This document shows positions 1-60,176 of a stretch of 60,176 nucleotides of DNA, piece by piece (position 1 is the first letter of the stretch; the number at the start of each line of letters is the position of its first letter). The position numbers were made by a program, and so were the translations under genes. The DNA lies in NCBI GenBank assembly GCA_036001865.1, contig DASYTX010000096.1, forward strand, positions 1 to 60,176, given 5' to 3'. This stretch comes from Terriglobales bacterium (GTDB lineage: Bacteria > Acidobacteriota > Terriglobia > Terriglobales > Acidobacteriaceae). The notes beneath the pieces were generated by a model. That model did no database searches, had not been told where the DNA came from, and saw nothing but the letters and a program-made list of their open reading frames with translations.

Positions 1-2
1 AA

Positions 3-1130
3 AAGCGCGTGAGCGAACTGGAAACGCAGCAGTGTTCATCGCCGGCTCAAGCCATTTCCGGCAATGTTCTTGCGGTCTCAGCCCATACCCAAGTGGAGGC
101 CGCCCGCCCGGCGCCGACCGACCCACCGGCTGAGCACTCCGCGGTCCGCCAGGCAGAGCATGAGTACCCTTCGCTGAATCTGCGTGGCTTCGCCGACGTT
201 GACTTCTCGGCTACTGATGAGCCGGGTGTGCGAAGTGGCTTCAATCTTGGCCAGTTCGTGCTGCACCTGGCTTCACCATTGTCAAAAAAGATCAGCTACT
301 TTGGGGAGTTGAGCTTCACTGCCAGTAGCACTGGATATGCCGTGGAAGTGGAGCGCTCCATCATCCGCTACGATTACAACGACCACTTCAAGCTCTCCTT
401 TGGCCGCTATCACACCCCTATCGGCTACTGGAACACTGCATTCCATCACGGTGCTTGGCTACAGACCACCATCAGCCGGCCGGAGATGGTTCGCTTCGGA
501 GGCCGGTTCGTTCCCATTCATTTTGTGGGATTACTGGCCGAAGGCAGTATTCCTTCTGGCGGTCTGGGGCTGGGCTACAATGCAGGCGTTGGCAATGGGC
601 GCGCCTCGATCATCAGCCGCGCCGGCGACGCCGGGGATAGCAACAACCACCGCGCCTGGGTGGCCAGCGTCTTTGGTCGGCCGTCGCGATTTTACGGCCT
701 GCAGTTTGGCGCATCCGTATATCGCGACAAGATCTCTCCGGATCTCGGTCCGCAGGTCAGTGAGTGGATCACCTCCGCCCATGTCGCCTGGACCAAGGAA
801 AAGCCGGAGGTCCTTGCAGAATTCGCCAACGTCCGCCACCGGGAGCTGTTGACCGGGCGCATCGTGAACAGTCAGGGATACTACATTCAGCTCGCCTACC
901 GGCTTCCCTGGTCCGAGAACAAGTGGAAGCCCTACTACCGCTTCGAGTATATTCACGTCCCTCAAAGCGAGCCGGTTTTAAACGTGGCGAACTTGGTAGG
1001 TTCCACTATCGGCGTACGCTACGACATCTCCGGTTTTGCCGCGATGAAGGGCGAGTATCGGAACACTCGCCGTCAAGCGGGAGAACCGCGCGTCAATGGC
1101 CTCTTCCTGCAGACTAGTTTCACTTTTTGA
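3..1130 (+). CDS. outer-membrane beta-barrel porin, phosphate-selective porin O/P-like (5' partial, continues upstream of the window)
   Basis: The frame is open from the window edge (..KRVSELETQ..) and the visible part has no signal peptide. The sequence shows an alternating beta-strand pattern and a C-terminal ..LFLQTSFTF ending in Phe, typical of OMP barrels. A PstS-like binding-domain gene follows 9 nt downstream. Confidence 0.55.
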   Translation, partial: KRVSELETQQCSSPAQAISGNVLAVSAHTQVEAARPAPTDPPAEHSAVRQAEHEYPSLNLRGFADVDFSATDEPGVRSGFNLGQFVLHLASPLSKKISYFGELSFTASSTGYAVEVERSIIRYDYNDHFKLSFGRYHTPIGYWNTAFHHGAWLQTTISRPEMVRFGGRFVPIHFVGLLAEGSIPSGGLGLGYNAGVGNGRASIISRAGDAGDSNNHRAWVASVFGRPSRFYGLQFGASVYRDKISPDLGPQVSEWITSAHVAWTKEKPEVLAEFANVRHRELLTGRIVNSQGYYIQLAYRLPWSENKWKPYYRFEYIHVPQSEPVLNVANLVGSTIGVRYDISGFAAMKGEYRNTRRQAGEPRVNGLFLQTSFTF

Positions 1131-1139
1131 TTTGTACCG

Positions 1140-1637
1140 ATGAGAACCAGTGTCAAGTGGCGGTCGCTGGTGTTGGCAGCGGTGAGCTGCTCCTGGTTTG
1201 TCTTCGTGGCGCAAGCGGCCGCGCAGGGCACACGCACAACCGACATCGCCGTGGTCGTGCATCCCGATACCCCCGTTTCCGACCTGAGCTTGAGCGAGGT
1301 GCGCAAGGTCTTGCTGGGCGAGCGCCAATACTGGAACAGCGAGGTCCCCGTCGTTCTGCTCATCCGCGCGCCCGTGGCTCGCGAACGCGCCGTGGTGCTC
1401 AAGGTCATCTACCAGATGACTGAAGCCCAATTCAAACAGTTCTGGATCGCCAAGATCTTTCGAGCCGAAGCAGTTTCCGCGCCCAAGATCGTCTATTCCA
1501 ACGACATGGCCAATGAGTTGGTGAAGGCGATCCCGGGCGCCATTGCCTTCATGGACGCCAAGGACGTGCGGCCCGGGGCCAGAGTGATACGGGTGTCCGG
1601 CCGGTTGCCAGGCGAGCCGGGCTATCAACTGCGCTAA
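1140..1637 (+). CDS. secreted PBP-like (PstS-type phosphate-binding fold) domain protein
   Basis: ATG start and a signal peptide, MRTSVKWRSLVLAAVSCSWFVFVAQAAAQG. The mature part (DIAVVVHPDTPVSDLSLSEVRKVLLGERQYW .. AIAFMD) resembles a periplasmic substrate-binding domain. Confidence 0.6.
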   Translation: MRTSVKWRSLVLAAVSCSWFVFVAQAAAQGTRTTDIAVVVHPDTPVSDLSLSEVRKVLLGERQYWNSEVPVVLLIRAPVARERAVVLKVIYQMTEAQFKQFWIAKIFRAEAVSAPKIVYSNDMANELVKAIPGAIAFMDAKDVRPGARVIRVSGRLPGEPGYQLR

Positions 1638-1715
1638 GTCAAAAATGTTGTGGGTGCTCGCGGCGCGAGCTTTGCGATTAAGCACCGACACCTATCACTG
1701 GCTCCTTTCCGGCGA

Positions 1716-4130
1716 TCAGCTGAACCCGAGCCGGTGCATCAAGTCCTGGAACTTGGGGTCGGAGCGCATTGGATCAAACACGGGATCGACTTTCAAAAAA
1801 ACCAGCCTGCTGTCACGCTCTTCATGCGCGCGCTGCAGCCACTCGATTGCCTGTTGCCTGTCGCCGAGCTGGGCATAACCTTGCGCCAAGGTGTATGCGG
1901 GCACGTAACCTCGCTTGGAAAGCTCCTTCAATCCTTCCAGCCAGCTCTCCAGCACACCTTTGTAACCTGACACGGCATAGTCCTGACCGATGGAGGCTGC
2001 CAATTCCGGGTTTCCGGCCAGTGTCATGACCCGTTGCCGCTCGGCCACAGCCTCCTTGTACATCCCGCTTTGCGCGTACGCTGCCTCAAGCGCCCGCTGC
2101 GCTGGTACGAAGGTGGAGTCCATGTCGAGTGTCTTGCGTAGCTGTTTGATGGCCTCGTCGTATTGGCGGGTGAAGTAATACAGCTTGCCGAGTGTGGTGT
2201 TGATGAGGAGCGACATCGGCTCCAGCTCTTGTGCCCTCCTGAGCTCGCGACCCGCTTCTTCGAAGCGCCCCATCTTCAGGAGATAATCTCCATACCAGTG
2301 GTGGGCCGCCACCGAGTTGGGATTAAGTTCGATGGCTCGCCTGAACTCCTGTTCCGCCCCTGCCCAATCCCAATCGTAATGCTCCTTGACCAACGCCAAG
2401 GAGGTGTGCGCCTCCGCCAGGCGGTCGTCGACCCTCAGCGCCTCCGAAGCGGCAGACTTTGCCCGCAGCCAGGCATCCCTCGACGGAAGATACCCGGAAT
2501 CTCCCAGCAGCGTGTATGTGTCCGCCAGTCCGGCATAGGCCAGGGCGTAATTGGGGTCCTTCTGCGCCGCTTCGCGGAAATAATTGGCGGCCTTCTTCAA
2601 TCCGTCTTCCGTCGACCGGTTCCAGTAATACAGGCCCCGCAGATAAAGCTGGTAAGCTTCCGCGTTTTCGGTGTAGTGCTTGGTCAGGCGTTGCTTCTCC
2701 TCGACGGTCAGCTTCGGGCGCAGGTTTTCATAGATGTCCCTGACAATGGCTTCCTGCACCACCACCAAGTCGGAGAGCTTGCGGTTGTACTGTGCGCCCC
2801 ATATTTGCGATCCATCACCGACATTCACGAGGTCAACCTGAATATTCAGCGTTTCACCACGTTGCGTAACCCTTCCTACCAATACGGCCTCAACATCGAG
2901 GTCACGTCCGATCTTCTGTGGGTCGGATTGCTGCCCCTTGTAAATAAAGACGGCGCTACGGGACTTCACCCGCACGTTGGAAAGCTGCGCCAGGCTGTTG
3001 ATGATGCCTTCCGTGATGCCATCGCTGAGGTACTCCACATTGCCGTCCGTGCTCGCGTTGACAAAAGGAAGGACGGCGATCGACTGGATGCGTCCCGAGC
3101 CAAAGCCTCGCCACAGCCGTTCCCTAAGCCCGCCCAGGTTGAGGCCCAAGAGCAGCAGCAGGACCAGCATGCCCGCTGCCGTAGCCATGGCCGCGGTGCG
3201 CCGCCGGCGGCGCACCGCCGGTAACGGTGCCGAGGTCGCGGTCACACGTGCGGAATCACTGTCACGTTTGGCACGCTTCAAATCGGCGCGCAGCTCGGCC
3301 GCGGTCTGGTAGCGCAGCTCGCGGTTCTTTTCCATGATCTTGGTGACGATGCGCTCGAGTTCCACCGGCAGGTCAGGATTGAACCGCAGAATGGGCGCCG
3401 GGGCGCGATTCAGGATGGCATCGAAGATGACCGCCGAAGTGCTCCCCGTGAACGCCGGCTTGCCCGTGGCCATCTCGTACAGCACGGCGCCGAATGAGAA
3501 CAGATCAGTGCGCACGTCCAGTTCTTCTCCCCGTGCCTGCTCTGGCGACATGTAGGCCACGGTGCCCAGCGATACGCCCGTGCTGGTCAAGTTCTCCTCG
3601 GTGGTGCCGATGGTTGCCAAGGATGCGACGCCGACACCTTCGGCCACGCGCTTGCGGTCGGGCACTAGTTTCGCCAGCCCGAAATCCAACACTTTCGCCT
3701 GCCCACGGCGCGTTATAAAGATATTGGCGGGTTTGAGGTCACGATGGATGATCCCTCGTTCGTGCGCCGCGTCCAAGGCATCGGCCACCTGGATGCCCAC
3801 TTCCATGATCTGTTCGGTGTCGAGGCGGCTGTTGGCGGTGCGGTACTTCAGCGTCTCGCCTTCCAGGAACTCCATGCAAATGAAGGGCTGGCCCTCATGC
3901 TCGTCGACCTCGTAGATGGTGCAGATGTTGGGGTGATTGATGGCCGAAGCCGCGCGTGCTTCGCGCTGGAAGCGCTCCAGCGCCTGCCGGTCCCGCCATA
4001 GCTCTTGCGGGAGGAACTTGAGGGCCACACGCCGGCCAAGTCGGAGGTCTTCCGCCCGGTACACCACGCCCATGCCGCCGCCGCCCAGCTTTTCCTCTAT
4101 GCGATAGTGCGAAACCGTCTGACCGATCAT
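1716..4130 (-). CDS. Ser/Thr protein kinase with a transmembrane segment and C-terminal TPR repeats
   Basis: Hanks kinase motifs are present: [30 protein letters not shown] and SPEQ. A TM stretch ([18 protein letters not shown]) is followed by TPR-like repeats ([14 protein letters not shown], ..). Confidence 0.9.
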
Positions 4131-4520
4131 GGACGCAGAGGGGGCATGTTAGGCTCCCGCCGAGACGTAAGTCAACGCACTGCCACCTTCGCATCACAGC
4201 GCTAGCAATCGGGTGCGCGGATTTTCGGGTACTGGCGCCGCTATCATCCTTAAGCGTTGACTGCTGTTTCCTTCCAGGATGCAGGTGACGCGCCATTGCA
4301 AACTCGGATACCTTGTGATATTATCGTACCTTGATTGTATGTCTAGATGTAAACACCCTAGTTCGCCCCTTACTCCTTTATTTCCGGGATTTTGCCTCTA
4401 ACTCCTTCATATTGCGAGATCACTGCCACGATATCCCTTCAGCCCTGCGTAACTGTCCGCATTTTCAATCGCATCCAAACCGGGCCCCGGGGTGAGGGCC
4501 GGGCGTAAAATAACTCGGCT

Positions 4521-5357
4521 GTGGATGTCTACGAAGAACTCGTGAAGCTGCGCCGGGAAGGCCGCCGCGGGGCGCTGGCCACCATTGTCAACGTGCGTGG
4601 CTCCATCCCGTCGTTCCAGACCGCCAAGATGCTGGTGCGCGACGACGGTTCCATCGCCGGCACCATCGGGGGTGGCTGCGTCGAGGCCGAGGTCTGGCAA
4701 GTGGCGCGCGAGGTAATGGAATCGGAGAAGCCGCGCACTCTCAGCTTCAACCTCAACAACAATCCCAAGTACGACACCGGCCTGGTCTGCGGTGGCACGC
4801 TGGAAATCTTCATCGAGCCCATCCTGCCCATAGCCGTGCTTTACATCTTCGGCGCCGGTCACGTGGCGCTGAACCTCTACAAGGTCGCGCGCATTGCCGG
4901 CTTCGAAGTCGTGGTGGTGGACGACCGCGAATCTTACGCCAACCGCGAGCGCTTTCCCGAGGCGCAGGAGATCTATGCGGATGATTTCGACCACGCCATG
5001 GCGCAGATTGCGCCTAACGAGAACTCCTACCTGGTGATCGTCACCCGCGGTCACCATGACGACATGCGCGTGCTGCGCTGGGCCGTCGACACCGCGGCGC
5101 GCTACATAGGGATGATCGGCTCCAAGCGTAAGGTCATCGCTATCTATAAGGAGTTAGAGAAGGAAGGCATCCCGCGGCAGAAATTCGAACGCCTACATGC
5201 CCCCATGGGCCTCGACATCGGCGCCATCACCCCGGAAGAAATCGCCGTGGCCGTTGTCGGGGAGATGATCGCCATCCGCCGCCACGCCGAAGCGGCTGTG
5301 CCCGTCATGCGCTATTCGCTGGCCGAGCAGGCCGAGCCCACTCCCTCGACGGACTGA
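4521..5357 (+). CDS. XdhC/CoxI family molybdoenzyme maturation accessory protein
   Basis: N-terminal ..RRGALATIVNVRGSIPS..GGGCVE and a Rossmann-like IFGAGHVA..VVVVDDR match the XdhC_CoxI architecture. The start codon is GTG. Confidence 0.8.
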   Translation: MDVYEELVKLRREGRRGALATIVNVRGSIPSFQTAKMLVRDDGSIAGTIGGGCVEAEVWQVAREVMESEKPRTLSFNLNNNPKYDTGLVCGGTLEIFIEPILPIAVLYIFGAGHVALNLYKVARIAGFEVVVVDDRESYANRERFPEAQEIYADDFDHAMAQIAPNENSYLVIVTRGHHDDMRVLRWAVDTAARYIGMIGSKRKVIAIYKELEKEGIPRQKFERLHAPMGLDIGAITPEEIAVAVVGEMIAIRRHAEAAVPVMRYSLAEQAEPTPSTD

Positions 5358-5361
5358 CCCT

Positions 5362-5991
5362 TTGGCTCGCGCACCCAGCTTTTGTGGCGTGGTCCTGGCC
5401 GCCGGTGAATCTTCCCGCATGGGCCGTGACAAGGCGCTGCTGCCCTGGCCTCCTCGCAGCTCTGCTGGCTCCCAAGCCGGTACTTTTCTGTCGGGTGCGA
5501 TCCAGTTGCTCCAGCCGTACACGCAACTGGTGATTGTGGTCGCCGGCAAGAATGCCGATTCCATCAGCCCCGTCGTCTACGCCCACGGTGCTTTTCTCGC
5601 CGTGAACCGTGCTCCCGAGCGCGGCCAGTTCAGTTCTCTCCAGGTCGGACTCCAGGAGGTCCTCAACCGCGGGCGCGACGCCGCCATCGTGGCTCTGGTC
5701 GATCGCCCGCCTGCCCAGCCAAGTACAGTTGAGCTTCTCTGCCGGGCCTTCAGCGAGGCTGTTGAACGGGGGACGTGGGCAGTGATCCCCGAGTACGGCG
5801 GCAAGCACGGGCACCCAATTGTGGTGGGACGGGAGATGATCGAAGCCTTCCTCAAAGCTCCCCCCACATCCACCGCACGCGACGTGGAACATTCCCTGCA
5901 GCCGCGCATCGTTTACGTGCCCGTTGACGATCCTCCGGTGGTCGCCAATGTGGACACCCCCGAGGACTACGCCGCCCTGAAGATGCAATGA
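5362..5991 (+). CDS. MobA/MocA-like molybdenum cofactor nucleotidyltransferase
   Basis: The motif GVVLAAGESSRMGRDKALLPW is the NTP_transf_3 signature. The gene lies 4 nt after xdhC-like, and its stop overlaps the next start (ATGA). Confidence 0.75.
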   Translation: MARAPSFCGVVLAAGESSRMGRDKALLPWPPRSSAGSQAGTFLSGAIQLLQPYTQLVIVVAGKNADSISPVVYAHGAFLAVNRAPERGQFSSLQVGLQEVLNRGRDAAIVALVDRPPAQPSTVELLCRAFSEAVERGTWAVIPEYGGKHGHPIVVGREMIEAFLKAPPTSTARDVEHSLQPRIVYVPVDDPPVVANVDTPEDYAALKMQ

Positions 5992-6686
5992 CTTCTAGTT
6001 TCCGCTCCGCTGGCGACTTCATCCAGAGCGTGCTCGACCTGAAGCCGCGGGTCGCCGTCTTTGACTGCGATGGCACGCTGTGGTCGGGAGACGCGGGCGA
6101 GGACTTCTTCTACTGGGAAATCGATCGAAGGCTGCTGCCGCACGCAACCGCCAAATCTGCGCTATCCCGTTACGAGGAGTACAAGCGCGGCCAGGTCGCC
6201 GAGGAGCAAATGTGCGGGGAAATGGTCACCATCCACAAAGGTATCCCCGAGGAAAAACTCATACACGCCGCCGAAGATTTCTTCGCGGAGAAGGTTGCGT
6301 TGCGCATCTTCCCGCAGATGCAGGAGTTGATTATGGATCTGTGCGAGCGCGCCTGCCAGATTTGGGCGGTGTCGTCCACCAACGAATGGGTGGTACATGC
6401 GGGCGCGCGGCGGTTCGGCATCCCGGAGGAGCGGGTCCTTGCCGCCTGCGTGGAGAAAGAGAACGGCTGCGCCTCTAATCGCCTGCTGCGCGTTCCCACC
6501 GGCCAGGGCAAGGCGCAAGCTATCAACGAGAAGATTGGCGCCCCTGTAGACGTTGCCTTCGGCAACACCGTGCACGATGTCGCCATGCTTTCTCTCGCAC
6601 GCCACGCCTTCGCCATTGGCCCCGACGCCGAACTGGAAGAGCTTGCTCGCCTGCGCGGCTGGGTCATTTACCGCCCAGAAACCTGA
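5988..6686 (+). CDS. HAD-superfamily hydrolase (phosphoserine-phosphatase-like subfamily IB)
   Basis: HAD motif I is present as VAVFDCDGTLW, with a later ..VSSTNEW.. and a C-terminal FGNTVHDVAML (motif IV-like). The gene is translationally coupled to the upstream gene. Confidence 0.75.
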   Translation: MTSSFRSAGDFIQSVLDLKPRVAVFDCDGTLWSGDAGEDFFYWEIDRRLLPHATAKSALSRYEEYKRGQVAEEQMCGEMVTIHKGIPEEKLIHAAEDFFAEKVALRIFPQMQELIMDLCERACQIWAVSSTNEWVVHAGARRFGIPEERVLAACVEKENGCASNRLLRVPTGQGKAQAINEKIGAPVDVAFGNTVHDVAMLSLARHAFAIGPDAELEELARLRGWVIYRPET

Positions 6687-6705
6687 CCCTTCCTTTTTTT
6701 CGCGA

Positions 6706-7062
6706 CTACGGCAGCTGTTTCAGCACGGCGGCGAGCGCGTCCATGGCTAGATGACTGGCGTGAGTGGACTCCTTTCTCAGGCCGCCAACCGCTACCACCA
6801 GCTCTTCACGGCGCAACGCTCGTGCCTCGGAGAGCCTGCGTCCTTGCAGCAACTCCGTTAACGCCGAGCCGCAGGCGATCGAGGGCACACAGCCTTTGGC
6901 ACGAAAGCTCGCCGCAGCGATGCGGCCGCCCTCGACTTTCAGCCACAATTGCAGAATATCGCCGCAGACGGGATTCTCCACTCGGACTGTGGCGTCGGCG
7001 TCAGCGATCTCGCCCACGTTTCGCGGATGCTCGAAGTGGTCAATGATCTGCGGCGAATACAT
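6706..7062 (-). CDS. IscU/NifU N-terminal-domain Fe-S cluster scaffold protein
   Basis: MYSPQIIDHFEHPRNVGEI..ENPVCGD..FRAKGCVPSIACGS carries the three conserved Cys of IscU-type scaffolds. Confidence 0.85.
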   Translation of the reverse strand: MYSPQIIDHFEHPRNVGEIADADATVRVENPVCGDILQLWLKVEGGRIAAASFRAKGCVPSIACGSALTELLQGRRLSEARALRREELVVAVGGLRKESTHASHLAMDALAAVLKQLP

Positions 7063-7151
7063 TGGAGCAGTCGGCAGCGGCCAGTAGCGGTCAACAGCAC
7101 ACGCAGGAATTCTCAGTATAGTCGTCCGCCGAAGCTATAATCGCTGCCATC

Positions 7152-8324
7152 GTGGCCGTCAGTTACGTCCAGCACGTGCGTGGCATCTTCCGTCCCAAGC
7201 GGCTGGAATCGCTGTTCCTGTTCGTCACCTCGGCTTGCAATTCGCTCTGCCGCACCTGCTTTTACTGGGAGGAGTTGAACCAGAGCCGCGATCTTACTTT
7301 CGACCAGATTGCGCACCTCAGCGCCACGGCGCCGCCGTTTCACAAGCTGTGGCTCTCGGGTGGCGAACCATTTCTGCGGAAGGAACTGGCTGAGATCATC
7401 GAGCTGTTCTACGTCAACAACGGCATGCGGCACGTCAACCTTCCCACCAACGGCCTGCTGCCGCAGAAACTGGAATCGGTCATCACCCGCGTGCTCGATC
7501 GCTGTCCGGAACTGGCGATTGACCTCAACTTCTCTCTCGACGGTCTGGCCAACACCCACGATGCCATACGCGGCGTGCCCAACAATTTTCAGAAAACGCT
7601 CGCTACTTTGGATCTTGCCGGCGCCAAGTGGAAAGGCGTCCGCCGGCTGCGGCGCAACGTGGTCAGCGTGATCACGGCGGAGAACTACCACGAACTGGTG
7701 GACCTCGGCCTCAAGCTGCTGCGCGACTATGACCTCGACGGCCATTACTGCGAGATCATCCGTGGCGACCCCATGGACGTATCCCTGAAGCGTCTGCCTC
7801 CTCAGGAACTCGCCGAATTGCACCGCCGGATCTTGAGGGCGCACGAGCGATATGCCGATAGGCTGTTCGAGCACCTCGCGCCGCCGGCGCGCCACTTTGC
7901 CCGTATGTACTACCTGGGCCACTTGAAGTTTCACTTTGATTTACACGAGCAAAATCACTACAGCAACAAGGCTTGGCCGATGGCCTGCACTGCCGGTCAA
8001 ACCACGATAGTCATTGACCATGATGGCAGCTTTCGCGCGTGCGAGTTGCGCTCCAAGCTTGGCCGGCTTCAGGACTTCGACTTCGATTTGACCGCCGCAC
8101 TTAATTCCCCAGAAATGAAACAAGAGATCGCGGCCATTCCCAAGGCACAATGCTGGTGCACTCATTCGTGCTTCATCCACACATCTGCCAAATTTAGTCC
8201 CAAGGTAATGCTGTTTCACATTCCGTGGGCCTATCTGAAGCACCGGTGGCAGCGGCTGCCGCAGATCGATGTGGCCGAGCTCGAGCCTTTCCGGGTAGCC
8301 GACGCGCCGCAGCTTCGCAATTGA
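7152..8324 (+). CDS. radical SAM enzyme with a C-terminal twitch/SPASM-like Cys cluster
   Basis: The CX3CX2C motif is seen in VTSACNSLCRTCFYW, with a GGEP motif (LSGGEPFL) and NLPTNG. The C-terminal part has C-x17-C and CWCTHSC. Confidence 0.85.
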   Translation: MAVSYVQHVRGIFRPKRLESLFLFVTSACNSLCRTCFYWEELNQSRDLTFDQIAHLSATAPPFHKLWLSGGEPFLRKELAEIIELFYVNNGMRHVNLPTNGLLPQKLESVITRVLDRCPELAIDLNFSLDGLANTHDAIRGVPNNFQKTLATLDLAGAKWKGVRRLRRNVVSVITAENYHELVDLGLKLLRDYDLDGHYCEIIRGDPMDVSLKRLPPQELAELHRRILRAHERYADRLFEHLAPPARHFARMYYLGHLKFHFDLHEQNHYSNKAWPMACTAGQTTIVIDHDGSFRACELRSKLGRLQDFDFDLTAALNSPEMKQEIAAIPKAQCWCTHSCFIHTSAKFSPKVMLFHIPWAYLKHRWQRLPQIDVAELEPFRVADAPQLRN

Positions 8325-8330
8325 CCTTGC

Positions 8331-9149
8331 ATGCAGGCCGACTTCTCTCCCCAGCGTGTTGTCTCTTTGCAGCCCAGCGCCAGCGTGATCCTGGCTCACC
8401 TCGGAATGCTGGACCGGCTGGTGGCATGCACGCGCTACTGCAAGGACGTCGTGCCCGACCTGGGCGGCATCACAATTGTGTCGGACTCATGGACCGCGCA
8501 GGCCGAACAAATCATAGCGGCAGGGCCGGAGCTGGTGATCGCGGCAGTCCCGTACCAGCTTGAATCCGTCGCTCAGATTCTCAAGGCGGGGATACGCTTC
8601 CTGGGGCTGGCACCGAAATCGCTGGCTGATATCTACACCGACATAGCCGCCATTGCCGGGGTGATGGGAGCGAGCGACCGCGGCCAGAAGATCATCTCCG
8701 AAATGCAACGCGAGATCGCCGCTGCCTGCGCGCGCAACCACTCGACTTCGCCAAAACCGCGCGTCTTCTGCGAAGAGTGGGGCAAGCCCATCATTCACTC
8801 GCAGCGCTGGGTGGCGGAACTGGTGGAAGCCGCTGGCGGGGAGTTTGTCGGCGAGCCAGGAGCAAAGACGGAGGCGGAGGCCGTCCGCCGCTCCGACCCC
8901 GACGTCATCGTGATGGCGTGGTGCGGAGCGGGCGATCGCGTCCCGCTAGAGAAGGTCCTGCGCGAACGCCGGTGGCACGAGCTGCGGGCCGCCCGCCAGA
9001 GACGCGTCTACTGCATCTCGGACGAGCTGCTGAATACTCCCGCGCCTACCCTGCTCGACGGCTTGTGCGCCTTGGAAATGGCAATCCACCCCGAGCGGCA
9101 TCCGCAGATGCCGCGCGGCATCCGTGGCCTGGCCGAAAGCAATCACTAA
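8331..9149 (+). CDS. BtuF/TroA-like (cluster A) binding protein lacking a signal peptide
   Basis: RVVSLQPSASVILAHLG..LVA and ..PELVIAA..IVMAWCG..NTPAPTLLDG match the periplasmic_binding_2 fold. The N-terminus MQADFSPQR has no hydrophobic leader. The gene starts 6 nt after the radical SAM gene. Confidence 0.7.
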   Translation: MQADFSPQRVVSLQPSASVILAHLGMLDRLVACTRYCKDVVPDLGGITIVSDSWTAQAEQIIAAGPELVIAAVPYQLESVAQILKAGIRFLGLAPKSLADIYTDIAAIAGVMGASDRGQKIISEMQREIAAACARNHSTSPKPRVFCEEWGKPIIHSQRWVAELVEAAGGEFVGEPGAKTEAEAVRRSDPDVIVMAWCGAGDRVPLEKVLRERRWHELRAARQRRVYCISDELLNTPAPTLLDGLCALEMAIHPERHPQMPRGIRGLAESNH

Positions 9150-9208
9150 GTACTTTTCCACTTTTTTCACGCCGCTGACCCTTCCTTCACTTGTGCTTTA
9201 ATAGTTGA

Positions 9209-9700
9209 ATGCCCGCCACCGAACAAGAAACCCAGAGCCTGCTGCGAGAGCTGGAACAGGTGGCCGAGCAAGCGAGATCTGCCGACGACCTGATGTGGAC
9301 CGTCGTCCGCCGTTTGGCTGACGGGGCACCGAAGTACAACTGGATCGGCTTCTACATGGTCGAACGAGGCCGAAACGGCGTCGACCAACTGATGCTTGCG
9401 CCGTTCGTGGGCGCAGCGACGCCACACACGCGCATCCCTTTGAACAAAGGCATTTGCGGCGCGGCAGCTTCGAGCGGCCAGACCATCGTAGTGGACGACG
9501 TCGCGTCCGATCCCCGATATCTCGCCTGCTCCGTTGAAACCAAGTCGGAGATTGTGGCGCCGGTGTTCGTGCGCGGCGAAGTGGTGGGCGAGCTTGACAT
9601 CGACAGCCATTCTCCCGCCGCCTTTGGGCCGGAAGACCGCAAACTGGTGGAGCACTGCGCGGCGCTGGTCGGCCGTTATCTCGAGAAGACTACCGCATGA
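9209..9700 (+). CDS. GAF-domain free methionine-(R)-sulfoxide reductase (fRMsr/MsrC-like)
   Basis: WIGFY..LAPFVG..GICGAAA..VDDV..YLACS..KSEIVAPV..GELDIDS matches the YebR/fRMsr pattern. Confidence 0.75.
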   Translation: MPATEQETQSLLRELEQVAEQARSADDLMWTVVRRLADGAPKYNWIGFYMVERGRNGVDQLMLAPFVGAATPHTRIPLNKGICGAAASSGQTIVVDDVASDPRYLACSVETKSEIVAPVFVRGEVVGELDIDSHSPAAFGPEDRKLVEHCAALVGRYLEKTTA

Positions 9701-10719
9701 GGATCGAACCGGGAAGGGTGCGAGCGCCGGAGCTTGCGCGCGCGTGGTTGAATTCACCGCCGCTTTCGATGCGGCAGCTCCGTGGCAAGGTCGTGCTCAT
9801 CGACTTCTGGGACTACACCTGCGTCAACTGTATCCACACGCTTCCCTATGTCAAGGCCTGGCACGAGCGCTACCGGGATCATGGCCTTGTGGTGATCGGG
9901 GTGCACACCCCGGAATTCACCTTCGCCCAGTATGAGTCCAACGTTGAGCGCGGCGTACGAGAGTTCGATCTCACCTATCCCATCCTGATCGACAGCAACT
10001 TCGAAGTCTGGCAGGCCTTCGCCAACCGCTGCTGGCCGGCCAAGTACCTGATCGACTCCAACGGCTACGTACGCTACGCTCACTTCGGTGAGGGCGCCTA
10101 TCAGGAAACGGAAGCCGCTATCCAGGAGCTGCTACGGGAGATCAATCCTGCTGCGGAGTTGCCAGCGCTCATGGCGCCGCTGCGCGATTCCGATCGTCCC
10201 GGCGCAGTTTGCTTCTGCCCTACCCCGGAGCTTTATCTCGGCTACCGCCGGGGCCGGATCGGCAACCGCAGCGGCTTTGTCGAAGATCAATCGGCGAACT
10301 ATTCACTCGACGCTGAGCCAGAGGAGGGCGTCTTCTACGCCCACGGACGCTGGAGGTCAACGGCAGAGTTCTTGGGCGCTGACGAGGCCGGCGCCGGACT
10401 GGTGCTCAAGTATTCGGCGGCGGCGGTGAACCTGGTGATGTCGGCCCCACCCAACTCCACCTGCGAGGTGCTGGTCCGGCAAGACGGCCGTCCCCTATCC
10501 CGCGAACAAGCCACCGACGATACCAGCTTCCGCAACGATGAGAGCTATATCGTGGTGGACCAGCCCCGCATGTACTCCCTTATCGACAACCGTGACTTTG
10601 GCACGCACACCCTGGAGCTGCTCTGCCGGTCGTCCGGCGTGGCGGCGTTTGCCTTCACCTTCACCAGTTGCGTGGACCCGGAAGCCAGCCGGCTCTACGC
10701 CGGCTCCCAGGCGCGATGA
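9697..10719 (+). CDS. thioredoxin-fold (redoxin) protein with a DipZ-C-like extra C-terminal domain
   Basis: A CXXC motif occurs in FWDYTCVNCIHTLPYV, followed by VIGVHTPEF and WPAKYLID. The ATGA overlaps the upstream stop. Confidence 0.75.
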   Translation: MRIEPGRVRAPELARAWLNSPPLSMRQLRGKVVLIDFWDYTCVNCIHTLPYVKAWHERYRDHGLVVIGVHTPEFTFAQYESNVERGVREFDLTYPILIDSNFEVWQAFANRCWPAKYLIDSNGYVRYAHFGEGAYQETEAAIQELLREINPAAELPALMAPLRDSDRPGAVCFCPTPELYLGYRRGRIGNRSGFVEDQSANYSLDAEPEEGVFYAHGRWRSTAEFLGADEAGAGLVLKYSAAAVNLVMSAPPNSTCEVLVRQDGRPLSREQATDDTSFRNDESYIVVDQPRMYSLIDNRDFGTHTLELLCRSSGVAAFAFTFTSCVDPEASRLYAGSQAR

Positions 10720-11108
10720 AGCAGGTAGCAGCGGCTCTGATTCTCCGTGATGGCCAGGTGCTCATCTGCCAGCGCACGCGCTATCAGACCATGCCGCTGA
10801 AGTGGGAATTCCCCGGCGGCAAGATTGAACCAGGCGAACAACCCATTGACGCCCTGCGCCGCGAGCTGGAAGAGGAGCTTGGCATTGAAGCCCGCATCGG
10901 CGACGAGGTGGCGCGCATCCGCCACACCTACAAAGGCGGAAGCAACGTGCAGCTGCGCTTTTTTCTGGTCAACCACTTTGAGGGCGAGCCGGAAAACCGC
11001 ATCTTCCGCGACATCCAGTGGGTACCGCTGACCGATCTCGAACGGTTCGACTTTCTCGAAGCCGACCTCGAACTTGTCCGCGACCTGGCTGCGGGCAAGG
11101 TGCTGTAG
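10716..11108 (+). CDS. mutT: NUDIX hydrolase, MutT-type 8-oxo-dGTP diphosphatase
   Basis: The Nudix box reads GGKIEPGEQPIDALRRELEEELGI. The ATG at 10716 overlaps the stop of the upstream gene (ATGA). The longer track ORF from 10668 is less likely. Confidence 0.8.
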   Translation: MKQVAAALILRDGQVLICQRTRYQTMPLKWEFPGGKIEPGEQPIDALRRELEEELGIEARIGDEVARIRHTYKGGSNVQLRFFLVNHFEGEPENRIFRDIQWVPLTDLERFDFLEADLELVRDLAAGKVL

Positions 11109-11143
11109 AGCCTGCGCGCGCCCTGAGTTGAACACCGCTTTCA

Positions 11144-12403
11144 TCAGCCCCGCCCGCGCAGCGTCCAGAACCACAGGGCTACCAGTGCGATCATCACAAG
11201 CGTCGTCGCCCAAGTGACGATGTTGTAGGTCCGCGAGTTGACGTAATCGCCCATCAGGTCCTTCTTGTTCACCAGCAACAGCATGAAGACAAGCACAAAA
11301 GGCAGCAGAATGCCGTTAATCACCTGGGACAGCACGCTGATCTGGACGAGCGGCATGTCCGGCAACAGGATGATGCCCGCGCCCGCCGCCAGCAGACCGG
11401 TGTAAAGCCAGTAGAACACCGGCGCCTCGCGGAACTTCTTGTTCACCCCGGACTCGAACCCCATTCCTTCGCACACCGTGTACGCGGTCGAGAGCGGCAG
11501 GATGGAGGCTGCAAACAAGGAGGCATTGAACAGACCGGCGGCGAACAGAATGGAGGCATACTTGCCGGCCAGCGGGCGCAGCGCCTGGGCTGCGTCGGCG
11601 CCATCGCGGATCACGCGGTAACCGTAAGCGTGCAACGTGGCCGCGCAGGCTACCACGATAAAGCCCGCTACCAGTGGTGCGAATATGGCGCCGGTTATGA
11701 CGTCGATGCGCGACGCTCCGTACTGCCTCACCGTCACTCCCTTCTCGACGACTGAGGCCTGCAGGTAGAACTGCATCCAGGGCGCAATAGTGGCGCCGAT
11801 CATGCCGATGACGAGGTACAGATACGGAGGCTGGCGTAGGGTCGAGGGCGATGGCGGCTTCACCACGCTGAGCATGGCCTGGTTCCAGTCAGGCCGAGCC
11901 AGGAAGCCGGCAACGATGTAGGCGATGTAGAAAAAGGACGCCACCAGGAACACCTTCTCCACGCCCTTGTACGTTCCCTTCACCACGATCAGCCACACCA
12001 CTGCCGCAGCCAGCGGTACGGAGATGTAGCGGGAGACGCCGAACAGCTCCAGGCTGCTGGCCACCCCGGCGAACTCAGCCACCACGTTACCGAAGTTGGT
12101 CAGCACCAGGGCGGCCATCATCAAGAAGGTGATGCGCAGGCCGTATTCTTCGCGAATGAGGTCGCTGAGGCCTTTACCGGTGACCGCACCCATGCGGGCC
12201 GCCATCTCCTGGATCACGACCAGCGCAATAGTGGTGGGGACGAGCGTCCACAGCAGGGCATAGCCGAACTGCGCGCCGGCAGACGAGTAGGTAAAGATGC
12301 CGCCGGCATCGTTGTCCACGTTCGCTGTGATGAAGCCCGGGCCGACCACTGCCAGAAAAATCAGGATCCGGGTCTTCCAGCGCCTGCGCCATCTCTTCCT
12401 CAT
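11144..12403 (-). CDS. NRAMP/SLC11-family transporter with a non-canonical metal site (NRMT-like)
   Basis: The protein is 419 aa and polytopic. The TM1 region GPGFITANVDNDAGGIF aligns to MntH GPAFIAAIGYIDPGNF, so DPGN becomes DAGG. The TM6 region IGATIAPWMQFYL aligns to IGATVMPHAIYLH, so MPH becomes APW. Confidence 0.85.
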   Translation of the reverse strand: MRKRWRRRWKTRILIFLAVVGPGFITANVDNDAGGIFTYSSAGAQFGYALLWTLVPTTIALVVIQEMAARMGAVTGKGLSDLIREEYGLRITFLMMAALVLTNFGNVVAEFAGVASSLELFGVSRYISVPLAAAVVWLIVVKGTYKGVEKVFLVASFFYIAYIVAGFLARPDWNQAMLSVVKPPSPSTLRQPPYLYLVIGMIGATIAPWMQFYLQASVVEKGVTVRQYGASRIDVITGAIFAPLVAGFIVVACAATLHAYGYRVIRDGADAAQALRPLAGKYASILFAAGLFNASLFAASILPLSTAYTVCEGMGFESGVNKKFREAPVFYWLYTGLLAAGAGIILLPDMPLVQISVLSQVINGILLPFVLVFMLLLVNKKDLMGDYVNSRTYNIVTWATTLVMIALVALWFWTLRGRG

Positions 12404-12471
12404 TGCACCGTTCGGCTGCCGCCATTTTGCGGAATGAATCTATCGCGGACGGCGGCCCATTGCCTACTGCT

Positions 12472-13719
12472 TTACAGCTTGCTGCGCAACAGACTGATCA
12501 CGTCATCGGCGGTAATGATGCCGGTCAGCACGCCGTTTCCATCGATCACTGGTAGCGTCAAGAGGTTGTACTTGTCGAACAATTCAGCGACCTCTTTTTC
12601 CGATGCGCCCGCTGGGCAGGAAATCAGGGGCTCGGCCGCGAGCTCCGACAGCCGGACCTCAGGTCCGGCCAGCACCAGGGTGGTGAGCGGCACGGCACCG
12701 ACCAGCTTCTTGTTCTCGTCCACCAGGAAGATGGTACTGATGGTTTCGACACCGCCCTCGAAGTGGCGCAGGGCGTCGATGGCGTCGCGCACGGTGGCGC
12801 TCGGGGGCAGCGCGATGAAGTCCGTGGTCATGCGACCGGCGGCTGTGTTTTCGCGGAACTCGAGCAGCTCGGCGACTTCCTTCCGCTCTTCCGGCTCCAT
12901 TTCCTCGAGAATGACCTCCGAGGTCTCCTGGGGCAGATCGGCGAGCAGGTCGGCGGCCGCGTCCGGGTCCATCTCCTCGACAATGTCGGCGGCCCGGTCG
13001 GAGTCGAGCGACTCCACGATCGAGACCTGCAGTTTGGGATTCACTTCCTCCAGGGCCTCAGCCGCCACGTGCTCGTCCAGCGTCTCGAAGACAGCTTCGC
13101 GCTCGGCCGGCGCCAGTTCCTCGACGATATCGGCGATGTCAGCAGGGTGCAGCCGTGCCAGGCGTTCGTGGGCAATCTTCAGCTTCACGCGCCGCGCCGG
13201 GTCGGTCTCGATCAGGTCCACAAACTCCCAAGGGATCACCCTGGACGGGATCTTGGTTACGAGGGCGTTGATGGCTCGCGCCGGAACCACACCCTTCAGC
13301 AGGCGGCGCACCGCCCCGCGCGTCCCCACCTCGACGTCGCCGACGCTGAGCTCGAGATGATGGTTGGTGGTCTGCTGAATCAGATCCACGTCGTTGACGC
13401 GCACCACCTTGCGGCCGTGGACATCGATAATCTGCTGGTCCAGCAGGTCGCGCTCCAGCAGCAGCAGTCCTTCGCTGGCGCTGAACGGCTGCCAGTCGCT
13501 GGCAGGAATCGTGGCGTGCACTTTGAAGCCGTCCACGGTTTTGAGCGCCTGCGGCGGCACTACTCGGTCGCCGTGCCTGGTCTTGACGATGACAGCGGCG
13601 ATCCGACTGGGGTGGTCCTGGGGGCTGATGGCCAGTTCGCGCACACGTCCGCCCATCTTGCCGGTGGAGTCAATTACCGGCGAACCGAGCAGCTCCGACA
13701 ACGCAATCGCCGACATCAT
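12472..13719 (-). CDS. soluble MgtE-like regulatory protein: PRC-barrel(s), MgtE_N domain and a CBS pair, with no membrane domain
   Basis: PRC-like SELLGSPVIDSTGKMGGRVRELAI is followed by acidic helical MgtE_N repeats (ADIVEEL.., AADIVEEMDPDAAADLLADL..) and two CBS motifs. The protein ends ..GIITADDVISLLRSKL with no TM segment. The start is uncertain (ATG 13719 or TTG 13785). Confidence 0.8.
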   Translation of the reverse strand: MMSAIALSELLGSPVIDSTGKMGGRVRELAISPQDHPSRIAAVIVKTRHGDRVVPPQALKTVDGFKVHATIPASDWQPFSASEGLLLLERDLLDQQIIDVHGRKVVRVNDVDLIQQTTNHHLELSVGDVEVGTRGAVRRLLKGVVPARAINALVTKIPSRVIPWEFVDLIETDPARRVKLKIAHERLARLHPADIADIVEELAPAEREAVFETLDEHVAAEALEEVNPKLQVSIVESLDSDRAADIVEEMDPDAAADLLADLPQETSEVILEEMEPEERKEVAELLEFRENTAAGRMTTDFIALPPSATVRDAIDALRHFEGGVETISTIFLVDENKKLVGAVPLTTLVLAGPEVRLSELAAEPLISCPAGASEKEVAELFDKYNLLTLPVIDGNGVLTGIITADDVISLLRSKL

Positions 13720-13957
13720 TCCCGAGAATACCCAACTGCATGAAACTTTCCAATCGCTTCTCTGCGCCTGTGCTGCGGCCCGCAACCATCGTAGGGCGCC
13801 AGCCGATCCTTTGCCGCGCGCGGGTGCGCGTTTGACAATTCCCTGACCCGGCAGGCAAACTACCGATTCCCCGGCCCGGGCTCGCTACCGATAGGTTTAG
13901 CCCGCCGGCGTCAGGCCGCCGCCTGGTGTCCACAGCTTGGTGCACGATACCTTGAAA

Positions 13958-14455
13958 ATGACCGGAAACCGGGTCTCCTATACTCTCGAGTCGTCGCTGA
14001 CGAGCATTAATACCGCTGAGGAGACGGCACTAAAGATAGCGGCCCAGGCCGGCTTCGACGACGACGAATCGCAGAAGATCTCCATGGCGGTGCGGGAGGC
14101 CGCGGTCAACGCCGTGCTCCACGGTAATGCCTACGACCCCCAAAAAAAGATGACTCTGGCATTCGAGAGCACGGGCAACGCTCTGGTCATTACCGTCACC
14201 GATCAGGGGCAGGGGCTGGATCCCAATAACATTACCGACCCGCTGTCGCCGGAGAACTTGCTGAAGCAGTCCGGCCGGGGCATCTTTCTGATGCGCGCTT
14301 TCATGGACGAGGTCAGGATCCGCCCGCTCGATCCCAATAGCGACCAATCGGGAACCGAAGTCACCATGATCAAGAACGTCCGCGGCGAATCTGCGCAGCG
14401 GCCCGACGATGGCCGCGGCGGAGCCGCCGCCGGCGGCAAGGAGGCAGCCCAGTGA
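13958..14455 (+). CDS. anti-sigma regulatory factor, RsbW/SpoIIAB-type Ser kinase (HATPase_c)
   Basis: The N box is [14 protein letters not shown] and the G boxes are VTDQGQGLD and SGRGIFLMR. The start is ATG 13958, or possibly TTG 13937. Confidence 0.8.
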
Positions 14456-14799
14456 GCATGAAGAGCAGTACGCGGCAGGTGAATGGTGTGACTATCGTGG
14501 ACCTCAGCGGACGCATTACCCTGGGCGAGGGCAGCGTCGTTCTGCGCGACACCGTCCGCGAACTCGTCGGCAAGGGCCAGAAGAAGATTCTGTTGAACCT
14601 GGGCGACGTCACCTACATTGACAGTTCCGGGATCGGGGAACTGGTCAGCGCCTTCACCACGGTGCGCAATCAGGGCGGCGAACTCAAGCTGCTGAACCTG
14701 ACCAAGAAGGTGCATGACCTGCTGCAGATCACTAAGCTCTACACCGTCTTCGACGTGAAGGACGACGAGGCCGCGGCCGTCTCTTCCTTCGCCAAGTAA
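14452..14799 (+). CDS. STAS-domain anti-sigma-factor antagonist (RsbV/SpoIIAA-like)
   Basis: The motif [18 protein letters not shown] contains the conserved phosphorylatable Ser, and ..[17 protein letters not shown] is also present. The gene overlaps the upstream stop. Confidence 0.85.
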
Positions 14800-14803
14800 A
14801 CTA

Positions 14804-14828
14804 CCGGCCCGGACTCTCCCCGGGCCGG
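14804..14828 (+). terminator. GC-rich hairpin after the STAS gene (terminator-like, no U-tract)
   Basis: CCGGCCCGG-ACTCTCC-CCGGGCCGG is a perfect 9-bp stem located 5 nt after the stop. Confidence 0.4.
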
Positions 14829-14898
14829 CGCTGTCTCTCCCGCGGCTACGCCCTCCGGGCTAATGTAATCCGCGACTTGGCTGAGCTATAGTCCGCGG

Positions 14899-15330
14899 AT
14901 GATGCGCTTGGCGGCCATCTTTCTCCTTACCAATGTTGCCTGCGCCGCATGCCTGCCCATCTCGGAGGCCCCGAAGAAGATCGGCCAGACCGTTTGCATC
15001 ACCGGGAAGGTGATAAAGGTCGGCGTGGGCAAAAGTGGAACGCATTTCCTCAACTTTTGCGAGGATTACACCCAGTGCCCTTTCGCTGTGGTGGTCTTTC
15101 CTCGTGACCTTCACCACGTGGGCGACGTGCGTCAACTGGAGGGCAAGACCATCGAGGTCCACGGCAAGGTGCAGAAATATGGCGGACAGGCAGAGATCAT
15201 TCTTCGCGAGTCGCGCCAACTTCGCGGCGAGGCGGCCAAGCTGCCGCCCGTGCCCAAGACGTACGATGTCGAGCGCCGGGGCGGGTTCAGCGCCGGCAAG
15301 TTTTCCAAGCCAGCGAGCAAGTCTCACTAG
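14899..15330 (+). CDS. hypothetical secreted protein, OB-fold-like
   Basis: A signal-like N-terminus (MMRLAAIFLLTNVACAAC) is followed by ..VCITGKVIKV..IEVHGKVQKYGGQAEII, which resembles OB-fold proteins. No enzymatic motif was seen. Confidence 0.45.
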   Translation: MMRLAAIFLLTNVACAACLPISEAPKKIGQTVCITGKVIKVGVGKSGTHFLNFCEDYTQCPFAVVVFPRDLHHVGDVRQLEGKTIEVHGKVQKYGGQAEIILRESRQLRGEAAKLPPVPKTYDVERRGGFSAGKFSKPASKSH

Positions 15331-15357
15331 CGGTTTTTTTTAGGGGTTCCGAGGTGC

Positions 15358-16530
15358 TCACGCCATTCCCTTGCGTAGCTCGTGGAGCGGATACTTGGTC
15401 CCACGCCATACCACGCCGCCGCGCCACAGCGTCAGGAAAGTTGATCGCAGTAGGATGTACACGTAGAGCACTGTGCTCACCGGATGCAGGAAAAATAACA
15501 CCGGCCAGATTTCGCGCGCGTGCAGCCACATGCCCACATACATCAGGGCGATCACGGCAGTGGCGGCGACAAAGCCCAACTTGGCCCAGCCGAGCGCAAA
15601 CAGTACTCCTAGGAACGGCCCCAGGTTAAGCAGCGCCAGCAGGAAGGCAGCGCCCAGGGCGCGATACCAACGGAAGAGCATCACAGCGAATACGTTCTTT
15701 GTTAGGTTATCAACTACGCCCATGGCGCCGCGCGCCCAGCGGACTCGGACCAGGCCCGGACCGAAGGCGGTGCGCTGCGTATAGCGGTGCTGCTTGACCA
15801 CCTCGCCCAGCTTCATGTCGTCCACCACCTGCAGGCGCAGCGCGGCATAGGTCCCGATGGCTTGGTACACGCGGCGCCGGACCAGGTTGAAGGCGCCGAT
15901 TCCTATGTGGTCCTTGCAATCCGGGTCGGACACCTTCCACGCCCGGTGCCCGAAGATGAACAGCGTCTGAAAGAAGGCGACCATCATGCGCTCGCCCACT
16001 GAGTGGAAGATGTGCGTAGGAAACAAGACCAGGTGCTCAGCCCGTGTGTCTTCGGCATAGGCGATGGCGCGGCGCAGCGCTTCCGGATGAAAGATGACGT
16101 CCGCGTCAGTGAAAAGTATCCACTCGCCCGTGGCGCGCTCGGCTGCGATCCACATGGCGTGTGTCTTACCGAGCCAGCCGGCCGGCAGTTCGCGGACGTG
16201 CATCACCTGGAAACGGCCGGATGCATCCTTGGCCACAATGCTGTCCAGGATCTCGCCGGTGCGATCAGTAGAGCGATCGTTGACTGCGATGATTTCGTAG
16301 TCGGGATAGTCGAGCGCCAACAACGATCGCAGGGCTGCCTCTAGGTGCTCTTCCTCGTTACGCGCAGGGACGACGATGGTCACGCGGGGAGCGCTTCCCT
16401 GCCGCCAATGACGATCCCATTGCCGCTCGGTAATGTCGGCGATGCGCGGAATCCCGCGAGCGGTGTCAACAAGACGATCCAGCCACACTACTGCCAAGAT
16501 CGCACCCACAATCCACCAGAACCAAGTCAT
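15358..16530 (-). CDS. membrane-bound family 2 glycosyltransferase
   Basis: An N-terminal TM is followed by VTIVVPARNEE, ..IIAVNDRSTD.. and FTDADV (DXD). C-terminal TM helices are present. Confidence 0.8.
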   Translation of the reverse strand: MTWFWWIVGAILAVVWLDRLVDTARGIPRIADITERQWDRHWRQGSAPRVTIVVPARNEEEHLEAALRSLLALDYPDYEIIAVNDRSTDRTGEILDSIVAKDASGRFQVMHVRELPAGWLGKTHAMWIAAERATGEWILFTDADVIFHPEALRRAIAYAEDTRAEHLVLFPTHIFHSVGERMMVAFFQTLFIFGHRAWKVSDPDCKDHIGIGAFNLVRRRVYQAIGTYAALRLQVVDDMKLGEVVKQHRYTQRTAFGPGLVRVRWARGAMGVVDNLTKNVFAVMLFRWYRALGAAFLLALLNLGPFLGVLFALGWAKLGFVAATAVIALMYVGMWLHAREIWPVLFFLHPVSTVLYVYILLRSTFLTLWRGGVVWRGTKYPLHELRKGMA

Positions 16531-16560
16531 GAGGCAGGGGCTCGCACAAGCACGATCTTA

Positions 16561-17919
16561 CTAGAACGCCCCGGCTTCCCTGGCCTCTCGTGCCTTGGTC
16601 TCATTGACGAACTGCAGCAGCGTCATCCCAACCAGGAAAAACGCGATGAGCGATACGATGGCCTGGCGGGACGATCCCGTCCATTGCTTCATCAGAGCGA
16701 ATGCGAAAGGTCCCCACACCGCAGAAAATTTGGTAAAGACTGTGTAGAACCCGTAGAACTCGGCGCTGGCCTGTTCCGGGACCATGCTGCCGAAAAACGA
16801 GCGGCTCAGGGCCTGCGAACCGCCCAGCACGATGCCCACAATGATCCCCAGCACGAAAAACTGAGTTGCGTTGGTCATGAAGTAGGCATAGATCACCACG
16901 CCTGACCACAGCACCAGCGTGAGCATGATGGAGCGCTTCGTGCCCAGGCGCCCTGCGATCCAACTGAAGAGCAAGGCGCCGAGGGTGGCGACGAATTGGA
17001 TCGCAAGCAGCGTGCCCATCAGTACCGCGGTCGGCAGGCGCATCTCGACCGAACCGTAGGTTGTGGCCAGATTGATCACTGTCTGTATGCCGTCGTTGTA
17101 GAACATGAAAGCCAGCAGAAACAGCACGAGGTGGCGGAAACGGCGCACCCGGCGGGTCGTCGCCCAGGTCCGCTCCAGACCCATCGCGGCCAGGGCCAGC
17201 GGGCGCGGCCAGCGACGATAGGCCTCGGGTAATCGTTCGCCAGCAGGTGCTTCCCACAGCAACTTCGCCGTGAACAGCGTGAATCCGGCCCACCACAGGC
17301 CCGCCATGCCGATGCCAACGCGCGCCGCCGTCTCCTGGGCGATACCCAGCCGCCCGTGTCCGACGATTAGTCCCAGCGCGATGGCAAACTGCAAGCCGCC
17401 TCCCACGTACCCGAACGAGTAGCCTTTGCCCGAGACCCAGTCCATGCGCTGCTCGCTCGCGATCTGTGGCAGGAAAGCGTCGTAGAAAACATTGGCGCTG
17501 ACATAGCAGAACTGCGCCACCACGAAGAACAGCATGGTGCGATAGAGATCGCCGGAGCGCGAGAAGTACAGCAGTAGGGTGAACAGCGAGCCGGTGTAGG
17601 CGAACATGAGCAGGAAGCGCTTTTTCGCGGCGGAGAAATCTGCGATTGCGCCCAGCACCGGCGCGGCCAGAAACGCCAGCACATCGGCCACGCCCACCAT
17701 CAGCCCCCAGAGGCTGTCAGGGTGGTAATGCGTGCCCCGGATGGTCACGCCTTCGCGCCCCACCACCACGTTGGCGAAGTACAAGGGAATCAGTCCCACG
17801 GCAGTGGTGATGTAGGCCGAGTTGGCCCAGTCATACATGCACCAGCCGAAGATGGTCCTGGGATTGTCTTTGATGGGAGTGGAAAGGCGAGGCTCAGCGG
17901 CGACGCTCTCGGTGGACAC
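16561..17919 (-). CDS. MFS transporter (UMF1/Atg22-like)
   Basis: The 452 aa protein is polytopic with about 12 predicted TM segments. The pattern WCMYDWANSAY near the N-terminus is typical of the UMF1 family. Confidence 0.8.
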   Translation of the reverse strand: MSTESVAAEPRLSTPIKDNPRTIFGWCMYDWANSAYITTAVGLIPLYFANVVVGREGVTIRGTHYHPDSLWGLMVGVADVLAFLAAPVLGAIADFSAAKKRFLLMFAYTGSLFTLLLYFSRSGDLYRTMLFFVVAQFCYVSANVFYDAFLPQIASEQRMDWVSGKGYSFGYVGGGLQFAIALGLIVGHGRLGIAQETAARVGIGMAGLWWAGFTLFTAKLLWEAPAGERLPEAYRRWPRPLALAAMGLERTWATTRRVRRFRHLVLFLLAFMFYNDGIQTVINLATTYGSVEMRLPTAVLMGTLLAIQFVATLGALLFSWIAGRLGTKRSIMLTLVLWSGVVIYAYFMTNATQFFVLGIIVGIVLGGSQALSRSFFGSMVPEQASAEFYGFYTVFTKFSAVWGPFAFALMKQWTGSSRQAIVSLIAFFLVGMTLLQFVNETKAREAREAGAF

Positions 17920-18094
17920 GGTTGCGCTAATGTACAGAGATCAGCGGCCCCGCACAAACCTGCATTAGCTCTCGATCAACATCGAATCGCCATGGCTTAC
18001 CGAGCATCTAATATCTTGACTTTCAAGCACTTGCACACTAACTTTGGAAGTAGCTCTTTGACCTGCCGCAGCGCGCACAATGCGCTTCTCCAAT

Positions 18095-18445
18095 GGGGGC
18101 GTCACGGCTTCGACGGAGATGCTTGCGGCCGAGAGGCATGCCGGGGTGCACACACCCGTAATCGCGTGCAAAAACACAATTGCCAACACACAGCTGGCAT
18201 ACGCTGCTTAATTAGTTAAGTAGCCGTCCTCCGCGGCTTGGTCCGCGGGCTGCGGAAGGGCGTCGCACAGCGGACTGGTTCTGGACGCTACGCCTGGGCG
18301 TCCCGAACGAGACTTACGGGCTAGCGGTTCGCGTTTCTTGTCCGTTCTCGAGCGCGAGCAGCGAACCATGCGGAACGGAACAAGCATGTAGGCTCTTCGC
18401 CAGTAACATCTTCGGACCCGGGTTCAACTCCCGGCGCCTCCACCA
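18095..18445 (+). ncRNA. ssrA: tmRNA (SsrA)
   Basis: The 5' GGGGGCGUCACGGCUUCGACGG and 3' GGACCCGGGUUCAACUCCCGGCGCCUCCACCA form a tRNA-Ala-like acceptor with a G3:U wobble, a T-arm and an encoded CCA. The internal tag frame from GCA at 18168 reads AKNTIANTQLAYAA, with a TAA stop at 18210-18212. Confidence 0.92.
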
Positions 18446-18450
18446 TGACT

Positions 18451-18485
18451 TCAGTTCTCAGTATTCAGTACTCAGTTCCCAGTGA
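18451..18485. repeat. five tandem heptamers immediately 3' of tmRNA
   Basis: The array is TCAGTTC TCAGTAT TCAGTAC TCAGTTC CCAGTGA and starts 6 nt after the tmRNA CCA end. Confidence 0.75.
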
Positions 18486-18535
18486 ACCACGCCCGAGCGC
18501 GGCCGTTTGCTCGGAATCTGAGTTGCTATAGCGCC

Positions 18536-18569
18536 CGAAACAAGATCGCCCGGTCATATTGACCGGGCG
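18536..18569 (-). terminator. hairpin terminator downstream of the STAS gene (possibly bidirectional with ssrA)
   Basis: A 10-bp stem, CGCCCGGTCA-TAT-TGACCGGGCG, spans 18547-18569. On the minus strand it is followed by ATCTTGTTTC. Confidence 0.5.
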
Positions 18570-18602
18570 GGCATAGAAACCGCGTCGCCGAGGGCGGCTA
18601 CT

Positions 18603-18959
18603 TCACGCCGTGGCCCGCTTCTGGAAGGCCGCGATGGCCGCGTCGACGTTGTCGTAGCAATCAAACACGGTCATCAGCTTGGTGATCTGCAGCAGGTCAC
18701 GCACGCGCTGCGTCAGGTTGGCCAGCTTGATCTCCCCGCCGGCGGCACGGGCCGAGCTGTAGAGCCCCACCAGGGTACCCAGGCCTCCGCTGTCGATGTA
18801 GGTGACGCCACCCAGGTCGAGCACGATTTGGCGCGTCTCCCCGAGCAGCCCCTTGATCTTCTCCCGCAGCTCCGCCGCCTCTTCCCCAAAGACTATCCGC
18901 CCGCTGCAGTTCACCACCGCAACCGGGCCGAGGGTGCGCGTGAATATCTTCAAAGCCAT
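18603..18959 (-). CDS. STAS-domain anti-sigma-factor antagonist (second copy)
   Basis: [52 protein letters not shown] is paralogous to 14452..14799. I prefer the ATG at 18959 over the track start at 18983. Confidence 0.8.
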   Translation of the reverse strand: MALKIFTRTLGPVAVVNCSGRIVFGEEAAELREKIKGLLGETRQIVLDLGGVTYIDSGGLGTLVGLYSSARAAGGEIKLANLTQRVRDLLQITKLMTVFDCYDNVDAAIAAFQKRATA

Positions 18960-19197
18960 ATGGCCGTCTCCCCGCCAGTACAAAGCACAATTTGCGGGGA
19001 CAGCCTACCCCGATAAAGGGCTGGTTGCAAGCAGGAACAGGCGCATGGCGTACCTGCCATTATCGTTTGGCCTCATAGCCTTCGCCGCGAGAGAAACTGC
19101 TTTGGAAGTAGAGATGTAGCATGCTACGTCTCCACAGTTAGGAGTTGGAAGCTAGCGGCTGGTAGCCGCCACGCGCCATCGTATAATCGAAACTTCC

Positions 19198-20964
19198 ATG
19201 AGCTACCAGGTCCTGGCGCGCAAGTATCGTCCTCAACACTTCTCTGATGTAATCGGTCAGGACCACGTCACCCGCACGTTGAAGAACGCCATCGAGCAGG
19301 GCCGCATCGCGCACGGCTACATATTCAGCGGCCACCGCGGGATCGGCAAGACCACCGTGGCGCGCATCCTAGCCATGGCGCTCAACTGCCGCTCCGCCGA
19401 CCGCCCCGTGACCGAGCCCTGCGGTACTTGCGACTCCTGCGTGGAGGTCCGCGAAGGCCGCTCGGTTGACGTGATCGAGATTGACGCCGCTACCAACCGC
19501 GGCATCGACGAAATCCGCGAGTTGCGCGAAGCTGCTCGTTATCGGCCCGCACGCGACCGCTACAAGGTCTGGATCCTGGACGAGGCGCATCAGATCACCG
19601 AAGCCGCCTTCAATGCCCTGCTGAAGACGCTGGAGGAACCGCCGCCGCATGTTGTTTTCATGATGGCGACCACACAGCCTGAGGACATCCCGCAGACCAT
19701 CCGCTCACGCTGCCAGCACTTCAGCTTTCACGCCGTGCGCTTTGAGGAAATCGTCGGCCAGTTGCGCGAGATCGCTCAACGCGAGGGCATCCAGGCCGAC
19801 GATAATGCCCTGGCCATGCTGGCCGAGGCCGGCGACGGCTCTATGCGCGACGCGCTTTCCATCATGGACCAGGCCATCGCCTGCTGCGGCACCACGCTCA
19901 CTGCCGACCTGGTGCGCAGCCTGGTCGGTGCGGTCCCCTCCGAAGTGCTCGAGCAGGTGATGGATGCAGTCGCTAACAACTCCAGCCAGGACGTGCTCCG
20001 CCTGGTGGACAAGCTGGTAACCGAGGGCCATAACCCCACCCACTTTGCCCGACAAATGGTGCGCTTCCTGCGCAATGCTCTGGTTGCCAAGGTGGCCGGC
20101 GGGGAATCCGCCTTGCTGCAAATCTCCGCCGACGAGCGCGCCCGCGCAGCCCGCGTAGCAGAAAACTTCGGCGAGGAAGACTTGACGCGCTTCCTGCAGA
20201 TCCTCCTCCGCACCCACAGCGAGCTGGCTTACAAGCAAGAACAGCGCTTCCATCTGGAGCTCGGCCTGCTGAAGATGGTGCACGCGCAGCGGCTCCTACC
20301 CATCGAGCAGGCTCTGACCGAAGCTGCCGCGCAGAAAGGTGCAGGAGGGCGCAGCGAAGTCATCCCTCGCATCGCCGCATCGCGCGAACCTTCTGAGGAG
20401 CGTACTGCCGCGCCTCCCGCAGATCGTCAGCCACGTACCTCACCGTTCCAGGCCGATTTGGCGAGGAAGCGCAGCAACCCAGAGATGTCGACCCAAGGGC
20501 AGCCAGCCGCCCACGGAACCGGGCTGGCGGTGGTCGAAGCCCCTCAAGTAACCGTTGAAGAAAGCCCCACGAGCTGTGGCGTCGAGCGCATCCGCGCAGA
20601 CGTGCTCTCTGCTCTAGAGAACGCCAACCATCGCCTGCTCGCCTCGATGCTGGAGCGCGGGCAGTGGAGCGTACAAGGTGGCGAGGCGGTGATCCGAGTG
20701 GCCGAGTCGGCGCGCATCGTCGAGATGTCCTTTGGCGCTGAACCTAAGCGAGTGGCCACAGCCGCCGCCACAGCCGCCGCCAGCCGGCCCCTCCGCCTGC
20801 GTGTGGTCGGCAACGAAGGCGGTAACGGCAGCCCGCGTCCGCAACCCAACGGCTCCCTTTCGGCTGCCGACCGCGCTGCTCAGGATCCTCTCGTGCGCCG
20901 CATGCAGGAGAAGTTCGGCGCTGAGATCCGCTCCGTTATCGACTACCGCGACAAGCAGCGCTAA
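19198..20964 (+). CDS. dnaX: DNA polymerase III subunit gamma/tau
   Basis: YRPQHFSDVIGQ, Walker A GHRGIGKTT, a Zn module CRSADRPVTEPCGTCDSC, ILDEAH and SRC are all present. Confidence 0.95.
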   Translation: MSYQVLARKYRPQHFSDVIGQDHVTRTLKNAIEQGRIAHGYIFSGHRGIGKTTVARILAMALNCRSADRPVTEPCGTCDSCVEVREGRSVDVIEIDAATNRGIDEIRELREAARYRPARDRYKVWILDEAHQITEAAFNALLKTLEEPPPHVVFMMATTQPEDIPQTIRSRCQHFSFHAVRFEEIVGQLREIAQREGIQADDNALAMLAEAGDGSMRDALSIMDQAIACCGTTLTADLVRSLVGAVPSEVLEQVMDAVANNSSQDVLRLVDKLVTEGHNPTHFARQMVRFLRNALVAKVAGGESALLQISADERARAARVAENFGEEDLTRFLQILLRTHSELAYKQEQRFHLELGLLKMVHAQRLLPIEQALTEAAAQKGAGGRSEVIPRIAASREPSEERTAAPPADRQPRTSPFQADLARKRSNPEMSTQGQPAAHGTGLAVVEAPQVTVEESPTSCGVERIRADVLSALENANHRLLASMLERGQWSVQGGEAVIRVAESARIVEMSFGAEPKRVATAAATAAASRPLRLRVVGNEGGNGSPRPQPNGSLSAADRAAQDPLVRRMQEKFGAEIRSVIDYRDKQR

Positions 20965-21033
20965 GTCCCAGGCACCTCCCAGCCGCCGTGCGCTGGCGTG
21001 GCTGTCCTGTTATCCTGCGCACAGGAGACCCAA

Positions 21034-21345
21034 ATGCCCGGCTTTGATCCGCGCCAGCTACAGGACTTGATGTCGCAGGCCAAGCGACAGGCCGAGGATC
21101 TGCAGAAAAAAATGCAGGAGACCACGGTAGAAGCTTCGGCCGGCGGGGGCAACGTCACCGTCAAGATGAATGGCCAGAAGCAGCTGCTGTCGGTCAGGAT
21201 CGATCCCGAGGCGGTCACCGCCGGCGACTTGGAAATGCTGCAGGATTTGATCGTGGCCGCCGTCAACGAGGCCGGCAGGAAGGTGGATGAGGAGCTGCAG
21301 TCCAAGGTCGGTGGCATGCTGGGAGGACTGGCGGGAATCTTGTAA
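21034..21345 (+). CDS. ybaB: YbaB/EbfC nucleoid-associated protein
   Basis: The ATG at 21034 is preceded by AGGAGA. The sequence ..QAKRQAEDLQKKMQE..VEASAGGGNVTVKMNGQKQLLSVRIDPE matches the family, and the gene sits in the classic position between dnaX and recR. Confidence 0.9.
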   Translation: MPGFDPRQLQDLMSQAKRQAEDLQKKMQETTVEASAGGGNVTVKMNGQKQLLSVRIDPEAVTAGDLEMLQDLIVAAVNEAGRKVDEELQSKVGGMLGGLAGIL

Positions 21346-21410
21346 TTTGTAATTTGTGATTTGTGGATCAGGAGAATCCGAAATCGCAAATCACAAATCA
21401 GAAATCACAA
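21341..21410. repeat. inverted arrays of tandem heptamers (TGTRATT x4, then AAATCRC x4) forming a long imperfect hairpin
   Basis: TGTAATT TGTAATT TGTGATT TGTGGAT spans 21341-21368 and overlaps the ybaB stop. After a 12-nt spacer, AAATCGC AAATCAC AAATCAG AAATCAC AA spans 21381-21410. By hand alignment, about 22 of 27 positions are complementary. Confidence 0.8.
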
Positions 21411-22010
21411 ATGTCAAAGTTCGCCGAGCCCATGGCTCGCTTGATTGACGAGCTGAAGAAGCTGCCCGGCATCGGCAGCAAGAGCGCGCAGCGCCTGGCC
21501 TTTCACATCTTGCGCTCCAGCGACGACGATGCCGAGGCGCTCGCCGCCGCCGTCCGCGACGTCAAAGCAAAGCTGCAGCTCTGTTCCATCTGCAACAACA
21601 TTACCGACGTTGATCCCTGCACCTACTGTTCCAACCCGACCCGCAACCAACGCCTGGTCTGTGTGGTCGAGGAGCCCACCAATATCGCAGCCATCGAAAA
21701 GACCCACAACTACAACGGGGTCTACCACGTGCTGCACGGGTCGATTTCTCCCCTGCACGGCATCGGACCCGAGCAGTTGCGCACCGCCAACCTGGTGCGC
21801 CGCGTTGACGGCCGCCAAGTGGACGAGGTCATCATCGCTACCAATCCCACCGTGGAAGGCGAAGCCACCGCCGTGCATCTTGCCAATCTCATCAGGCGTC
21901 CCGGCCTGAAGGTGACGCGCATTGCTATGGGCATTCCAGTGGGCAGCGACCTTGAGTACACCGACGAGGTCACCATGCTTAAGGCCATGGAAGGCCGCCG
22001 CGAGATCTAA
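21411..22010 (+). CDS. recR: recombination protein RecR
   Basis: [31 protein letters not shown] carries the HhH motif. A C4 zinc finger ([16 protein letters not shown]) and a Toprim domain (VCVVEEP) follow. Confidence 0.95.
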
Positions 22011-22106
22011 CCTGGAAATCGTGATTCGTCAACCGGCCTTCGATAGACAAATCGTTCCTGAGGCTTATGGTGGAGCTAAGAGCTAGCTAAGAGGCAAGGG
22101 CTGATG

Positions 22107-22472
22107 TCATTCCCTTAGCTTCGCAAGCAAATCCTGAGGGTGGACGGGCTTTGCCAGGATCTCGAAGTCGTGTCCGCGGGCGCGCGCATTCTCAAGCAGG
22201 TCGGCGGTGACGGCCTGGCCGGAAAACAACAGGATCTTGCAGGAGGGTAAAAACCGGCGGATCTGGATCGCGGCCTCGATGCCATCCATGTCCGGCATGA
22301 CGACGTCGCTGATGACCAGATCGGGATGCACCGCCCGGGCACGTTCTACGGCTGCCGTTCCACTATACACGGCCGCGGCATCGTAGCCCTGCTGGTTAAG
22401 AATGATGGCCAGCGTGTCGGCAATGACTTGGTGGTCATCTACGACCAGCACTTTCGGCTTCGCCTTGATCAT
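22107..22472 (-). CDS. single-domain response regulator (CheY-like receiver)
   Basis: KVLVVDDH..DLVISDVVMPDMDG..ILLFSGQ..ILAKP contains the receiver Asp pocket and phospho-acceptor. No output domain is present. Confidence 0.85.
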   Translation of the reverse strand: MIKAKPKVLVVDDHQVIADTLAIILNQQGYDAAAVYSGTAAVERARAVHPDLVISDVVMPDMDGIEAAIQIRRFLPSCKILLFSGQAVTADLLENARARGHDFEILAKPVHPQDLLAKLRE

Positions 22473-22849
22473 CTAAAAACCCGCTCCTTTGGATGCAGAA
22501 CCTCGTTAAGACGAAAGCAGATTATAGAGGAGAGAAAGCGCTGTTAGAGGGCGCGCGCGGCCTCGCGGGCTAGCCGGCGACATCGGGCTTATCCTACGAC
22601 TTGACCAGAATCTCGCGGTTCCTGCCAACACCGGCGGCAGGTGAGAACATGGATCAACGGAAAGCGCGGAGCACACGCAAAGATCGCAAGAGGACGTGCT
22701 TTGCACTGCGGTCTTTGTGCATCTATTGCCCTCGGGAATTGAAGCACTCGATAGAAATCCACGGTTAACCAACTCATTTCCCCTGCTTCACACGACATTG
22801 CGGTGGCCATTGCCTTCGGCTAGCATCGGCGAAAAGGAGAGTTGCACCC

Positions 22850-23026
22850 ATGCGCTCCCTGTTGATCCTACTGTGGCTAATGATGTTGGCGATTCCTGCT
22901 GCCGCGGCTGAAAATCTCGGTCTGTGGCTGATTACCCAAAAGCAGCAGACATTGCTGTTGCTGCTCCTGGCCATTGTGGTGGTCGTCCTGCTGATCAAGC
23001 GCAGGCGGCGCCGCCTGGGTAGCTGA
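22850..23026 (+). CDS. possible 58-aa membrane mini-protein (signal peptide, short linker, TM, poly-Arg)
   Basis: The ATG is preceded by AAAAGGAGAG. The sequence is MRSLLILLWLMMLAIPAAAAENLGLWLITQKQQTLLLLLLAIVVVVLLIKRRRRRLGS. It is below the 60-aa cutoff of the supplied ORF track. Confidence 0.35.
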   Translation: MRSLLILLWLMMLAIPAAAAENLGLWLITQKQQTLLLLLLAIVVVVLLIKRRRRRLGS

Positions 23027-23340
23027 AGCGGCACCGCTCCCCCTGGACCGAGCAAGACCGCCCGCAAGACATACCCCGGCCGATCACCGTGCCGCTCTTT
23101 TGGCCAACGACCTGTGGCGGCATTTCAAGCTTCCTCTCCACGGGTGTATTCCGGTACGAGTTGCTCCGCTTGAAATAGCACGCCCGTTTGGGGTTGTTGT
23201 CCTAGCGCATCTAGGGCGAAACCTCTTACCCCATGCCCGACCGCCAAAGGGCCGGCGCTAGCAATGCAGGCATGGCTGTTCACGATCGGCGGCAACTCCG
23301 GAGTGACATCCCTGCTCATACCGGAGCGGAGGTTCATCTT

Positions 23341-24249
23341 ATGCGTTTCGGTGTTGCTGGCGCTCTTACCGCCGTGGTAGTCGCCTTCCTGGCTACACAT
23401 CCCGCTGGAGCCCAATCCCAACCCCAATCGGATACGAGTGCCGCTTCCGAACCTGCTGCCCCGAAGAGAGCACCCGCGGCTCCGGTCGGGGCAATCGACA
23501 TCCGCGCGTGGAACCTCCTAGCGGCCGGCCTGCAAGACGACGATGGCTCGCATCGCGCCGACGCGGTAGCCGCCCTCGGTACCATTGGGCTCCGGAAGCC
23601 TGTAGTGCGCCTTGTTGAGTCAGCTCTTGACGACAAAGATGCCGACGTCCGGCAGGTGGCAGCAGCTGCGCTGGGCGACGTGAAGTCGCGCGCTTCAATC
23701 CCTCGCCTGCGGCAGGCGCTGGCGGATGAATCTCCCGAGGTTCGCTTCACCGCCGCCCGGGCCCTATGGCAGATGGGAGACCGCAGCGGCCGAGACCTCT
23801 TTCTCGGCATTCTCTCCGGCGAAGAGCCTGCGACGGTAGGAATCGTGGAAGGCAAACTCTCTCAAGCGCGAGAGAAGCTGCACAATCCGGTCTCCCTAGC
23901 CCTGATCGGAGCCAGGCACGCGGCTAGCGCGCTACTCGGTCCGTTTGCCATCGGCATTTCCGTCGCCGAGGAATTAAAAAAAGACCCTTCGGCGCCGGCG
24001 TGCGCACTCTCGGCAACTATGCTGGGCCAGGATCCCGACCCGAAATCCTTCCAGCAACTGGTGCTCGCTCTGGGTGACAAGAATTGGGTGGTGCGTTCGG
24101 CGGCCTCCAAGGCCCTCGGCGATATCTCGCACAAGGCGGCCATCCCTCACCTGCAACCCCTGCTGGAAGACGACAAGCGGCCCGTGCGTTACATGGCGGC
24201 CGCCTCCATCGTGCGGCTGGCCCGCGGGTGGCGCCGCCCAGGACGCTGA
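23341..24249 (+). CDS. secreted HEAT-repeat (PBS-lyase-type) protein
   Basis: The ATG follows GGAGCGGAGG and the signal peptide is MRFGVAGALTAVVVAFLATHPAGAQ. Repeated units such as D.D..VR..AA.ALG (DADVRQVAAAALGD, SPEVRFTAARALWQ, NWVVRSAASKALGD, KRPVRYMAAASI) are present. Confidence 0.75.
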   Translation: MRFGVAGALTAVVVAFLATHPAGAQSQPQSDTSAASEPAAPKRAPAAPVGAIDIRAWNLLAAGLQDDDGSHRADAVAALGTIGLRKPVVRLVESALDDKDADVRQVAAAALGDVKSRASIPRLRQALADESPEVRFTAARALWQMGDRSGRDLFLGILSGEEPATVGIVEGKLSQAREKLHNPVSLALIGARHAASALLGPFAIGISVAEELKKDPSAPACALSATMLGQDPDPKSFQQLVLALGDKNWVVRSAASKALGDISHKAAIPHLQPLLEDDKRPVRYMAAASIVRLARGWRRPGR

Positions 24250-24383
24250 TCTCAGCAGCCCGGGCGCAAGCCCTGCGCTGTCTTCCTTAGTTACTCCACA
24301 CCCACTGGAACCATCGGCGTTACCGGCGCTAGGCCATATGCCTGATTGCTCTCTCTTGCGCCCGTTTTCATGATCGCTGCACG

Positions 24384-25043
24384 TTGCCCCAACCGCCGCT
24401 CAACTGCTTTACACGCGTACGTTGGCTGTTCGCCGTGCTGCTGGCACTGGCACTCATTCGCACATTCATCATCGAGCCCTGTGTGGTCCCTACCAGCTCG
24501 ATGGAAGGCACGGTCTTGGTTGGTGACTACCTGCTACTGAACCGGCTGCCGTATGGACCGCGCGTACCTTTCACGCCGTGGCGGCTGCCGCACTCCAAAC
24601 AGCTCAGCGTCGGCGACATCGTCGCGCTGCGGTTCACCGATGATCCGAAAACCGGCTACCTCAAGCGAGTGATCGCCACCGGCGGCGACACCATCGAGAT
24701 CCGCCACGACACCGTTTACGTCAACGGCCTGCCGCTCGCCGAGCCTTACGCAATCCATCGGCGTCGTATCCGGACGCCGGAATCGATGTCGCCCCGTTTC
24801 GTGCCCCCGGGGTGCGTGTTCGTTATGGGAGACAACCGCGACTTCTCCTCCGACAGCCGCGAACGTGGCACGGTGCCGGCGGAAAATGTGAGCGGTAAAG
24901 CCCTAGTTGTCTTCTGGTCCTACCATGCGCCGGCTTCGCTGTTGCTCGACGAGGGCCTCAGCTCTCGCCTGCAGCTCTACACCGCCATGGCACTACAGCG
25001 GCTGCGACACGCGCGCTGGGCGCGTGTCGGCCATCGCTTGTAG
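24384..25043 (+). CDS. lepB: signal peptidase I
   Basis: Box B is PTSSMEGTVLVGD, box D is YLKRVIATGGDTIE and box E is VFVMGDNRDFSSDSR. The start codon is TTG. Confidence 0.85.
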   Translation: MPQPPLNCFTRVRWLFAVLLALALIRTFIIEPCVVPTSSMEGTVLVGDYLLLNRLPYGPRVPFTPWRLPHSKQLSVGDIVALRFTDDPKTGYLKRVIATGGDTIEIRHDTVYVNGLPLAEPYAIHRRRIRTPESMSPRFVPPGCVFVMGDNRDFSSDSRERGTVPAENVSGKALVVFWSYHAPASLLLDEGLSSRLQLYTAMALQRLRHARWARVGHRL

Positions 25044-25072
25044 CGGAAGGATCCAGGTTTTCCGCAGATCGG

Positions 25073-25609
25073 CTACTTACGCGCTCTTTTGACCTCCAGC
25101 TTGTTCACCACCTGGGTGACGTTCGGGACGGAGGCGGCAAGCTTTTCGATCATCCGCCGCTGCTGCGTGGTATCCACATCGCCTTCCAGGGTGAGCACGC
25201 CGTTCTTGGCATCGTAGCGGATGTGCTGGTCGTCGAGCCTGTTGGCCACCAGCGCCGCCTTGAAGTTGTTCTCGATGGCGTCATCCAGATTGCTCGAGAC
25301 CTCGCGCGCTTCGCTCTCAACGCCTTGCGGCCGAACCCCGATCTCGTTGGCTACGACCCAGCCAGGCGCTGCCGACTTGGCCATCTCCGCCGCCCGGTTC
25401 TTCTCGTCTTCCGACTCTACATTCCCGCTGAGGGTGATCACCTTCTTGTCGCGGTCTTCTTTGACGTCGATTTGCTTGAGCCCGGCTTGCTCGAGCGACT
25501 TCGTCACGTTGTCTTTCACCGACTGAGTGCCGGCTTGCTTCGTGGAGCATCCCACCGCCACTGCGAGCGCCAGCACCAATACCACAGAAAGCAGTCGCAC
25601 GTTTCGCAT
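25073..25609 (-). CDS. BON-domain lipoprotein (OsmY-like)
   Basis: The lipobox reads LALAVAVGCS. Two BON-like units are present (..VKEDRDKKVITLSGNVES.. and ..DAKNGVLTLEGDVDT..). Confidence 0.75.
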   Translation of the reverse strand: MRNVRLLSVVLVLALAVAVGCSTKQAGTQSVKDNVTKSLEQAGLKQIDVKEDRDKKVITLSGNVESEDEKNRAAEMAKSAAPGWVVANEIGVRPQGVESEAREVSSNLDDAIENNFKAALVANRLDDQHIRYDAKNGVLTLEGDVDTTQQRRMIEKLAASVPNVTQVVNKLEVKRARK

Positions 25610-25794
25610 ACGACCTCCTGCTGAATTTTCAGGGGAACAGAGCATCAGATGCGACAATCAGCGGCGAGGAGGGCTGAGTGCGAGGCTGGTTCACTGACGT
25701 GAAATGCACAAGAAATGAGGCAAGGTGGCAGGTCCACAGCCACGGATGACGAATGCATCCAAATTCTTCAGCACCTGTTCATGGAGAAGGAGGT

Positions 25795-26085
25795 ATGGGC
25801 CAGAGAAAAAAGAAAAGATGGGTGGCGAGTGTTAAGACCGACTCCACTCATCCTCCTGCCGGACTGTTCACCAAGAGTGCGAACACCATCGCCAGAACAT
25901 TGGCTTCAAAGAAAGTCGCGCCTAAAGGTCCCGCTTCCGGGATGCGGATGCTTACCTACTTCATCAACCGGGCAGGACGGGGCTTGAGCACCAGGAGGAG
26001 AGCGGAGTTGGAAAAGGCAAAGTCCCTGCTTTCAAAACGGGTCCGGCGAAAGAGCGCAAGCCGAAGGCAAGAGACCGCCGCCTGA
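25795..26085 (+). CDS. DUF3175-like small basic protein
   Basis: The ATG follows GGAGAAGGAGG. The pattern KKKRW..S..P.GLF....IA.tLaSKK....SGMRMLTYFINRAGRGLS..RR.ELEKAK is the one I recall for DUF3175. Confidence 0.6.
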   Translation: MGQRKKKRWVASVKTDSTHPPAGLFTKSANTIARTLASKKVAPKGPASGMRMLTYFINRAGRGLSTRRRAELEKAKSLLSKRVRRKSASRRQETAA

Positions 26086-26366
26086 TTTCTAGCGGCACCC
26101 ACGGCCTCCAGCAACCCAGCGGCGGGGAGTAGATTTGAGCCCGCGGCCCTTTGCCGCGATCAGCGTACTCAAGCCGCCCGCGGGCCCGACTCCGAACCGG
26201 GAAGGCCGCCAACCAGCTGCCCTGCCCATGCCGGGATGAGACAAGAAATGGTGCGTGTGTGCAATCGGCCACCGGCGATGCGGGAAACACCGTTATTGAC
26301 CTATGATGTCTTTAAACACGATCGAGCCATCGCCTTGGGTGGTTCCACACAGGAAGAGAAGAAGAG

Positions 26367-29039
26367 ATGTCTATGAACACGAAACTCGCAGTTGCGAGAG
26401 AACCGGATCTTGAAGAAATCTCCGAGTGGATTGAGGCTTTCGACCAGATAGTGTGGGAGGAAGGTGCGAATCGGGGGGATCAGCTACTCGAAACCCTTTC
26501 CAGGCGTGCGCGTCAGATCGGGGTGGACGTGCCCGTTCAGTTGAATACCCCCTACGTCAACACCATCCCCGCGGACGAAGAGGAACCCTACCCTGGTGAT
26601 CGCGTGCTCGAGCGACGCATCAAGAGCCTGATTCGCTGGAACGCGCTGGCCATGGTGCATCGCCAGAACAAAAAAGATCCAGGCATCGGCGGCCACATTT
26701 CCACCTACTCTTCGCTGGCGTCGCTGCTAGAGGTCGGCTTCAATCACTTCTTCCGCGCTTCGTACGGGGACCAACCGGGTGATTTCATTTATTTTCAGGG
26801 CCACGGCTCACCGGGCGTGTATGCGCGGGCCTTTCTCGAGGGGCGTCTCACCGAACAGCACCTGCTGAATTTTCGGCATGAGCTGCGGGACACTCCCGGC
26901 CTCTCCTCGTATCCGCACCCCTGGCTGATGCCCGAGTTCTGGCAATTCCCCACCGTCTCCATGGGGCTGGGGCCGATCAATGCCATCTACCAGGCTCGTT
27001 TCATGCGCTACCTGGAGAGCCGAAACATCATTCCCGCGACGCCGCGCAAGGTATGGGCATTCGTGGGCGATGGCGAGACTGACGAACCGGAAGCTATGGG
27101 TTCGCTGACCCTGGGCTCCCGCGAGAAACTGGACAACCTGATCTTCGTAATCAATTGCAACCTCCAGCGCCTGGATGGCCCGGTGCGTGGCAATGGAAAG
27201 ATCATCCAGGAGCTGGAAGCGGCTTTTCGGGGCGCGGGATGGAATGTGATCAAGGTGATCTGGGGCTGCGACTGGGATCCCCTGCTCGAGCGCGATAAAT
27301 CCGGGCTCCTGCTGAAGCGCATGGAAGAGTGCGTTGATGGCGAATACCAGAATCTTAAGGTCAAGGGCGGCGCGTATATCCGCAAGGAGTTCTTCGGAAA
27401 ATATCCCGAGCTGCTGGAGCTCGTGGCGGACATGAGCGATGCCCAGCTTGCCCAGATGCGCCTGGGCGGGCATGACCCGCAAAAGATCTATAACGCCTAC
27501 AAGCGCGCGGTAGAGCACGGGGGTAGGCCGACGGTGATCCTGGCCAAAACGATCAAGGGATATGGCCTCGGGTCGGCAGAGGCGCGCAACGCCACGCATC
27601 AAGAGAAAAAGCTCAATGACGAGTCCCTGACTGCCTTCATCTCCCGCTTCGAAATTCCGATTCCCGAGCAGGCGGCAAAGGAAGGCGCATTCTATCGCCC
27701 ACCGGAAGACAGTCTGGAGATCACCCATCTAAAGGAGCGGAGGCGGCAGCTCGGCGGATACTTGCCTGCGCGACAGGTGCCGGCGAGCCACTTTGTCGCT
27801 CCGCCACTCGAGGAGTTCTCCGAGCCGCTGGGAGGGTCAAAAGGAAGAGCGGTCTCCACCACCATGGCTTTTGTCAGCATGCTGCGACACATGCTGAAAC
27901 ACCCCCAGATCGGCAAGTTGATTGTGCCCATTATTCCCGACGAGGCACGGACATTCGGCATGGAGTCCCTCATCCGCCAAGTGGGAATCTACGCCAGCCA
28001 GGGGCAGCTTTATAAGCCTCACGACCAGGACATGCTGCTCTATTACCGCGAGGCAAAGGACGGGCAGATTCTCGAGGAGGGGATCACCGAAGCGGGATCC
28101 ATGGGCTCGTTCACCGCGGCCGGCACTGCATATTGCAACTATCGGGTGTCGATGATTCCGTTTTTCACCTTCTACTCCATGTTTGGATTCCAGCGGGTCG
28201 GTGACCTGATCTGGGCTTTCGCCGATGCGCGAGGCAAGGGATTCCTATTGGGTGGTACAGCGGGCAGAACAACGCTGGCGGGCGAAGGCTTGCAACACCA
28301 GGACGGGCACAGCATCGTGCTCTCGAGCACGGTTCCGACCTGTGCTACTTACGATCCGGCTTTCGCGTATGAACTCGCCGTCATCATCCAGGACGGCATC
28401 CGTCGCATGTATCAGGAGGGTGAAGACATCTTCTACTACATCACGCTCTATAACGAAACCTACGCAATGCCGGAAATGCCAGAGGGCTGCTGCCAGGGTA
28501 TTCTTCGCGGTATTTACAAATACAAAGCGGCCGCTGGCGGCAAAGCGACGGTCCAACTGTTCGGCAGCGGTCCGATCCTGAATGAGGCGCTGCGTGCGCA
28601 GAGCATTCTGGCCGAGAAATACTCGGTGCAGGCGGACGTGTGGAGCGTGACCAGCTACAACCAGCTTCGTCGTGAGGCAATCGCGACCGAGCGCTGGAAC
28701 CGGCTGCATCCGGCCGAACCTGAAAGGCGGCCTTATATCCTGAATGCACTCGATGGAGCCGAGGGACCGATTGTCGCGGCCACCGACTACATGAAGGCTG
28801 TGCCGGACCAGCTTGCGCCCTGGCTGGCAGGCCGGCTGGTAACCCTGGGGACTGATGGCTTCGGACGCAGCGACAATCGCGAGTACTTAAGGCGGCACTT
28901 TGAAGTGAACGCGGAATCGATCGCCGCGGCGGCACTGTCGCGTCTGGCCCGGGAAAGCAACTTCGATGTGGGCCGGACGAAAAAAGCGTTCCAGGAACTC
29001 GGCGTGGACGCTGAGAAAATCGACCCGGTCCAGGCTTGA
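26367..29039 (+). CDS. aceE: pyruvate dehydrogenase E1 component, homodimeric type
   Basis: The 890 aa protein contains ..GGHISTYSS.. and the ThDP motif GDGETDEPE..NCNLQRLDG, with ..GTDGFGRSD at the C-terminus. Confidence 0.93.
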   Translation: MSMNTKLAVAREPDLEEISEWIEAFDQIVWEEGANRGDQLLETLSRRARQIGVDVPVQLNTPYVNTIPADEEEPYPGDRVLERRIKSLIRWNALAMVHRQNKKDPGIGGHISTYSSLASLLEVGFNHFFRASYGDQPGDFIYFQGHGSPGVYARAFLEGRLTEQHLLNFRHELRDTPGLSSYPHPWLMPEFWQFPTVSMGLGPINAIYQARFMRYLESRNIIPATPRKVWAFVGDGETDEPEAMGSLTLGSREKLDNLIFVINCNLQRLDGPVRGNGKIIQELEAAFRGAGWNVIKVIWGCDWDPLLERDKSGLLLKRMEECVDGEYQNLKVKGGAYIRKEFFGKYPELLELVADMSDAQLAQMRLGGHDPQKIYNAYKRAVEHGGRPTVILAKTIKGYGLGSAEARNATHQEKKLNDESLTAFISRFEIPIPEQAAKEGAFYRPPEDSLEITHLKERRRQLGGYLPARQVPASHFVAPPLEEFSEPLGGSKGRAVSTTMAFVSMLRHMLKHPQIGKLIVPIIPDEARTFGMESLIRQVGIYASQGQLYKPHDQDMLLYYREAKDGQILEEGITEAGSMGSFTAAGTAYCNYRVSMIPFFTFYSMFGFQRVGDLIWAFADARGKGFLLGGTAGRTTLAGEGLQHQDGHSIVLSSTVPTCATYDPAFAYELAVIIQDGIRRMYQEGEDIFYYITLYNETYAMPEMPEGCCQGILRGIYKYKAAAGGKATVQLFGSGPILNEALRAQSILAEKYSVQADVWSVTSYNQLRREAIATERWNRLHPAEPERRPYILNALDGAEGPIVAATDYMKAVPDQLAPWLAGRLVTLGTDGFGRSDNREYLRRHFEVNAESIAAAALSRLARESNFDVGRTKKAFQELGVDAEKIDPVQA

Positions 29040-29133
29040 GAAACTACGCCATAACGTTCCATACCAGGGTCTCCGGACAAGCTTCCCGACAGGGGGTGCT
29101 ATCAACTACTTTCGTCAAGCTCTTGAAAGCAAA

Positions 29134-29210
29134 TGGCGGGGACGACGGGACTCGAACCCGCGACCTCTGCCGTGACAGGGCAGCGTTCTAACCAACTGAA
29201 CTACGTCCCC
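29134..29210 (-). tRNA. tRNA-Asp (anticodon GTC)
   Basis: The reverse complement is GGGGACGTAGTTCAGTTGGTTAGAACGCTGCCCTGTCACGGCAGAGGTCGCGGGTTCGAGTCCCGTCGTCCCCGCCA. It folds as a cloverleaf with anticodon loop CTGTCAC, and the CCA is encoded. Confidence 0.95.
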
Positions 29211-29237
29211 GCGCGCCGGTGAAGCGGCGGTAAGGCA

Positions 29238-29314
29238 TGGTGGGCAGTGAAGGACTCGAACCTTCGACCTCGTGCTTGTAAGGCACGCGCTCTAACCAGC
29301 TGAGCTAACCGCCC
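29238..29314 (-). tRNA. tRNA-Val (anticodon TAC)
   Basis: The reverse complement is GGGCGGTTAGCTCAGCTGGTTAGAGCGCGTGCCTTACAAGCACGAGGTCGAAGGTTCGAGTCCTTCACTGCCCACCA. The anticodon loop is TTACAAG, and the CCA is encoded. Confidence 0.95.
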
Positions 29315-29569
29315 CGTTTGAGGGGTACTCGCTGAGCGCGACCCGCTCCTATTCGCAGTATAACAGGTCTCATTGTTCCTGCCGATGCCGCCCTCCGCCA
29401 AGATTTTGGCCGCGTAAATGCTAGTGCCGGCAGGGGTTCACGAATTTTTCCGCGCGCGTGGGCATCCCTTTCCCCCATCTCGGAAACCAAGAAAAAGACT
29501 GGCAGCACAGACCAATGCTGCGGGCCTGACCCGTAGGCAATCCTCTCCGCGCGTGGAGGCCCTTTCCAA

Positions 29570-29953
29570 ATGCGAACCATCCTCTTTGTCGACGACCATG
29601 AAGTCCTGGCCCGCCTGAGCTGCGAGATCCTGGAGATGCATGGTTACCGCGCCGTTTCCGCCTACAACGGCGAAGATGCCCTCCGGAAATTCGACCAGCA
29701 GGACTTCGATATCCTGGTGACCGACTTCCGCATGGAAGGAATGAATGGGCTGGAGCTGGCCCGGGAAATCCACGCGCGCAGCCCACACACGCCGGTTATT
29801 ATCGTTACTGGCTATGGCCCGGTTGATGGCGGCAAGGACATAGTCGCCTGCCTACAGAAACAAGAACTCTTCCCCGCCCTGCTGGAAAAGATCAAGTACT
29901 TCCTCGAGGAAGCCGATAGGGCCAGGATGGAACGCCATCAGCCGGTGGCGTAG
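29570..29953 (+). CDS. single-domain response regulator (CheY-like receiver)
   Basis: TILFVDDHE..FDILVTDFRMEGMNG..PVIIVTGY..LQKQ is a receiver domain. No output domain is present. Confidence 0.85.
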   Translation: MRTILFVDDHEVLARLSCEILEMHGYRAVSAYNGEDALRKFDQQDFDILVTDFRMEGMNGLELAREIHARSPHTPVIIVTGYGPVDGGKDIVACLQKQELFPALLEKIKYFLEEADRARMERHQPVA

Positions 29954-29961
29954 ATCAGCTG

Positions 29962-30057
29962 CTAGCTTCCTAGTTCCTAGCCTCTAACTTCGCTGCGCCC
30001 AGCATGACAATCACCTGGCACTTGGCAACCTGATAGCTGACGGCTGATGGCCGTTGG
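29962..30057. repeat. intergenic block built from three different short tandem heptamer arrays
   Basis: The three arrays are CTAGCTTC CTAGTTC CTAGCCT CTAACTT (29962-29990), CACCTGG CACTTGG CAACCTG (30012-30032) and CTGATAG CTGACGG CTGATGG CCGTTGG (30030-30057). Confidence 0.7.
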
Positions 30058-30072
30058 CTCTACACTGGCCCA

Positions 30073-30996
30073 GTGCGGCGGCTGATTATCAACGCCGATG
30101 ATTTCGGTCTCACCCCCGGCGTCAATCGTGCCATTCTCGAAGCCCACGGCAGCGGCGTAGTCTCCTCCGCCACGATGATGGCCAATGGGCCAGCAGTGGA
30201 AGACGCTATTCGGCTGGCGCGCCGCGCCGAGGGGCTGAGCCTCGGCTGCCACGTGGTACTGATTGATGGTCGGCCCGTGCTGCCGCCCAACCAGATTCAG
30301 ACGCTGACCGTCCGCAACGGCGCGCCACGCTTCCGTGAACGCTGGCTGGACTTCTTCGCCGCGGTAATCCGTGGGCAGATCTCCTCGGATGAGATCCTAG
30401 CCGAGGCCAGTGCGCAGATCACCAAGCTCCAGGGTGCCGGCCTCAGGCTGTCCCACTTCGATACGCACAAGCACACGCACATCCTGCCCGTGATCGCCCG
30501 GCCGTTGCTGCGGGCGGCCAAGGCATGCGGAATCCATGCAGTGCGCAACCCTTTCGCGCCCCTGAAGCCACTCGCGTTCTCGCATCTGGTGCGGCGGCCG
30601 CGGCTGTGGTCGCGCTACACCGAGGTGCGGGTGCTCCGCCGGTTCAGCGAGCGTTTCTGCGAAATGGTCGAGACCGAAAGCATGGTGACCACCGACGGCA
30701 CCTTCGGCATCGTGATCACTGGGTCGCTGGACGAGAGGTTGTTCGCCGCTATCGCCGGTTGCATTCCGGAAGGCACCTGGGAACTGGTGTGCCACCCCGG
30801 GTATTGCGACGACGATCTGCGCCGCGCCGGAACCCGGCTGCGCGAGTCGCGCCCCGCGGAGTTAAGGGTGCTGACGTCGCCGGCGGCCCGGCAAGCGCTC
30901 GAACATTGCGGAATAGAGGTGATCTCGTATTGGGACTTGCCTGCGGCGACCGTGAGTGTCACAACCAGCTCCGTATCGAGCGGCCTGCCCGGTTGA
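30073..30996 (+). CDS. YdjC/ChbG/HpnK-family carbohydrate deacetylase
   Basis: The family N-terminal signature LIINADDFGLTPGVNRAILEAHGSGVVSSATMMANG is present, followed by ..LGCHVVL.. and ..HFDTHKHTH. The start codon is GTG. Confidence 0.8.
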   Translation: MRRLIINADDFGLTPGVNRAILEAHGSGVVSSATMMANGPAVEDAIRLARRAEGLSLGCHVVLIDGRPVLPPNQIQTLTVRNGAPRFRERWLDFFAAVIRGQISSDEILAEASAQITKLQGAGLRLSHFDTHKHTHILPVIARPLLRAAKACGIHAVRNPFAPLKPLAFSHLVRRPRLWSRYTEVRVLRRFSERFCEMVETESMVTTDGTFGIVITGSLDERLFAAIAGCIPEGTWELVCHPGYCDDDLRRAGTRLRESRPAELRVLTSPAARQALEHCGIEVISYWDLPAATVSVTTSSVSSGLPG

Positions 30997-31036
30997 ATCC
31001 TGCAGCGGCCAGCGCCATCCAATGACCTCAGCGGCT

Positions 31037-32173
31037 ATGAAGATTGGGATCACCTGCTATCCGACTTACGGCGGCAGTGGTGTTGTGGCCACCGAGCTGG
31101 GGATGGAGCTCGCGCAGCGCGAGCACCAGGTCCACTTCATCTCTTACAAACCTCCCATTCGTCTGGACACCAGCCACCCCAACATCCACTTCCACGAAGT
31201 TGACGTCTCCAACTACCCCCTGTTCGAGTATCCGCCCTACGATCTGGCATTGGCCACGCGCATGGCCGAGGTAGCGGAGATGTATGCGCTCGACTTGCTG
31301 CACGTGCACTACGCCATCCCACATTCGGTCAGCGCCATGCTTGCCCGGCAGATGCTGGCGGCCTCGGGGCGAAAGCTGCCATTCGTCACCACCCTGCACG
31401 GCACCGACATCACCCTGGTGGGTGCCGACCGCTCATACCTTCCCATAACGCGCTTTTCCATCGAGCAGAGCGACGGCGTCACGGCCATCTCCAACTACCT
31501 TCGCGACCGCACCCTGCAGGTGTTCGAGACCCGTAACCCCATCCAGGTGATCTACAACTTTGTCAACTGCGACATCTACCGGCGCGATCCCGAACTGAAG
31601 CGCCGACGCCGCGAGTATGCCGAAGCGGGCGAGCGCATTCTTGTGCATCTGTCGAACTTCCGCCCGGTGAAGCGGCTGGCGGACGTGATTGAGATCTTCG
31701 ATCGGGTGCGGAAAGAGCTTCCCTCCCGCCTGCTGCTGATTGGCGACGGCCCGGAGCGCTCCACCGCCGAATGGCTGGTCCGCCGCAAGGGCATGCAAGA
31801 TCGGGTTAGCTTCCTCGGCAAGCAGGACCGGGTCTATGAGAAGCTGGCCATTGCCGACCTGATGTTGCTACCCAGCCAACTGGAATCTTTTGGATTGGCG
31901 GTGCTGGAAGCCATGGCCTGCGAAGTTCCATCGGTAGCGACGCGCGTGGGCGGCATACCCGAAGTCGTCGAAGATGGCAAGACCGGGATGCTAGCCGAGG
32001 TCGGAGACGTGGACGCCATGGCCGGCTACGCCCTTGATCTGCTGAGCGACGAAAAGCGCCTGAGGGAAATGGGCACGCACGCGCGCCTCGCGGCGCAGAC
32101 CCACTTTTGCAGCACCAAGATCATCCCCCAGTACGAGCAGTTCTACCGCTGCGTGCTGGAGCGGGCGGAGTAA
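31037..32173 (+). CDS. bshA: GT4 glycosyltransferase, BshA-like (N-acetyl-alpha-D-glucosaminyl L-malate synthase)
   Basis: [37 protein letters not shown] closely matches the BshA N-terminus I recall. The E-x7-E region reads ..[21 protein letters not shown] prefer the ATG at 31037 over the track start at 30956. Confidence 0.8.
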
Positions 32174-33498
32174 GCCACGCCAGAGGCCGTTTCCACATGG
32201 CCGTCGCTCGAATCCAGAATCGGTACCTGTATGGTGACGCGAGTGCCGCGTCCATCGGCGTTCGAGACGATCATGCTGGCGGCCTCCCCATACAGCACCT
32301 TCAGGCGCTCGGCCACGTTCGACATACCGATGCCGGTGCTAGGCACCACTCCAGCTACTTCGCCGGAGACACTCATCCCCACGCCATCGTCCTGCACCTC
32401 GATCACCAAGTTGGCGCCAGCGAGGCGGCTGCGCAAGTTGATGCTGCCGCCCTCGATCTTGGGCGAGAGGCCGTGCTTGATGGAGTTCTCGATCAGCGGC
32501 TGTAGGAGCATGCTGGGCACAATCAGGTCGAGGGTAGCGGGATCAAGTTGCTTGACCACGCGCAGCTTGTCACGCCCGAAGCGCACCACCTCGATGTCCA
32601 GATAGTCGTCGATAAACTCCAACTCGTCGCGCAGGCGGACGAAGGTGTCGCTCTTGCGCAGGATGCGCCGCAGAATGTTGGCCAGCTTGACGATGAGAAC
32701 CCGCGCCATATCCGGGTCGAATCGTACCAACGAGGCAATGGAGTTCAGGGTATTGAAGAGGAAGTGCGGGTTTACCTGGCTCTGCAGCGCCTCCAGGCGC
32801 GCGTGCAGCAGCAGCCGCTCCTGCTGTTCCAGCTTCATCTCGATGCGGGTGTTATTCCAGATCTTCAGCGGGATGGCGACCGCGGCAACGGCAGTGCCGT
32901 AAACTGCGAACCACGTGCCCCAAGTAGGCGTGGGCAGGTAGAACAGCAGCCCGGGAAACCTGCTCCCCAGCTCCTGCCGCAAGAACTGCATGGCCAAGAT
33001 CACCAGGAAGAAAGTCGTCTGCCAGTCCAGGCGGGGATGGGGAATGTGCCTGCGGATCCAGCGGTAGATACTCAAATCCACAAACGGGGTGAAAGACCAG
33101 ATTTCCTCCTTGTCCTGGGCCATCTTGCGCAATACGCCCGCCAGCAGGCCGGAAGCCAGATAGAACGGCAGCGCCAAATATTCTCCGTTGAAGGTTGCCG
33201 GGGCACCCAGCATGGCCGCCCCCAGCGCTCCCGCCAACGGCCCGCCGATGACGCCGATCAGTATGGCGCTCTCGAAGGCCACGTCAGCGGCCAGGAAGTT
33301 GCGAACCCCCACGCGCACCACGACGCCAAGGGCAAAAGGCACGGAGATAAGCAGGACCAGGTGGATGACCTGTGCCAGGCTGCGCTCTTCGCGAAAAACC
33401 AGTTGCTTAAAATAGCGGGATCGGACAAGAGCGCTGGCAACGGCCGCAGCCACGCCCAGCTTGATCAGCAGGGTAACGAGGATGAACTTCGAGTCCAC
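32143..33498 (-). CDS. LytS/YehU-type sensor histidine kinase (5TM-LytS sensor, His_kinase, HATPase)
   Basis: A polytopic N-terminus is followed by QVNPHFLFNTLNSIASL (the LytS-type H box) and then LLQPLIENSIKHG and EVQDDGVGM. The start is uncertain (GTG 33498 or 33522). The 3' end overlaps bshA convergently by 31 nt. Confidence 0.8.
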   Translation of the reverse strand: MDSKFILVTLLIKLGVAAAVASALVRSRYFKQLVFREERSLAQVIHLVLLISVPFALGVVVRVGVRNFLAADVAFESAILIGVIGGPLAGALGAAMLGAPATFNGEYLALPFYLASGLLAGVLRKMAQDKEEIWSFTPFVDLSIYRWIRRHIPHPRLDWQTTFFLVILAMQFLRQELGSRFPGLLFYLPTPTWGTWFAVYGTAVAAVAIPLKIWNNTRIEMKLEQQERLLLHARLEALQSQVNPHFLFNTLNSIASLVRFDPDMARVLIVKLANILRRILRKSDTFVRLRDELEFIDDYLDIEVVRFGRDKLRVVKQLDPATLDLIVPSMLLQPLIENSIKHGLSPKIEGGSINLRSRLAGANLVIEVQDDGVGMSVSGEVAGVVPSTGIGMSNVAERLKVLYGEAASMIVSNADGRGTRVTIQVPILDSSDGHVETASGVAYSARSSTQR

Positions 33499-33540
33499 GG
33501 CGGACGTGCGTAACTCTAGCACGGCAGCGGCGGCGGCTGC

Positions 33541-34206
33541 ATGCCGTGCCTCCAGGCCGGCAATAGCTTCGCGGCTATAATCAGCGCAGTGGATCACGGT
33601 TACGAAATCCGCAAAGTGGCCGAAGCCGACTTCCCCACGCGCTGGGGACAGTTCCGCATCCTGGGCTTCGAAGGCTACGACCAGACAGGATCGGAGCGCC
33701 GGATGGAGACAGCGGTTGCCCTGGTGACCGGTGACATCCGGGCTGCGCCTCCTCTGGTGCGCGTGCATTCCCAATGCCTCACCGGCGACGTCTTCGGCTC
33801 CCTGCGCTGCGACTGCCGGCAGCAATTGGAAATGGCGCTGTCTCTGATTGCTTCTGCCGGCGCCGGCATCTTGGTATACGAGCAGCAGGAGGGCCGCGGC
33901 ATCGGTCTGATGGCCAAGCTCCAGGCCTACGAACTGCAGGACAAGGGCATGGACACAGTCCAGGCCAACCTGGAACTCGGCTTCAAGCCTGACCAGCGCG
34001 AGTTCTCACTGCCGGCCGCAGTGCTGAAATCACTGGGCGTGCACCAAGTGCGCCTGCTCTCCAACAATCCCGAGAAGGTGCAGGCGCTCGAGAACGCCGG
34101 CGTGAAGGTGGTGGAGCGTGTGCCCTGCGAGGTCGAGCCTCACTCCGAGGCCGCCGCTTACCTGAAGGCCAAGAAAGAAAAGCTGGGACACTTGTTCAGC
34201 CGCTAA
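33541..34206 (+). CDS. ribA: GTP cyclohydrolase II
   Basis: KVAEADFPTRWGQFRILGFE..VRVHSQCLTGDVFGSLRCDCRQQL..YEQQEGRGIGL are the RibA Zn and GTP motifs. The start may be further downstream (GTG near 33591). Confidence 0.85.
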   Translation: MPCLQAGNSFAAIISAVDHGYEIRKVAEADFPTRWGQFRILGFEGYDQTGSERRMETAVALVTGDIRAAPPLVRVHSQCLTGDVFGSLRCDCRQQLEMALSLIASAGAGILVYEQQEGRGIGLMAKLQAYELQDKGMDTVQANLELGFKPDQREFSLPAAVLKSLGVHQVRLLSNNPEKVQALENAGVKVVERVPCEVEPHSEAAAYLKAKKEKLGHLFSR

Positions 34207-34215
34207 CTGTTCCCG

Positions 34216-35064
34216 TCAACGCAGAATTTTCTCCACCGCCTTGCGATTTCGCACGGGTAGCGTGTGCAAGGCGGAGCGTGCCAGCGCCACATAAGCCTGG
34301 CGCGCGCCTGGCACCCTGCGCAGAGCGTCGAGGTGCCGGCGAATGGTATTGAGGTCGGCGCGCGTGATAGGTCCGCTGAAGGCGGCGGCCGCGCCGCGCC
34401 CGAGGTAGTTCTCAATTGTCCGTCGCACGATGGGATGCATGATGGCGGCGGCCTGGCGCGCGGGAATACCGGCGGCTTGCGCCACACGCTCAGCAGTGGC
34501 CAGGGCAGCGATCACCATGGGCGATGAAAAGGAGCCCACCGAGTGGTACAGGACCTTGGCGTCCTTCCTCAGGGTAAATACACTTCCCTTCAGAGCACGC
34601 GCAATGCGACGGGCCGTGCGTACCGCCGCGGGATCGCCCTCCACAGCAAAAGCGACTCCTGCCAGCGAGGGCGCTGTTCCGCGGACGAAGGTCATCATGG
34701 GGTGAAGCGAAGCCACTGCAGCGCCGCGCCGGCGCAGGGACGCCAGTTCATCGCTGGTCAAAGCGCCGCTCGAGTGCAAGGCAATCTTGCCACGCCACTT
34801 GGCGCCCGCCGACAACGAGCGGGCGGCGGACGCTATGGCGTCATCGGTGACGCAGAACCAAATAACATCGGCCTCGAGCCGCGCCTTCTCCAAAGTCACA
34901 ACCCGTGCCTCAACTTGGCGCGCGAGTCGCCGGGCGCGTTGGCGGGAGCTGGCTGCATTGCGAGCCACGATCTCATCGATGCGATAGCCGGCCGCCTTCA
35001 GCGCCGGAGCCAAGGCTGCGGCAAGATTGCCGGAACCGACGAGCGCGATGGAAGTTGACGTCAA
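34216..35064 (-). CDS. Rossmann-fold NAD(P)-binding protein with a DUF2520-like C-terminal domain
   Basis: IALVGSGNLAAALAPALKAAGY is a dinucleotide-binding motif. The C-terminal ..FSGPITRAD..I..HL pattern matches DUF2520 as I recall it. The start codon is TTG. Confidence 0.65.
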   Translation of the reverse strand: MTSTSIALVGSGNLAAALAPALKAAGYRIDEIVARNAASSRQRARRLARQVEARVVTLEKARLEADVIWFCVTDDAIASAARSLSAGAKWRGKIALHSSGALTSDELASLRRRGAAVASLHPMMTFVRGTAPSLAGVAFAVEGDPAAVRTARRIARALKGSVFTLRKDAKVLYHSVGSFSSPMVIAALATAERVAQAAGIPARQAAAIMHPIVRRTIENYLGRGAAAAFSGPITRADLNTIRRHLDALRRVPGARQAYVALARSALHTLPVRNRKAVEKILR

Positions 35065-35131
35065 ATGCCAATCTCACCTATGAACAAACGCCTCCCGTTC
35101 ACCCCGGACCGTTCATTTATATTTGCTTCCC

Positions 35132-35728
35132 ATGCGAAAAGCGACCAAGTCGCGCAGCCAAGCCCGGGTGATCTCTTCTAAAACTGTGTTTCGCGGTCCG
35201 ATCTTCTATGTGACCTCCGAGCAAGTGCGGGAGCCGGGTGGCGTGGTGGTGCGGCGCGACATCGTGCATCACCCCGGGTCGGTCGTTGTACTGGCGATCG
35301 ATGAAAGCCTCGGCGATCCGCGCGTCCTGCTGGCGCGGCAGTATCGTCATGCGGTGCGCGACTATCTCTGGGAGCTGCCCGCGGGCCGCATCGACCGAGG
35401 GGAGTCCCCGTTGGAAGCGGCGCGGCGGGAGCTGCTAGAGGAGACCGGCTACACCGCCGCGCACTGGAAGAGGGCGGTCACGTTCTACTCTAGCCCCGGC
35501 TTTCTGGACGAGACCATGGCCATCTACTTGGCTCGCGGCTTGAAACGTGGCAAGGCCCAACCGGAAGAAGATGAGGTGATCGCAAAGCGCTTTTTCCCGC
35601 TGAGCTCAGCACTGCGCATGACACTCAACGGCACCATTCGCGATGCCAAGACGATGATCGGAATCCTGTGGCTGGAGCGGAGGCTGCGCCGCACGCGGCG
35701 CCCGATCCGCGGAAACCAGCGCCGCTAG
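35132..35728 (+). CDS. NUDIX hydrolase, ADP-ribose pyrophosphatase-like
   Basis: The Nudix box reads AGRIDRGESPLEAARRELLEETGY, and the N-terminal beta domain contains ..VFRGPIF.. Confidence 0.8.
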   Translation: MRKATKSRSQARVISSKTVFRGPIFYVTSEQVREPGGVVVRRDIVHHPGSVVVLAIDESLGDPRVLLARQYRHAVRDYLWELPAGRIDRGESPLEAARRELLEETGYTAAHWKRAVTFYSSPGFLDETMAIYLARGLKRGKAQPEEDEVIAKRFFPLSSALRMTLNGTIRDAKTMIGILWLERRLRRTRRPIRGNQRR

Positions 35729-35783
35729 CGGGTTCGATGGGCCTTACTACGGAAAAGCCTATCGCCTCGCGACGGTTACTATC

Positions 35784-35813
35784 TTGACAACTCTCCTGGA
35801 ACACAAGTAGATT
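35784..35813 (+). promoter_or_regulatory. candidate sigma70 promoter of the cold-shock gene, implying a 5' UTR of about 170 nt
   Basis: TTGACA (35784-35789), an 18-nt spacer and TAGATT (35808-35813). The csp start is at 35991. Confidence 0.35.
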
Positions 35814-35990
35814 CCATAGAAGGCAGCAACAGGTTTCCCAGACGTTCCAGCCAGATCAGGGTGGCGGAACGGCTCTTCCCGTTTCCTCCCGCGGCTCACG
35901 GCGTCGATTACCTGCTTGAGGCAAAGTTAGGGTACGACCGTCGCCCGGCCACCGTTCGCCGGCGCGGCCCCTGAAAGAACCGGAGGAAAG

Positions 35991-36212
35991 GTGTACGTGT
36001 CTCGACTGAGAGGGAAGGTAAAGTGGTTCAACAACAGCAAGGGTTATGGTTTTATCGGGCGCGATGATGGCCCGGATGTGTTCGTGCATTACAGTGCCAT
36101 CTTGACCGAGGGTTACAAGAGTCTGCAGGAAGGGGATGATGTGGAGTTCGAGATCATCCAGGGGGACAGAGGTCCGCAAGCGGACCGGGTGACCAAGGCA
36201 AGCCTGAGCTAA
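35991..36212 (+). CDS. cold-shock protein, CspA family
   Basis: [15 protein letters not shown] is RNP1 and DVFVHYS is RNP2. The GTG start follows GGAGGAAAG. Confidence 0.9.
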
Positions 36213-36230
36213 ATCATCCTCGTTTTCCTG

Positions 36231-36259
36231 ACCCAGCCGTAGGGCTGGGTTTCTTTTTT
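36231..36259 (+). terminator. rho-independent terminator of the csp gene
   Basis: The stem-loop ACCCAGCC-GTAG-GGCTGGGT is followed by TTCTTTTTT. Confidence 0.85.
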
Positions 36260-36324
36260 GCTTGCCTGTCCACTTCCGCGCCCGCCTCGCACCCTCTCGG
36301 CGAGATAGAATTCTTGGTTGCGTC

Positions 36325-38073
36325 ATGGCTGTTGTCGACAACAGGACGATCGCCAACATCTTCTACGAGACCGCTGACCTGATGGAGGTCCGCGGCGACG
36401 ATCCCTTCCGCGTGCGCTCCTACCGGCGCGCGGCCGAGGCCGTGGAGTCCATGCCTCAGCCCTTGGCCGAACTGGTCGAGGACCCTAAGAAACTGCTGGC
36501 CATCCCCGGCATTGGCAAAAGCATGTGCGAGCACATCCGAGAGATCTTCCACGAGGGCAGGCTGCAACTGCATTCCGACCTGCTGGGCAAATACCGCCCT
36601 TCCATGCTCGAACTGTTCAAGATCCAGGGGTTGGGACCAAAGACTATCGCCCTCATCTGGGACGCCTATCAGGTCTGTGACCCGGAGGGGGTCGAAAAGC
36701 TGGCGCGCGAGGGCAAGCTGCGAACCTTACCCCGCCTGGGGGAGAAGCAAGAACAGAAGATACTGAAGTCGATCGAACAGTACCGCAAGATCTCCGGACG
36801 CTTCCTGTTGGACGAAGCCGACCGCACTGCGCAGAAACTGGTTCAGCACCTGCTGGGGGCATCGGGCGTGGAGAAAATCACGCCTGCAGGATCATTGCGC
36901 CGCGGGCGCGAGACCGTGGGCGATCTCGACGTGCTGGTGACCGGAAAGGCTTCCACCGCTCCCGCGCAGCGCGAGGCCTTGACCAAGCGCATCCTGACGT
37001 TTCCCGGGATCCTTGAAACGATCGCCAAGGGCGAGAACAAAGTGAGCTTCAAGCTGCGCGGCGGGATGCAGGTGGACGTGCGCCTGCTGCCGCCGGACTC
37101 CTTCGGCGCTGCCATGCAGTACTTTACTGGGTCAAAGAACCATAACGTGGCCTTGCGGCAGCGCGCGCTGAAGATGGGCTACAGCCTCAGCGAGTACGAG
37201 CTGGCGCGGCTCAAGGACGAAAAGCGCGTGGCTGGAAAGACCGAAGAGGAGATCTACGAGAAACTGGCGCTCGATTTCATTCCTCCGGAAATGCGGGAGG
37301 CTTGCGGCGAAATCGAGCTGGCGGAAAAGCACGCCGTGCCCGCGCTGGTGGAACTGGCGGACATTCGCGGCGACGTCCACATGCACACCACCACCACCGA
37401 CGGCCGCTGCAGCATCGAGGAAATGGCGCGGGCCGCGCTCGAATGCGGTTACCAGTACATGGCCATCACTGATCACTCCAAGAGCCTGGCTTTCGCCAAT
37501 GGCTTGGACGACAAGCGTGCCGAGGAACACATCCGCAGAATCCGCGCCACAAAGGTGGACGGCATCCGCATCTTCGCCGGCATTGAGGTGGACATCCTGG
37601 CCGACGGCGACCTTGACCTCTCCGATTCGGTGCTCGAACAAATGGACCTGGTAATCGCCAGCGTCCACTCACACTTCCAACAAGAGGCGGCGAAGATGAC
37701 CGACCGCTTGCTGCGCGCCATCGCCAACCGCAACGTCTCCATCATCGGCCATCCCACGGGACGCATTCTGCTGCGGCGCGATGCCTACAATTTCGACATG
37801 GACGCGGTGCTCAAGGCGGCGGCAAAGCACAAAGTGGCCATGGAACTGAACGCCTATCCCGACCGCCTTGACCTCTGCGACCGTCACCTGCGATTGGCAA
37901 GGCAGCATGGGGTCAAGATCGTCATCAACACCGACTCGCATCACACCTCGCACCTGGAGAAGATCAGGTATGGAGTGTTGCAGGCCCGCCGCGCTTGGCT
38001 CACGAAACAGGATGTGCTGAACACGTTGCCGCCTGACAACTTTGCGCAAGCCATGAAGAAGCAGTGGCCGTAG
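36325..38073 (+). CDS. polX: family X DNA polymerase with a C-terminal PHP (3'-5' exonuclease/phosphoesterase) domain
   Basis: HhH motifs (IPGIGKSM, IQGLGPKT) and the Pol-beta core GSLRRGRETVGDLDVLV are present. The PHP domain shows GDVHMHTTTTDG..ITDHS..ASVHS..NTDSH. I prefer the ATG at 36325. Confidence 0.9.
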   Translation: MAVVDNRTIANIFYETADLMEVRGDDPFRVRSYRRAAEAVESMPQPLAELVEDPKKLLAIPGIGKSMCEHIREIFHEGRLQLHSDLLGKYRPSMLELFKIQGLGPKTIALIWDAYQVCDPEGVEKLAREGKLRTLPRLGEKQEQKILKSIEQYRKISGRFLLDEADRTAQKLVQHLLGASGVEKITPAGSLRRGRETVGDLDVLVTGKASTAPAQREALTKRILTFPGILETIAKGENKVSFKLRGGMQVDVRLLPPDSFGAAMQYFTGSKNHNVALRQRALKMGYSLSEYELARLKDEKRVAGKTEEEIYEKLALDFIPPEMREACGEIELAEKHAVPALVELADIRGDVHMHTTTTDGRCSIEEMARAALECGYQYMAITDHSKSLAFANGLDDKRAEEHIRRIRATKVDGIRIFAGIEVDILADGDLDLSDSVLEQMDLVIASVHSHFQQEAAKMTDRLLRAIANRNVSIIGHPTGRILLRRDAYNFDMDAVLKAAAKHKVAMELNAYPDRLDLCDRHLRLARQHGVKIVINTDSHHTSHLEKIRYGVLQARRAWLTKQDVLNTLPPDNFAQAMKKQWP

Positions 38074-38104
38074 AAGCAGTGGCCAATGGACAGTGGTCTA
38101 GTCG
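38058..38104. repeat. duplicated GAAGCAGTGGCC 12-mer plus a CAGTGGN-type heptamer run spanning the polX stop
   Basis: GAAGCAGTGGCC occurs at 38058-38069 and again at 38073-38084. It is followed by CAGTGGC CAATGGA CAGTGGT CTAGTCG (38077-38104). Confidence 0.65.
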
Positions 38105-38164
38105 CGGCGGCCAGGGTACCCGGTTCTTCGTTTCAGCATCTCAGAAAAACGGAAGGAGTTGCTA

Positions 38165-38758
38165 ATGGCTGAGAATGCAATCAAACCTGCCGCGGCCCCC
38201 GGACAAGAAAAGGCAGCCCCGCCTGACGCCGGGCATGTACCCATCACGGAAGAGATGGACAGCGCCAAGTGGACCCTTCCGCCGATAGCACCCGTGGCCG
38301 TCGCGCTGATTGCCCTCGCCGCCATCCTCGGCGCTTATTTGTGGCTGGGGCGGCCGAAGCCTGGAGCTGCGGCCACGATCAGCAAGGTGGCGGTCGCGGA
38401 ACAACAGGGCGGGAACGGTGTGATGGTGCTGCTCCACCTGCAGTTGCAGAACACTCATGAAAAGCCGCTATGGATTCGTGGCTTGAAGGCAACGCTCAAA
38501 ACCGACCAAGGCGAGTGGACGGATGTGGCCGCGTCCGTTGTGGACCACGAGCGCTATCTCGCCGCCTTCCCCGATTTGCGAGCGCACCAGATTGAACCAT
38601 TGCGGCCGGAAACCAAAATCGCCTCTGGTGGGGATGCTCAAGGCATGCTGATGGTGACCTTCCCGGTCTCGATGCAAGCCTTTGACGCGCGTAAGGGGCT
38701 CACCGTGACGGTCGATGCCTACGATCGCCGCCCGCTGGTGGTCAGCGAGGCGCGCTGA
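38165..38758 (+). CDS. hypothetical single-pass membrane protein with a beta-rich extracytoplasmic domain
   Basis: The ATG follows GGAAGGAG. The TM segment is LPPIAPVAVALIALAAILGAYLWL, and no catalytic motif was seen. Confidence 0.5.
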   Translation: MAENAIKPAAAPGQEKAAPPDAGHVPITEEMDSAKWTLPPIAPVAVALIALAAILGAYLWLGRPKPGAAATISKVAVAEQQGGNGVMVLLHLQLQNTHEKPLWIRGLKATLKTDQGEWTDVAASVVDHERYLAAFPDLRAHQIEPLRPETKIASGGDAQGMLMVTFPVSMQAFDARKGLTVTVDAYDRRPLVVSEAR

Positions 38759-39556
38759 CTATTGCGCCTGGGGCGGCGCGAGCGCCTTCGGTGTTGAGAG
38801 ATAGCCGGCAACCTTGTCCTTGTCCACGTTGAAGACAACCAGCTCATACATCTGGCGGTCCCGCCCGGTATAGAACTGCAGCGGCTCATAGACGGTCCGG
38901 TCTTTCTTCTCAACCGTGCGGTCGTCGGCGATTACGTTCAGCGTGAACTTGCCCTTCTTGGCATCGGTCTTCTTTAACTGCAGGCTGATGTTGTGCACGG
39001 CCACGGCGCGGTTGCCCTTGCTGAGGGTGAACTCGTAGTAGTTGCGGTCGCCACGGTGCTTCAGATAGTCAAGGTCGTCACGGGTGCGGGCGATCAAGCC
39101 GCTTTGCACGCCCAAGTCGCCGATAGCGCGCTCCAGTTTCAACTTCGTGGTTTCGAGCTCCGTCTTGACCGTGCCCACGTCGCTCTTGACAGCGCCCACC
39201 TCGGTGCGGACGCCGGCCACCTGCCCCGTCATCTCGCCCAGCTCCTGGCGCTGTTCGGCCAGACGAATCTCGGCGGCACGCTGCTGGCGCTGCAGTTCGG
39301 CGGTGCGGCGGGCGAGCTGCGTCTCCGTCATCCCTACTTTGGAGGCCAGCGCCTCATCCGCAGCTTTCAAAGAAGCCTGAGTGTCGGCCAGGCGCGCGTT
39401 CAGCTTTTCCTGCGCCAGAGCTGCGTTGCGTTCTATCTTGTCGACGCGGCCGCGCGTATCGATCAGCAGGTATAAAGAACCCACAACATAAACGGCAGCG
39501 ATGGCCAGCAGAACATACCTCAATCCGCCGCGCTGCTTTTCACTATCGCCTTCCAT
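38759..39556 (-). CDS. hypothetical membrane-anchored coiled-coil protein
   Basis: A TM segment (YVLLAIAAVYVVGSLYLLI) is followed by about 130 aa of heptad-like coiled coil with repeated VxxxVGxVKxE units, and then a beta-rich C-terminal domain. Confidence 0.5.
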   Translation of the reverse strand: MEGDSEKQRGGLRYVLLAIAAVYVVGSLYLLIDTRGRVDKIERNAALAQEKLNARLADTQASLKAADEALASKVGMTETQLARRTAELQRQQRAAEIRLAEQRQELGEMTGQVAGVRTEVGAVKSDVGTVKTELETTKLKLERAIGDLGVQSGLIARTRDDLDYLKHRGDRNYYEFTLSKGNRAVAVHNISLQLKKTDAKKGKFTLNVIADDRTVEKKDRTVYEPLQFYTGRDRQMYELVVFNVDKDKVAGYLSTPKALAPPQAQ

Positions 39557-39618
39557 GATTGCCCCTTGATGGGAATGGATTCCAGCTGCTCGCATTCTTT
39601 AGCAGAACTGCTGGAGTG

Positions 39619-39999
39619 TCAATTGGAGCGCATGCCGGAGCGCGTTTCCTGTGGCACCTGGAAATTCAGGATCGATGCGTCCAGCGCCCGCGCCCACGGG
39701 ATCTCCAGCCCATTCACGAAGGCCTTCTTGCGCGAAAGCCTGGCGGCAGCCTTGGCCACCTCGCGGAACTTCTCCAGCTCGGAAAAAGCATACGTAATGC
39801 GCAGGAAGCGCTGCCCGTTCTCTTGGTTCCACTCGGAACAGGCGCCATGCTGGAGCGCGATTTCCCGCACCTGCTCATACTGGGGAGACTCTTGATAATC
39901 GATGAGCACCGTCAGCCCGTCGAAACCCAGCATGAGACCGCAACCGTCACAGCGGGCATAAGCAGGCACCGAGGCCGAGCACCGCGGACAAATTGCCAT
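39619..39999 (-). CDS. hypothetical protein with an N-terminal zinc ribbon
   Basis: The N-terminus is MAICPRCSASVPAYARCDGCG (CxxC-x10-CxxC). The gene lies 62 nt upstream of the coiled-coil gene on the same strand. Confidence 0.4.
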   Translation of the reverse strand: MAICPRCSASVPAYARCDGCGLMLGFDGLTVLIDYQESPQYEQVREIALQHGACSEWNQENGQRFLRITYAFSELEKFREVAKAAARLSRKKAFVNGLEIPWARALDASILNFQVPQETRSGMRSN

Positions 40000-40413
40000 G
40001 CGACCTTCCTCCCTTCGCGAGTCGCCTGGAGACAGGCTCCTTATAGCAATTGTGCCTCGCCGATGGTGCACCGCGCAAGATTCCAGAATCAGGATGGATG
40101 CGCAGAGTTACGGGCGCGAAAGAGCCTATCGAGGGTGGATTGCGCCAGCAACTCTGGCCAGCATCAACTCTCGATTCTCGTTTCGAGCAGGTGCTTGGGC
40201 TCTCGAATTGCATAGGTGATTTGCGAAGTAGTCCCTTGAGAGAAAGGAGCCCCGAGCGGTAAGTTGCTCAAGGCGTAGCTCATCAACCGTTTATTCAAGT
40301 GCCCGCTCTGAGAGCGTGTGGGCACAATCTCCCGCCATATGATCCGGGGGACACACAGTGGGTACGCAGGTGCTCACAAGAACGATTCTGCTGCCCCACT
40401 TTCAGGAGAGACG

Positions 40414-41085
40414 ATGCAATTTCGCAAGCACTTATTGGTTCTCATCGCCCTGGCAATCGTGCTGACGCTGGCGTTGGCGCAGCAGGGCGGTCGAGCGGCG
40501 GTGCGCGTCCTCTCACCGAAAGCAGGCGAGAAGATCAGCAACACTTTCGTGAACGTCAAGTACGAGCTCGCCGCACCAGTCTCGGCGGCCGGTTCTCCGA
40601 CCTTTCAGCTTAGGCTTGACGGCCGTGATCCGGTTCGCACCACCGATACCGAGCATACCTTCACCGGCCTGGCGCCGGGCAGCCACAGGCTGTCGATCGA
40701 ACTAGTCGACGCCAACAATACTCCTCTACCTGGCAGTCGCGCTGAGTTGCAGTTTACCGTCGTGTCAGGTTCCGGCCGCCCCGGAACAACTTCCGGCACG
40801 CCATTGCGGACCGGCACAGGGCTGCAGGGAGCGGTGAGTTTCGGTACGCAGCCGCGCTTGCAGTATGCTTCTCTCCTGTGGCAAACCAACGCGGGGGGGC
40901 AGTACAAGGATGCGCAGCCGTACGAGACGCCTCTGCTCAGGACTAGTTCCCTGCCGCTGCTTTCGGTAATTGGTTTGGGCGTGCTGCTGGGCGGGATCGC
41001 CTCCGCCTTGCGCACCCGACAGAGCGGGCCCTGCCAGACACTAGCTTCGACGGTGACGCCGTCGCGAAATCCTGCATCGAATTAG
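40414..41085 (+). CDS. secreted Ig-like-domain protein with a C-terminal sorting-signal-like tail (candidate sortase substrate)
   Basis: The ATG follows AGGAGAG and the signal peptide is MQFRKHLLVLIALAIVLTLALAQQ. The C-terminus reads ..YETPLLRTSS-LPLLSVIGLGVLLGGIASAL-RTRQ.. The stop lies 2 nt before the sortase start. Confidence 0.6.
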   Translation: MQFRKHLLVLIALAIVLTLALAQQGGRAAVRVLSPKAGEKISNTFVNVKYELAAPVSAAGSPTFQLRLDGRDPVRTTDTEHTFTGLAPGSHRLSIELVDANNTPLPGSRAELQFTVVSGSGRPGTTSGTPLRTGTGLQGAVSFGTQPRLQYASLLWQTNAGGQYKDAQPYETPLLRTSSLPLLSVIGLGVLLGGIASALRTRQSGPCQTLASTVTPSRNPASN

Positions 41086-41087
41086 GC

Positions 41088-41804
41088 GTGCCCACGTCCC
41101 TGTTTAGTGTCGAGCAGCACCAGCCTGGTTTTCTGCGGCGATTGCGCGATAGTCTGCTGCCGCGCATTCAGGCGTGGCTGGTGGAAATCACGCCGGGGCG
41201 GGCGCTTTCGCTGATCCTGCTGCTGGTTGGCGCGGGCCTGCTGCTCTATGTTGCCTCACAGTACGCGACCATGTACCTGGAGCAGCGCAACCTGGCAGGG
41301 GAGTGGGCCGAACAGAACCGTGCGGGCGCCCCTGTGCTGCCCGCTGCGGGGGCGTTGAACGAGGGTCTCACCAAGGTCCGCATTTCCAAGATCAGCCTCG
41401 ACGCCATCGTGGTCGAGGGCACATCGAATCGACAACTGCTACTGGGCCCCGGGCACATGCCGGATACGCCGCCACCTGGCGAGGCCGGTAATTCCGTCAT
41501 CACCGCCCACCGCGACACCTTCTTCCGCCACATCTACGAGCTGAACAAGGGTGACGACATCGAGGTCCGCCGCAACGGCCGCCTCTACACCTACAAGGTC
41601 ACAGGGAAGAAAGTGGTCAAGCCAGAGGATCTTTCCGTGCTGCGCCAAACCCAAGACAAGCGCCTCACCCTCATCACCTGTTATCCCACCTACTACATTG
41701 GCCCCGCGCCGGAGCGGCTGGTGGTCTTTTCCAAGCTGGAAGACCCTGCCAGCGAAGCCGCTGGGAAGACCAGCATCGCTTCCAGCCCAAGTGGAAACCA
41801 ATAA
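41088..41804 (+). CDS. sortase (class E/D-like transpeptidase), membrane anchored
   Basis: The TM anchor is ALSLILLLVGAGLLLYV. The catalytic His lies in NSVITAHRD, the TLxTC motif is RLTLITCYP, and a downstream Arg occurs in PERLVVF. Confidence 0.85.
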   Translation: MPTSLFSVEQHQPGFLRRLRDSLLPRIQAWLVEITPGRALSLILLLVGAGLLLYVASQYATMYLEQRNLAGEWAEQNRAGAPVLPAAGALNEGLTKVRISKISLDAIVVEGTSNRQLLLGPGHMPDTPPPGEAGNSVITAHRDTFFRHIYELNKGDDIEVRRNGRLYTYKVTGKKVVKPEDLSVLRQTQDKRLTLITCYPTYYIGPAPERLVVFSKLEDPASEAAGKTSIASSPSGNQ

Positions 41805-41877
41805 CTCTGCCGCAGCCCTTTGTTCCGGGACGGCGTTGCCGAACTACCTCCTACCAGCGGGAAATTAGAATATCCGG

Positions 41878-42948
41878 GTGAAGAGTTGGGACGTTGCCAT
41901 CGTCGGCGGCGGCATCATCGGAGTGTCGCTGGCGCGAGCGCTGCACAAGCACGGCGCGTCAGTGCTGGTCGTTGAGCGCGGCGAGCCCGGACGCGAGGCC
42001 TCCTATGCCGCTGCTGGCATGCTGGCTCACTGCGACCCGCAGTTGCCGGAGCCGCTGCAACCTCTGGCTACTGCCAGCTTCGCCATGTACCGCGAGTTCG
42101 TCCACGAACTGGAGGACGAATCGGGTATGCGCGTGGACTTGCGCCTGGAAGGCTGCATCGCCTTTTTAGGTCAGCCCGCGGCTTTGTCAGCCTGCGCCCG
42201 TCCGCTGGGCGATCAAGAGGTGGCACAGCTGGAGCCCAAGCTGGGAGCGCAAGGGTGCCCCGCGTACTTTCTGCCCGAGGGCAGCGTGGACCCGCGAGCG
42301 CTGATCGCGGCCTCATTGAAGGCCGCCAAGCACCGCGGCATCGAAGTGGCGTTCGGTTCGCCGGCCACGGAAATCGAAGTCAGTGGCGGGCGCGCCGTGG
42401 CAGTGAAGGCGGCGAAAACCAAGTATCCCGCCGCGGTGATCGTCAACTGTTGCGGCGCATGGGCGGGCCAACTCGCTCCACATCACTTCCCTACGCGGCC
42501 GATCAAGGGCCAGATGCTGGCGCTGGTGCCTCCAGACTACGGCCCGCATGGCGCGCTTCTGCAGTACGTAGTCCGCGCCCCAGAAGCGTACATAGTGCCG
42601 CGCAGCGACGGGCGGACCATCTTGGGCTCGACTTTGGAGGATGTTGGCTTCGACAAACGGGTGGATGCCGGCACCATCCAGCGACTGCATCAGGCCGCGA
42701 CCAACCTGGTCCCGGAACTCGGCCAGGCGCGCATGCTGGAGTCGTGGGCGGGCCTGCGTCCGGGAACACCCGACCACCTGCCCATTCTGGGCGCCACGGC
42801 TACTCCCGGCTACTACGTGGCTGCCGGGCATTACCGCGACGGCATCCTGCTGGCCCCCATCACGGCACACCTGATGGACCAGGTCACGCGAGGACTGCCC
42901 CCCGACTTCGACCTCGGGTGCTTCTCCCCGGCACGGTTCGCAAGCTAA
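41878..42948 (+). CDS. thiO: FAD-dependent glycine oxidase-like oxidoreductase (ThiO/DAO family)
   Basis: The dinucleotide motif is DVAIVGGGIIGVSLARAL, and the C-terminal ..GHYRDGILLAP is typical of ThiO. The start codon is GTG. Confidence 0.75.
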   Translation: MKSWDVAIVGGGIIGVSLARALHKHGASVLVVERGEPGREASYAAAGMLAHCDPQLPEPLQPLATASFAMYREFVHELEDESGMRVDLRLEGCIAFLGQPAALSACARPLGDQEVAQLEPKLGAQGCPAYFLPEGSVDPRALIAASLKAAKHRGIEVAFGSPATEIEVSGGRAVAVKAAKTKYPAAVIVNCCGAWAGQLAPHHFPTRPIKGQMLALVPPDYGPHGALLQYVVRAPEAYIVPRSDGRTILGSTLEDVGFDKRVDAGTIQRLHQAATNLVPELGQARMLESWAGLRPGTPDHLPILGATATPGYYVAAGHYRDGILLAPITAHLMDQVTRGLPPDFDLGCFSPARFAS

Positions 42949-43145
42949 TGGTCACGGCCGCCGACATCCGCGAACACTACGACCCTCTGGCGTTTGTCTA
43001 CCGCACGTTCCGGGGCGACCACACCCTGCCGCCCAAATCCGTGCGCGATTTTGTGGGCGGCATCGATGTGATCCTCGACGCTTACTTCTCCGGCAGTCTT
43101 TCCTACACCGTCCTGGTTGCAGCGAAACAATTAGGAAAACTTTGA
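42948..43145 (+). pseudogene. 65-codon ORF resembling only the N-terminal segment of a class I SAM methyltransferase (possible remnant)
   Basis: The ATG overlaps the thiO stop (TAATG). MVTAADIREHYDPLAFVYRTFRGDH.. resembles the HYD..FY..FWG.H lead-in of CFA-synthase or sarcosine-MT-like enzymes. No SAM-binding GxGxG follows. Confidence 0.3.
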
Positions 43146-43245
43146 CGAAGCAGTCCCGACAATTCGGCCCAGCGTCGCGCAACTGCGCGCAATTTGTGGG
43201 GTATATACTTAAGAGTTTGATCAAATCCCTTCTGAGGTCGCATTC

Positions 43246-44625
43246 ATGTCTGCTGCTGCAGTTGATTTCGCCCGCCAGAACCAGCAGAGATTTCTATCTG
43301 AGCTCAAGGACCTGCTGCGCATCCCCAGCGTGAGCACCCTGCCGGAGCACAAAGAGGACGTGCGCAGGGCGGCGGAGTTCGTCGCCCAGGAGCTGAAGCG
43401 TATCGGATTCGAGCACGTCGAGACCATCCCCACGAAAGGCCACCCGCTCATCTATGCGGACTGGCTGCGCGCCCCCGGCAAGCCTACGGTGCTGTGTTAC
43501 GCGCACTATGACGTGCAGCCGCCCGATCCGCTGGACGAGTGGAAGTCGCCGCCCTTCGAACCCACCGAGCGCAACCAGAACCTTTACGCCCGCGGGGCGG
43601 TGGACGACAAGGGCCAACTCTGGATGCAGATCAAGGCCTTCGAAGCCATGATGAAGGCTGGCAACGGTAGTCTTCCTGTCAACGTGAAAGTCATCATCGA
43701 GGGTGAGGAGGAAGTCGGCGGCGAGGCCATCGCCAAGTACGTGCGCGAGCACGGCGATCGTTTGAAGGCGGACTTCGCCTTAGTCACTGACACGGAACTG
43801 TTCGCGCCGGAGCTGCCCACGCTTTGCGTCGGACTGCGCGGCCTGGTGTACACCGAGCTGGAGGCCGTCGGCGCCATGACCGATTTGCACTCCGGCATGT
43901 ACGGCGGCGCCGCGCCTAACCCGCTGTTCGCTCTCATCGAGATCATCAGCAAGCTCAAAGACTCCCAGGGCAAGGTCCTAATCCCCGGGTTCTATGACGA
44001 TGTCCGCGAACCCAGTAAGGATGAGCTGGAAGCCTGGAAACGCCTGCCCTTTGACGAGGAGGAGTACCGCCAGAAGGAAGTTGGATCCAAGGAACTGACG
44101 GGCGAGCCCGGCTACTCGGTGCTCTACCGCACCTGGGCGCGGCCGACGTTAGAGGTACACGGCATGCCCGGAGGCTTCACTGCCCCCGGCGCCAAGACAG
44201 TGATCCCGGCGCGAGCGTCGGCCAAGGTCTCCATGCGGCTGGTGCCAAACCAGAATCCGGACGACATCTTGGAAAAGTATAGCCGGTTCGTGAAGTCGCT
44301 CGTCCCGCGCGGCATCCAGCTCAATATTAAGGTGCACAGCAAGGGACCGTCGGTGGTGGTAGGCACCGACAATCGTTTCATCCGCGCCGCCACCGAGGCG
44401 CTACATGACGTCTTCAAGAAAGATACTGTCTTCATCCGCTCCGGCGGATCTATCCCCGTGGTCGCCGATTTTCAGAACGTGCTCAAGATTCCTAGCGTGA
44501 TGATGGGCATGGGGCTGCCTGACGACAACCTGCATGCCCCCAACGAGAAGTTTCACATCCCCAACTTCTATCGGGGGATCGAGGCCATCATCCGCCTTTT
44601 CGACAGGGTAGCGGCCCGCGGTTAG
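43246..44625 (+). CDS. M20-family dipeptidase (ArgE/DapE/ACY1-like)
   Basis: The metal ligands are seen in YAHYDVQP, ARGAVDDKG and IEGEEEVGG, with ..HAPNEKF.. near the C-terminus. Confidence 0.88.
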   Translation: MSAAAVDFARQNQQRFLSELKDLLRIPSVSTLPEHKEDVRRAAEFVAQELKRIGFEHVETIPTKGHPLIYADWLRAPGKPTVLCYAHYDVQPPDPLDEWKSPPFEPTERNQNLYARGAVDDKGQLWMQIKAFEAMMKAGNGSLPVNVKVIIEGEEEVGGEAIAKYVREHGDRLKADFALVTDTELFAPELPTLCVGLRGLVYTELEAVGAMTDLHSGMYGGAAPNPLFALIEIISKLKDSQGKVLIPGFYDDVREPSKDELEAWKRLPFDEEEYRQKEVGSKELTGEPGYSVLYRTWARPTLEVHGMPGGFTAPGAKTVIPARASAKVSMRLVPNQNPDDILEKYSRFVKSLVPRGIQLNIKVHSKGPSVVVGTDNRFIRAATEALHDVFKKDTVFIRSGGSIPVVADFQNVLKIPSVMMGMGLPDDNLHAPNEKFHIPNFYRGIEAIIRLFDRVAARG

Positions 44626-44886
44626 CCCGCGGATTGAAGGCACTAAAGGCGGAAGTGCAGTAACTTGCAGCTTTGCGTCAACCAAGTTGAAGTGCTCCAC
44701 CACGCCCGCGTGCCCGCAGCAGACGGTAAGTCAAAGGAAAATCATGGTTGGCCAGGCTCCCGGGCATTTGGAAGGTTAGCTGCTAAGTAGGTCCCAACGG
44801 CGCATTGCCATCCAAAGCTTGCGCCCAGCAGCGAACTCAGCGCCTAGAGCGATGTAACCGCATCTTCAACGCGCTTCTCCAACCGA

Positions 44887-44916
44887 AACCGGGCGAACCA
44901 GCCCGGTTCTTTTCTT
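44887..44916 (+). terminator. rho-independent-type terminator inside a 566-bp ORF-free gap
   Basis: The stem-loop AACCGGGC-GAACCA-GCCCGGTT is followed by CTTTTCTT. It lies 262 nt downstream of the M20 stop. Confidence 0.55.
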
Positions 44917-45191
44917 GGTTTCCCAGCACTCGCTAACAGCTTCGAGCGGGAACCTAGTCGAGCATTGTTTGCGGTGCCTGGGTGGCGTACATTGAGATCG
45001 GCTCTTAGCTTTTCTCCCGCCTCCTTGTCCCCAGGGTAGCTCCGCGATGCGCAGTGTTTGCTCAATATAGCGTGTGACCTTGGAGGTACCCACTACATAT
45101 TGCGCTACTTACGCTTGACCCTCGCACGGGTTCACCGCTACAGTTTAGCGGGTAGTTTGTCCCGGGCGGGGTTGTTCCCCAGGGGTGCACG

Positions 45192-48100
45192 TTGCTCAAA
45201 CTGAAGAAGCTGCAAATCATCGGGTTCAAGTCGTTCTGCGACCGCACTGAACTGAAGTTTTCCGGCGACGGTATCGCGGCCATCGTGGGTCCCAACGGCT
45301 GCGGCAAGTCCAACATTGCCGACGCCATCTGCTGGGTCCTAGGAGAACAGTCAGCCAGGACCCTGCGTGGATCGCGCATGGAAGACGTAATCTTCGCCGG
45401 CACTCGCGATCGCAAGCCCACCGGCATGGCAGAGGTATCGCTGACGCTCATCGATCCGGAGGCATACCCGGGCAGCGAAAACACCGAACCGGAAATCGAG
45501 ATCGTGGACGAGCTGCCGGAGGAGGAGTGGGACGAGGCCGGGCTGCGCACCGAGGCGGCGGCTGAAACGGAGCGTGTCACGCAGGAATCTCAGCCGGGGC
45601 AGACGGAAGACGTGCCTGGGGACGAAGGTGGAACTGAACCCACCGCACAAGCAGCACCGTCCGTCATCGAGAACACGGAGCACGATGCCGATTCGCACGC
45701 TGGCGCTGGAGCGGCATCACCCACTTCCAGCGTGGTGCTGAAGATCCGGCGACGCAAGTTCAATCACCAGGAACACAAGGCAGGACAGATCGTGGTCACC
45801 CGCCGCCTGTTCCGCACCGGAGAGAGCGAATACCTGCTCAACGGCAAGCTGTGCCGCCTCCGCGACATCCAGGAGATCTTCATGGGGACGGGCCTGGGCC
45901 CGGAATCCTACGCCATCATCGAGCAGGGTCGCATCGGGCAGATCCTCTCCAGCAAGCCCCACGACCGCCGCGCCGTCATCGAAGAAGCCGCCGGCATCAC
46001 CAAATTCAAGACCAAGAAGCGCCTTGCCGAACTGCGCCTGGAAGAAGCTCGCCAGAACCTGGCGCGCGTCAACGATATCTTCGAGGAAGTGACGCGCCAG
46101 ATGAATTCGCTCAAGCGCCAGGCGGCCAAGGCCGAACGTTACGCTCGGCTGCGCGACGAGATACGCGCCAAGTTGCGCCTGGTGCTCGCCAGCAAGTTCG
46201 CGCAGTTGGCGCGCCAGTGCGCCTCCCTGAATCGGGAACTTGAGCACATCTCCGAGGACATGCGCCAGCGCTCGGAACTACTGCAGCAGTTGGAATCGCA
46301 CCAAGGCGAACGCACGCAACGCGGCTATGCCATCGAGGCCGAGGTGCGCGCCAATGCCGAACGGTTGGGGGAAATCGCCCGCGAGACCGACCGCGCCACC
46401 TCGCGCCAGCGTGGCAATGAGGAACGCTGCGTAGACCTGGCCTTACGGGCCTCGGAGGCGGAAGCGGAGCTAACCCGCATCCTGGCGCAGGCGGAATCGC
46501 TGCACAGCGAAATCGCAACCCATCGCGGATTTTTCGAGACCGCAACCGCCGAGCTGCTGACGGCCCAGAACGAAGCCGCCGCGCGACAGCAGGAAGTCTC
46601 GGCCACGGCGGAAGCCCTGGCGGCCCTGGAACAGGAGCAGGAACGGCGCCGCGTCCAGATCCTGGAGAGTGCCGGGGCTGCCGCCGACGTTCGCAACCAG
46701 ATCACGCAGGCCGAGGAGCACGCCGCCGCTCTCGACCGCGAAGCGCAGCGCTTGCAACAGGAGATCACGGCAGCCAACGCCGAGGTCGAGGCATGTGGGG
46801 GGCGCCGCGGGCAACTGGCGCTCGAATCCGAGTCGGTGAACCAGCGCTTGTGGGCGCTTTCCGCGCAGATCGACGACACGCGTCGGATTCTGGAAGCCAA
46901 GCGTGCCGAGGAAACTGAAGGCAAGCGCCGCCTGGACAGCCTGCGCGCTGAATACGCCACTCTGCTGGGCCGGCGCGGCTCGCTAGAGGCCGTCATTGCC
47001 GAGCACGGCTACTCCACCGAGTCGGTGCGCCGCCTGTTCCAGTCCGAGGCGCTGCAGCGCCGCTTTGCGCCTGCCGGGGTGCTGGCTGACTTCCTCGATG
47101 TCGATGGCGAGTACGAGTCCGTAGTCGAAGAATTCCTGCGCGATGAACTCAACTACGTAGTGGTCAAGTCCTGGGACGCCGCTGACGAAGGCCTGCGCCT
47201 GCTGCGCAGCGACGTCGATGGCCGCGCCACCTTTCTCGTCCACCCCGAGGAGGCCCAGGCGAAATTCTCCTTTGAGTTGGATGAGTCGGGCCGCCCGGCA
47301 CGCAAGCGCGGGGCCATCGTCCCGCTGAAGAACTGCATTCGCGTGCTCAACGGTTTCGGCAAATCGCTGGAAGTGATCCTGCCGAAGCTGGGCCGCGGCT
47401 ACATAACGCCTGACCCGGCCATCGCCCGCGAGCTGGCATTGGAGAACCCCGACGCGTTCTTCCTCTCCCGCAGCGGCGAATGTTTCCACAACGTCACGGT
47501 TACGGGCGGCAAGCAGCGCTCCGAGGGACCGCTCTCGATGAAGCGCGAACTGCGCGAGGTCACGCGCCAGATCGCCGGGATCGAAGATGCCTTGCGCGAC
47601 CAGGAATACCGCGTGACCACCATTGCGCGTGAGATCTCGGAACTGGTCTCGCTGCTCGACCGGCTGGAACTGGACAAGCGCGATGCTGAGCGCGAGGCGC
47701 TGACCGCAAGCCACGCTCTCGAGCAGATTGAGTCGCAACTGGAACGCAGCCACGAGCGCCAGTCCACCTGCCGTCAGGAACTGGACCGCGTGCTCGCTAG
47801 CCGCGCCGAAAAAGAAACGTTGATAGCCCAACGCGCCGCTGAGGTCGCCGCCTGCGAGCGGCGACGGGCGGACCAGGAGCACGAGTACGCCGAGGCGCAG
47901 AACAGGCTGGCCTCGCTCAAAGCCGCGCGCGACACCGCCAGCCAGACGACCGCGGAGCTTGCTGCGCGCCTGGCCACGCTGGAGGAGCGGCGCAGCGGGG
48001 CGGCCACGGCCCTGGAGCGCATTGAGGCTGTCGCTGCCGATGTCAACACCCGCAGCGACGGCTTGCGGGCGCAGATCGCCGCAGCCGTACAGGAAAAGCA

Positions 48101-49094
48101 GCAGCGCGAGCAGGAAAACCTGGAACTCGCCAACCGGCTCACGACGCTGGCCAGCGAGCGCGAAACCGCGCAAGCGCGCGCTCTCGAGCTTCAGGCCGAG
48201 TCCGAGCAGGTGCGCGCGCGGCTGGCGGAGATTGAGCACGAGCTGCGCGATCTCAGGTATCAACTGGATGCCGCGCGCGACCGCCGCGGCGAGTTGGCCG
48301 CAGCCATCGCCAAACTCGACTCCGACCAGCAGCATATGGAGCAGACCGCGCTCACCGAGCTGGGCGTGAGTGCGGCCGAGCTTCAAGCTGATGAGGCCCT
48401 TAGTCGCGTAGAAGGCGAGCAACTCGGGATCGAAGAAGACGCCCACCGCGAGATGCGGGCGCGCCTGGAAGCCATGGGGCCGGTCAACATGATGGCACTC
48501 GAGGAATACAACGAAACTGCGCAGCGACACTCGTTCCTTACCACCCAGCGCCAGGACCTGCTCGAATCCATCACCAATACCGAGAACACTATCCTGGAAA
48601 TCGAGACCGTTTCCCGGCAGAAGTTCCAGGAAGCCTTTGACCGCATCAACGAGAACTTCCAGCAAACCTTCCGCAAGCTGTTCGGCGGAGGCGACGCCTT
48701 CATGCGGTTGACCGACGAGCAGAATACGGCGGAGAGCGGCATCGATATCGTGGCTTCGCCCCCCGGCAAGAAGCTACAGAACGTGCTGCTGCTGTCGGGC
48801 GGAGAGAAGGCTTTGACTGCGCTTGCACTGTTGGTGGGCATCTTCCAATATCAGCCTAGTCCGTTCTGCATCCTCGACGAGGTGGATGCGCCGCTGGACG
48901 ACGCCAACATCGGGCGCTTCACCGAGCTGGTGCAGGAGATGAGCGCGCGTACCCAGTTCGTGCTCATTACCCACAGCAAGAAGACCATGAGCATCGCCCC
49001 CATGCTCTACGGCGTGACCATGCAGGAACCGGGCATCTCCAAGCTGGTCTCGGTGCACTTGGGAGAGCCAGCCGTTAGAGCGGCCAGCGCCTAG
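45192..49094 (+). CDS. smc: chromosome segregation protein SMC
   Basis: Walker A is GPNGCGKSN, followed by long coiled coils and a hinge. The signature motif is LSGGEKALTALAL and Walker B is FCILDEVDAPLD. The TTG start follows AGGGG. Confidence 0.95.
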   Translation: MLKLKKLQIIGFKSFCDRTELKFSGDGIAAIVGPNGCGKSNIADAICWVLGEQSARTLRGSRMEDVIFAGTRDRKPTGMAEVSLTLIDPEAYPGSENTEPEIEIVDELPEEEWDEAGLRTEAAAETERVTQESQPGQTEDVPGDEGGTEPTAQAAPSVIENTEHDADSHAGAGAASPTSSVVLKIRRRKFNHQEHKAGQIVVTRRLFRTGESEYLLNGKLCRLRDIQEIFMGTGLGPESYAIIEQGRIGQILSSKPHDRRAVIEEAAGITKFKTKKRLAELRLEEARQNLARVNDIFEEVTRQMNSLKRQAAKAERYARLRDEIRAKLRLVLASKFAQLARQCASLNRELEHISEDMRQRSELLQQLESHQGERTQRGYAIEAEVRANAERLGEIARETDRATSRQRGNEERCVDLALRASEAEAELTRILAQAESLHSEIATHRGFFETATAELLTAQNEAAARQQEVSATAEALAALEQEQERRRVQILESAGAAADVRNQITQAEEHAAALDREAQRLQQEITAANAEVEACGGRRGQLALESESVNQRLWALSAQIDDTRRILEAKRAEETEGKRRLDSLRAEYATLLGRRGSLEAVIAEHGYSTESVRRLFQSEALQRRFAPAGVLADFLDVDGEYESVVEEFLRDELNYVVVKSWDAADEGLRLLRSDVDGRATFLVHPEEAQAKFSFELDESGRPARKRGAIVPLKNCIRVLNGFGKSLEVILPKLGRGYITPDPAIARELALENPDAFFLSRSGECFHNVTVTGGKQRSEGPLSMKRELREVTRQIAGIEDALRDQEYRVTTIAREISELVSLLDRLELDKRDAEREALTASHALEQIESQLERSHERQSTCRQELDRVLASRAEKETLIAQRAAEVAACERRRADQEHEYAEAQNRLASLKAARDTASQTTAELAARLATLEERRSGAATALERIEAVAADVNTRSDGLRAQIAAAVQEKQQREQENLELANRLTTLASERETAQARALELQAESEQVRARLAEIEHELRDLRYQLDAARDRRGELAAAIAKLDSDQQHMEQTALTELGVSAAELQADEALSRVEGEQLGIEEDAHREMRARLEAMGPVNMMALEEYNETAQRHSFLTTQRQDLLESITNTENTILEIETVSRQKFQEAFDRINENFQQTFRKLFGGGDAFMRLTDEQNTAESGIDIVASPPGKKLQNVLLLSGGEKALTALALLVGIFQYQPSPFCILDEVDAPLDDANIGRFTELVQEMSARTQFVLITHSKKTMSIAPMLYGVTMQEPGISKLVSVHLGEPAVRAASA

Positions 49095-49155
49095 CCCCGC
49101 CCCCAGCTACGTACCCCGTGCCGAGAGTGTGCTCTGCTGTTCTTGCCCTCCCTGA

Positions 49156-49184
49156 TTGACCCTTCGGCGCGCGGGGCGTATCCT
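49156..49184 (+). promoter_or_regulatory. sigma70-like promoter of the FTR1 operon
   Basis: TTGACC (49156-49161), a 17-nt spacer and TATCCT (49179-49184). Confidence 0.5.
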
Positions 49185-49203
49185 AGGGTGCTGCTGCCCT
49201 AGG
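49182..49203. promoter_or_regulatory. perfect 7-N8-7 palindrome overlapping the -10 element (candidate metalloregulator operator)
   Basis: The sequence is CCTAGGG-TGCTGCTG-CCCTAGG. Confidence 0.4.
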
Positions 49204-49213
49204 TGAAACTGAG

Positions 49214-50485
49214 TTGCAACTAGGGCCGCTGTCTCCCATGCTCGAGGCTCTGGTCATCACCCTGCGTGAGGGTGTCGAAGCCGCCCTCATCGTCGGCATC
49301 ACTCTTGCCTACCTGGCGAAGATCGGCCGTGCCGACCTGCGCAAGGTGGTGTTTGCCGCGCTGGGGACGGCGTTCGTAGGCAGCATCGCCGCCGCCATTG
49401 TGCTCTCCCGCGCGGCGGTAAATCAGGAGGCGTTTGAAGGCTGGGTGATGCTGGCCGCCGCTTTCTTCGTGGTCACCATGATCATCTTCATGGCGCGCGC
49501 GGCGCGCGCTCTGAAGGGTCGCATCGAAAACCGGGTAGGGATGCTGGCGGGCGCGGGGTCGCAGGTCGGCCTGTTCCTATTCATTCTCCTCATGGTCCTG
49601 CGCGAAGGCGCGGAGACGGTGCTGATTCTCTCCGCCGTCTCCTTCAACAGCAGCGCGCTGATGAGCCTGATGGGCACAGTTCTGGGCATCGGCTTGGCGG
49701 TGCTGTTTGGAGTGATGTTTGTCAAGGGCAGCGTGCGCATCAACCTGCAGAAGTTCTTCCACGTCACCAGCGTGATCCTGGTTTTCGTGGCGGTGCAACT
49801 GGTGGTCTCCGGTCTGCACGAACTCTCCGAAGCCAGCGTGCTGCCGTCGAGCAAGCGGGAGATGGCCATCATCGGTCCCATCGTGCGCAATGACATGTTC
49901 TTCTTCGTTACCATCCTTGCTCTGGCTGCGCTAATGATTCTCTTCGAGTACCGCCGCCGCGCTCCCGAGGCGGTGGCCGCCTCGCGCGCCGAGCAGCGCA
50001 AGGCCCAGTGGACAGCGCGGCGCGAGCGCCTGTGGATGGCATCGGTGTACGCCAGCTCCTTCGTCTTCATCATGCTGGTGACGGCCCAGTTCATCTACGC
50101 CAAGAGCACCTCTTCCCTGACGCCGGCCACGCCTGTGGTCTTGGTGGACGGCAAAGTCACGGTTTCGACGACACAGCTCCAGGTCGGACAACTCGAGCGT
50201 TACGTGGCCAATCTCGGCGGTACCGAGGTCCGTTTCTTCCTCTACCGCAAGCCGGACAACCAGGTCGCCGTGCTCCTGGACGCCTGCGAGATCTGCGGTG
50301 GCGTCGGCTTTTATGCCGGCAGCGCCGGGCTGATTTGCAAGAACTGCACCTCGCCCATCAATCCCATGTCCGTCGGCCAAGCGGGCGGCTGCAATCCCAT
50401 TCCGCTGAAGGCCCTCGTGGAGGCCGAGCGCGTGACCGTTACGCTGTCTGAGCTGTCAACCGGCGCCAAGCACTTCGGGAAGTGA
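49214..50485 (+). CDS. FTR1/EfeU-family iron permease fused to a C-terminal DUF2318-like Cys-rich domain
   Basis: Two REXXE motifs are present (ITLREGVEAAL and MVLREGAETVL) across about 7 TMs. An extra TM is then followed by ..DACEICGGVGFYAGSAGLICKNCTSPINP..GGCNPIPL. The start is TTG 49214 (after AGGTGA) or ATG 49238. Confidence 0.8.
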   Translation: MQLGPLSPMLEALVITLREGVEAALIVGITLAYLAKIGRADLRKVVFAALGTAFVGSIAAAIVLSRAAVNQEAFEGWVMLAAAFFVVTMIIFMARAARALKGRIENRVGMLAGAGSQVGLFLFILLMVLREGAETVLILSAVSFNSSALMSLMGTVLGIGLAVLFGVMFVKGSVRINLQKFFHVTSVILVFVAVQLVVSGLHELSEASVLPSSKREMAIIGPIVRNDMFFFVTILALAALMILFEYRRRAPEAVAASRAEQRKAQWTARRERLWMASVYASSFVFIMLVTAQFIYAKSTSSLTPATPVVLVDGKVTVSTTQLQVGQLERYVANLGGTEVRFFLYRKPDNQVAVLLDACEICGGVGFYAGSAGLICKNCTSPINPMSVGQAGGCNPIPLKALVEAERVTVTLSELSTGAKHFGK

Positions 50486-50489
50486 TGCC

Positions 50490-51755
50490 ATGTTCGCCCG
50501 TCTGGTCTATCAATCGTTCCTGCGGCAACGCCGGCGGAAACTGCTGGCCGGACTGGCGATCATGCTGGGGGTGGCGGTGGCCACCGCCATGATTGCCGTG
50601 GCCGCCGACATCGGTGACAAGATCAGCCGTGAACTGCGCACCTACGGCGCAAACATTGTCGTTTACCCGCAGGAAGACACCCTGGATGTGGAGATCGGCG
50701 GGATCAATCTCAAGCCGTCTAGCGACGGCGCCTTTCTAAAAGAATCTGACCTGCCCGCGATCAAGGGCACATTCTGGCGAAATAACATCGTGGGCTTCGC
50801 GCCTTTCCTGCCGCTGCGCGTTGACGTTAGACAAGGAACTGCGGTGAGACCTGTCGACCTCATCGGGACATACTTCTCTCGACGCTTACGCTTTGGCAAA
50901 GATGAGTTCGTCACGGGAGTGCGCAACACGCACCCGTGGTGGCGCGTCGCCGGCAACTGGCCCGACGACGCCAGCCGCGACGTGCTCCTGGGGGAAGACC
51001 TGGCACAGCGACTGGGCACGCAACCCGGTGACAAAGTGCAGATCGCCGGCCGCGAAATTCGGGTTGTGGGCATTCTGTCTTCTGGCGGCGCGGAGGACGG
51101 GGCTGTGGTAGCGCCTCTGAGGTTCGCGCAGGAGATCCTCGGCAGGCCCGACGCAGTGCGCCGTGTCCTGGTCAGCGCGCTGACCAAGCCTGAAGACGCG
51201 CTGGCTCGCCGCGATCCCGACACCATGGACCGCGAGACCCGGGACCGCTGGTACTGCTCGCCCTATGCAAACTCCATCGCTTACCAGCTCCAAGAAGCCA
51301 TCCCCAACGCGCGCGCCGAGCAGATTCGCCAGGTGGCACAGAACGAAGGCGTGGTGCTGTCCCGCATTAAGGGACTCATGCTGTTCCTGACCCTGGCTGC
51401 CCTGGGCGCTTCCGCGCTTGCCGTCTCGGCCGCCATGGCCACCGCCATCTTCGAGCGCCGGCGCGAGGTCGGGCTGATGAAGGCGCTGGGCGCAGGAAAC
51501 GCCTCGGTTGCAGCCTTGTTTTTTGCCGAAGCCGGGCTGCTGGCGATCGTGGGCGGGGCGGCGGGCTTTGCCGCCGGAGTTGGTATGGCGCAGCAGGTAA
51601 GCGCCTGGATCTTCAACTCGCGCGTGACCGTCCAGCCGGTGCTCTTCCCTGTTGTGCTGGTGGTTGCAATCCTCGTGACTTTCACAGGCAGCGTGGCTGC
51701 CATCCGGCGGGCGATGCGCTTTGATCCCGCCGTGGTGCTGCGGGGGGACGCATGA
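50490..51755 (+). CDS. ABC transporter permease, FtsX/MacB type
   Basis: An N-terminal TM is followed by a large extracytoplasmic MacB_PCD-like domain and a C-terminal FtsX 3-TM bundle (..EVGLMKALGA..). Confidence 0.85.
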   Translation: MFARLVYQSFLRQRRRKLLAGLAIMLGVAVATAMIAVAADIGDKISRELRTYGANIVVYPQEDTLDVEIGGINLKPSSDGAFLKESDLPAIKGTFWRNNIVGFAPFLPLRVDVRQGTAVRPVDLIGTYFSRRLRFGKDEFVTGVRNTHPWWRVAGNWPDDASRDVLLGEDLAQRLGTQPGDKVQIAGREIRVVGILSSGGAEDGAVVAPLRFAQEILGRPDAVRRVLVSALTKPEDALARRDPDTMDRETRDRWYCSPYANSIAYQLQEAIPNARAEQIRQVAQNEGVVLSRIKGLMLFLTLAALGASALAVSAAMATAIFERRREVGLMKALGAGNASVAALFFAEAGLLAIVGGAAGFAAGVGMAQQVSAWIFNSRVTVQPVLFPVVLVVAILVTFTGSVAAIRRAMRFDPAVVLRGDA

Positions 51756-52858
51756 ATTCGCGACGCAAGATGTTTCTTCTCATGCTGTCGCGCCCTCTGG
51801 TTGTGCGTCGCGGCAGGACGTTGACGGCGCTGCTGGCCGTCGTGGTTGCCGCCTCGGTCGCAACCGCCACACTGAACCTTTACACCGATGTACAGGCCAA
51901 ACTTCATAAAGAGTTCCGCAGCTACGGCGCAAATATTGTGATCGCCGCACGTGAAGGCAAGACGCTGCCCGATGATGCGCTGGCCAGGACAGAAGCCGCC
52001 ATCGCCGGCCGGGGCATTGCCGCGCCATTCGGGTATGTGGTCGCGCATACCACGAGCGGATCGCCCGTGGTTGTTGCAGGCACAGACGTGGAACGCGCTC
52101 GACGGCTGAACGGCTGGTGGTCCGTCACCGCCTGGCCACGGGCTTCCGGGGCTGCGCTTTTGGGTGCCCGTGCAGTGCAGGTGCTTGCGCCTGATGGCAA
52201 GCCGTTTGACCTCTCGTTCCGCGCACGCAAGTTGAGGGTCGCGCCTGCGGGTACGCTGCGCACCGGAGCAGGCGAAGACAGCCGCGTCTATCTTTCGCTA
52301 GCCGACTTTCAGCGCTGGACCGGCCTGAAGCCGTCCACCATCGAGGTCGCAATCACGGGATCTGCGGACGAAATAGCGACGATGATTCCGCGATTGGCAG
52401 CATCGTTGCCCGAAGCCCAGGCGCGGCCGGTAAGGCAGATCGTCGAAGCCGAGGCGCGGGTTTTGGACAAGGCACGCGCTGCATTCTGGGCCACCAGCGC
52501 CATCATTCTGCTCACGGCTGCGCTGTGCATGCTGGCCACCCTGACGGCCTCGGTGCTCGACCGACGCAAGGACTTCGCCGTCATGAAGGCACTGGGGGCT
52601 TCGAACCTCGCTGTAAACGCCTTGTTCGCAGCCGAAGCCGCGGCCATCGGACTGGTAGGCGCAGTATTGGGGTTTGGCATCGGGGTAGGGATCGCTGCCT
52701 GGATCGGCCGCGCCAATTTTCATGCCGCGGTTGTGCCGCGCTTTGGCATACTGCCTGCCGTACTCGGCGGAAGCGTGCTGCTGGGGCTGATTTCTGCCAC
52801 CTTGCCTATGTCGCTGCTTCGCAAGGTGCAGCCTGCGGCAATTTTACGAGGAGAGTGA
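51752..52858 (+). CDS. ABC transporter permease, FtsX/MacB type (second copy)
   Basis: The architecture matches the first permease (..DFAVMKALGAS..). The start overlaps the upstream stop and the stop overlaps the next start. Confidence 0.85.
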   Translation: MNSRRKMFLLMLSRPLVVRRGRTLTALLAVVVAASVATATLNLYTDVQAKLHKEFRSYGANIVIAAREGKTLPDDALARTEAAIAGRGIAAPFGYVVAHTTSGSPVVVAGTDVERARRLNGWWSVTAWPRASGAALLGARAVQVLAPDGKPFDLSFRARKLRVAPAGTLRTGAGEDSRVYLSLADFQRWTGLKPSTIEVAITGSADEIATMIPRLAASLPEAQARPVRQIVEAEARVLDKARAAFWATSAIILLTAALCMLATLTASVLDRRKDFAVMKALGASNLAVNALFAAEAAAIGLVGAVLGFGIGVGIAAWIGRANFHAAVVPRFGILPAVLGGSVLLGLISATLPMSLLRKVQPAAILRGE

Positions 52859-54081
52859 TGTCGATCGAGATCAACCACGTCAGCCGTCAGTACCCTGCGC
52901 GGGCCGAGGCCAACGGCGCGGTGGTGCGTGCGCTGGACGACGTCTCGCTATCGGTGCCGGCAGGCGAGTGGCTGGCAGTAATGGGCCCTTCGGGCTCGGG
53001 CAAATCGACATTAGTTAACCTCATCGGCTGCCTCGACCGGCCCACCGCAGGCGAGATATGGCTTGAGGGCCAGAACGTTGCCACCTTCGCGGAATCGGAG
53101 CTGAACCGCTTCCGTGCCGAGAAGATCGGCTTCATCTTCCAGCAGTACCATCTCGTTCCGTACTTGACCGCGCTGGAGAACGTTCTGCTGGCGCAGTACT
53201 TCCATAGCATGACTGATCGCGCCGAGGCGCTCGAAGCACTGGAGTGCGTGGGGCTGGCGGACCGCGCCCATCATCTTCCGGCGCAGCTTTCCGGTGGCGA
53301 GCAGCAGCGCGTGTGCATCGCGCGCGCACTGATCAACGACCCTAAGATCATTCTGGCTGACGAGCCCACCGGCAATCTCGACGCCCACAACGAAGAACTG
53401 GTGCTCCGCCTGTTGCGCGAAATGCACCAGCAGGGCCGCACCATCGTGATGGTGACGCACGATCCCGTGGTAGCACGCATGGCCGACCGGCGGGTCGATC
53501 TGCACCACGGCCGCATCGCCGCCCAGGAAATCTTTTCCCTGGCCAACGACCTTCAGTTCGACGAAATCTTGGAGGAAATCTGGATACTGCACGAGAATGG
53601 CGAGCCCGCGGAGGTCGGCCGCATGCATGTGGACGGCGCGCTGCCCATCTCACTGGCCGTGGAGAAGATGGCCCACATGGATCTCATCACGGTGCGCCCG
53701 CATCCTCCCCAGCCGCACGCCCACAAAGATGTCCTCAACCGCTGCCACGAGGCCATCTGGCCGGACGGCAAGCCGGTCGGCGATGGCCACCTGATCGTGG
53801 AGTTCACCCCGCGCGGACGGCAGATGGCGGCCGACATCATCCGCCGGCACCGCCTCGCCGAACGCCTCCTCACCGAGACCCTGAAGGTACAGAGCGAAGC
53901 GGAGGTGGAGCAGCAAGCCTGCAGGTTCGAACACATTCTGTCGCCCGAGGCCACCGACAGGATCTGCTCCTTCCTCGGCCACCCGACGACTTGCCCGCAT
54001 GGCGCACCCATCCCTGCTGGTTCTTGCTGCGCAGCGAAGGCGGACCAGCACTGGTCCTCGTTTCGCGCGACCGGCGACTAG
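52858..54081 (+). CDS. ABC transporter ATP-binding protein fused to a C-terminal DtxR/IdeR-like metalloregulator module
   Basis: The ATG at 52858 overlaps the stop of the second permease (TGATG). Walker A is GPSGSGKST, the signature is LSGGEQQR, Walker B is ILADEPTGNLD and the H-loop is VTHD. The tail ..ILEEIWILHENGE..IRRHRLAERLLTETL..EQQACRFEHILSPE..FLGHPTTCPHGAPIP aligns to DtxR MRKHRLAERLLTDII..HDEACRWEHVMSDE..FGNPIP. Confidence 0.85.
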   Translation: MSIEINHVSRQYPARAEANGAVVRALDDVSLSVPAGEWLAVMGPSGSGKSTLVNLIGCLDRPTAGEIWLEGQNVATFAESELNRFRAEKIGFIFQQYHLVPYLTALENVLLAQYFHSMTDRAEALEALECVGLADRAHHLPAQLSGGEQQRVCIARALINDPKIILADEPTGNLDAHNEELVLRLLREMHQQGRTIVMVTHDPVVARMADRRVDLHHGRIAAQEIFSLANDLQFDEILEEIWILHENGEPAEVGRMHVDGALPISLAVEKMAHMDLITVRPHPPQPHAHKDVLNRCHEAIWPDGKPVGDGHLIVEFTPRGRQMAADIIRRHRLAERLLTETLKVQSEAEVEQQACRFEHILSPEATDRICSFLGHPTTCPHGAPIPAGSCCAAKADQHWSSFRATGD

Positions 54082-54090
54082 CCCCACGCC

Positions 54091-54121
54091 AAAAAACAAG
54101 GAGGGGCCAAGCGGCCTCTCC
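54091..54121 (-). terminator. rho-independent terminator of the TonB-like gene (may also stop the convergent ABC operon)
   Basis: The stem-loop GGAGGGGCC-AAGC-GGCCTCTCC is followed on the minus strand by TTGTTTTTT. Confidence 0.65.
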
Positions 54122-54155
54122 TCGAAGTGTTGAAGGCAAGACTTAAAGCAGAACT

Positions 54156-55166
54156 TTAGTACAGGCGGAAGCTGACCTCCACGTTCATCTGCACCGCCAC
54201 GGGGTGGCCGTCTTTCAGGGCGGGCTCAAACTTCCACTGCCGGACCGCCTGGAGAGCCCTCTCGTCCAAGCCCATGCCCAGGCTGCGGGCCACCCGCAAC
54301 TCACGCGGACGGCCGTCGGGTCCGACAATCAGCCACAGCACCACGGTGCCCTGATACTTCGCTTTGCGAGCTTCTTCCGAGTATTCCGGATCAGGCGTGT
54401 AGAGCGGCCGCGGGGCTGACACTCCGCCGCCAATGCGAAACACGCCGCCACCGATACCACCGCCCTTTCCCGGACCAACGCCTGGTCCTTCACCGGATCC
54501 AACTCCGCCACCAGAACCTGACCCGATGCCGCTGCCCGAGCCCGTGCCGTTCGACGGCGGCCCCACGACCTTTGCCATGGGATCACCCAGGCTGGGCAGG
54601 TTGTTAGAGGGCAGCTTCACTTGCGGAGGAATCACGACTGTAGGCTCGACGGGAAGTTTGGGAGCAACATTGCGTACCACCACCGCGGGCGGGGTGATCT
54701 GCTCCATGGCCAGTTTCGGCAACCGGCCCTTAGGAGCTTCCAGCTTGTCACGGTCGCCGCCGCCTCCGCCACCGCCAACGGTGTCGTTAGGCTTGTTAGA
54801 AATTGGCATGTAAACGGAGATGTCGGGAGAGATCAAGCTGACGACTTGTTGATTCTTGACTTCCTGCACCACCCTGCTGCCCAGGACCGACAGGGCAATC
54901 AACGCGCCCACCATGGCTGTGTGCGCCAGCAGAGAGCCAAATGTGGCCGTCTTTTTGTGCTGGGACTCGCCCCAGATCTCACGCACCCTGACAGGGCGTG
55001 AGGTCAACTTCAGGGGCGGGAGCTTCTGCGGAAACAAGTTGTCGCGGAGGTTCTCTTTGAGGGAACTCCACCACGACTTATCCATATTGAGCATCAGCCG
55101 ACGCAGGTGCTTGTCAGCGTCGCTGAGCGCGATGTCCTGACGCGGGATTAAAACCTGGTTCGCCAT
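54156..55166 (-). CDS. TonB-family energy transducer with long Pro- and Gly-rich linkers
   Basis: The TM segment is LLAHTAMVGALIALSVL. A Pro/Val-rich segment and then GSGSGIGSGSGGGVGSGEGPGVGPGKGGGIGGG follow. The TonB_C domain is YTPDPEYSEEARKAKYQGTVVLWLIVGPDGRP..V..SLGMGLDE.A..AV..WKFEPA. Confidence 0.8.
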   Translation of the reverse strand: MANQVLIPRQDIALSDADKHLRRLMLNMDKSWWSSLKENLRDNLFPQKLPPLKLTSRPVRVREIWGESQHKKTATFGSLLAHTAMVGALIALSVLGSRVVQEVKNQQVVSLISPDISVYMPISNKPNDTVGGGGGGGDRDKLEAPKGRLPKLAMEQITPPAVVVRNVAPKLPVEPTVVIPPQVKLPSNNLPSLGDPMAKVVGPPSNGTGSGSGIGSGSGGGVGSGEGPGVGPGKGGGIGGGVFRIGGGVSAPRPLYTPDPEYSEEARKAKYQGTVVLWLIVGPDGRPRELRVARSLGMGLDERALQAVRQWKFEPALKDGHPVAVQMNVEVSFRLY

Positions 55167-55635
55167 ACCTATTTTCTCGGCCGCAAATCACTTGGCAGCT
55201 TCACCGCCAGCGGGTAGTCACCTCTAGGAAGATGGTCAGCGGCGGTTGCAAGTTGCTTGCTCCCAATTTTCCGCGCAACCGCGCCAGTAACATGAGCATA
55301 GTCTTCAGTTTAGATGCTGCTTGCAACCACCAGGAAGCAGCCGACCTGCGAATTCCGCACCAACTCGGTCAACACCATGGTGTATCGCCGCCAGCCGGCG
55401 CGACAGGTTCCTTTGGGACGATGACCCCCGGGCACAAGTGTATGAGCAAATGGACTGAGGCGAGAACACGCTGCGAACTCGTACCAGCGGCCTAATAGAC
55501 GGCATTTCCACCACCACCTATAATCGCATATCGGTTCTCCCATCTTGCCTTTTGCAACGGCTATGGGACCAATGGTCGACATCCCTGGCCCCCAAAGAAT
55601 GGGCTGCAGGCAATCCCAAAGACCTCGGAACGAGT

Positions 55636-58449
55636 ATGAAAGCGCCTCTGGATCTGAAATCGACGCTGAACCTGCCCAAGACCAGCTTCGCCATGAAGGC
55701 AAACCTCCCACAGAACGAACCCAAGATGCTGGCTCGCTGGGAACAGATGCGTATTTATGACCGCATCCGGCAGTCGCGGCGCGGTGCGCCCCTCTACGTC
55801 CTGCATGACGGCCCACCCTATGCCAACGGTCCCATCCACCTTGGGACCGCACTCAACAAGTGCCTGAAGGATTTCGTAGTTAAGTCAAAAACTATGGCCG
55901 GTTTTGATGCACCCTACATCCCAGGCTGGGATTGCCACGGCCTTCCCATCGAGATCAAAGTCGACGAAGCCCTGGGCCGCAAGAAACTGCAGATGGCGCC
56001 TATCGAGGTCCGGCAGGCCTGCCGCAAGTACGCCGAGAAATACCTCGACCTGCAGCGCGCACAGTTCAAACGCATCGGTGTCTTTGGACGTTTCGATGAG
56101 CCCTACTCAACTATGACGCCGCAGTACGAGGCCGTGGTGCTTCAGACGCTCTTTACGTTTTTTGACAAGGGTGCGGTCTATAAGGGTCTGCGGCCGGTTT
56201 ACTGGTGCATCCACGACAAGACCGCGCTAGCCGAGGCCGAAGTCGAGTACGAAAACCACACCAGCCCCTCGATCTGGGTTCGCTTCCCGCTGGCACAGGA
56301 AAACGCCAGATTAGGCAGCGATGTGCACGCTTTGGCTTGGACGACCACCCCGTGGTCACTGCCGGGAACCTTCGCGCTGGCATTTCACCCGGACTACGAG
56401 TATGTGGTGGTGGAAAGTGACGCCGGTGCGCTGTTGCTTGCTGCGGAGCGGTTGGCGGCAGTCGCCGCCGAAACGGGTATCAACCCAGAACACGTCAGGA
56501 GCGTGGGAAAAGGCAAGGACCTCGAGGGCCTCGAGTTCCATCACCCGTTCGCAGGGTTTCGGGTTCCCGCAGTGCTAGCGGACTATGTCACTCTCGACCG
56601 CGGCACCGGTGTGGTCACAACTGCTCCCGGCCACGGCACGGAGGACTTTTATACGGGTCAGAAATACGGCCTTCGAGTCTACGCGCCGCTGGATGACACG
56701 GGGACATTCGTGGAGGGCCTGCCAGAGTATCGCGGCAAGACAGTCTTTGAAGCGAACCCGGCGATTATCGCTCTGCTGCGGGAACGGGGCGCGTTGCTGG
56801 CAGAGGGCAAGCTTTCCCATTCCTATCCCCACTGCTGGCGGTGTCACAATCCGGTGGTCTTCCGCGCCACCGAACAGTGGTTTATCGCCATGGAGGCCGA
56901 TCTGGGAGGCGGTGCGACCCTGCGCCAGCGCGCGTTGGATGAAATAGCCAAAGTGAAGTGGGACCCGGCCTGGGGCGAGGAGCGCATCTCCAACATGGTC
57001 GCCACCCGCCCCGACTGGTGCATCTCCCGCCAGCGCGTCTGGGGGGTGCCCATCGCGGTTTTCTTCTGCGAGCCTTGCAAGGAACTCTTGCGCTCGGGGG
57101 AAGTGGATCGGGCAGTCGTCGACCTGGTGGCGCGTGAGGGTGTGGATGCCTGGTACACGCGCGAGGCAGCGTCCATCCTGCCGCCGGGCACTAAGTGCGC
57201 GCGATGTGGGGGCACGCATTTCCGCAAGGAGATGGACATCATCGACGTCTGGTTTGAGTCCGGCTCCAGCTACCTGACGCTACACCAGGCCGAGAAGGAC
57301 CTGCCGTGGCCATCCGACCTCTACCTCGAAGGCGGCGATCAGTACCGCGGCTGGTTTCACTCTTCCCTGCTCTGTGCCGTGGGCGCGAAGAACCAGTCGC
57401 CCTACAAAATGGTTGCCACCAACGGCTGGACGCTGGATCCGCAGGGACGCGCCATGTCCAAGTCGGTGGGCAATGTCGTGGACCCTGTTGATATCGCCAA
57501 CCGGCTCGGGGGCGAGATCGTGCGTCTGTGGGTGGCGTCGGTCGATTTTCGCGAGGACGTCCGCGCCTCCGAAGACCTCATGCAGCGCATCGCCGACCAG
57601 TACCGCAAGATCCGCAACACCTTCCGCTTTGCGCTGCAGAATCTGTACGACTTCGACCCGCGGCAGGATGTGGTCGAATTTGCCGCCATGCAGTCTTTCG
57701 ACCAGTTCATGCTGCTCGAGACCGCTCGCCTGGCCGATGAGGTCGCCCACTGGCATGAGGAGTTCCAGTTCCACAAGGTCTACCAGCGGCTGCTGAAATT
57801 CTGCGTAGTGGATCTGAGCGCGTTGTACTTCGACGTGCTCAAGGACCGGCTGTACACCTATGCGCCCAACTCCCGTGGGCGCCGATCGGCCCAGACCGCC
57901 GTCTGGCGCATTGCCGAGACGCTAGTGCGCCTGTTTGCGCCCATGATGAGCTTTACCGTGGACGAAATCTGGCACTATCTACCCACCTTGCAGGGCCGCC
58001 CCGAGAGTGTCCACCTGGCGCGTTTCGCCTCGCGGAAAGAGATCCTCGCCGACGCCGTTGGCGATCTTGACGTCCTGCGTGCCGAATGGGAGACCCTGCT
58101 GGCCGTCCGCGAAGAAGTCATGAGAGCCCTTGAAATAGCCCGCAGCTCCAAGCTGATCGGCAGCGGCCTCGAGGCCAACCTTCGCGTTTCGGCGCCCGAG
58201 GCCATCTATCCCGTCCTGGCGAAGCATGCCGACGAGCTGCGCTATCTTTTCATCGTTTCCGCGGTGGAACTGGAACGCGGGGCTTCCGGCAATGGGGCCA
58301 GCGGCATCCGAGTGGATGTGACCAAAGCGCCGGGACAGAAGTGTGAGCGTTGCTGGAACTACTCCACCCGCGTTGGGGAGAACCGGACGTATCCTACGAT
58401 TTGCGAGCGTTGCGCCGCAGCGCTGAAAGAAATGGAGAGCAGCAGGTAA
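55636..58449 (+). CDS. ileS: isoleucine--tRNA ligase (type 1, C-terminal Zn finger)
   Basis: The HIGH motif is PPYANGPIHLGT, the KMSKS motif is AMSKSVGN, and the C-terminal part reads CERCWNY..CERC. I prefer the ATG at 55636 over the track start at 55552. Confidence 0.95.
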   Translation: MKAPLDLKSTLNLPKTSFAMKANLPQNEPKMLARWEQMRIYDRIRQSRRGAPLYVLHDGPPYANGPIHLGTALNKCLKDFVVKSKTMAGFDAPYIPGWDCHGLPIEIKVDEALGRKKLQMAPIEVRQACRKYAEKYLDLQRAQFKRIGVFGRFDEPYSTMTPQYEAVVLQTLFTFFDKGAVYKGLRPVYWCIHDKTALAEAEVEYENHTSPSIWVRFPLAQENARLGSDVHALAWTTTPWSLPGTFALAFHPDYEYVVVESDAGALLLAAERLAAVAAETGINPEHVRSVGKGKDLEGLEFHHPFAGFRVPAVLADYVTLDRGTGVVTTAPGHGTEDFYTGQKYGLRVYAPLDDTGTFVEGLPEYRGKTVFEANPAIIALLRERGALLAEGKLSHSYPHCWRCHNPVVFRATEQWFIAMEADLGGGATLRQRALDEIAKVKWDPAWGEERISNMVATRPDWCISRQRVWGVPIAVFFCEPCKELLRSGEVDRAVVDLVAREGVDAWYTREAASILPPGTKCARCGGTHFRKEMDIIDVWFESGSSYLTLHQAEKDLPWPSDLYLEGGDQYRGWFHSSLLCAVGAKNQSPYKMVATNGWTLDPQGRAMSKSVGNVVDPVDIANRLGGEIVRLWVASVDFREDVRASEDLMQRIADQYRKIRNTFRFALQNLYDFDPRQDVVEFAAMQSFDQFMLLETARLADEVAHWHEEFQFHKVYQRLLKFCVVDLSALYFDVLKDRLYTYAPNSRGRRSAQTAVWRIAETLVRLFAPMMSFTVDEIWHYLPTLQGRPESVHLARFASRKEILADAVGDLDVLRAEWETLLAVREEVMRALEIARSSKLIGSGLEANLRVSAPEAIYPVLAKHADELRYLFIVSAVELERGASGNGASGIRVDVTKAPGQKCERCWNYSTRVGENRTYPTICERCAAALKEMESSR

Positions 58450-58457
58450 TCCGACCC

Positions 58458-58982
58458 ATGTTCCAAGCGCACGCCATGCGAAAGTACCATTTCCTGATTG
58501 CCCTGCTGGTGTTGCTGCTCGACCGGCTGAGCAAGTGGCTGGTTGCTGAGCGTATCGCCCTGCACGAGAGCATCAGCATCGTGCCCGGGTTCTTCCGCCT
58601 CACCCACGTTGAGAACCGTGGGGCCGCCTTCGGCCTGTTCTCCGACTCGCCTTCGGAGTGGAAAGTGGCCGTGCTGATCCTGTTCTCGCTGGTGGCGCTG
58701 GTGGTGGTCTCGGCCCTGCTCTGGAAGAACAGTCATACCGTAAGCATTACCGGCTTCGGCCTGGCCCTGATCCTGGGCGGGGCGGTGGGCAATTTGTGGG
58801 ACCGCTTGGCGGACGGCCACGTGGTGGATTTCCTCGACTTCAGCATCGCCGGCTACCACTGGCCGGCATTTAACGTGGCCGATAGCGCCATCGTCGTCGG
58901 TGCCCTGTTGCTGGTGGCCGAGATCGTGTTCGCCAAGCCTTCGGAGAAGAAGGCGTCGCCGGAAGCCGCCAAGCGCGCCTAG
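58458..58982 (+). CDS. lspA: lipoprotein signal peptidase II
   Basis: LDRLSKWLV, ..NRGAAFG.., ..GGAVGNLWDR.. and VVDFLDF..WPAFNVADS are present. The gene starts 9 nt after the ileS stop, the classic ileS-lspA pairing. Confidence 0.9.
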   Translation: MFQAHAMRKYHFLIALLVLLLDRLSKWLVAERIALHESISIVPGFFRLTHVENRGAAFGLFSDSPSEWKVAVLILFSLVALVVVSALLWKNSHTVSITGFGLALILGGAVGNLWDRLADGHVVDFLDFSIAGYHWPAFNVADSAIVVGALLLVAEIVFAKPSEKKASPEAAKRA

Positions 58983-58993
58983 ACTGTTGTACC

Positions 58994-59016
58994 AGCTGCT
59001 CGTGCAGCTTTTTTCG
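58994..59016 (+). terminator. rho-independent terminator after lspA
   Basis: The stem-loop AGCTGC-TCGT-GCAGCT is followed by TTTTTTC. Confidence 0.7.
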
Positions 59017-59061
59017 GGTTTTTGGCGGGACTTCGAAAAATCAAACAAGGAGACCTCCTTC

Positions 59062-60176
59062 ATGGCAGCTCTTCATGTTGCCACTCAGCAGGATGAGGAT
59101 CTAAACCCCTTCCGCATCGCTCTCCACCAGTTCGACACCGCAGCGGATAAAATGAATCTCGACCCTGGGCTTCGTGAAGTGCTGCGCCGGCCACGCCGCG
59201 CGCTTTCGCTGACGTTGCCGGTGAAGATGGACAACGGCTCTATTCGCGTGTTCGAGGCCTTCCGCGTGCAGCACAGCGCGGCGCGGGGGCCGTGCAAGGG
59301 CGGCATCCGCTACCATCCCAACGTCACCTTCGACGAAGTATGCGCACTGGCGTCATGGATGACGTGGAAGTGCGCCACCGTGAACCTCCCCTTCGGCGGC
59401 GCCAAGGGCGGTATCGTCTGCGATCCCAAGCATCTGTCGAAAACCGAACTGGAGCGGCTGACCCGCCGCTACGCCTACGAAATCTCGCCCATCATCGGCC
59501 CCGCGGTGGACATTCCCGCGCCCGACGTCTATACAGACTCCCAGATCATGGCGTGGATCATGGACACTTACAGCATGACCCACTGGCAAAGCTCGCCCGG
59601 CGTGGTGACCGGCAAGCCCACGTTTCTCGGCGGATCGTTCGGGCGCAACGAAGCCACCGCCCGCGGCTGCTTCTTCGTCGTGCGTTCGGCCTGCAAGGTG
59701 CTCGGCATCGATTTGGCCAAAGCGACCGTTGCCATCCAGGGCTTCGGTAACGCGGGCAGCATTGCGGCGGAATTGCTGCACCGGCACGGGGCCCGCGTCG
59801 TGGCAGTCAGCGATTCCAGCGGCGGCATTTTGAACCGCTCGGGGATGGACATCCCTGCCTTGCTGGCACACAAGCATCGCACCGGATCAGTTGAGAGCTT
59901 TCCCGGCACCACGCCGCTCAGCAGCGAGGCTGTGCTGGAAGTCGAGTGTGACATTCTCATCCCCGCGGCCCTGGAGAACCAGATCACTTTGGCCAACGCT
60001 GACCATGTGCGCGCCCGTATCGTGGCCGAGGCCGCCAACGGCCCTACCACGCCCGGCGCCGATGCCGTCCTTCGCGAAAAAGGGATCATGGTATTGCCCG
60101 ACATCCTGGCCAATGCCGGCGGCGTGACCGTCTCCTATTTTGAGTGGGTGCAGGACCTGCAGGAGCTGTTCTGGGA
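59062..60176 (+). CDS. gdh: Glu/Leu/Phe/Val-family glutamate dehydrogenase (3' partial, runs off the window end)
   Basis: This ORF is absent from the supplied track because it has no stop in the window. The ATG follows AAGGAGA. My own translation gives ..GPCKGGIRYHP..MTWKCATVNLPFGGAKGG.., GFGNAGS, EAANGPTT and PDILANAGGVTVSYFEWVQ. Confidence 0.9.
   Translation, partial: MAALHVATQQDEDLNPFRIALHQFDTAADKMNLDPGLREVLRRPRRALSLTLPVKMDNGSIRVFEAFRVQHSAARGPCKGGIRYHPNVTFDEVCALASWMTWKCATVNLPFGGAKGGIVCDPKHLSKTELERLTRRYAYEISPIIGPAVDIPAPDVYTDSQIMAWIMDTYSMTHWQSSPGVVTGKPTFLGGSFGRNEATARGCFFVVRSACKVLGIDLAKATVAIQGFGNAGSIAAELLHRHGARVVAVSDSSGGILNRSGMDIPALLAHKHRTGSVESFPGTTPLSSEAVLEVECDILIPAALENQITLANADHVRARIVAEAANGPTTPGADAVLREKGIMVLPDILANAGGVTVSYFEWVQDLQELFW

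Follow-up and report, generated by a model that had tools for sequence, protein, structure and literature searches.

A minus-strand two-gene operon in the window, by which we mean the whole 60,176-nucleotide stretch of DNA analyzed here, encodes a soluble MgtE-like sensor followed by an NRAMP-related transporter. The pair is a further acidobacterial example of the mgtE-fragment/nrmT operon type published by Shin et al. 2014 (PMC4072509; PLoS Genet 10:e1004429). Our preferred reading, which we regard as somewhat probable, is an operon of this type in which the carrier more likely handles Mn2+ and the sensor regulates the carrier in trans. The sensor CDS (12472..13719, minus strand, as are all features given below) encodes 415 aa from an ATG at 13719 and comprises a PRC-barrel unit, a second beta module, MgtE_N and a CBS pair; the product lacks a transmembrane (TM) domain. 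An in-frame TTG at 13785 is an alternative start that would lengthen the CDS to 12472..13785 and the protein by 22 aa. Since homologues align from residue 22–24 of this long ORF, the ATG at 13719 is the likely start. A spacer of 68 nt (12404..12471) separates the sensor stop codon from the NRMT start codon, and the transporter CDS (11144..12403) encodes 419 aa from an ATG at 12403. The genes flanking the pair are on the opposite strand, and no paralogues of the sensor or NRMT gene were found elsewhere in the window.

The initial annotation described the upstream protein as the cytosolic module of MgtE without its pore, and profile searches supported this description. PRC (E 1e-5, above the gathering score), MgtE_N (PF03448; 1e-27) and two CBS domains (PF00571 twice; 1e-18) were matched by Pfam in the sensor, and Nramp (PF01566; 3e-100) in the transporter, while the MgtE membrane domain was not matched. 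The NCBIfam model TIGR00400 (mgtE) covered the sensor over profile positions 19–253 of 450 only, at 173 bits, which is below its cut-off of 232.75. Because this match stops at position 253, the MgtE membrane domain is absent from the sensor. Hydropathy on the Kyte-Doolittle scale peaked at 1.42 (19-residue window) and the protein therefore has no TM segment. A PDB sequence search matched the sensor to MgtE cytosolic domains at E values of 1e-26 to 1e-33, and an AF2 model (pLDDT 84.7) returned MgtE cytosolic domains as its best Foldseek matches (2YVY and 2OUX, ~1e-18). Against TtMgtE of Thermus thermophilus (PDB 2YVX, 2ZY9; cytosolic domain 2YVY, 8GPS, 8GPV, 2OUX), the N domain and CBS pair of the sensor aligned to residues 23–254 with an E value of ~1e-30. 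The sensor differs from MgtE in having an additional N-terminal PRC and PRC-like region, in lacking the TM domain, and in a plug helix that is cut after about 10 residues. The C-terminus reads ...DDVISLLRSKL, with the stop codon at approximately TtMgtE residue 256. The sensor is not an MgtE channel, as both the five-helix TM pore domain and the complete plug helix are missing. A frameshift hiding an MgtE pore was considered and ruled out, as had been expected from the short spacer: the sensor ends inside the plug helix, the next gene begins after 68 nt, no hydrophobic stretch is present, and more than 100 homologues share this length and architecture.

The ligand positions known from MgtE were compared site by site. 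The MgtE_N helical acidic repeats (12847..13152; Pfam) carry E221, D253 and D257 (415-aa numbering) as the equivalents of TtMgtE E59, D91 and D95. The sensor retains ligand equivalents of Mg4 (D91 and D247), Mg6 (D95) and Mg7 (E59), and these four positions were mostly still acidic in homologues at 30–38% identity. Both Mg5 ligands are replaced (D226 by Asn and D250 by Ser). The CBS pair (12475..12843) takes in about the first 10 residues of the MgtE plug helix before it stops, and the plug-helix sites Mg2 (E258) and Mg3 (D259) are absent. The ATP-site residues of the CBS domains, Y170, R187, D188, N203 and F227, correspond to T, T, T, A and L in the sensor.

The N-terminal region had been annotated as one or two PRC units. 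The first (13549..13713; residues 3–57 of the 415-aa sensor; PF05239) stands, as it scored 25.7–26.9 bits against a gathering cut-off of 21.2 and forms beta strands in the AF2 model. The second beta-rich module (13210..13470; residues 84–170) is PRC-like by the motif DLLDQQIIDVHGRKVVRVNDVDL and obtained no Pfam PRC call. When it was compared with the first unit the motif aligned in register, as a weak match (hhalign E 0.025, probability 2%). Residues 96–130 of this module are beta-rich in the AF2 model. Few parts of the sensor are as well conserved as this module, in which 32 of 87 columns are invariant compared to 7 of 80 in the first PRC unit, and whose VRVND block was invariant in homologues at 30–38% identity. 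For the N-terminal 190 aa, a PDB sequence search yielded no significant match, and its top hit, the reaction-centre H subunit, had an E value of 0.3.

The transporter is, by sequence comparison, a phylogenetic member of the NRMT clade with a variant metal site and is not a canonical MntH. In the PDB, the match to EleNRMT (7QIA) had an E value of 1e-113 (384 bits), compared to ~1e-34 for canonical MntH, and the bit scores to other SLC11 proteins were ~120 for DraNramp, ~74 for ScaDMT and 44 for NRAT. A neighbor-joining tree grouped the window transporter among acidobacterial proteins with the NRMT signature, which bears out the earlier placement outside canonical MntH. The best structural relative is EleNRMT of Eggerthella lenta (PDB 7QIA, 7QIC, 7QJI, 7QJJ; Ramanadane et al. 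2022), aligned over residues 10–409, in which D55, G58, A227, W229 and Q379 correspond to D32, G35, A207, W209 and Q360 of the window protein. Direct translation confirmed the DAGG and APW motifs that had been reported for this gene 68 nt downstream of the sensor on the same strand. The helix-1 motif D32-A-G-G35 (12299..12310) has the DxxG of NRMTs, in which Gly replaces the Asn of the DPGN of canonical NRAMPs. The helix-6 motif A204-T-I-A207-P-W209 (11777..11794) carries Ala in place of the canonical Met, which is Ala or Thr in NRMTs, and W209 stands in place of the canonical NRAMP His in helix 6b. With canonical MntH/NRAMP proteins (DraNramp, ScaDMT, EcoDMT) the window NRMT shares the Pfam family, the LeuT fold, the helix-1 Asp and the common first helix-6 Ala, whereas Asn, Met and His of DPGN/MPH are Gly, Ala and Trp; because of these three replacements, we expect neither soft-metal selectivity nor proton coupling.

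The first helix-6 position sets the window protein apart from the NRMT consensus, DxxG-TxxA/T, in which this residue is Thr. A204 aligns with EleNRMT T224, a side-chain ligand required for Mg2+ transport, and the resulting DxxG-AxxA signature is identical to the site of the EleNRMT T224A mutant, for which Mg2+ transport was not detectable and Mn2+ transport was retained (Ramanadane et al. 2022). This third NRMT diagnostic position, the helix-6 Thr, had been overlooked in the initial annotation. The AxxA motif was rare, occurring in 4 of 80 related genome loci and in 4 of ~100 readable cluster representatives (the query counted among the 4). Most acidobacterial relatives carried TxxA. Thr was also the residue in most sensor-paired relatives, so the pairing of sensor and NRMT does not in itself depend on Ala.

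The pairing had been put forward as one not known to be characterized, a view that does not survive the literature. Shin et al. 2014 reported that most NrmT genes adjoin a gene for a homologue of the MgtE cytoplasmic domain, proposed feedback regulation of NrmT by this MgtE-like partner, and tested an acidobacterial pair, Acp2976/Acp2977 of Acidobacterium capsulatum. As in the window, that pair belongs to an acidobacterium, has no M-box, and places the gene for a pore-less MgtE cytoplasmic homologue directly 5' of a co-oriented gene for an NRMT-clade NRAMP. The A. capsulatum transporter behaved mainly as a Mn2+ importer (PMC4072509), which fully rescued a Mn2+-uptake mutant and rescued a Mg2+ mutant at millimolar Mg2+ only; co-expression of the partner gave no added rescue of the Mg2+ mutant. 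The window pair comes from a different member of Terriglobia and has the rare AxxA helix-6 motif. The partner was called "small" by Shin et al. 2014, and an N-terminal extension of ~190 aa with a PRC barrel was not mentioned. Partner proteins are not discussed in the EleNRMT structural paper (Ramanadane et al. 2022).

An alternative substrate assignment is Mg2+ alone: the two polypeptides would form one dedicated system, the MgtE-like protein responding to Mg2+ in the cytosol and controlling the gate of an SLC11-fold carrier for this ion; this was the reading of the initial annotation and also the first hypothesis of Shin et al. It is consistent with the NRMT-clade membership, the DxxG motif and the Met-to-Ala replacement of the transporter, with the Mg4, Mg6 and Mg7 ligands kept in the sensor, and with Mg2+ transport by EleNRMT (Ramanadane et al. 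2022) and by the NrmTs of Clostridium acetobutylicum (PMC4072509). An M-box, which a subset of mgtE-fragment/nrmT operons carries and which does not define the type, precedes the operon in many Firmicutes (PMC4072509), and in one relative (L056) we found an M-box of 115 bits immediately 5' of the sensor-NRMT pair. Against this reading, neither an M-box nor any other Rfam riboswitch was found in the window at the gathering score or at E ≤ 10, and 32 of the 33 scanned sensor-containing relatives gave no M-box. A nhmmer search with the L056 M-box matched itself alone, and this probe was too insensitive. Two further points argue against a Mg2+-specific system, which we consider unlikely: the window protein has Ala where EleNRMT has the Thr that it needs for detectable Mg2+ transport, and the A. 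capsulatum transporter behaved mainly as a Mn2+ importer, with a partner that gave no better Mg2+ rescue. On the same three grounds (the T224A-type site, the missing M-box and the A. capsulatum orthologue), the label "Mg2+ transporter" is weakly founded for the window NRMT; we regard it as doubtful and not warranted.

The region upstream of the pair (13720..13936) is common to the sensor gene and a divergent HATPase_c_2/STAS gene pair; it contained neither an Rfam element nor a sigma-70 consensus promoter. Scans for promoters, terminators and operators (10900–14100 and 13700–13960) likewise gave no sigma-70 consensus, terminator-like matches at chance level, and one weak palindrome.

The adjacency of sensor and NRMT is conserved and not obligatory, and its predicted persistence in relatives was borne out. 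Of 80 NRMT-centred genome loci, 45 had a co-oriented sensor gene upstream and 35 had no sensor within 5 kb. Among 71 informative sensor-centred metagenome loci, 56 contained an NRMT, which in 55 cases followed the sensor in the same orientation; the median gap was ~140 nt. The other 15 had unrelated genes instead. A sensor partner of 414–421 aa also adjoins NRMTs that are just 33–44% identical to the query. No natural sensor-NRMT fusion was found among the top 150 cluster representatives, the longest of which was 562 aa.

These distributions bear on a second alternative, that the two genes are co-inherited neighbors with no direct physical coupling and that the PRC-MgtE_N-CBS protein is a general regulator of cation or energy status acting on other targets. 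Several findings would fit such a regulator: sensors without an NRMT and NRMTs without a sensor are each common, the published co-expression test was negative, and the sensor no longer has the ATP site that MgtE CBS domains typically possess. Same-strand adjacency nevertheless holds down to 33% NRMT identity, often with gaps of 0–20 nt or overlapping genes, the M-box of L056 covers both genes, and no recurrent substitute partner was found at sensor-less NRMT loci or NRMT-less sensor loci, whose neighbors were mutually unrelated. We therefore judge mere co-inheritance to be quite improbable. The least probable alternative, also raised by Shin et al. (PMC4072509), is a metal chaperone or buffer that takes cations from the carrier and passes them on and is not a gate; the very acidic helical repeats with several carboxylate sites kept and the loss of the gate-transducing plug helix are compatible with it, but MgtE-type sites are regulatory and of low (millimolar) affinity, a poor fit to buffering of trace Mn2+, the tested NRMT functions alone in heterologous hosts, and many NRMTs have no adjacent partner, which makes this role very unlikely.

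Returning to the preferred reading of a sensor-regulated carrier, the NRMT-clade protein would, by analogy with EleNRMT, import small divalent cations without proton coupling. Mn2+, perhaps with low-affinity Mg2+, is more likely than Mg2+ as its physiological substrate, because the DxxG-AxxA site equals that of EleNRMT T224A; this comparison draws on one point mutant of EleNRMT, which is itself only roughly half identical to the window NRMT. We infer that divalent cations of the cytosol most likely bind to the sensor between its N domain and its CBS pair. The cation-bound form would then shift its conformation like the MgtE cytosolic domain and, through physical contact, would regulate the carrier in trans, probably as negative feedback. 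Since the plug helix is missing, any such coupling must use another surface; the strong conservation of the second beta module makes it the leading candidate. The M-box in front of the sensor-NRMT pair in L056 favors a link to divalent cations. The sole experiment on an acidobacterial pair saw no effect of the partner, which speaks against the proposal. A bolder version, which we offer as speculation and hold to be unlikely, is that the sensor is a trans-acting, detachable, cation-dependent gate on a LeuT-fold carrier, docking by the near-invariant second beta module with the VRVND block instead of a plug helix, and that a natural Thr-to-Ala replacement retuned the pair from Mg2+ to Mn2+ homeostasis in the small lineage to which the window belongs.

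In the literature searched, one negative co-expression experiment is the sole test of the role of the MgtE-like partner of NRMTs since 2014, and the window pair leaves that picture unchanged. Three observations should be useful to later work. The partner keeps the inter-domain sites Mg4, Mg6 and Mg7 alone, without the plug-helix sites, the ATP site or Mg5. Its second N-terminal beta module is near-invariant down to 30% identity and is thus an obvious candidate docking surface. In a small clade that includes the window protein, the T224A-type site with which EleNRMT lost detectable Mg2+ transport occurs naturally. If both the trans gate and the Thr-to-Ala retuning were true, these pairs would constitute a natural experiment on the co-evolution of transporter selectivity and a borrowed sensor.

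The sensor gene, which encodes a soluble protein with PRC, MgtE_N and paired CBS domains, and the NRAMP gene downstream are read as a two-gene operon, since the flanking genes lie on the opposite strand. These are a NUDIX gene (10668-11108, +), convergent with the NRAMP gene, and an HATPase_c_2 and STAS gene pair (13937-14799, +), divergent from the sensor gene. The pair corresponds to an RsbW-like anti-sigma kinase and an anti-sigma antagonist, and has 217 nt of upstream region in common with the sensor. The sensor ORF spans 12472..13785 (-) from a TTG start, with an in-frame ATG at 13719, the start used in the initial annotation. Homologues align to the long ORF only from residue 22-24, so 13719 is the likely start, giving a product of 415 aa. 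A spacer of 68 nt separates it from the NRAMP ORF (11144..12403, -; 419 aa). All peptides previously quoted from the locus were found in the sequence, and the DAGG and ATIAPW motifs of the NRAMP were verified by direct translation. The window also holds a tmRNA gene (18095-18445, +; 173 bits) and two neighbouring tRNA genes (29137-29210 and 29241-29314, both -), which have no relation to this finding.

The sensor had been described as an MgtE-type protein without the MgtE membrane domain, and the domain searches bore this out. The Pfam matches were MgtE_N (1e-27), a pair of CBS domains and PRC, which exceeded its gathering score; the NCBIfam mgtE equivalog covered profile positions 19-253 of 450 only, at a score below its cut-off, and 19-residue hydropathy windows gave no membrane helix (maximum 1.42). 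The nearest solved structures by sequence were MgtE cytosolic domains (1e-26 to 1e-33), which were also the best Foldseek matches (~1e-18) of a confident AlphaFold2 model (55 homologues, mean pLDDT 84.7). The model places two N-terminal beta-rich modules before the MgtE_N helical repeats and the CBS pair. The second beta module received no Pfam call and matched the first weakly (hhalign E 0.025), with the motif in register. Invariant columns made up 32/87 of this module vs. 7/80 of PRC1, and its LL..DL.D.QI.D..G...VRVND block was invariant among partners of NRMTs (NRAMP-related transporters) 33-43% identical to that of the window. Distant partners, 30-38% identical to the window sensor, end in a short basic tail, which may contact the membrane or the carrier. 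In two distant homologues (L161:2735-4000 and L163:2722-3984) it is ~14 residues long (e.g., VIPTAWKRRLPRIYSRSGS), whereas MgtE has its acidic plug helix at this place. The window sensor ends in LLRSKL, which is basic and shorter than these tails.

The sensor was aligned with HMMER to the MgtE cytosolic-domain structure 2YVY, and the alignment was checked on seven marker isoleucines, of which the sensor keeps five and has conservative replacements at two. By the ligand assignments for Thermus thermophilus MgtE (PMC5882242), the sensor keeps E59 (Mg7), D91 and D247 (Mg4) and D95 (Mg6); D226 and D250 (Mg5) are Asn and Ser. The plug-helix ligands E258 and D259 (Mg2, Mg3) are absent, the sensor ending at about residue 256 of that protein, and the plug-helix route for passing on domain closure cannot operate here. 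All five ATP-site residues (Y170, R187, D188, N203, F227; PMC5529423) are replaced. MgtE-type ligand positions are mostly still acidic in the distant partners.

The NRAMP matched the Eggerthella lenta NRMT (EleNRMT, PDB 7QIA) at 1e-113 over residues 10-409, vs. ~1e-34 for canonical MntH and 1e-10 for plant NRAT, which upholds its earlier placement outside canonical MntH with an NRMT-like site. EleNRMT residues D55, G58, A227, W229 and Q379 correspond to D32, G35, A207, W209 and Q360. The NRMT site has been defined as DxxG-TxxA/T (Ramanadane et al.), whereas DxxG-AxxA is found in the window protein. In EleNRMT the corresponding mutation, T224A, left Mn2+ transport in place at a higher Km; Mg2+ transport was undetectable and Mg2+ did not compete. 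The helix-6 Ala is real and lineage-specific: it occurs in 4/80 related genome loci, which group with the window in a neighbour-joining tree. Among ~100 readable representatives of 50%-identity clusters, helix 6 carried TxxA in 34, TxxT in 28, TxxS in nine and AxxA in four, the query included. One distant representative (P0200, L168:259-3263; 41% identity) has AxxA and no MgtE-like partner; its gene follows that of a PAS-HisKA sensor kinase after 5 nt, with peroxiredoxin and ferritin genes nearby. In helix 1, ~18/80 acidobacterial relatives (L001, L002, L005, L006, L009, L013, L016-L018, L024, L030, L035, L038-L040, L072, L059, L065) have D-A-N-G or D-P-N-G instead of D-A-G-G, which preserves DxxG, the Asn standing one residue before its place in canonical DPGN.

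Conservation of the adjacency was confirmed in both directions. Across 80 NRMT-centred genome loci (66-74% identical; almost all from Terriglobia or elsewhere in Acidobacteriota), a full-length sensor lay upstream on the same strand in 45, and none was present within 5 kb in 35. Apart from one clade of ~14, loci without the sensor are spread across the tree, and their upstream genes are unrelated; this suggests that the pairing is ancestral and was repeatedly uncoupled. Among 80 sensor-centred metagenome loci, an NRMT lay directly downstream in 55 (median gap ~140 nt) and in another arrangement in one; in 15 no NRMT followed although at least 400 nt were available downstream, and the remaining nine were uninformative. 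Six distant NRMT representatives (33-44% identity) were also examined: in three, a (PRC+)MgtE_N+CBS gene of 414-421 aa runs up to or into the start of the transporter gene. Nine NRMT-less loci with at least 2 kb downstream (L098, L100, L107, L114, L118, L128, L131, L141, L153) encode full-length PRC-MgtE_N-CBS proteins followed by mutually unrelated genes. The sensor thus also exists as an orphan, which may have other targets. The family is very large (at least 8,000 candidates scored, all significant), and its best 120 matches are all ~413 aa (386-453). Public annotations of relatives include "CBS domain-containing protein", "sporulation protein YlmC with PRC-barrel domain" and [quoted passage not shown].

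No Rfam family was found upstream of the window operon, even at E<=10. In an acidobacterial MAG (L056), a full-length M-box (RF00380, 115 bits; 3450-3634, +) precedes both the sensor gene (~3717-4946) and the NRMT gene (5001-6239). It was the only M-box among 33 sensor-containing loci scanned, so within the group the magnesium tie is real for a minority only, and the L056 lineage may be an Mg2+-dedicated subset within Acidobacteriota. This fits Shin et al., in whose view dedicated Mg2+ import is confined to a subset of NrmTs (PMC4072509). Acido-Lenti-1 sRNA motifs (gathering score 37) were seen at L038:10439-10484 (+, 48.9 bits) and at L026:3341-3390 (+, 38.8 bits); the L026 motif precedes the sensor gene by ~150-200 nt and is on its strand.

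The pairing had been put forward as one not known to be characterised; it was in fact published by Shin et al. in 2014, who named the NrmT group, reported a gene for an MgtE cytoplasmic-domain homologue next to most nrmT genes, speculated that the partner serves [quoted passage not shown], and tested one acidobacterial pair, A. capsulatum Acp2976/Acp2977, which is without an M-box (PMC4072509). That transporter rescued an Mg2+-transport mutant only at low-millimolar Mg2+ and fully rescued an Mn2+-uptake mutant; co-expressing the partner made rescue no better (PMC4072509). MgtE as a partner is unmentioned in the EleNRMT structural paper and in Cellier's 2022 review, and the other NRMT-citing papers retrieved were off-topic. 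The window locus is almost certainly another member of this published mgtE-fragment/nrmT class. The initial interpretation of a sensor gating an NRAMP-fold Mg2+ transporter in trans is supported in part, without its novelty or a secure Mg2+ assignment. The T224A-type site, the absence of an M-box and the A. capsulatum result point towards Mn2+ for the window copy, and we somewhat favor Mn2+, possibly with low-affinity Mg2+, over Mg2+ as its substrate. Regulation of the carrier in trans through cation sensing has close to an even chance. By the most likely mechanism, the sensor would bind cytosolic divalent cations at its kept inter-domain acidic sites and would thereby regulate an otherwise unregulated, uncoupled carrier, perhaps with its conserved second beta module as the contact surface. 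Against such regulation stand the negative result for the single acidobacterial pair tested and the occurrence of each gene without the other. The value of the locus lies in drawing attention to the NRMT partner protein and in providing a natural metal-site variant (AxxA).

What the first reader, a model, noticed from the sequence alone, without database searches (positions are those of the whole stretch)
49214..54081. Compacted, fused version of the FTR1-associated Fet-type iron uptake system, lacking P19 and thioredoxin partners
Seen in the sequence: four tightly coupled genes have overlapping stops and starts at 51752/51755 and 52856/52858. The first is an FTR1 permease with two REXXE motifs, fused in one ORF to a DUF2318-like Cys-rich domain (CEICGG..CKNC..GGC). 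Two FtsX/MacB-type permeases and an ABC ATPase follow. Established knowledge, as I recall it: in Campylobacter jejuni the FTR1/P19 pair (cj1658-cj1659) is followed by cj1660-cj1665. Those genes encode a DUF2318 membrane protein, two FtsX-like permeases, an ABC ATPase and two thioredoxins, and they are required for the same iron uptake route. Inference: this locus is the same functional module, with FTR1 and DUF2318 fused. That fusion argues they act as one complex. No P19/FetP copper-iron periplasmic protein and no thioredoxins are present in the operon, so the minimal core may be FTR1-DUF2318-FtsX2-ATPase.
Basis: partly seen in the sequence, partly recalled or inferred. Interest (0 to 1): 0.7.

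Follow-up and report, generated by a model that had tools for sequence, protein, structure and literature searches.

The report
P19-less iron uptake operon with sensor-fused ATPase

Summary
Four co-directional, tightly coupled genes (49238-54081, +) encode:
- an FTR1 permease with two intact REXXE motifs plus a C-terminal FtrD-like (ex-DUF2318) five-Cys domain;
- two MacB_PCD/FtsX permeases;
- a MacB-type ABC ATPase.

Two corrections:
- Gene 1 starts at ATG 49238, not TTG 49214.
- The ATPase carries a C-terminal DtxR/IdeR-like module with conserved metal ligands.

The module is orthologous to FetABCD. No P19, second FTR1 or thioredoxin lies in the operon, the tested window ORFs, or within 10 kb of 80 related loci.

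"FetM fused to FetA" is probably the wrong history. Canonical FetA proteins, found next to separate FTR1 and P19 genes, align collinearly with gene 1. They have the same membrane-region-plus-DUF2318 layout, but their REXXE motifs are degenerate. Gene 1 is therefore best read as a FetA that is still a working permease.

Both composite proteins occur in every sufficiently long Terriglobales locus, and in divergent metagenomic lineages. Most orthologous promoters carry a Fur-like box. The window carries a variant 7-1-7 palindrome.

Proposed mechanism (inferred): Fur-family-repressed iron import through FetA, assisted by the FetBCD mechanotransducer, which the fused sensor throttles when cytoplasmic metal is high.

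Verdict: a new variant of a known system, of moderate to high interest.

The parts
49156..49184 (+). Sigma-70-type promoter: -35 TTGACC, 17-nt spacer, -10 TATCCT
   Evidence: It is the only promoter-like site found in 48900-54400. The same TTGAC-N17-TATCCT arrangement sits upstream of most orthologous operons.
49202..49220 (+). Operator-like inverted repeat GGTGAAACTGAGTTGCAAC, which contains the 7-1-7 repeat TGAAACT-G-AGTTGCA, just downstream of the -10
   Evidence: It is the only match in the window to GTTGCAAC-N3-GTTGCAAC (2 mismatches). The same element occupies the same position in 19 other orthologous loci. 124 loci have a Fur-like box TTGAAATTGAAATTCATTTTCAA there instead. That it binds a Fur-family regulator is inference from the 7-1-7 format.
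49238..50485 (+). Gene 1, fetA-like (415 aa): FTR1-type permease core plus TM8 plus periplasmic FtrD-like (DUF2318) Cys-rich domain
   Evidence: Pfam FTR1 E 1e-31 and PF10080 E 3e-24. NCBIfam EfeU 148 bits, below its cut-off. AF2 model pLDDT 90, pTM 0.83: 7 TM helices, a long helix/TM8 and a beta-rich domain at 298-402. The start is set by homologues.
49265..49279 (+). REXXE motif 1 (R10-E-G-V-E14) in TM1
   Evidence: R10, E11 and E14 are invariant in 60 homologues of 31-48% identity. The motif is degenerate in canonical FetA.
49601..49615 (+). REXXE motif 2 (R122-E-G-A-E126) in TM4
   Evidence: R122, E123 and E126 are invariant. The motif is degenerate in canonical FetA.
50183..50476 (+). FtrD-like/DUF2318 domain with C350-x2-C353-x13-C367-x2-C370-x14-C385
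   Evidence: Pfam PF10080. All five Cys are invariant. The spacing matches the motif reported for C. jejuni 1651/FetA (PMC6083913). There is a weak Rieske-domain fold resemblance only (Foldseek E 0.13, prob 0.98).
50490..51755 (+). Gene 2, fetB-like MacB_PCD/FtsX permease (421 aa)
   Evidence: Pfam. 42-45% identical to FetB of canonical clusters, versus 31-32% to FetC.
51752..52858 (+). Gene 3, fetC-like MacB_PCD/FtsX permease (368 aa)
   Evidence: Pfam. Best match is FetC of canonical clusters, 29-34% identical.
52858..54081 (+). Gene 4, fetD-like MacB-type ABC ATPase fused to a DtxR/IdeR-like module (407 aa)
   Evidence: Pfam ABC_tran plus Fe_dep_repr_C. The NBD is 59-61% identical to FetD. 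The best NCBIfam hits are MacB, FtsE and LolD. The fusion is present in every sufficiently long Terriglobales locus and in a distant locus, L084.
53542..54030 (+). DtxR/IdeR-like two-domain module (aa 229-391): acidic degenerate wHTH-like part, His/Cys-rich wing insertion, metal-binding/dimerisation domain, C-terminal CC
   Evidence: phmmer against IdeR/DtxR structures gives E 5e-16, with H79, E83, C102, E105 and H106 equivalents conserved. Invariant residues: H331, E335, E351, C355, E358, H359, plus C296, H297, C370, H375, C379, H381, C390, C391. AF2 pLDDT is about 90 here. Foldseek against two-domain IdeR/DtxR gives TM 0.72-0.81 normalised to target. Net charge of residues 229-281 is -8.
54100..54122 (.). 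GC-rich hairpin GGAGGGGCC-AAGC-GGCCTCTCC between the convergent gene 4 and tonB-like gene. An A-run precedes it on the + strand, which is a T-run after it on the - strand.
   Evidence: Read directly from the sequence. The terminator scan did not flag it. Its function is inferred.

Best explanation
This is a metal-repressed, P19-independent FetABCD iron uptake operon of a Terriglobales acidobacterium.

- Gene 1 is a FetA-family protein that still has a functional FTR1 permease core with both REXXE motifs. It is tethered through an eighth TM helix to a periplasmic five-Cys FtrD-like domain. That domain would act as the built-in periplasmic metal-handling or redox partner, the role that P19, cupredoxin or ferroxidase proteins play in other FTR1 systems.
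- Genes 2-4 form a FetB-FetC-(FetD)2 type VII (MacB-like) ABC machine. It converts cytoplasmic ATP hydrolysis into periplasmic movement that assists FetA.
- The DtxR/IdeR-like module fused to FetD binds cytoplasmic Fe2+ (or Mn2+). It then dimerises or rearranges between the two ATPase subunits and throttles the machine when the cell is metal-replete. This is feedback at the protein level.
- Transcription is controlled separately by a Fur-family operator over the promoter.

Shown: domain content, motif conservation, orthology to FetB/C/D, conservation of both composite proteins, absence of P19 nearby, and promoter/operator conservation.

Inferred: the substrate, the direction of transport, the role of the Cys domain, the mechanotransduction role, and the allosteric role of the sensor.
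For: Domains and motifs:
- Pfam and NCBIfam assignments.
- REXXE x2, H194-E-x2-E198 and five Cys are invariant in 60 homologues of 31-48% identity.

Homology to FTR1 and FetA:
- The gene 1 N-domain is 31% identical to a bona fide FetM (E 3e-22). It is collinear with canonical FetA N-domains (E 6e-13 to 2e-6).
- hhalign of canonical FetA N-domains against FetM gives probability 82%, E 1e-5, with the REXXE positions aligned.

Context dichotomy:
- 3 of 3 REXXE-degenerate FetA loci have separate FTR1 and P19.
- None of 6 intact-REXXE representatives examined has them; two of those contigs are very short.

Orthology and conservation:
- FetB, FetC and FetD orthology.
- All sufficiently long loci among 80 genome loci keep the four genes and both composite proteins.
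- No P19 in the window or in the loci.

Regulation:
- A Fur-like box follows the -10 in 124 of 157 upstream regions. The variant palindrome occurs in 20, including the window.

Sensor module:
- IdeR ligand positions are conserved.
- Confident DtxR-like fold.
- The wHTH-like part is acidic, net charge -8. It lacks the second helix of the HTH and gives no PF01325 hit.
- Its presumptive recognition helix is the same in loci with either operator type.

Experimental background: in C. jejuni, fetA, fetB, fetC and fetD are each needed for growth under iron limitation (PMC10783030).
Against: - No expression, transport or metal-binding data exist for this operon or any P19-less relative.
- The window itself lacks the canonical Fur-like box, so its regulating metal is unknown.
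- The primary site of the sensor has Glu where DtxR has Met10. This is MntR-like, so Mn2+ is possible.
- A P19, EfeO or cupredoxin gene could lie elsewhere in the genome.
- The AF2 model of the ATPase domain was poor (pLDDT below 50 for residues 1-67 and 200-228). The geometry between the NBD and the sensor is therefore unknown.
- One intact-REXXE locus has an ATPase without the sensor (L082). In another (L167/L168) the third gene has no Pfam hit and no ATPase gene is adjacent. The sensor is therefore not essential to the module.
- The Rieske-like fold hint for DUF2318 is below significance.
Confidence: 0.6

Rival explanations
1. A secondary gene fusion joined a FetM-type FTR1 permease to a FetA-type DUF2318 protein. 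This compacted a conventional fetMP-fetABCDEF cluster and then lost P19 and the thioredoxins.
For: - Gene 1 matches both Pfam models.
- Its N-domain is more similar to a FetM (E 3e-22) than to canonical FetA N-domains (E 6e-13 at best).
Against: - Canonical FetA already has the same collinear membrane-region-plus-DUF2318 layout (PMC10783030 predicts 8 TM). No fusion is needed to explain the architecture.
- Gene 1 lacks the roughly 150-aa N-terminal periplasmic domain seen in the three FetM sequences.
- The higher similarity to FetM can be explained by relaxed constraint on FetA after it lost its REXXE motifs.
- The intact form makes up 66 of 72 full-length representatives, down to about 31% identity, so it is old and diverse.
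Confidence: 0.2
2. The DtxR-like module on the ATPase is a working DNA-binding repressor. Membrane-tethered FetD would then directly autoregulate the operon by binding the palindrome at the promoter when loaded with metal.
For: - The fold covers both the wHTH-like and the dimerisation domains of IdeR/DtxR.
- The metal ligands are conserved.
- A conserved palindrome lies at the promoter.
Against: - The wHTH-like region has net charge -8, no PF01325 match, and no second HTH helix in the model.
- The promoter boxes have Fur-type format, 9-1-9 and 7-1-7, not the DtxR TTAGG-N9-CCTAA format (the consensus comparison is from my own knowledge).
- The presumptive recognition helix does not change between loci with the two different operator types.
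Confidence: 0.08
3. The module is not primarily an iron importer. It could import another divalent metal (Mn2+, or Pb2+ as in other FTR1/ILT-family members). Alternatively FetBCD could be an exporter, for example of a reductant or a metallophore, with FetA as an accessory.
For: - The window's operator is not the Fur-like box of its relatives.
- The sensor has Glu at the DtxR Met10 position, as in Mn sensors (the comparison is from my own knowledge).
- MacB-type ABC systems characterised so far act outward or mechanically, and the substrate of FetBCD is unknown (PMC10783030).
Against: - The REXXE pairs are the iron-translocation signature of FTR1/EfeU (established knowledge).
- 124 of 157 orthologous promoters carry a Fur-like box.
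- A distant relative sits next to fur and hemP.
- The Cys102-equivalent ligand of Fe-sensing DtxR/IdeR is retained.
- The C. jejuni orthologues give iron-dependent growth phenotypes (PMC10783030).
Confidence: 0.12

Closest known systems
Campylobacter jejuni fetMP-fetABCDEF (cj1658-cj1665; CJJ81176_1649-1656)
   Same: - The gene order FetA (multi-TM plus DUF2318 with the CxxC-x13-CxxC-x14/15-C motif), FetB, FetC (MacB_PCD/FtsX), FetD (ABC ATPase).
- Orthology to canonical clusters is supported by best matches.
- Fur-type control in most orthologues (a Fur box is reported in PMC6083913).
   Different: - No FetM, no FetP/P19, and no thioredoxins or FMN-binding protein.
- FetA keeps both REXXE motifs. 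Canonical FetA proteins from FTR1-P19 clusters have lost them. For C. jejuni FetA only DUF2318 and YHS were reported by Pfam (PMC10783030).
- No YHS domain.
- FetD carries a DtxR-like module.
FTR1/EfeU/FtrC oxidase-dependent iron permeases (Ftr1p-Fet3p, EfeUOB, FtrABCD)
   Same: - A 7-TM core with REXXE in TM1 and TM4.
- Pfam FTR1 match above threshold, and an EfeU-like NCBIfam match.
- Expected dependence on an extracytoplasmic redox or metal-handling partner (PMC11966278 for the concept).
   Different: - The partner is not a multicopper oxidase, cupredoxin, P19 or peroxidase. It is a covalently attached five-Cys domain.
- The system is coupled to a MacB-type ABC machine.
- The NCBIfam EfeU score (148 bits) is far below the equivalog cut-off (255).
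DtxR/IdeR/MntR metalloregulators
   Same: - The two-domain fold (Foldseek TM 0.72-0.81 to two-domain IdeR/DtxR).
- Fe_dep_repr_C match E 2e-28.
- Equivalents of H79, E83, C102, E105 and H106 are conserved.
   Different: - It is fused to an ABC ATPase rather than free-standing.
- The wHTH is acidic and degenerate.
- There is no SH3-like third domain. Instead there is a conserved CPHG...CC tail and, in Terriglobales, a His/Cys-rich wing insertion.
ABC transporters with C-terminal regulatory domains on the ATPase (MetNI, ModBC, MalK; trans-inhibition)
   Same: The concept: a ligand-sensing domain appended to the NBD that could couple cytoplasmic substrate level to ATPase activity. The analogy is from established knowledge and was not tested here.
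   Different: - Those are type I importers with ACT/NIL or TOBE-type domains.
- Here the carrier is a type VII (MacB/FtsEX/LolCDE-like) ATPase, and the sensor is a transcription-factor-derived metal-binding module.
- I found no description of such a fusion in the searched literature.

Membership tests
FTR1/EfeU (iron/lead transporter) permease family | Pfam FTR1 match above the gathering score | tested here: met
   110.7 bits against a cut-off of 25.3, residues 9-208 of the 423-aa ORF.
FTR1/EfeU (iron/lead transporter) permease family | Two REXXE motifs in TM1 and TM4 | tested here: met
   REGVE (10-14) and REGAE (122-126). They are invariant in 60 homologues and lie in helices 2-28 and 109-135 of the AF2 model.
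FTR1/EfeU (iron/lead transporter) permease family | A separate extracytoplasmic ferroxidase, cupredoxin or P19 partner encoded alongside | tested here: not met
   None found in the operon, in the window ORFs tested, or within 10 kb of 80 related loci. The rest of the genome is not available.
FTR1/EfeU (iron/lead transporter) permease family | Iron transport activity | not testable with these tools
   Needs uptake assays.
FetA (Cj1660-type) of the Fet system | About 8 TM helices followed by a periplasmic DUF2318 domain with CxxC-x13-CxxC-x14/15-C | tested here: met
   PF10080 E 3e-24. Cys at 350, 353, 367, 370 and 385. The AF2 topology fits. Full-length collinear alignment to FetA proteins of canonical clusters.
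FetA (Cj1660-type) of the Fet system | Encoded immediately upstream of fetB, fetC and fetD | tested here: met
FetA (Cj1660-type) of the Fet system | C-terminal YHS/TRASH domain | tested here: not met
   No YHS hit in gene 1. Some relatives (P0007, P0022) have one.
fetMP-fetABCDEF iron uptake system | FetM (FTR1) and FetP (P19, PF10634) encoded upstream of fetA | tested here: not met
   Upstream is SMC. There is no PF10634 hit or tblastn match. Canonical clusters do show both genes.
fetMP-fetABCDEF iron uptake system | A periplasmic thioredoxin or FMN-binding gene after fetD | tested here: not met
   Gene 4 is followed by a convergent TonB_C gene. A Redoxin/Thioredoxin_10 gene lies 39 kb away and is not linked.
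fetMP-fetABCDEF iron uptake system | Fur box at the promoter and induction by iron limitation | tested here: inconclusive
   A Fur-like box is present in 124 of 157 orthologous promoters. The window has a different 7-1-7 palindrome. Expression was not tested.
Type VII (MacB/LolCDE/FtsEX-like) ABC systems | Permeases with an N-terminal TM, a large periplasmic MacB_PCD and a C-terminal FtsX 3-TM bundle, plus a MacB-like NBD | tested here: met
   Pfam hits for both permeases. Hydropathy shows 1+3 TM segments. The best NCBIfam matches of the NBD are MacB, FtsE and LolD. Foldseek hits the MacB NBD at 47% identity.
DtxR/IdeR/MntR metalloregulators | Metal-binding/dimerisation domain with conserved ligands | tested here: met
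   PF02742 98 bits. Equivalents of H79, E83, C102, E105 and H106 are invariant, H98 is replaced by E, and M10 by E.
DtxR/IdeR/MntR metalloregulators | A functional N-terminal winged-HTH DNA-binding domain | tested here: not met
   No PF01325 hit. Net charge is -8. The second HTH helix is missing in a confident model. There is no co-variation with operator type. The overall fold is still DtxR-like.
DtxR/IdeR/MntR metalloregulators | A free-standing cytoplasmic transcription factor | tested here: not met
   It is translationally fused to the ABC ATPase in every sufficiently long Terriglobales locus and in L084.

The most novel reading that the evidence does not exclude
Three linked claims:

1. 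FetA, so far described only as a membrane protein of unknown function with a DUF2318 domain, is in origin an FTR1 permease. In P19-less lineages it is the sole iron channel.
2. In the canonical pathogen systems it would be a pseudo-permease partner of FetM.
3. The FetBCD machine is gated directly by cytoplasmic iron, through a transcription-factor-derived DtxR module fused to its ATPase. This would be an undescribed kind of post-translational metal feedback on a type VII ABC mechanotransducer.
Probability: 0.35. Interest if true: 0.75.

Novelty: new variant of a known kind. Interest (0 to 1): 0.6.

Why it matters
The Fet system is a virulence-associated iron uptake route in Campylobacter, Yersinia and uropathogenic E. 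coli. The roles of its FetA and FetBCD components are still unknown (PMC10783030). This natural minimal version bears on that in three ways.

- **P19 and FetM are dispensable.** A module built from FetABCD alone exists and is widespread.
- **FetA may itself be a permease.** The shared layout and the intact REXXE motifs point to an FTR1-derived origin for FetA.
- **FetBCD is linked to cytoplasmic metal status.** The link is physical, through the fused DtxR-like sensor. This makes it possible to test whether FetBCD is a regulated motor for iron import rather than a conventional transporter.

The operon also documents a probable main high-affinity iron route in Terriglobales, an abundant and poorly studied group of soil bacteria.

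Tried and rejected
**Searches that failed or fell short**
- The search for homologous proteins failed by time-out for gene 1 (twice) and for full-length gene 4. Only the C-terminal 183 aa could be searched. That search returned close, mostly fragmentary orthologues. The wider distribution of the ABC::DtxR fusion could therefore not be counted.
- The metagenome scan with a diverse alignment again returned only close relatives, 54-72% identical.
- Cluster look-up gave almost no taxonomy for the distant fused proteins.

**Ideas rejected**
- The CCTAGGG-N8-CCCTAGG palindrome (49182-49203) as a DtxR box. It is absent from relatives and has the wrong spacing.
- The conserved upstream small proteins of relatives (182 and 152 aa) as P19 candidates. 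They are coiled-coil-like proteins in a uvrA/TPR/SprT-like housekeeping block and do not match P19.
- Other copies of either operator type in the window. None was found.
- A riboswitch or leader RNA. There are no Rfam hits near the operon.

**Structure searches**
- A sequence search of gene 1 against solved structures found nothing.
- A fold search found nothing significant, only a weak resemblance to Rieske domains.
- The AF2 model of gene 4 is unreliable in the ATPase part, because the alignment rows were C-terminal fragments.

Full report
**1. What is in the sequence**

Between the end of an SMC gene (45192-49094) and a convergent TonB-like gene (54156-55166, minus strand) lie four co-directional ORFs.
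Gene 1 stops at TGA 50483-50485, 4 nt before gene 2 ATG 50490.
- Genes 2 and 3 overlap in ATGA at 51752-51755.
- Gene 3 TGA (52856-52858) shares its A with gene 4 ATG 52858.

Pfam gives the following:

| Gene | Pfam domains |
|---|---|
| 1 | FTR1 (E 1e-31) plus FtrD-like PF10080, the former DUF2318 (E 3e-24) |
| 2 and 3 | MacB_PCD plus FtsX |
| 4 | ABC_tran (E 2e-36) plus Fe_dep_repr_C (E 2e-28) |

In a search of 1.84 billion representative proteins, essentially all hits start at residue 9 of the longest ORF. The real start is therefore ATG 49238 (415 aa). The TTG at 49214 lies inside a promoter-proximal palindrome.

**2. Source and conservation**

A scan of one genome per species found 127 relatives of gene 1. 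The best 80 are all Terriglobales/Acidobacteriota MAGs, 61-73% identical and full length. One bin is labelled Chlamydiota and is probably mis-binned.

tblastn with the window proteins shows the same four genes in the same order in every locus long enough to show them. The ATPase always carries the DtxR-like C-terminus there.

The upstream neighbour is not conserved. Most relatives have a uvrA/TPR/small-protein/SprT-like block instead of SMC. The downstream TonB-like and IleRS genes are shared by about 30 loci, at variable distance, which looks like synteny rather than operon membership.

**3. Is P19 nearby?**

No.
- Pfam scans of 36 window ORFs found no PF10634, no second FTR1 and no EfeO.
- tblastn with a P19 protein taken from a canonical cluster found nothing better than E 0.4, either in the window or in the 80 loci with 10-kb flanks.
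- The only thioredoxin-fold gene (9697-10719) is 39 kb away.
- The rest of the genome cannot be examined.

**4. What gene 1 really is**

Among the 150 best representative hits, 72 are full length.
- 66 of these keep both REXXE motifs and the five Cys.
- At the low-identity tail (27-32%) are P0130, P0137, P0145, P0146 and P0148. They align with gene 1 from residue 9 to about 416, yet have LKSSFE/LHKGLD-type sequences where the REXXE motifs should be. Pfam sees only PF10080 in them, with FTR1 sub-threshold at E 0.9 to 3e-4 or absent.

I looked up three of these. Each sits in a textbook cluster: FTR1 - P19 - FetA - FtsX - FtsX - ABC. They are therefore canonical FetA proteins.

Evidence that the FetA membrane region is FTR1-derived:
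- The window N-domain is 31% identical to the FetM of one such cluster (E 3e-22). It also matches the canonical FetA N-domains collinearly (E 6e-13 to 2e-6).
- A profile-profile comparison of canonical FetA N-domains with FetM cores gives 82% probability, E 1e-5. The degenerate positions fall exactly on the REXXE motifs.
- C. jejuni FetA is described as eight TM helices plus DUF2318 plus YHS, with no mention of FTR1 (PMC10783030).

My reading is that the 'FTR1-like membrane region plus DUF2318' layout is the family architecture of FetA, not a special fusion in this locus. What differs is whether the permease motifs survive.
- Where a separate FetM and P19 exist, the motifs are lost (3 of 3 loci).
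- Where the motifs are intact, I found no separate FTR1 or P19. This rests on six representatives: L082, L083, L084, L165, L167/L168 and L169.
- Several of these contigs are short, so the second count is suggestive, not proof.

**5. Genes 2-4**

- Gene 2 is 42-45% identical to the FetB-position permease of canonical clusters, against 31-32% to FetC.
- Gene 3 matches FetC best.
- The ATPase domain is 59-61% identical to FetD.
- The best NCBIfam hits for the ATPase are MacB, FtsE and LolD.

The module is therefore FetABCD with a type VII (MacB-like) ABC core.

**6. The sensor on the ATPase**

Residues 229-391 of gene 4 form a DtxR-like module.
- Sequence search against solved structures hits IdeR and DtxR (E 5e-16). 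It aligns RRHRLAERLL...ACRFEH with the H79/E83 and C102/E105/H106 ligand positions.
- In 121 sequences the invariant residues include H331, E335, E351, C355, E358 and H359. Further invariant residues are C296, H297, C370, H375, C379, H381, C390 and C391.
- An AF2 model is confident for this part (pLDDT about 90) but poor for the ATPase.
- Foldseek places the module on two-domain IdeR/DtxR structures, TM 0.72-0.81 normalised to target.

The part that corresponds to the DNA-binding winged helix looks non-functional for DNA binding.
- It has no PF01325 match.
- It lacks the second HTH helix in the model.
- It has a net charge of -8.
- Its presumptive recognition helix (GALPVSIAVEKM) is the same in loci with two different promoter operators.

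I therefore read the module as a metal-sensing, dimerising regulatory domain and not as a repressor.

The fusion is not confined to Terriglobales. A locus whose FetA is only 39% identical has an ATPase 50% identical over the full length, including the module. That ATPase lacks the His/Cys-rich wing insertion. Another divergent locus has a plain 218-aa ATPase, so the sensor is optional.

**7. Regulation**

The only promoter-like site in 5.5 kb is TTGACC-17-TATCCT at 49156-49184, and it is conserved in relatives.

Counts over 157 upstream regions:

| Element directly after the -10 | Number of regions |
|---|---|
| TTGAAA(T/A)TGAA(A/T)TTCATTTTCAA | 124 |
| (A)GTTGCAAC-TNA-GTTGCAAC | 20, including the window |
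| Neither | 13 |

- The first element is a near-perfect palindrome. By my count it matches the classical Fur box GATAATGATAATCATTATC at about 14-15 of 19 positions.
- The second contains a 7-1-7 repeat TGCAACT-N-AGTTGCA, the format of Fur-family operators (my knowledge). In the window it lies at 49202-49220 with one degenerate half-site.
- The two elements are mutually exclusive.
- The window's nearest relatives have the Fur-like box, so the switch is recent and unexplained.
- This supports metal-responsive repression for the family, but leaves the metal for this particular locus open.
- No RNA element was detected.

**8. Mechanism proposed**

All steps are inferred except the parts list.
1. 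Under metal limitation the operon is derepressed.
2. FetA conducts iron through its REXXE-lined FTR1 core.
3. Its tethered periplasmic five-Cys domain stands in for the missing P19, cupredoxin or oxidase partner, by binding metal or shuttling electrons. Pfam labels the family 'iron-sulfur containing', and the best fold resemblance, not significant, is to Rieske domains.
4. FetB-FetC-(FetD)2 works like MacB, LolCDE and FtsEX. It transmits ATP-driven movement to its periplasmic domains to assist FetA, for example in stripping or handing over iron.
5. When cytoplasmic Fe2+ rises, the two DtxR-like modules bind metal and change the NBD dimer cycle. This shuts the machine off faster than transcription can.

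The closest analogy is trans-inhibition of MetNI and ModBC.

**9. Comparison and novelty**

The closest system is fetMP-fetABCDEF (PMC6083913, PMC10783030). The window shares FetABCD. It fails the tests for FetM, P19, the thioredoxin or FMN-binding protein, and YHS.

The 2018 survey reported that all 33 species examined had the first six genes, and that DUF2318 proteins 'almost always' map to such clusters. The data here show a large, diverse P19-less branch.

In the searchable literature I found no mention of three things:
- FTR1 homology of FetA;
- REXXE-intact FetA;
- a DtxR module on an ABC ATPase.

Database names for the fragments are inconsistent: 'EcfA2', 'glutathione transport ATPase', 'Mn-dependent DtxR family regulator'. 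This suggests the architecture has gone unnoticed.

The proteins themselves are common in public data, so this is a new variant of a known system, not a new kind of system.

**10. Verdict**

- Interest is 0.6.

Noticed in passing
window 49202-49220; loci L022, L028, L034, L037, L050, L066, L071, L073, L086, L094, L097, L099, L109, L133, L150, L152, L156, L160, L164: Orthologous operons carry one of two mutually exclusive operators at the same promoter position. One is a Fur-like box (124 loci). The other is GTTGCAAC-N3-GTTGCAAC (20 loci, including the window). The window's closest relatives have the Fur-like box, so the operator was swapped recently. The regulator for the second type is unknown.
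   Followed up: partly
about 28 nt upstream of the -35 in 61 of 157 orthologous loci (e.g. L007, L008, L013); absent from window 49095-49155: A CRP/FNR-type palindrome TGTGA-N6-TCACA sits at roughly -62 of the operon promoter in many relatives. This suggests an additional activator input that the window lacks.
   Followed up: partly
window 49182-49203: A perfect inverted repeat CCTAGGG-N8-CCCTAGG overlaps the -10 hexamer. It was not seen in the related loci, and its significance is unknown.
   Followed up: partly
window 53698-53790 (ATPase residues 281-311): A His/Cys-rich insertion (PHPPQPHAHK...CHE) lies in the wing of the DtxR-like module. C296 and H297 are invariant, and H282, H287 and H289 nearly so, in Terriglobales. 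It is absent from the distant L084 homologue and may be an extra metal site.
   Followed up: partly
window 11144-12403 (-) and 12472-13785 (-): An NRAMP (MntH-like) metal transporter gene lies directly downstream of a gene encoding a soluble PRC-barrel + MgtE_N + CBS protein. This is a second metal-transport locus in the window, with an unusual putative regulatory partner.
   Followed up: no
window 6706-9149: A NifU_N scaffold gene (-) lies next to a radical SAM gene and a Peripla_BP_2 (iron-siderophore/cobalamin-type binding protein) gene that has no adjacent ABC permease or ATPase.
   Followed up: no
window 13937-14799 and 18603-18983; 18095-18445: A partner-switching set: an RsbW-like HATPase_c_2 kinase plus a STAS protein, and a second STAS gene beside the tmRNA gene (tag peptide ANTQLAYAA).
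   Followed up: no
L167 7001-10600 and L168 3638-7237: In this divergent lineage the REXXE-intact FetA is followed by one FtsX permease and a 369-aa protein with no Pfam hit. No ATPase gene is adjacent, so this may be an even more reduced or rearranged module.
   Followed up: no
L084 2599-6901: The distant DtxR-fused module is preceded by fur, hemP, DUF6662, an FMN_bind protein and an Aq_1264_TM protein. This is an iron-regulon context with the FMN-binding partner that Liu et al. described for non-proteobacterial clusters.
   Followed up: no
L020 (JBLMXE010000513.1): A contig assigned to a 'Chlamydiota' MAG carries a locus 67% identical to the Terriglobales operon. It is probably a binning error.
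   Followed up: no
window 54100-54122: A GC-rich hairpin lies between the convergent ATPase and TonB-like genes, followed by a T-run on the minus strand. It is a likely terminator for the TonB-like gene and possibly bidirectional. The simple terminator scan missed it.
   Followed up: no
window 9-1130 and 1140-1637 (+); 38159-38758 and 40318-41085 (+): Four sizeable ORFs have no Pfam match at the thresholds used (E 1e-4 for the first two, 1e-3 for the others). The last two lie just upstream of a sortase gene (41088-41804).
   Followed up: no

Follow-up and report, generated by a model that had tools for sequence, protein, structure and literature searches.

A DtxR-type metal-sensing domain fused in frame to the ABC ATPase of an FTR1-linked operon in Terriglobia, and its possible role in transporter feedback

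Introduction

The control of iron uptake in bacteria is commonly placed at transcription, with Fur or DtxR as regulator, and there is, to our knowledge, little documentation of cytosolic metal shutting off an iron importer quickly and directly. Soluble Fe2+ and Mn2+ presumably vary in the acidic, redox-variable soils common for Terriglobia. In a stretch of 60,176 nucleotides from a Terriglobales bacterium (assembly GCA_036001865.1, contig DASYTX010000096.1, the window), the gene for an ABC ATPase runs on into a DtxR/IdeR-like sequence. This leads to the question whether such a tail acts on the genes of the transporter or on the transporter itself. The original prediction described a complete DtxR/IdeR module with an Fe-type site, which could either feedback-inhibit the motor of an importer or let the ATPase moonlight as the repressor of its operon. 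Literature searches returned nothing relevant on this fusion architecture or on trans-inhibition by a DtxR-like domain. Based on sequence comparison and structure models, the best reading, with a probability of roughly 0.55, is that the tail is a metal sensor blind to DNA, which slows the ATPase through post-translational feedback.

Results

The ATPase and the DtxR-type domain share one reading frame

The gene and its parts are listed below.

52858..54081, forward strand: ABC ATPase-DtxR fusion gene, 407 amino acids including a DtxR-like tail of 180 residues.
52858..53532, forward strand: nucleotide-binding domain (NBD) of the MacB/LolD/FtsE class, residues 1-225 (ABC_tran 2e-36; last strand 219-225).
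53533..53547, forward strand: five-residue linker, residues 226-230, joining the NBD to helix alpha1 of the tail (full-length AlphaFold model).
53548..53697, forward strand: degenerate winged-helix domain, residues 231-280 (AlphaFold models; hhalign to DtxR).
53698..53778, forward strand: Terriglobia-specific wing insertion of 27 residues, P281-V307 (profile-profile alignment).
53779..54021, forward strand: DtxR-type dimerisation and metal-binding domain, residues 308-388 (Fe_dep_repr_C; IdeR/DtxR alignments).
54022..54081, forward strand: C-terminal segment with Cys390-Cys391, terminal helix and stop, in place of the SH3/FeoA domain of canonical relatives.

The reading frame opens at ATG 52858, where a GTGATG sequence overlaps its start with the stop of the upstream permease gene, and closes with the stop codon at 54079-54081. 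The ATPase motifs are found at residues 43 (Walker A), 144 (LSGGE) and 198 (MVTHD), and those of the tail at 235 (DEILEEIW), 328 (IRRHRLAERL), 355 (CRFEH) and 379 (CPHGAPIP). The module of about 180 residues predicted to follow MVTHD is thus present with its motifs in the expected places, and 53551..54081 corresponds to the tail from residue 232 through the stop. The predicted order of Pfam families held for ABC_tran (residues 26-171, 2e-36) followed by Fe_dep_repr_C, and failed for the DtxR DNA-binding domain PF01325, which was undetected. The best NCBIfam matches of the NBD are MacB (3e-68), FtsE (1e-61) and LolD (2e-60), and Foldseek superimposed it on the ABC domain of E. coli MacB with a TM-score of 0.92 and 45% identity.

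In the full-length AlphaFold model, strand 219-225 and helix 231-246 are joined by a stretch with a pLDDT of about 75. The orientation of the NBD relative to the tail is uncertain because the pTM of this model is only 0.69; a full-length Foldseek search found no solved structure spanning both.

A sequencing frameshift or assembly error merging two genes, one for an ATPase and one for a regulator, had been a concern, and numerous database entries are indeed "regulators" of 180-300 residues or partial ATPases. These short entries, whether fragments or start calls at an internal Met, retain NBD sequence such as MVTHD. A survey for the architecture found that the tblastn matches to NBD and tail are contiguous and in a single frame in all 80 of the best related Terriglobia genomes, which are independent, and that full-length proteins of 360-410 residues lie on contigs as long as 870 kb. 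The fusion also occurs in a second acidobacterial class, Polarisedimenticolia, and in soil Terriglobia the family is common, with more than 596 species-level genomes matched. An artefact is ruled out, with next to no probability left to it: an ABC NBD continues in the same frame into a dimerisation and metal-binding domain of the DtxR/IdeR type.

The operon encodes an FTR1-type permease and a MacB-type ABC unit

Three genes precede the fusion gene.

49238..50485, forward strand: FTR1/EfeU-type iron permease with an FtrD-like (DUF2318) Cys-rich domain (Pfam; NCBIfam).
50490..51755, forward strand: ABC permease A of the MacB/FtsX type, FetB/FetC-like (MacB_PCD 6e-16, FtsX 2e-16).
51752..52858, forward strand: ABC permease B of the MacB/FtsX type (FtsX 7e-18, MacB_PCD 6e-6).

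The iron permease matched FTR1 (1e-31) and FtrD-like (3e-24) in Pfam and EfeU (3e-43) in NCBIfam, and contains both REGxE motifs (LREGVEAAL and LREGAETVL). Its start is likely ATG 49238 rather than the TTG 49214 chosen by the ORF finder, as homologues begin at the equivalent Met. Both ABC permease genes match PF02687 (FtsX) and PF12704 (MacB_PCD). The order of FTR1/FtrD permease, two FtsX permeases and ATPase is found in 80/80 of the best related Terriglobia loci, and the operon occurs in Polarisedimenticolia too; in the window it lies between SMC and a TonB-like gene. Permease A is kept in the operon of every related locus that has enough flanking sequence. The description of the ATPase as the motor of an importer did not hold: a MacB/LolD/FtsE-type NBD accompanies FtsX/MacB_PCD permeases, and the iron channel is the FTR1-type protein.

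We know of no established function for the FetBCD-type ABC unit in FTR1/P19-type uptake, though it is required in Campylobacter. The FetMP-FetABCDEF/P19-Ftr1 systems of C. jejuni and E. coli F11 share with the window the FTR1 permease and Fur-type control, and the DUF2318/FtrD-like protein, two FtsX-type permeases and ATPase together match the FetA, FetB, FetC, FetD gene set (PMC10783030). In C. jejuni, iron limitation makes each of the homologous genes fetA, fetB, fetC and fetD necessary, and no tail is mentioned for the FetD ATPase (PMC10783030). FTR1 and the FtrD-like protein are separate in the Fet clusters but form one protein in the window, and the genes of those clusters for the periplasmic iron-binding protein P19/FetP and for the thioredoxins FetE/FetF have no counterpart within its four-gene operon.

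The winged-helix domain has lost its DNA-reading elements

The whole tail of the AlphaFold model was matched by Foldseek to the two-domain IdeR/DtxR structures (TM-score 0.74-0.80 on the target, E 1e-8), which supports the diverged winged-helix lead-in that had been proposed. The domain is modelled as alpha1, a short strand, a loop in place of HTH helix 2, a recognition-helix equivalent and the first wing strand. With hhalign, the tail aligns to canonical DtxR from R255 (R33 of DtxR) onward at a probability of 99.4%. PF01325 remained undetected in the tail by Pfam and NCBIfam even at E 0.1. The stretch equivalent to Gly22-Gly52 of DtxR is a net 3 residues shorter, and residues 249-263 are strand or coil in both AlphaFold models, with the first HTH helix (helix 2) absent. 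According to hhalign, the base-contacting Gln43 of DtxR is Leu266 here and Leu or Ile in the family, Ser37 is Asp259 and Pro39 is Ala261, whereas Ala46 has become Glu269, an invariant acidic residue of the family on the recognition helix. The net charge of the domain is -8 (family mean -10.9). The DNA-binding domain of DtxR is likewise acidic (net charge -4), and the charge is for that reason only supportive against DNA binding.

The wing insertion, anticipated at about 28 residues, is real and comprises 27. It contains the invariant pair Cys296-His297 and near-invariant His282, His287 and His289, and is modelled with a pLDDT of about 68 and a short helix at 295-298. In the alignments it is absent from Polarisedimenticolia-type fusions and from standalone relatives of the tail, which suggests that Cys296/His297 are not essential to the core function.

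The module is therefore not complete: its first HTH helix is gone, base-contact residues are replaced, and an SH3/FeoA domain is absent from the fusion protein by Pfam. The alignments and models are best explained, with the same confidence as the reading as a whole, by a DtxR-family metal-sensing module with no remaining capacity for DNA binding. Given the loss of the DNA-reading HTH helix, metal would most likely switch the transporter off directly and not via genes.

The metal-binding domain combines candidate ligands of two types of site

Fe_dep_repr_C (PF02742) was detected at residues 317-386 with E 2.3e-28 and 98 bits, against a Pfam cut-off of 27 bits, and a phmmer search of the PDB aligned the tail to IdeR 57-134 (E 5e-16). 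The similarity to DtxR had been called near-verbatim, an overstatement for 39% identity over 85 residues (tblastn). Nevertheless, the ligands had been read correctly. In the IdeR alignment the primary Cys102, Glu105 and His106 are kept as Cys355, Glu358 and His359 and the ancillary His79 and Glu83 as His331 and Glu335, whereas His98 is replaced by Glu351. All candidate ligands (His331, Glu335, Glu351, Cys355, Glu358, His359, Cys370, His375, Cys379 and His381) are invariant in sets of 120 and of 99 homologues.

The label "Fe-type" proved too strong for this site. The position of DtxR Met10, a primary-site ligand that the original prediction left out, is Glu236 in a manual register of alpha1 (anchors L238/L12, W242/Y16, E246/E20 and G248/G22), a helix that hhalign left unaligned. 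In this register, Glu236 with Cys355, Glu358 and His359 would give a hybrid ligand set as in PgMntR, where a mixture of Asp/Glu, Cys, Glu and His serves both Mn and Fe (PMC4805248). In addition, a His-Glu-Cys-His site of the streptococcal Mn-sensing type is made complete by the invariant motif CPHG, as His331, Glu335, Cys379 and His381 reproduce the Mn site His76/Glu80/Cys123/His125 (PMC9253540). The ancillary set of DtxR (His79, Glu83, His98 and two ligands from the SH3-like domain) is incomplete here, with Glu351 for His98 and the SH3/FeoA domain missing, and judging from the alignments Cys379 and His381 probably stand in for the missing ligands, as in MtsR and SloR (PMC9253540).

The domain might instead be a purely structural dimerisation clamp holding two NBDs together, with any bound metal playing a structural part. 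MacB-type NBDs act as dimers, and PgMntR, BsMntR and ScaR are dimeric without metal (PMC4805248). However, most MacB/LolD/FtsE ATPases need no clamp, and the ligands of the regulatory sites are all invariant across the two acidobacterial classes and a feoB-linked clade of relatives. Such invariance is unexpected for a clamp, in which only the dimer interface would matter, and this explanation is considered rather improbable.

The Cys and His residues also exceed what the sensor model uses. Cys370, His375, Cys390, Cys391 and the wing pair Cys296/His297 are invariant and lie outside its two sites; the Cys390-Cys391 pair, at the start of the terminal helix (389-406 in the full-length model), is invariant in the fusions and likewise in the standalone relatives. 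The tail could thus be an acceptor that takes over iron delivered by FTR1 and hands it on, or it could bind an Fe-S cluster or Zn through Cys296, Cys370, Cys390 and Cys391 and sense Fe-S or redox state instead of free Fe2+. Six invariant Cys and several invariant His residues are more than DtxR needs, and the signature C-x4-H-x3-C-x-H-x8-CC is common to 108 of the best 150 cluster representatives. In a further subgroup of fusions the linker contains an additional Cys-rich motif, HPLxCPLVNTxDCC, and the partner FTR1 protein has an FtrD-like Fe-S-type domain. FeoC is a protein of the winged-helix type in which an Fe-S cluster is bound by the wing. On the other hand, the Pfam search of the tail gave no Fe-S motif family, the wing pair is missing from Polarisedimenticolia fusions and the standalone clade, and Cys379/His381 are already explained by the known His-Glu-Cys-His site (PMC9253540). 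An acceptor or Fe-S function of the tail is held to be unlikely.

The upstream regions of relatives point to probable control by Fur

Three elements were located upstream of the permease gene.

49156..49184, forward strand: putative sigma-70 promoter, TTGACC (49156-49161), 17-nt spacer and TATCCT (49179-49184), from sequence.
49182..49203, no strand assigned: palindrome CCTAGGG-N8-CCCTAGG, its left arm overlapping the -10 hexamer.
49203..49221, no strand assigned: candidate operator GTGAAACTGAGTTGCAACT, a degenerate copy of TTGCAACTCAGTTGCAA.

Of 71 homologous upstream regions, 69 have the pattern TTGAC-N17-19-TAT[CGT]CT in the corresponding position. The palindrome, proposed as an operator for the tail, occurs in 1 of the 71, the window alone, and overlaps the conserved -10 hexamer; it was rejected. 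An element matching TTGCAACTCAGTTGCAA with up to 3 mismatches is present in nine, the window included, and a Fur-like box of the 7-1-7 type, TGAAATTGAAATTCATTTTCA, in 62. The candidate operator of the window sits where most relatives carry the Fur-like box. Operons of Polarisedimenticolia have a fur gene of their own in first position and a similar box. A tblastn search of the window for a Fur gene or a further DtxR gene, for which the queries were DtxR, the Fur of E. coli and three Fur sequences taken from related operons, matched only the tail itself. Transcription of the operon would be left to a separate Fur-family regulator.

These data bear on the suggestion that the tail represses its own operon by metal-dependent DNA binding, either released by proteolysis or internal initiation or while tethered to the membrane. 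In Chlamydia, the DtxR-like domain at the C-terminus of YtgC is cleaved off as YtgR and represses ytgABCD with Fe2+, and comparable permease-repressor fusions are reported in 11 phyla (PMC5599777). As in the window, a DtxR-like module is there linked covalently to a metal-related ABC component of the same operon, the fold of the tail still resembles domains 1 and 2 of DtxR with a recognition-helix equivalent kept, and an in-frame ATG stands at codon 228, the tail start, in 70 of 80 relatives. However, in Ytg the module is joined to a type II importer's permease and is a cleaved operon repressor with a working DNA-binding domain, whereas the partner in the window is the ATPase of a MacB-type system, with a degenerate HTH and evident Fur-type control. 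HTH helix 2 and a PF01325 match are missing, the equivalents of Gln43, Ser37 and Pro39 are replaced, and an invariant acidic residue occupies the recognition helix. Fur-type operators precede 62 of the 71 operons and some operons encode their own Fur, the palindrome is confined to the window, and standalone relatives occur alongside a separate regulator. Codon 228 is Leu, not Met, in the window and its closest relatives. The Glu codon before it is GAA in 63 of 66 cases, compared with 51% overall, a preference that avoids the stronger Shine-Dalgarno variant AGGAGG, and the evidence for an internal start is therefore ambiguous and leans against it. A repressor of the YtgR type is judged improbable, and moonlighting of the ATPase as operon repressor is disfavoured by the degenerate HTH together with the Fur-type boxes or own fur genes of the relatives.

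Discussion

Proposed mechanism of feedback on the ATPase

In the favoured reading of a DNA-blind sensor, the protein would be the ATPase of a MacB-type (FetBCD-like) ABC machine that partners the FTR1/FtrD-type ferrous-iron permease. The two tails of an NBD dimer would pair beneath the NBDs through the DtxR domain-2 interface. A rise in cytosolic Fe2+ (or Mn2+) would fill two sites, one DtxR-primary-like and bridging Glu236 of alpha1 to Cys355, Glu358 and His359 of domain 2, the other formed by His331, Glu335, Cys379 and His381. Metal binding re-orients domain 1 of DtxR relative to the dimer, and domain 1 would here be tied to the NBD. As it is only 5 residues away from the NBD, such a movement could shift the distance between the NBDs and slow down ATP hydrolysis. 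That the tail binds metal, which metal it is, how the dimer is arranged and what happens to the ATPase are what we infer. Of the predicted direct feedback inhibition, post-translational feedback is favoured by the evidence, but the inhibitory direction is a guess, as is any sign of the regulation, because we know of no defined role for the MacB-type unit in FTR1 uptake.

In the fusion, nature has in effect coupled an ATPase to a classical sensing domain for iron or manganese by way of a 5-residue linker, and direct feedback can be tested experimentally since both are in one protein. It also offers a handle on the role of the FetBCD-type ABC unit in FTR1/P19-type uptake.

Comparison with known sensors and regulated ATPases

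DtxR/IdeR and the branch of MntR, ScaR, SloR, MtsR and PgMntR have the same dimerisation and metal-binding domain and the same two-domain fold as the tail. His79, Glu83, Cys102, Glu105 and His106 are shared with DtxR/IdeR, and the CPHG motif corresponds to the streptococcal Cys123/His125. Unlike the free DtxR/IdeR proteins, the module in the window is fused to an ABC NBD, lacks HTH helix 2, the base-contact residues and the SH3/FeoA domain, has Glu for Met10 and His98, and adds the Cys/His-bearing wing insertion of 27 residues and the invariant C-terminal CC pair.

C-terminal regulatory domains mediate trans-inhibition in MetN (C2/NIL) and in ModC, CysA and MalK (TOBE-type), where the transported solute, once bound, inhibits the ATPase and transport, and post-translational feedback here would parallel that in MetNI and ModBC. 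As in MetN and ModC, the extra domain follows the NBD (a tail of 180 residues in this case) and by analogy should form a dimer underneath the NBDs; it plausibly binds the ion served. The folds are unrelated, ACT-like or TOBE in MetN/ModC and a winged helix plus the DtxR helical domain in the window; no NIL/ACT-like or TOBE fold was found in the tail, for which Pfam gave only Fe_dep_repr_C and Foldseek only DtxR-family matches. The ABC unit of the window is a type VII mechanotransducer and not a translocation pathway, unlike the MetN/ModC systems.

Standalone relatives beside feoB

The closest standalone relatives of the tail are DtxR-like plus FeoA proteins of about 210-250 residues, annotated as metal-dependent transcriptional regulators. 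They directly follow feoB in 7/7 contexts examined, six of which have a separate Fur or canonical DtxR gene in the same cluster. No functional study of these proteins was found. The fusions of Acidobacteriota and the adjacency to feoB next to separate regulators together suggest that this type of sensor recurs as an attachment to the NTPase motors of iron importers.

A wider reading is offered tentatively and with less than even confidence, namely a widespread, unrecognised class of DtxR-derived, DNA-blind, post-translational governors of iron import that sit on NTPase motors and have a third, Cys3His site for a second signal. Acidobacteriota may attach them by fusion to the ABC ATPase in FTR1-linked Fet-type systems; in numerous lineages of bacteria and archaea the link may be a FeoA domain beside FeoB. 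Cys370, His375, Cys390 and Cys391, together with the wing or linker Cys motifs of subgroups, may read Fe-S or redox state. The feoB link suggests that thousands of genes for "metal-dependent transcriptional regulators" may encode transporter regulators, which, if true, would bear on FeoA control of FeoB.

The feoB-linked clade consists of separate polypeptides that carry a C-terminal FeoA domain and adjoin feoB, whereas the window protein has an N-terminal NBD and no FeoA, in an operon with FTR1 and ABC genes and no feoB. The standalone relatives nevertheless share with the fusion tail the C..EH...C-x4-H-x3-CPHG...CC signature and the lack of PF01325, and the alpha1 motif (D/E)E(I/L)LExxW.L.E.G is common to both groups. 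An alignment (A2) contained 23 invariant columns, among them those of the alpha1 motif and the Cys/His signature residues.

Organization of the operon and assignment of the ATPase

The ATPase gene is the fourth gene of an operon on the forward strand of the window:

49238..50485 (+), FTR1/EfeU-type permease fused to an FtrD-like (DUF2318) domain, assigned from Pfam and NCBIfam, with both REGxE motifs
50490..51755 (+) and 51752..52858 (+), two FtsX/MacB_PCD permeases
52858..54081 (+), ATPase of 407 aa, whose start ATG 52858 and the stop codon of the preceding permease gene overlap (GTGATG)

The ORF finder lists the ATPase gene as 52525..54081, the real start being ATG 52858. The product has Walker A at residue 43, the LSGGE signature at 144, Walker B at 165, and the MVTHD H-loop at 198, and the strings quoted in the original prediction begin at residues 235, 328, 355, and 379. 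Pfam places ABC_tran at 26-171 (2e-36) and Fe_dep_repr_C at 317-386 (2.3e-28), with no match in the ATPase to the DtxR DNA-binding domain PF01325 even at E 0.1. NCBIfam groups the nucleotide-binding domain (NBD, residues 1-225) with MacB, FtsE, and LolD. The modelled NBD matches the ABC domain of Escherichia coli MacB in Foldseek (TM 0.92, 45% identity), followed by MJ0796, LolD, FtsE, YbbA, HrtA, and BceA. These matches make the ATPase the motor of a mechanotransducing ABC unit of type VII, whereas the original prediction had taken it for an importer's motor, and it is not that of a canonical importer. [quoted passage not shown]

On the reverse strand, a gene for a TonB-like protein whose linker is rich in Gly and Pro (54156-55166) faces the ATPase gene tail to tail, at 74 nt from the ATPase stop, and many related loci also encode a TonB homologue downstream at a distance of no more than a few kb, which hints at a functional link to outer-membrane iron uptake. 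In the closest complete-chromosome relative (OY969886.1, L001 3692-4941) the FTR1/FtrD gene appears as two overlapping ORFs of 325 and 159 aa, probably a frameshift caused by sequencing error or a pseudogene.

The fusion of NBD and tail is conserved

A species scan (one genome each) yielded at least 596 matches, and the best 80, all from Terriglobia or Acidobacteriota MAGs, were examined. In 80/80 the tblastn match to the NBD continues straight into that to the C-terminal 180-aa tail in the same frame, and the four-gene order is retained wherever the contig is long enough. Numerous database entries of 180-300 aa are fragments or internal-Met calls that still open with NBD sequence. A frameshift or assembly artefact joining two genes is thus ruled out, its probability being negligible, and the fusion is almost certainly real and conserved. 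A second, remoter group of fusions (approximately 360 aa, 50-53% identical, without the insertion in the wing) occurs in Candidatus Polarisedimenticolia in the same operon. A third subgroup of NBD fusions (P0145 and P0141) has no wing insertion but an additional Cys-rich motif in the NBD-tail linker, HPLxCPLVNTxDCC, reminiscent of the HPxxCPHG...CC signature at the C terminus.

At codon 228, the first of the tail, 70/80 related loci have ATG and the window has Leu (CTG; codons 223-228 are 53524-53541). Where ATG is present, the Glu codon four upstream is GAA in 63/66, the overall GAA share in these genes being 51%. Such strongly skewed synonymous usage around CAGGAAGT could reflect avoidance of an internal Shine-Dalgarno sequence or a weak internal start.

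The tail resembles DtxR domains 1 and 2

A phmmer search of PDB sequences aligned the tail with IdeR 57-134 (5e-16); His79, Glu83, Cys102, Glu105, and His106 are preserved, and Glu stands in place of His98. The NCBIfam match to DtxR is weak (2e-21, far under the model's cut-off). An AlphaFold2 model of residues 222-407, built with 120 homologues, reached pLDDT 87 and pTM 0.82, and its top Foldseek matches were DtxR-family chains only. Two-domain IdeR and DtxR matched it over approximately 160 columns (E 1e-8, TM 0.74-0.80 normalised to target), so that the tail as a whole is equivalent to DtxR domains 1 and 2. The predicted elements are a helix (231-246), a short strand (251-253), coil, a helix (264-273), a strand (277-281), a loop of 27-30 residues, a strand (312-316), three dimerisation-domain helices, and a terminal helix (389-406).

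When the tail was aligned profile to profile with canonical DtxR proteins (probability 99.4%), the match began at R255=Arg33. This alignment identifies helix 264-273 as the recognition-helix equivalent, and places a 27-aa insertion, P281-V307, in the wing. The segment from Gly22 to Gly52 is 3 residues shorter than in DtxR, and the first HTH helix (Arg27-Ala28-Arg29 region) has no counterpart. DtxR Gln43 is replaced by Leu266 (Ile or Leu in the family), Ala46 by Glu269 (always Asp or Glu), Ser37 by Asp259, and Pro39 by Ala261. The net charge of this degenerate winged-helix domain is -8 (family mean -10.9), compared with -4 for DtxR residues 1-64. The predicted DtxR/IdeR-like module is borne out by the Pfam and IdeR matches and the kept ligands, and its two-domain fold stands. 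It is not complete, lacking the first HTH helix, and "near-verbatim" was generous for 39% identity to DtxR over 85 aa.

Candidate metal ligands of the tail

Glu335, Cys355, Glu358, His359, Cys370, His375, Cys379, His381, Cys390, and Cys391 are invariant in 120 Terriglobia homologues and in both classes, and each of His331, Glu351, Asp235, and Glu236 is retained by at least 90%. The register of helix alpha1, anchored by L238/L12, W242/Y16, E246/E20, and G248/G22 (conserved in both families), would put Glu236 at the position of DtxR Met10, making Glu/Cys/Glu/His the predicted primary-type site. This is the hybrid ligand set of Porphyromonas gingivalis MntR, whose Asp19, Cys108, Glu111, and His112 bind both Mn2+ and Fe2+ (PMC4805248). 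When SloR 61-131 was aligned to tail positions 89-160 with one gap and residues were mapped by arithmetic, His331, Glu335, Cys379, and His381 coincided with His76, Glu80, Cys123, and His125 of the streptococcal Mn-sensing site (PMC9253540). The Cys by itself thus does not make the tail the "Fe-type" sensor originally proposed. With FTR1 and Fur-type control pointing to iron, Fe2+ is a first guess for the sensed metal, and the tail probably binds a divalent metal.

Outside the two sites lie Cys370, His375, Cys390, and Cys391. These residues, with the Cys296/His297 pair and three further His of the Terriglobia-specific insertion, may form a further site. A role of the tail as metal acceptor or as Fe-S/redox sensor is regarded as unlikely, though the foremost of the alternatives.

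Proposed regulation of the ATPase

MetNI and ModBC are subject to trans-inhibition, and the mechanism proposed for the tail is similar but involves an unrelated fold and a type VII ABC unit. In the full-length model (pLDDT 88, pTM 0.69), strand 219-225 closes the NBD and only five residues precede helix alpha1. The tails would dimerise beneath the NBD dimer. Metal at Glu236/Cys355/Glu358/His359 would tie alpha1, which the short linker joins to the NBD, to the dimerisation domain, with metal also occupying the His-Glu-Cys-His site. The movement of domain 1 against domain 2, which in DtxR clamps the protein onto DNA, would then set NBD spacing and throttle ATP hydrolysis. Such regulation of the ATPase, the direct feedback originally suggested, is the favoured reading (probability roughly 50-55%). 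A tail acting as a structural clamp is improbable. Regulatory C-terminal domains on ABC ATPases and DtxR-transporter fusions are already known.

Relatives linked to feoB

Searching 1.8 billion cluster representatives with a profile gave 4468 relatives of the tail. Among the top 150, the signature C..EH, C-x4-H-x3-C-x-HG, CC is common to 108. The nearest non-fusion relatives (approximately 210-250 aa) have the alpha1 motif ((D/E)E(I/L)LExxW.L.E.G), Fe_dep_repr_C, and a C-terminal FeoA domain, without a match to PF01325. Their N-terminal domain is shorter and variable, the His79 equivalent standing at median residue 72 (range 62-107). In seven context look-ups (labelled Elusimicrobia, archaeon, Buchananbacteria (CPR), Omnitrophota, and Chloroflexota, plus two unlabelled metagenome proteins) the gene was directly downstream of feoB in 7/7, and 6/7 clusters held a separate Fur or canonical 138-aa DtxR with PF01325. 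No separate small FeoA gene was called in these clusters. Together with the NBD fusion, this adjacency suggests that attachment of the sensor type to the NTPase motor of ferrous-iron importers has recurred, through FeoA next to FeoB or, in Acidobacteriota, by direct fusion to an ABC NBD. The wider implication for the feoB-linked clade is plausible. A literature search found no description of either arrangement.

Members of this large clade (L081-L087, L090-L093; gene at 4001 or 5001 of each locus) are annotated "metal-dependent transcriptional regulator". One relative, P0204 (428 aa), joins transketolase pyrimidine-binding and C-terminal domains to Fe_dep_repr_C and FeoA, and probably reflects a faulty gene call or a chimeric assembly, not a genuine architecture.

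Promoter elements and a possible repressor role

In Chlamydia, the DtxR domain of the transporter fusion YtgC-YtgR can be cleaved off and then acts as a repressor (PMC5599777). The 300 nt upstream of the FTR1 gene were compared in 70 related loci and the window (n=71). A promoter-like TTGAC-N17-19-TAT[CGT]CT occurs in 69/71, directly followed in 62/71, the window not among them, by TTGAAATTGAAATTCATTTTCAA. This 7-1-7 palindrome differs by one base from the classical Fur half-site TGATAAT (TGAAAAT instead) and looks like an acidobacterial Fur box. Its sites lie approximately 30-120 nt upstream of the FTR1 start, just 3' of TTGAC-N17-TATCCT (e.g. approximately 3620-3645 in locus L008). Operons of the Polarisedimenticolia type open with a Fur-family gene (L088 2377-2892, L089 2687-3223), preceded by TGAGATTGAGTCTCAATTTCGA-like boxes that suggest autoregulation. 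No Fur or second DtxR gene was found in the window.

The palindrome proposed as the tail's target (49182..49203, CCTAGGG-N8-CCCTAGG) occurs in the window only among the 71 regions, and its left arm overlaps the -10 hexamer. Transcriptional control appears to be delegated to Fur-type proteins and the HTH is degenerate, so that a repressor role for the tail is unlikely; a YtgR-like repressor ranks just below the structural clamp.

In 9/71 regions, including the window (49203..49221), a TTGCAACTCAGTTGCAA-type element replaces the Fur-like box, a hint that a different regulator, and perhaps a different metal, governs these operons. The element is built on the palindrome (A)GTTGCAAC(T), mostly in the form TTGCAACTCAGTTGCAA, and is also found in L019, L022, L026, L029, L041, L043, L044, and L079. 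Upstream of the -35 box, 30/71 operons, the window not included, carry a CRP/FNR-type palindrome, TGTGA-N6-TCACA, approximately 60-110 nt before the FTR1 start (e.g. L005, L024, L056), suggesting activator input such as oxygen or carbon status. The ORF finder starts the FTR1/FtrD gene of the window at TTG 49214, whereas homologues and the N-terminal FTR1 match point to ATG 49238 (MLEALVITLREGVE...); the 24 nt between them overlap the candidate operator.
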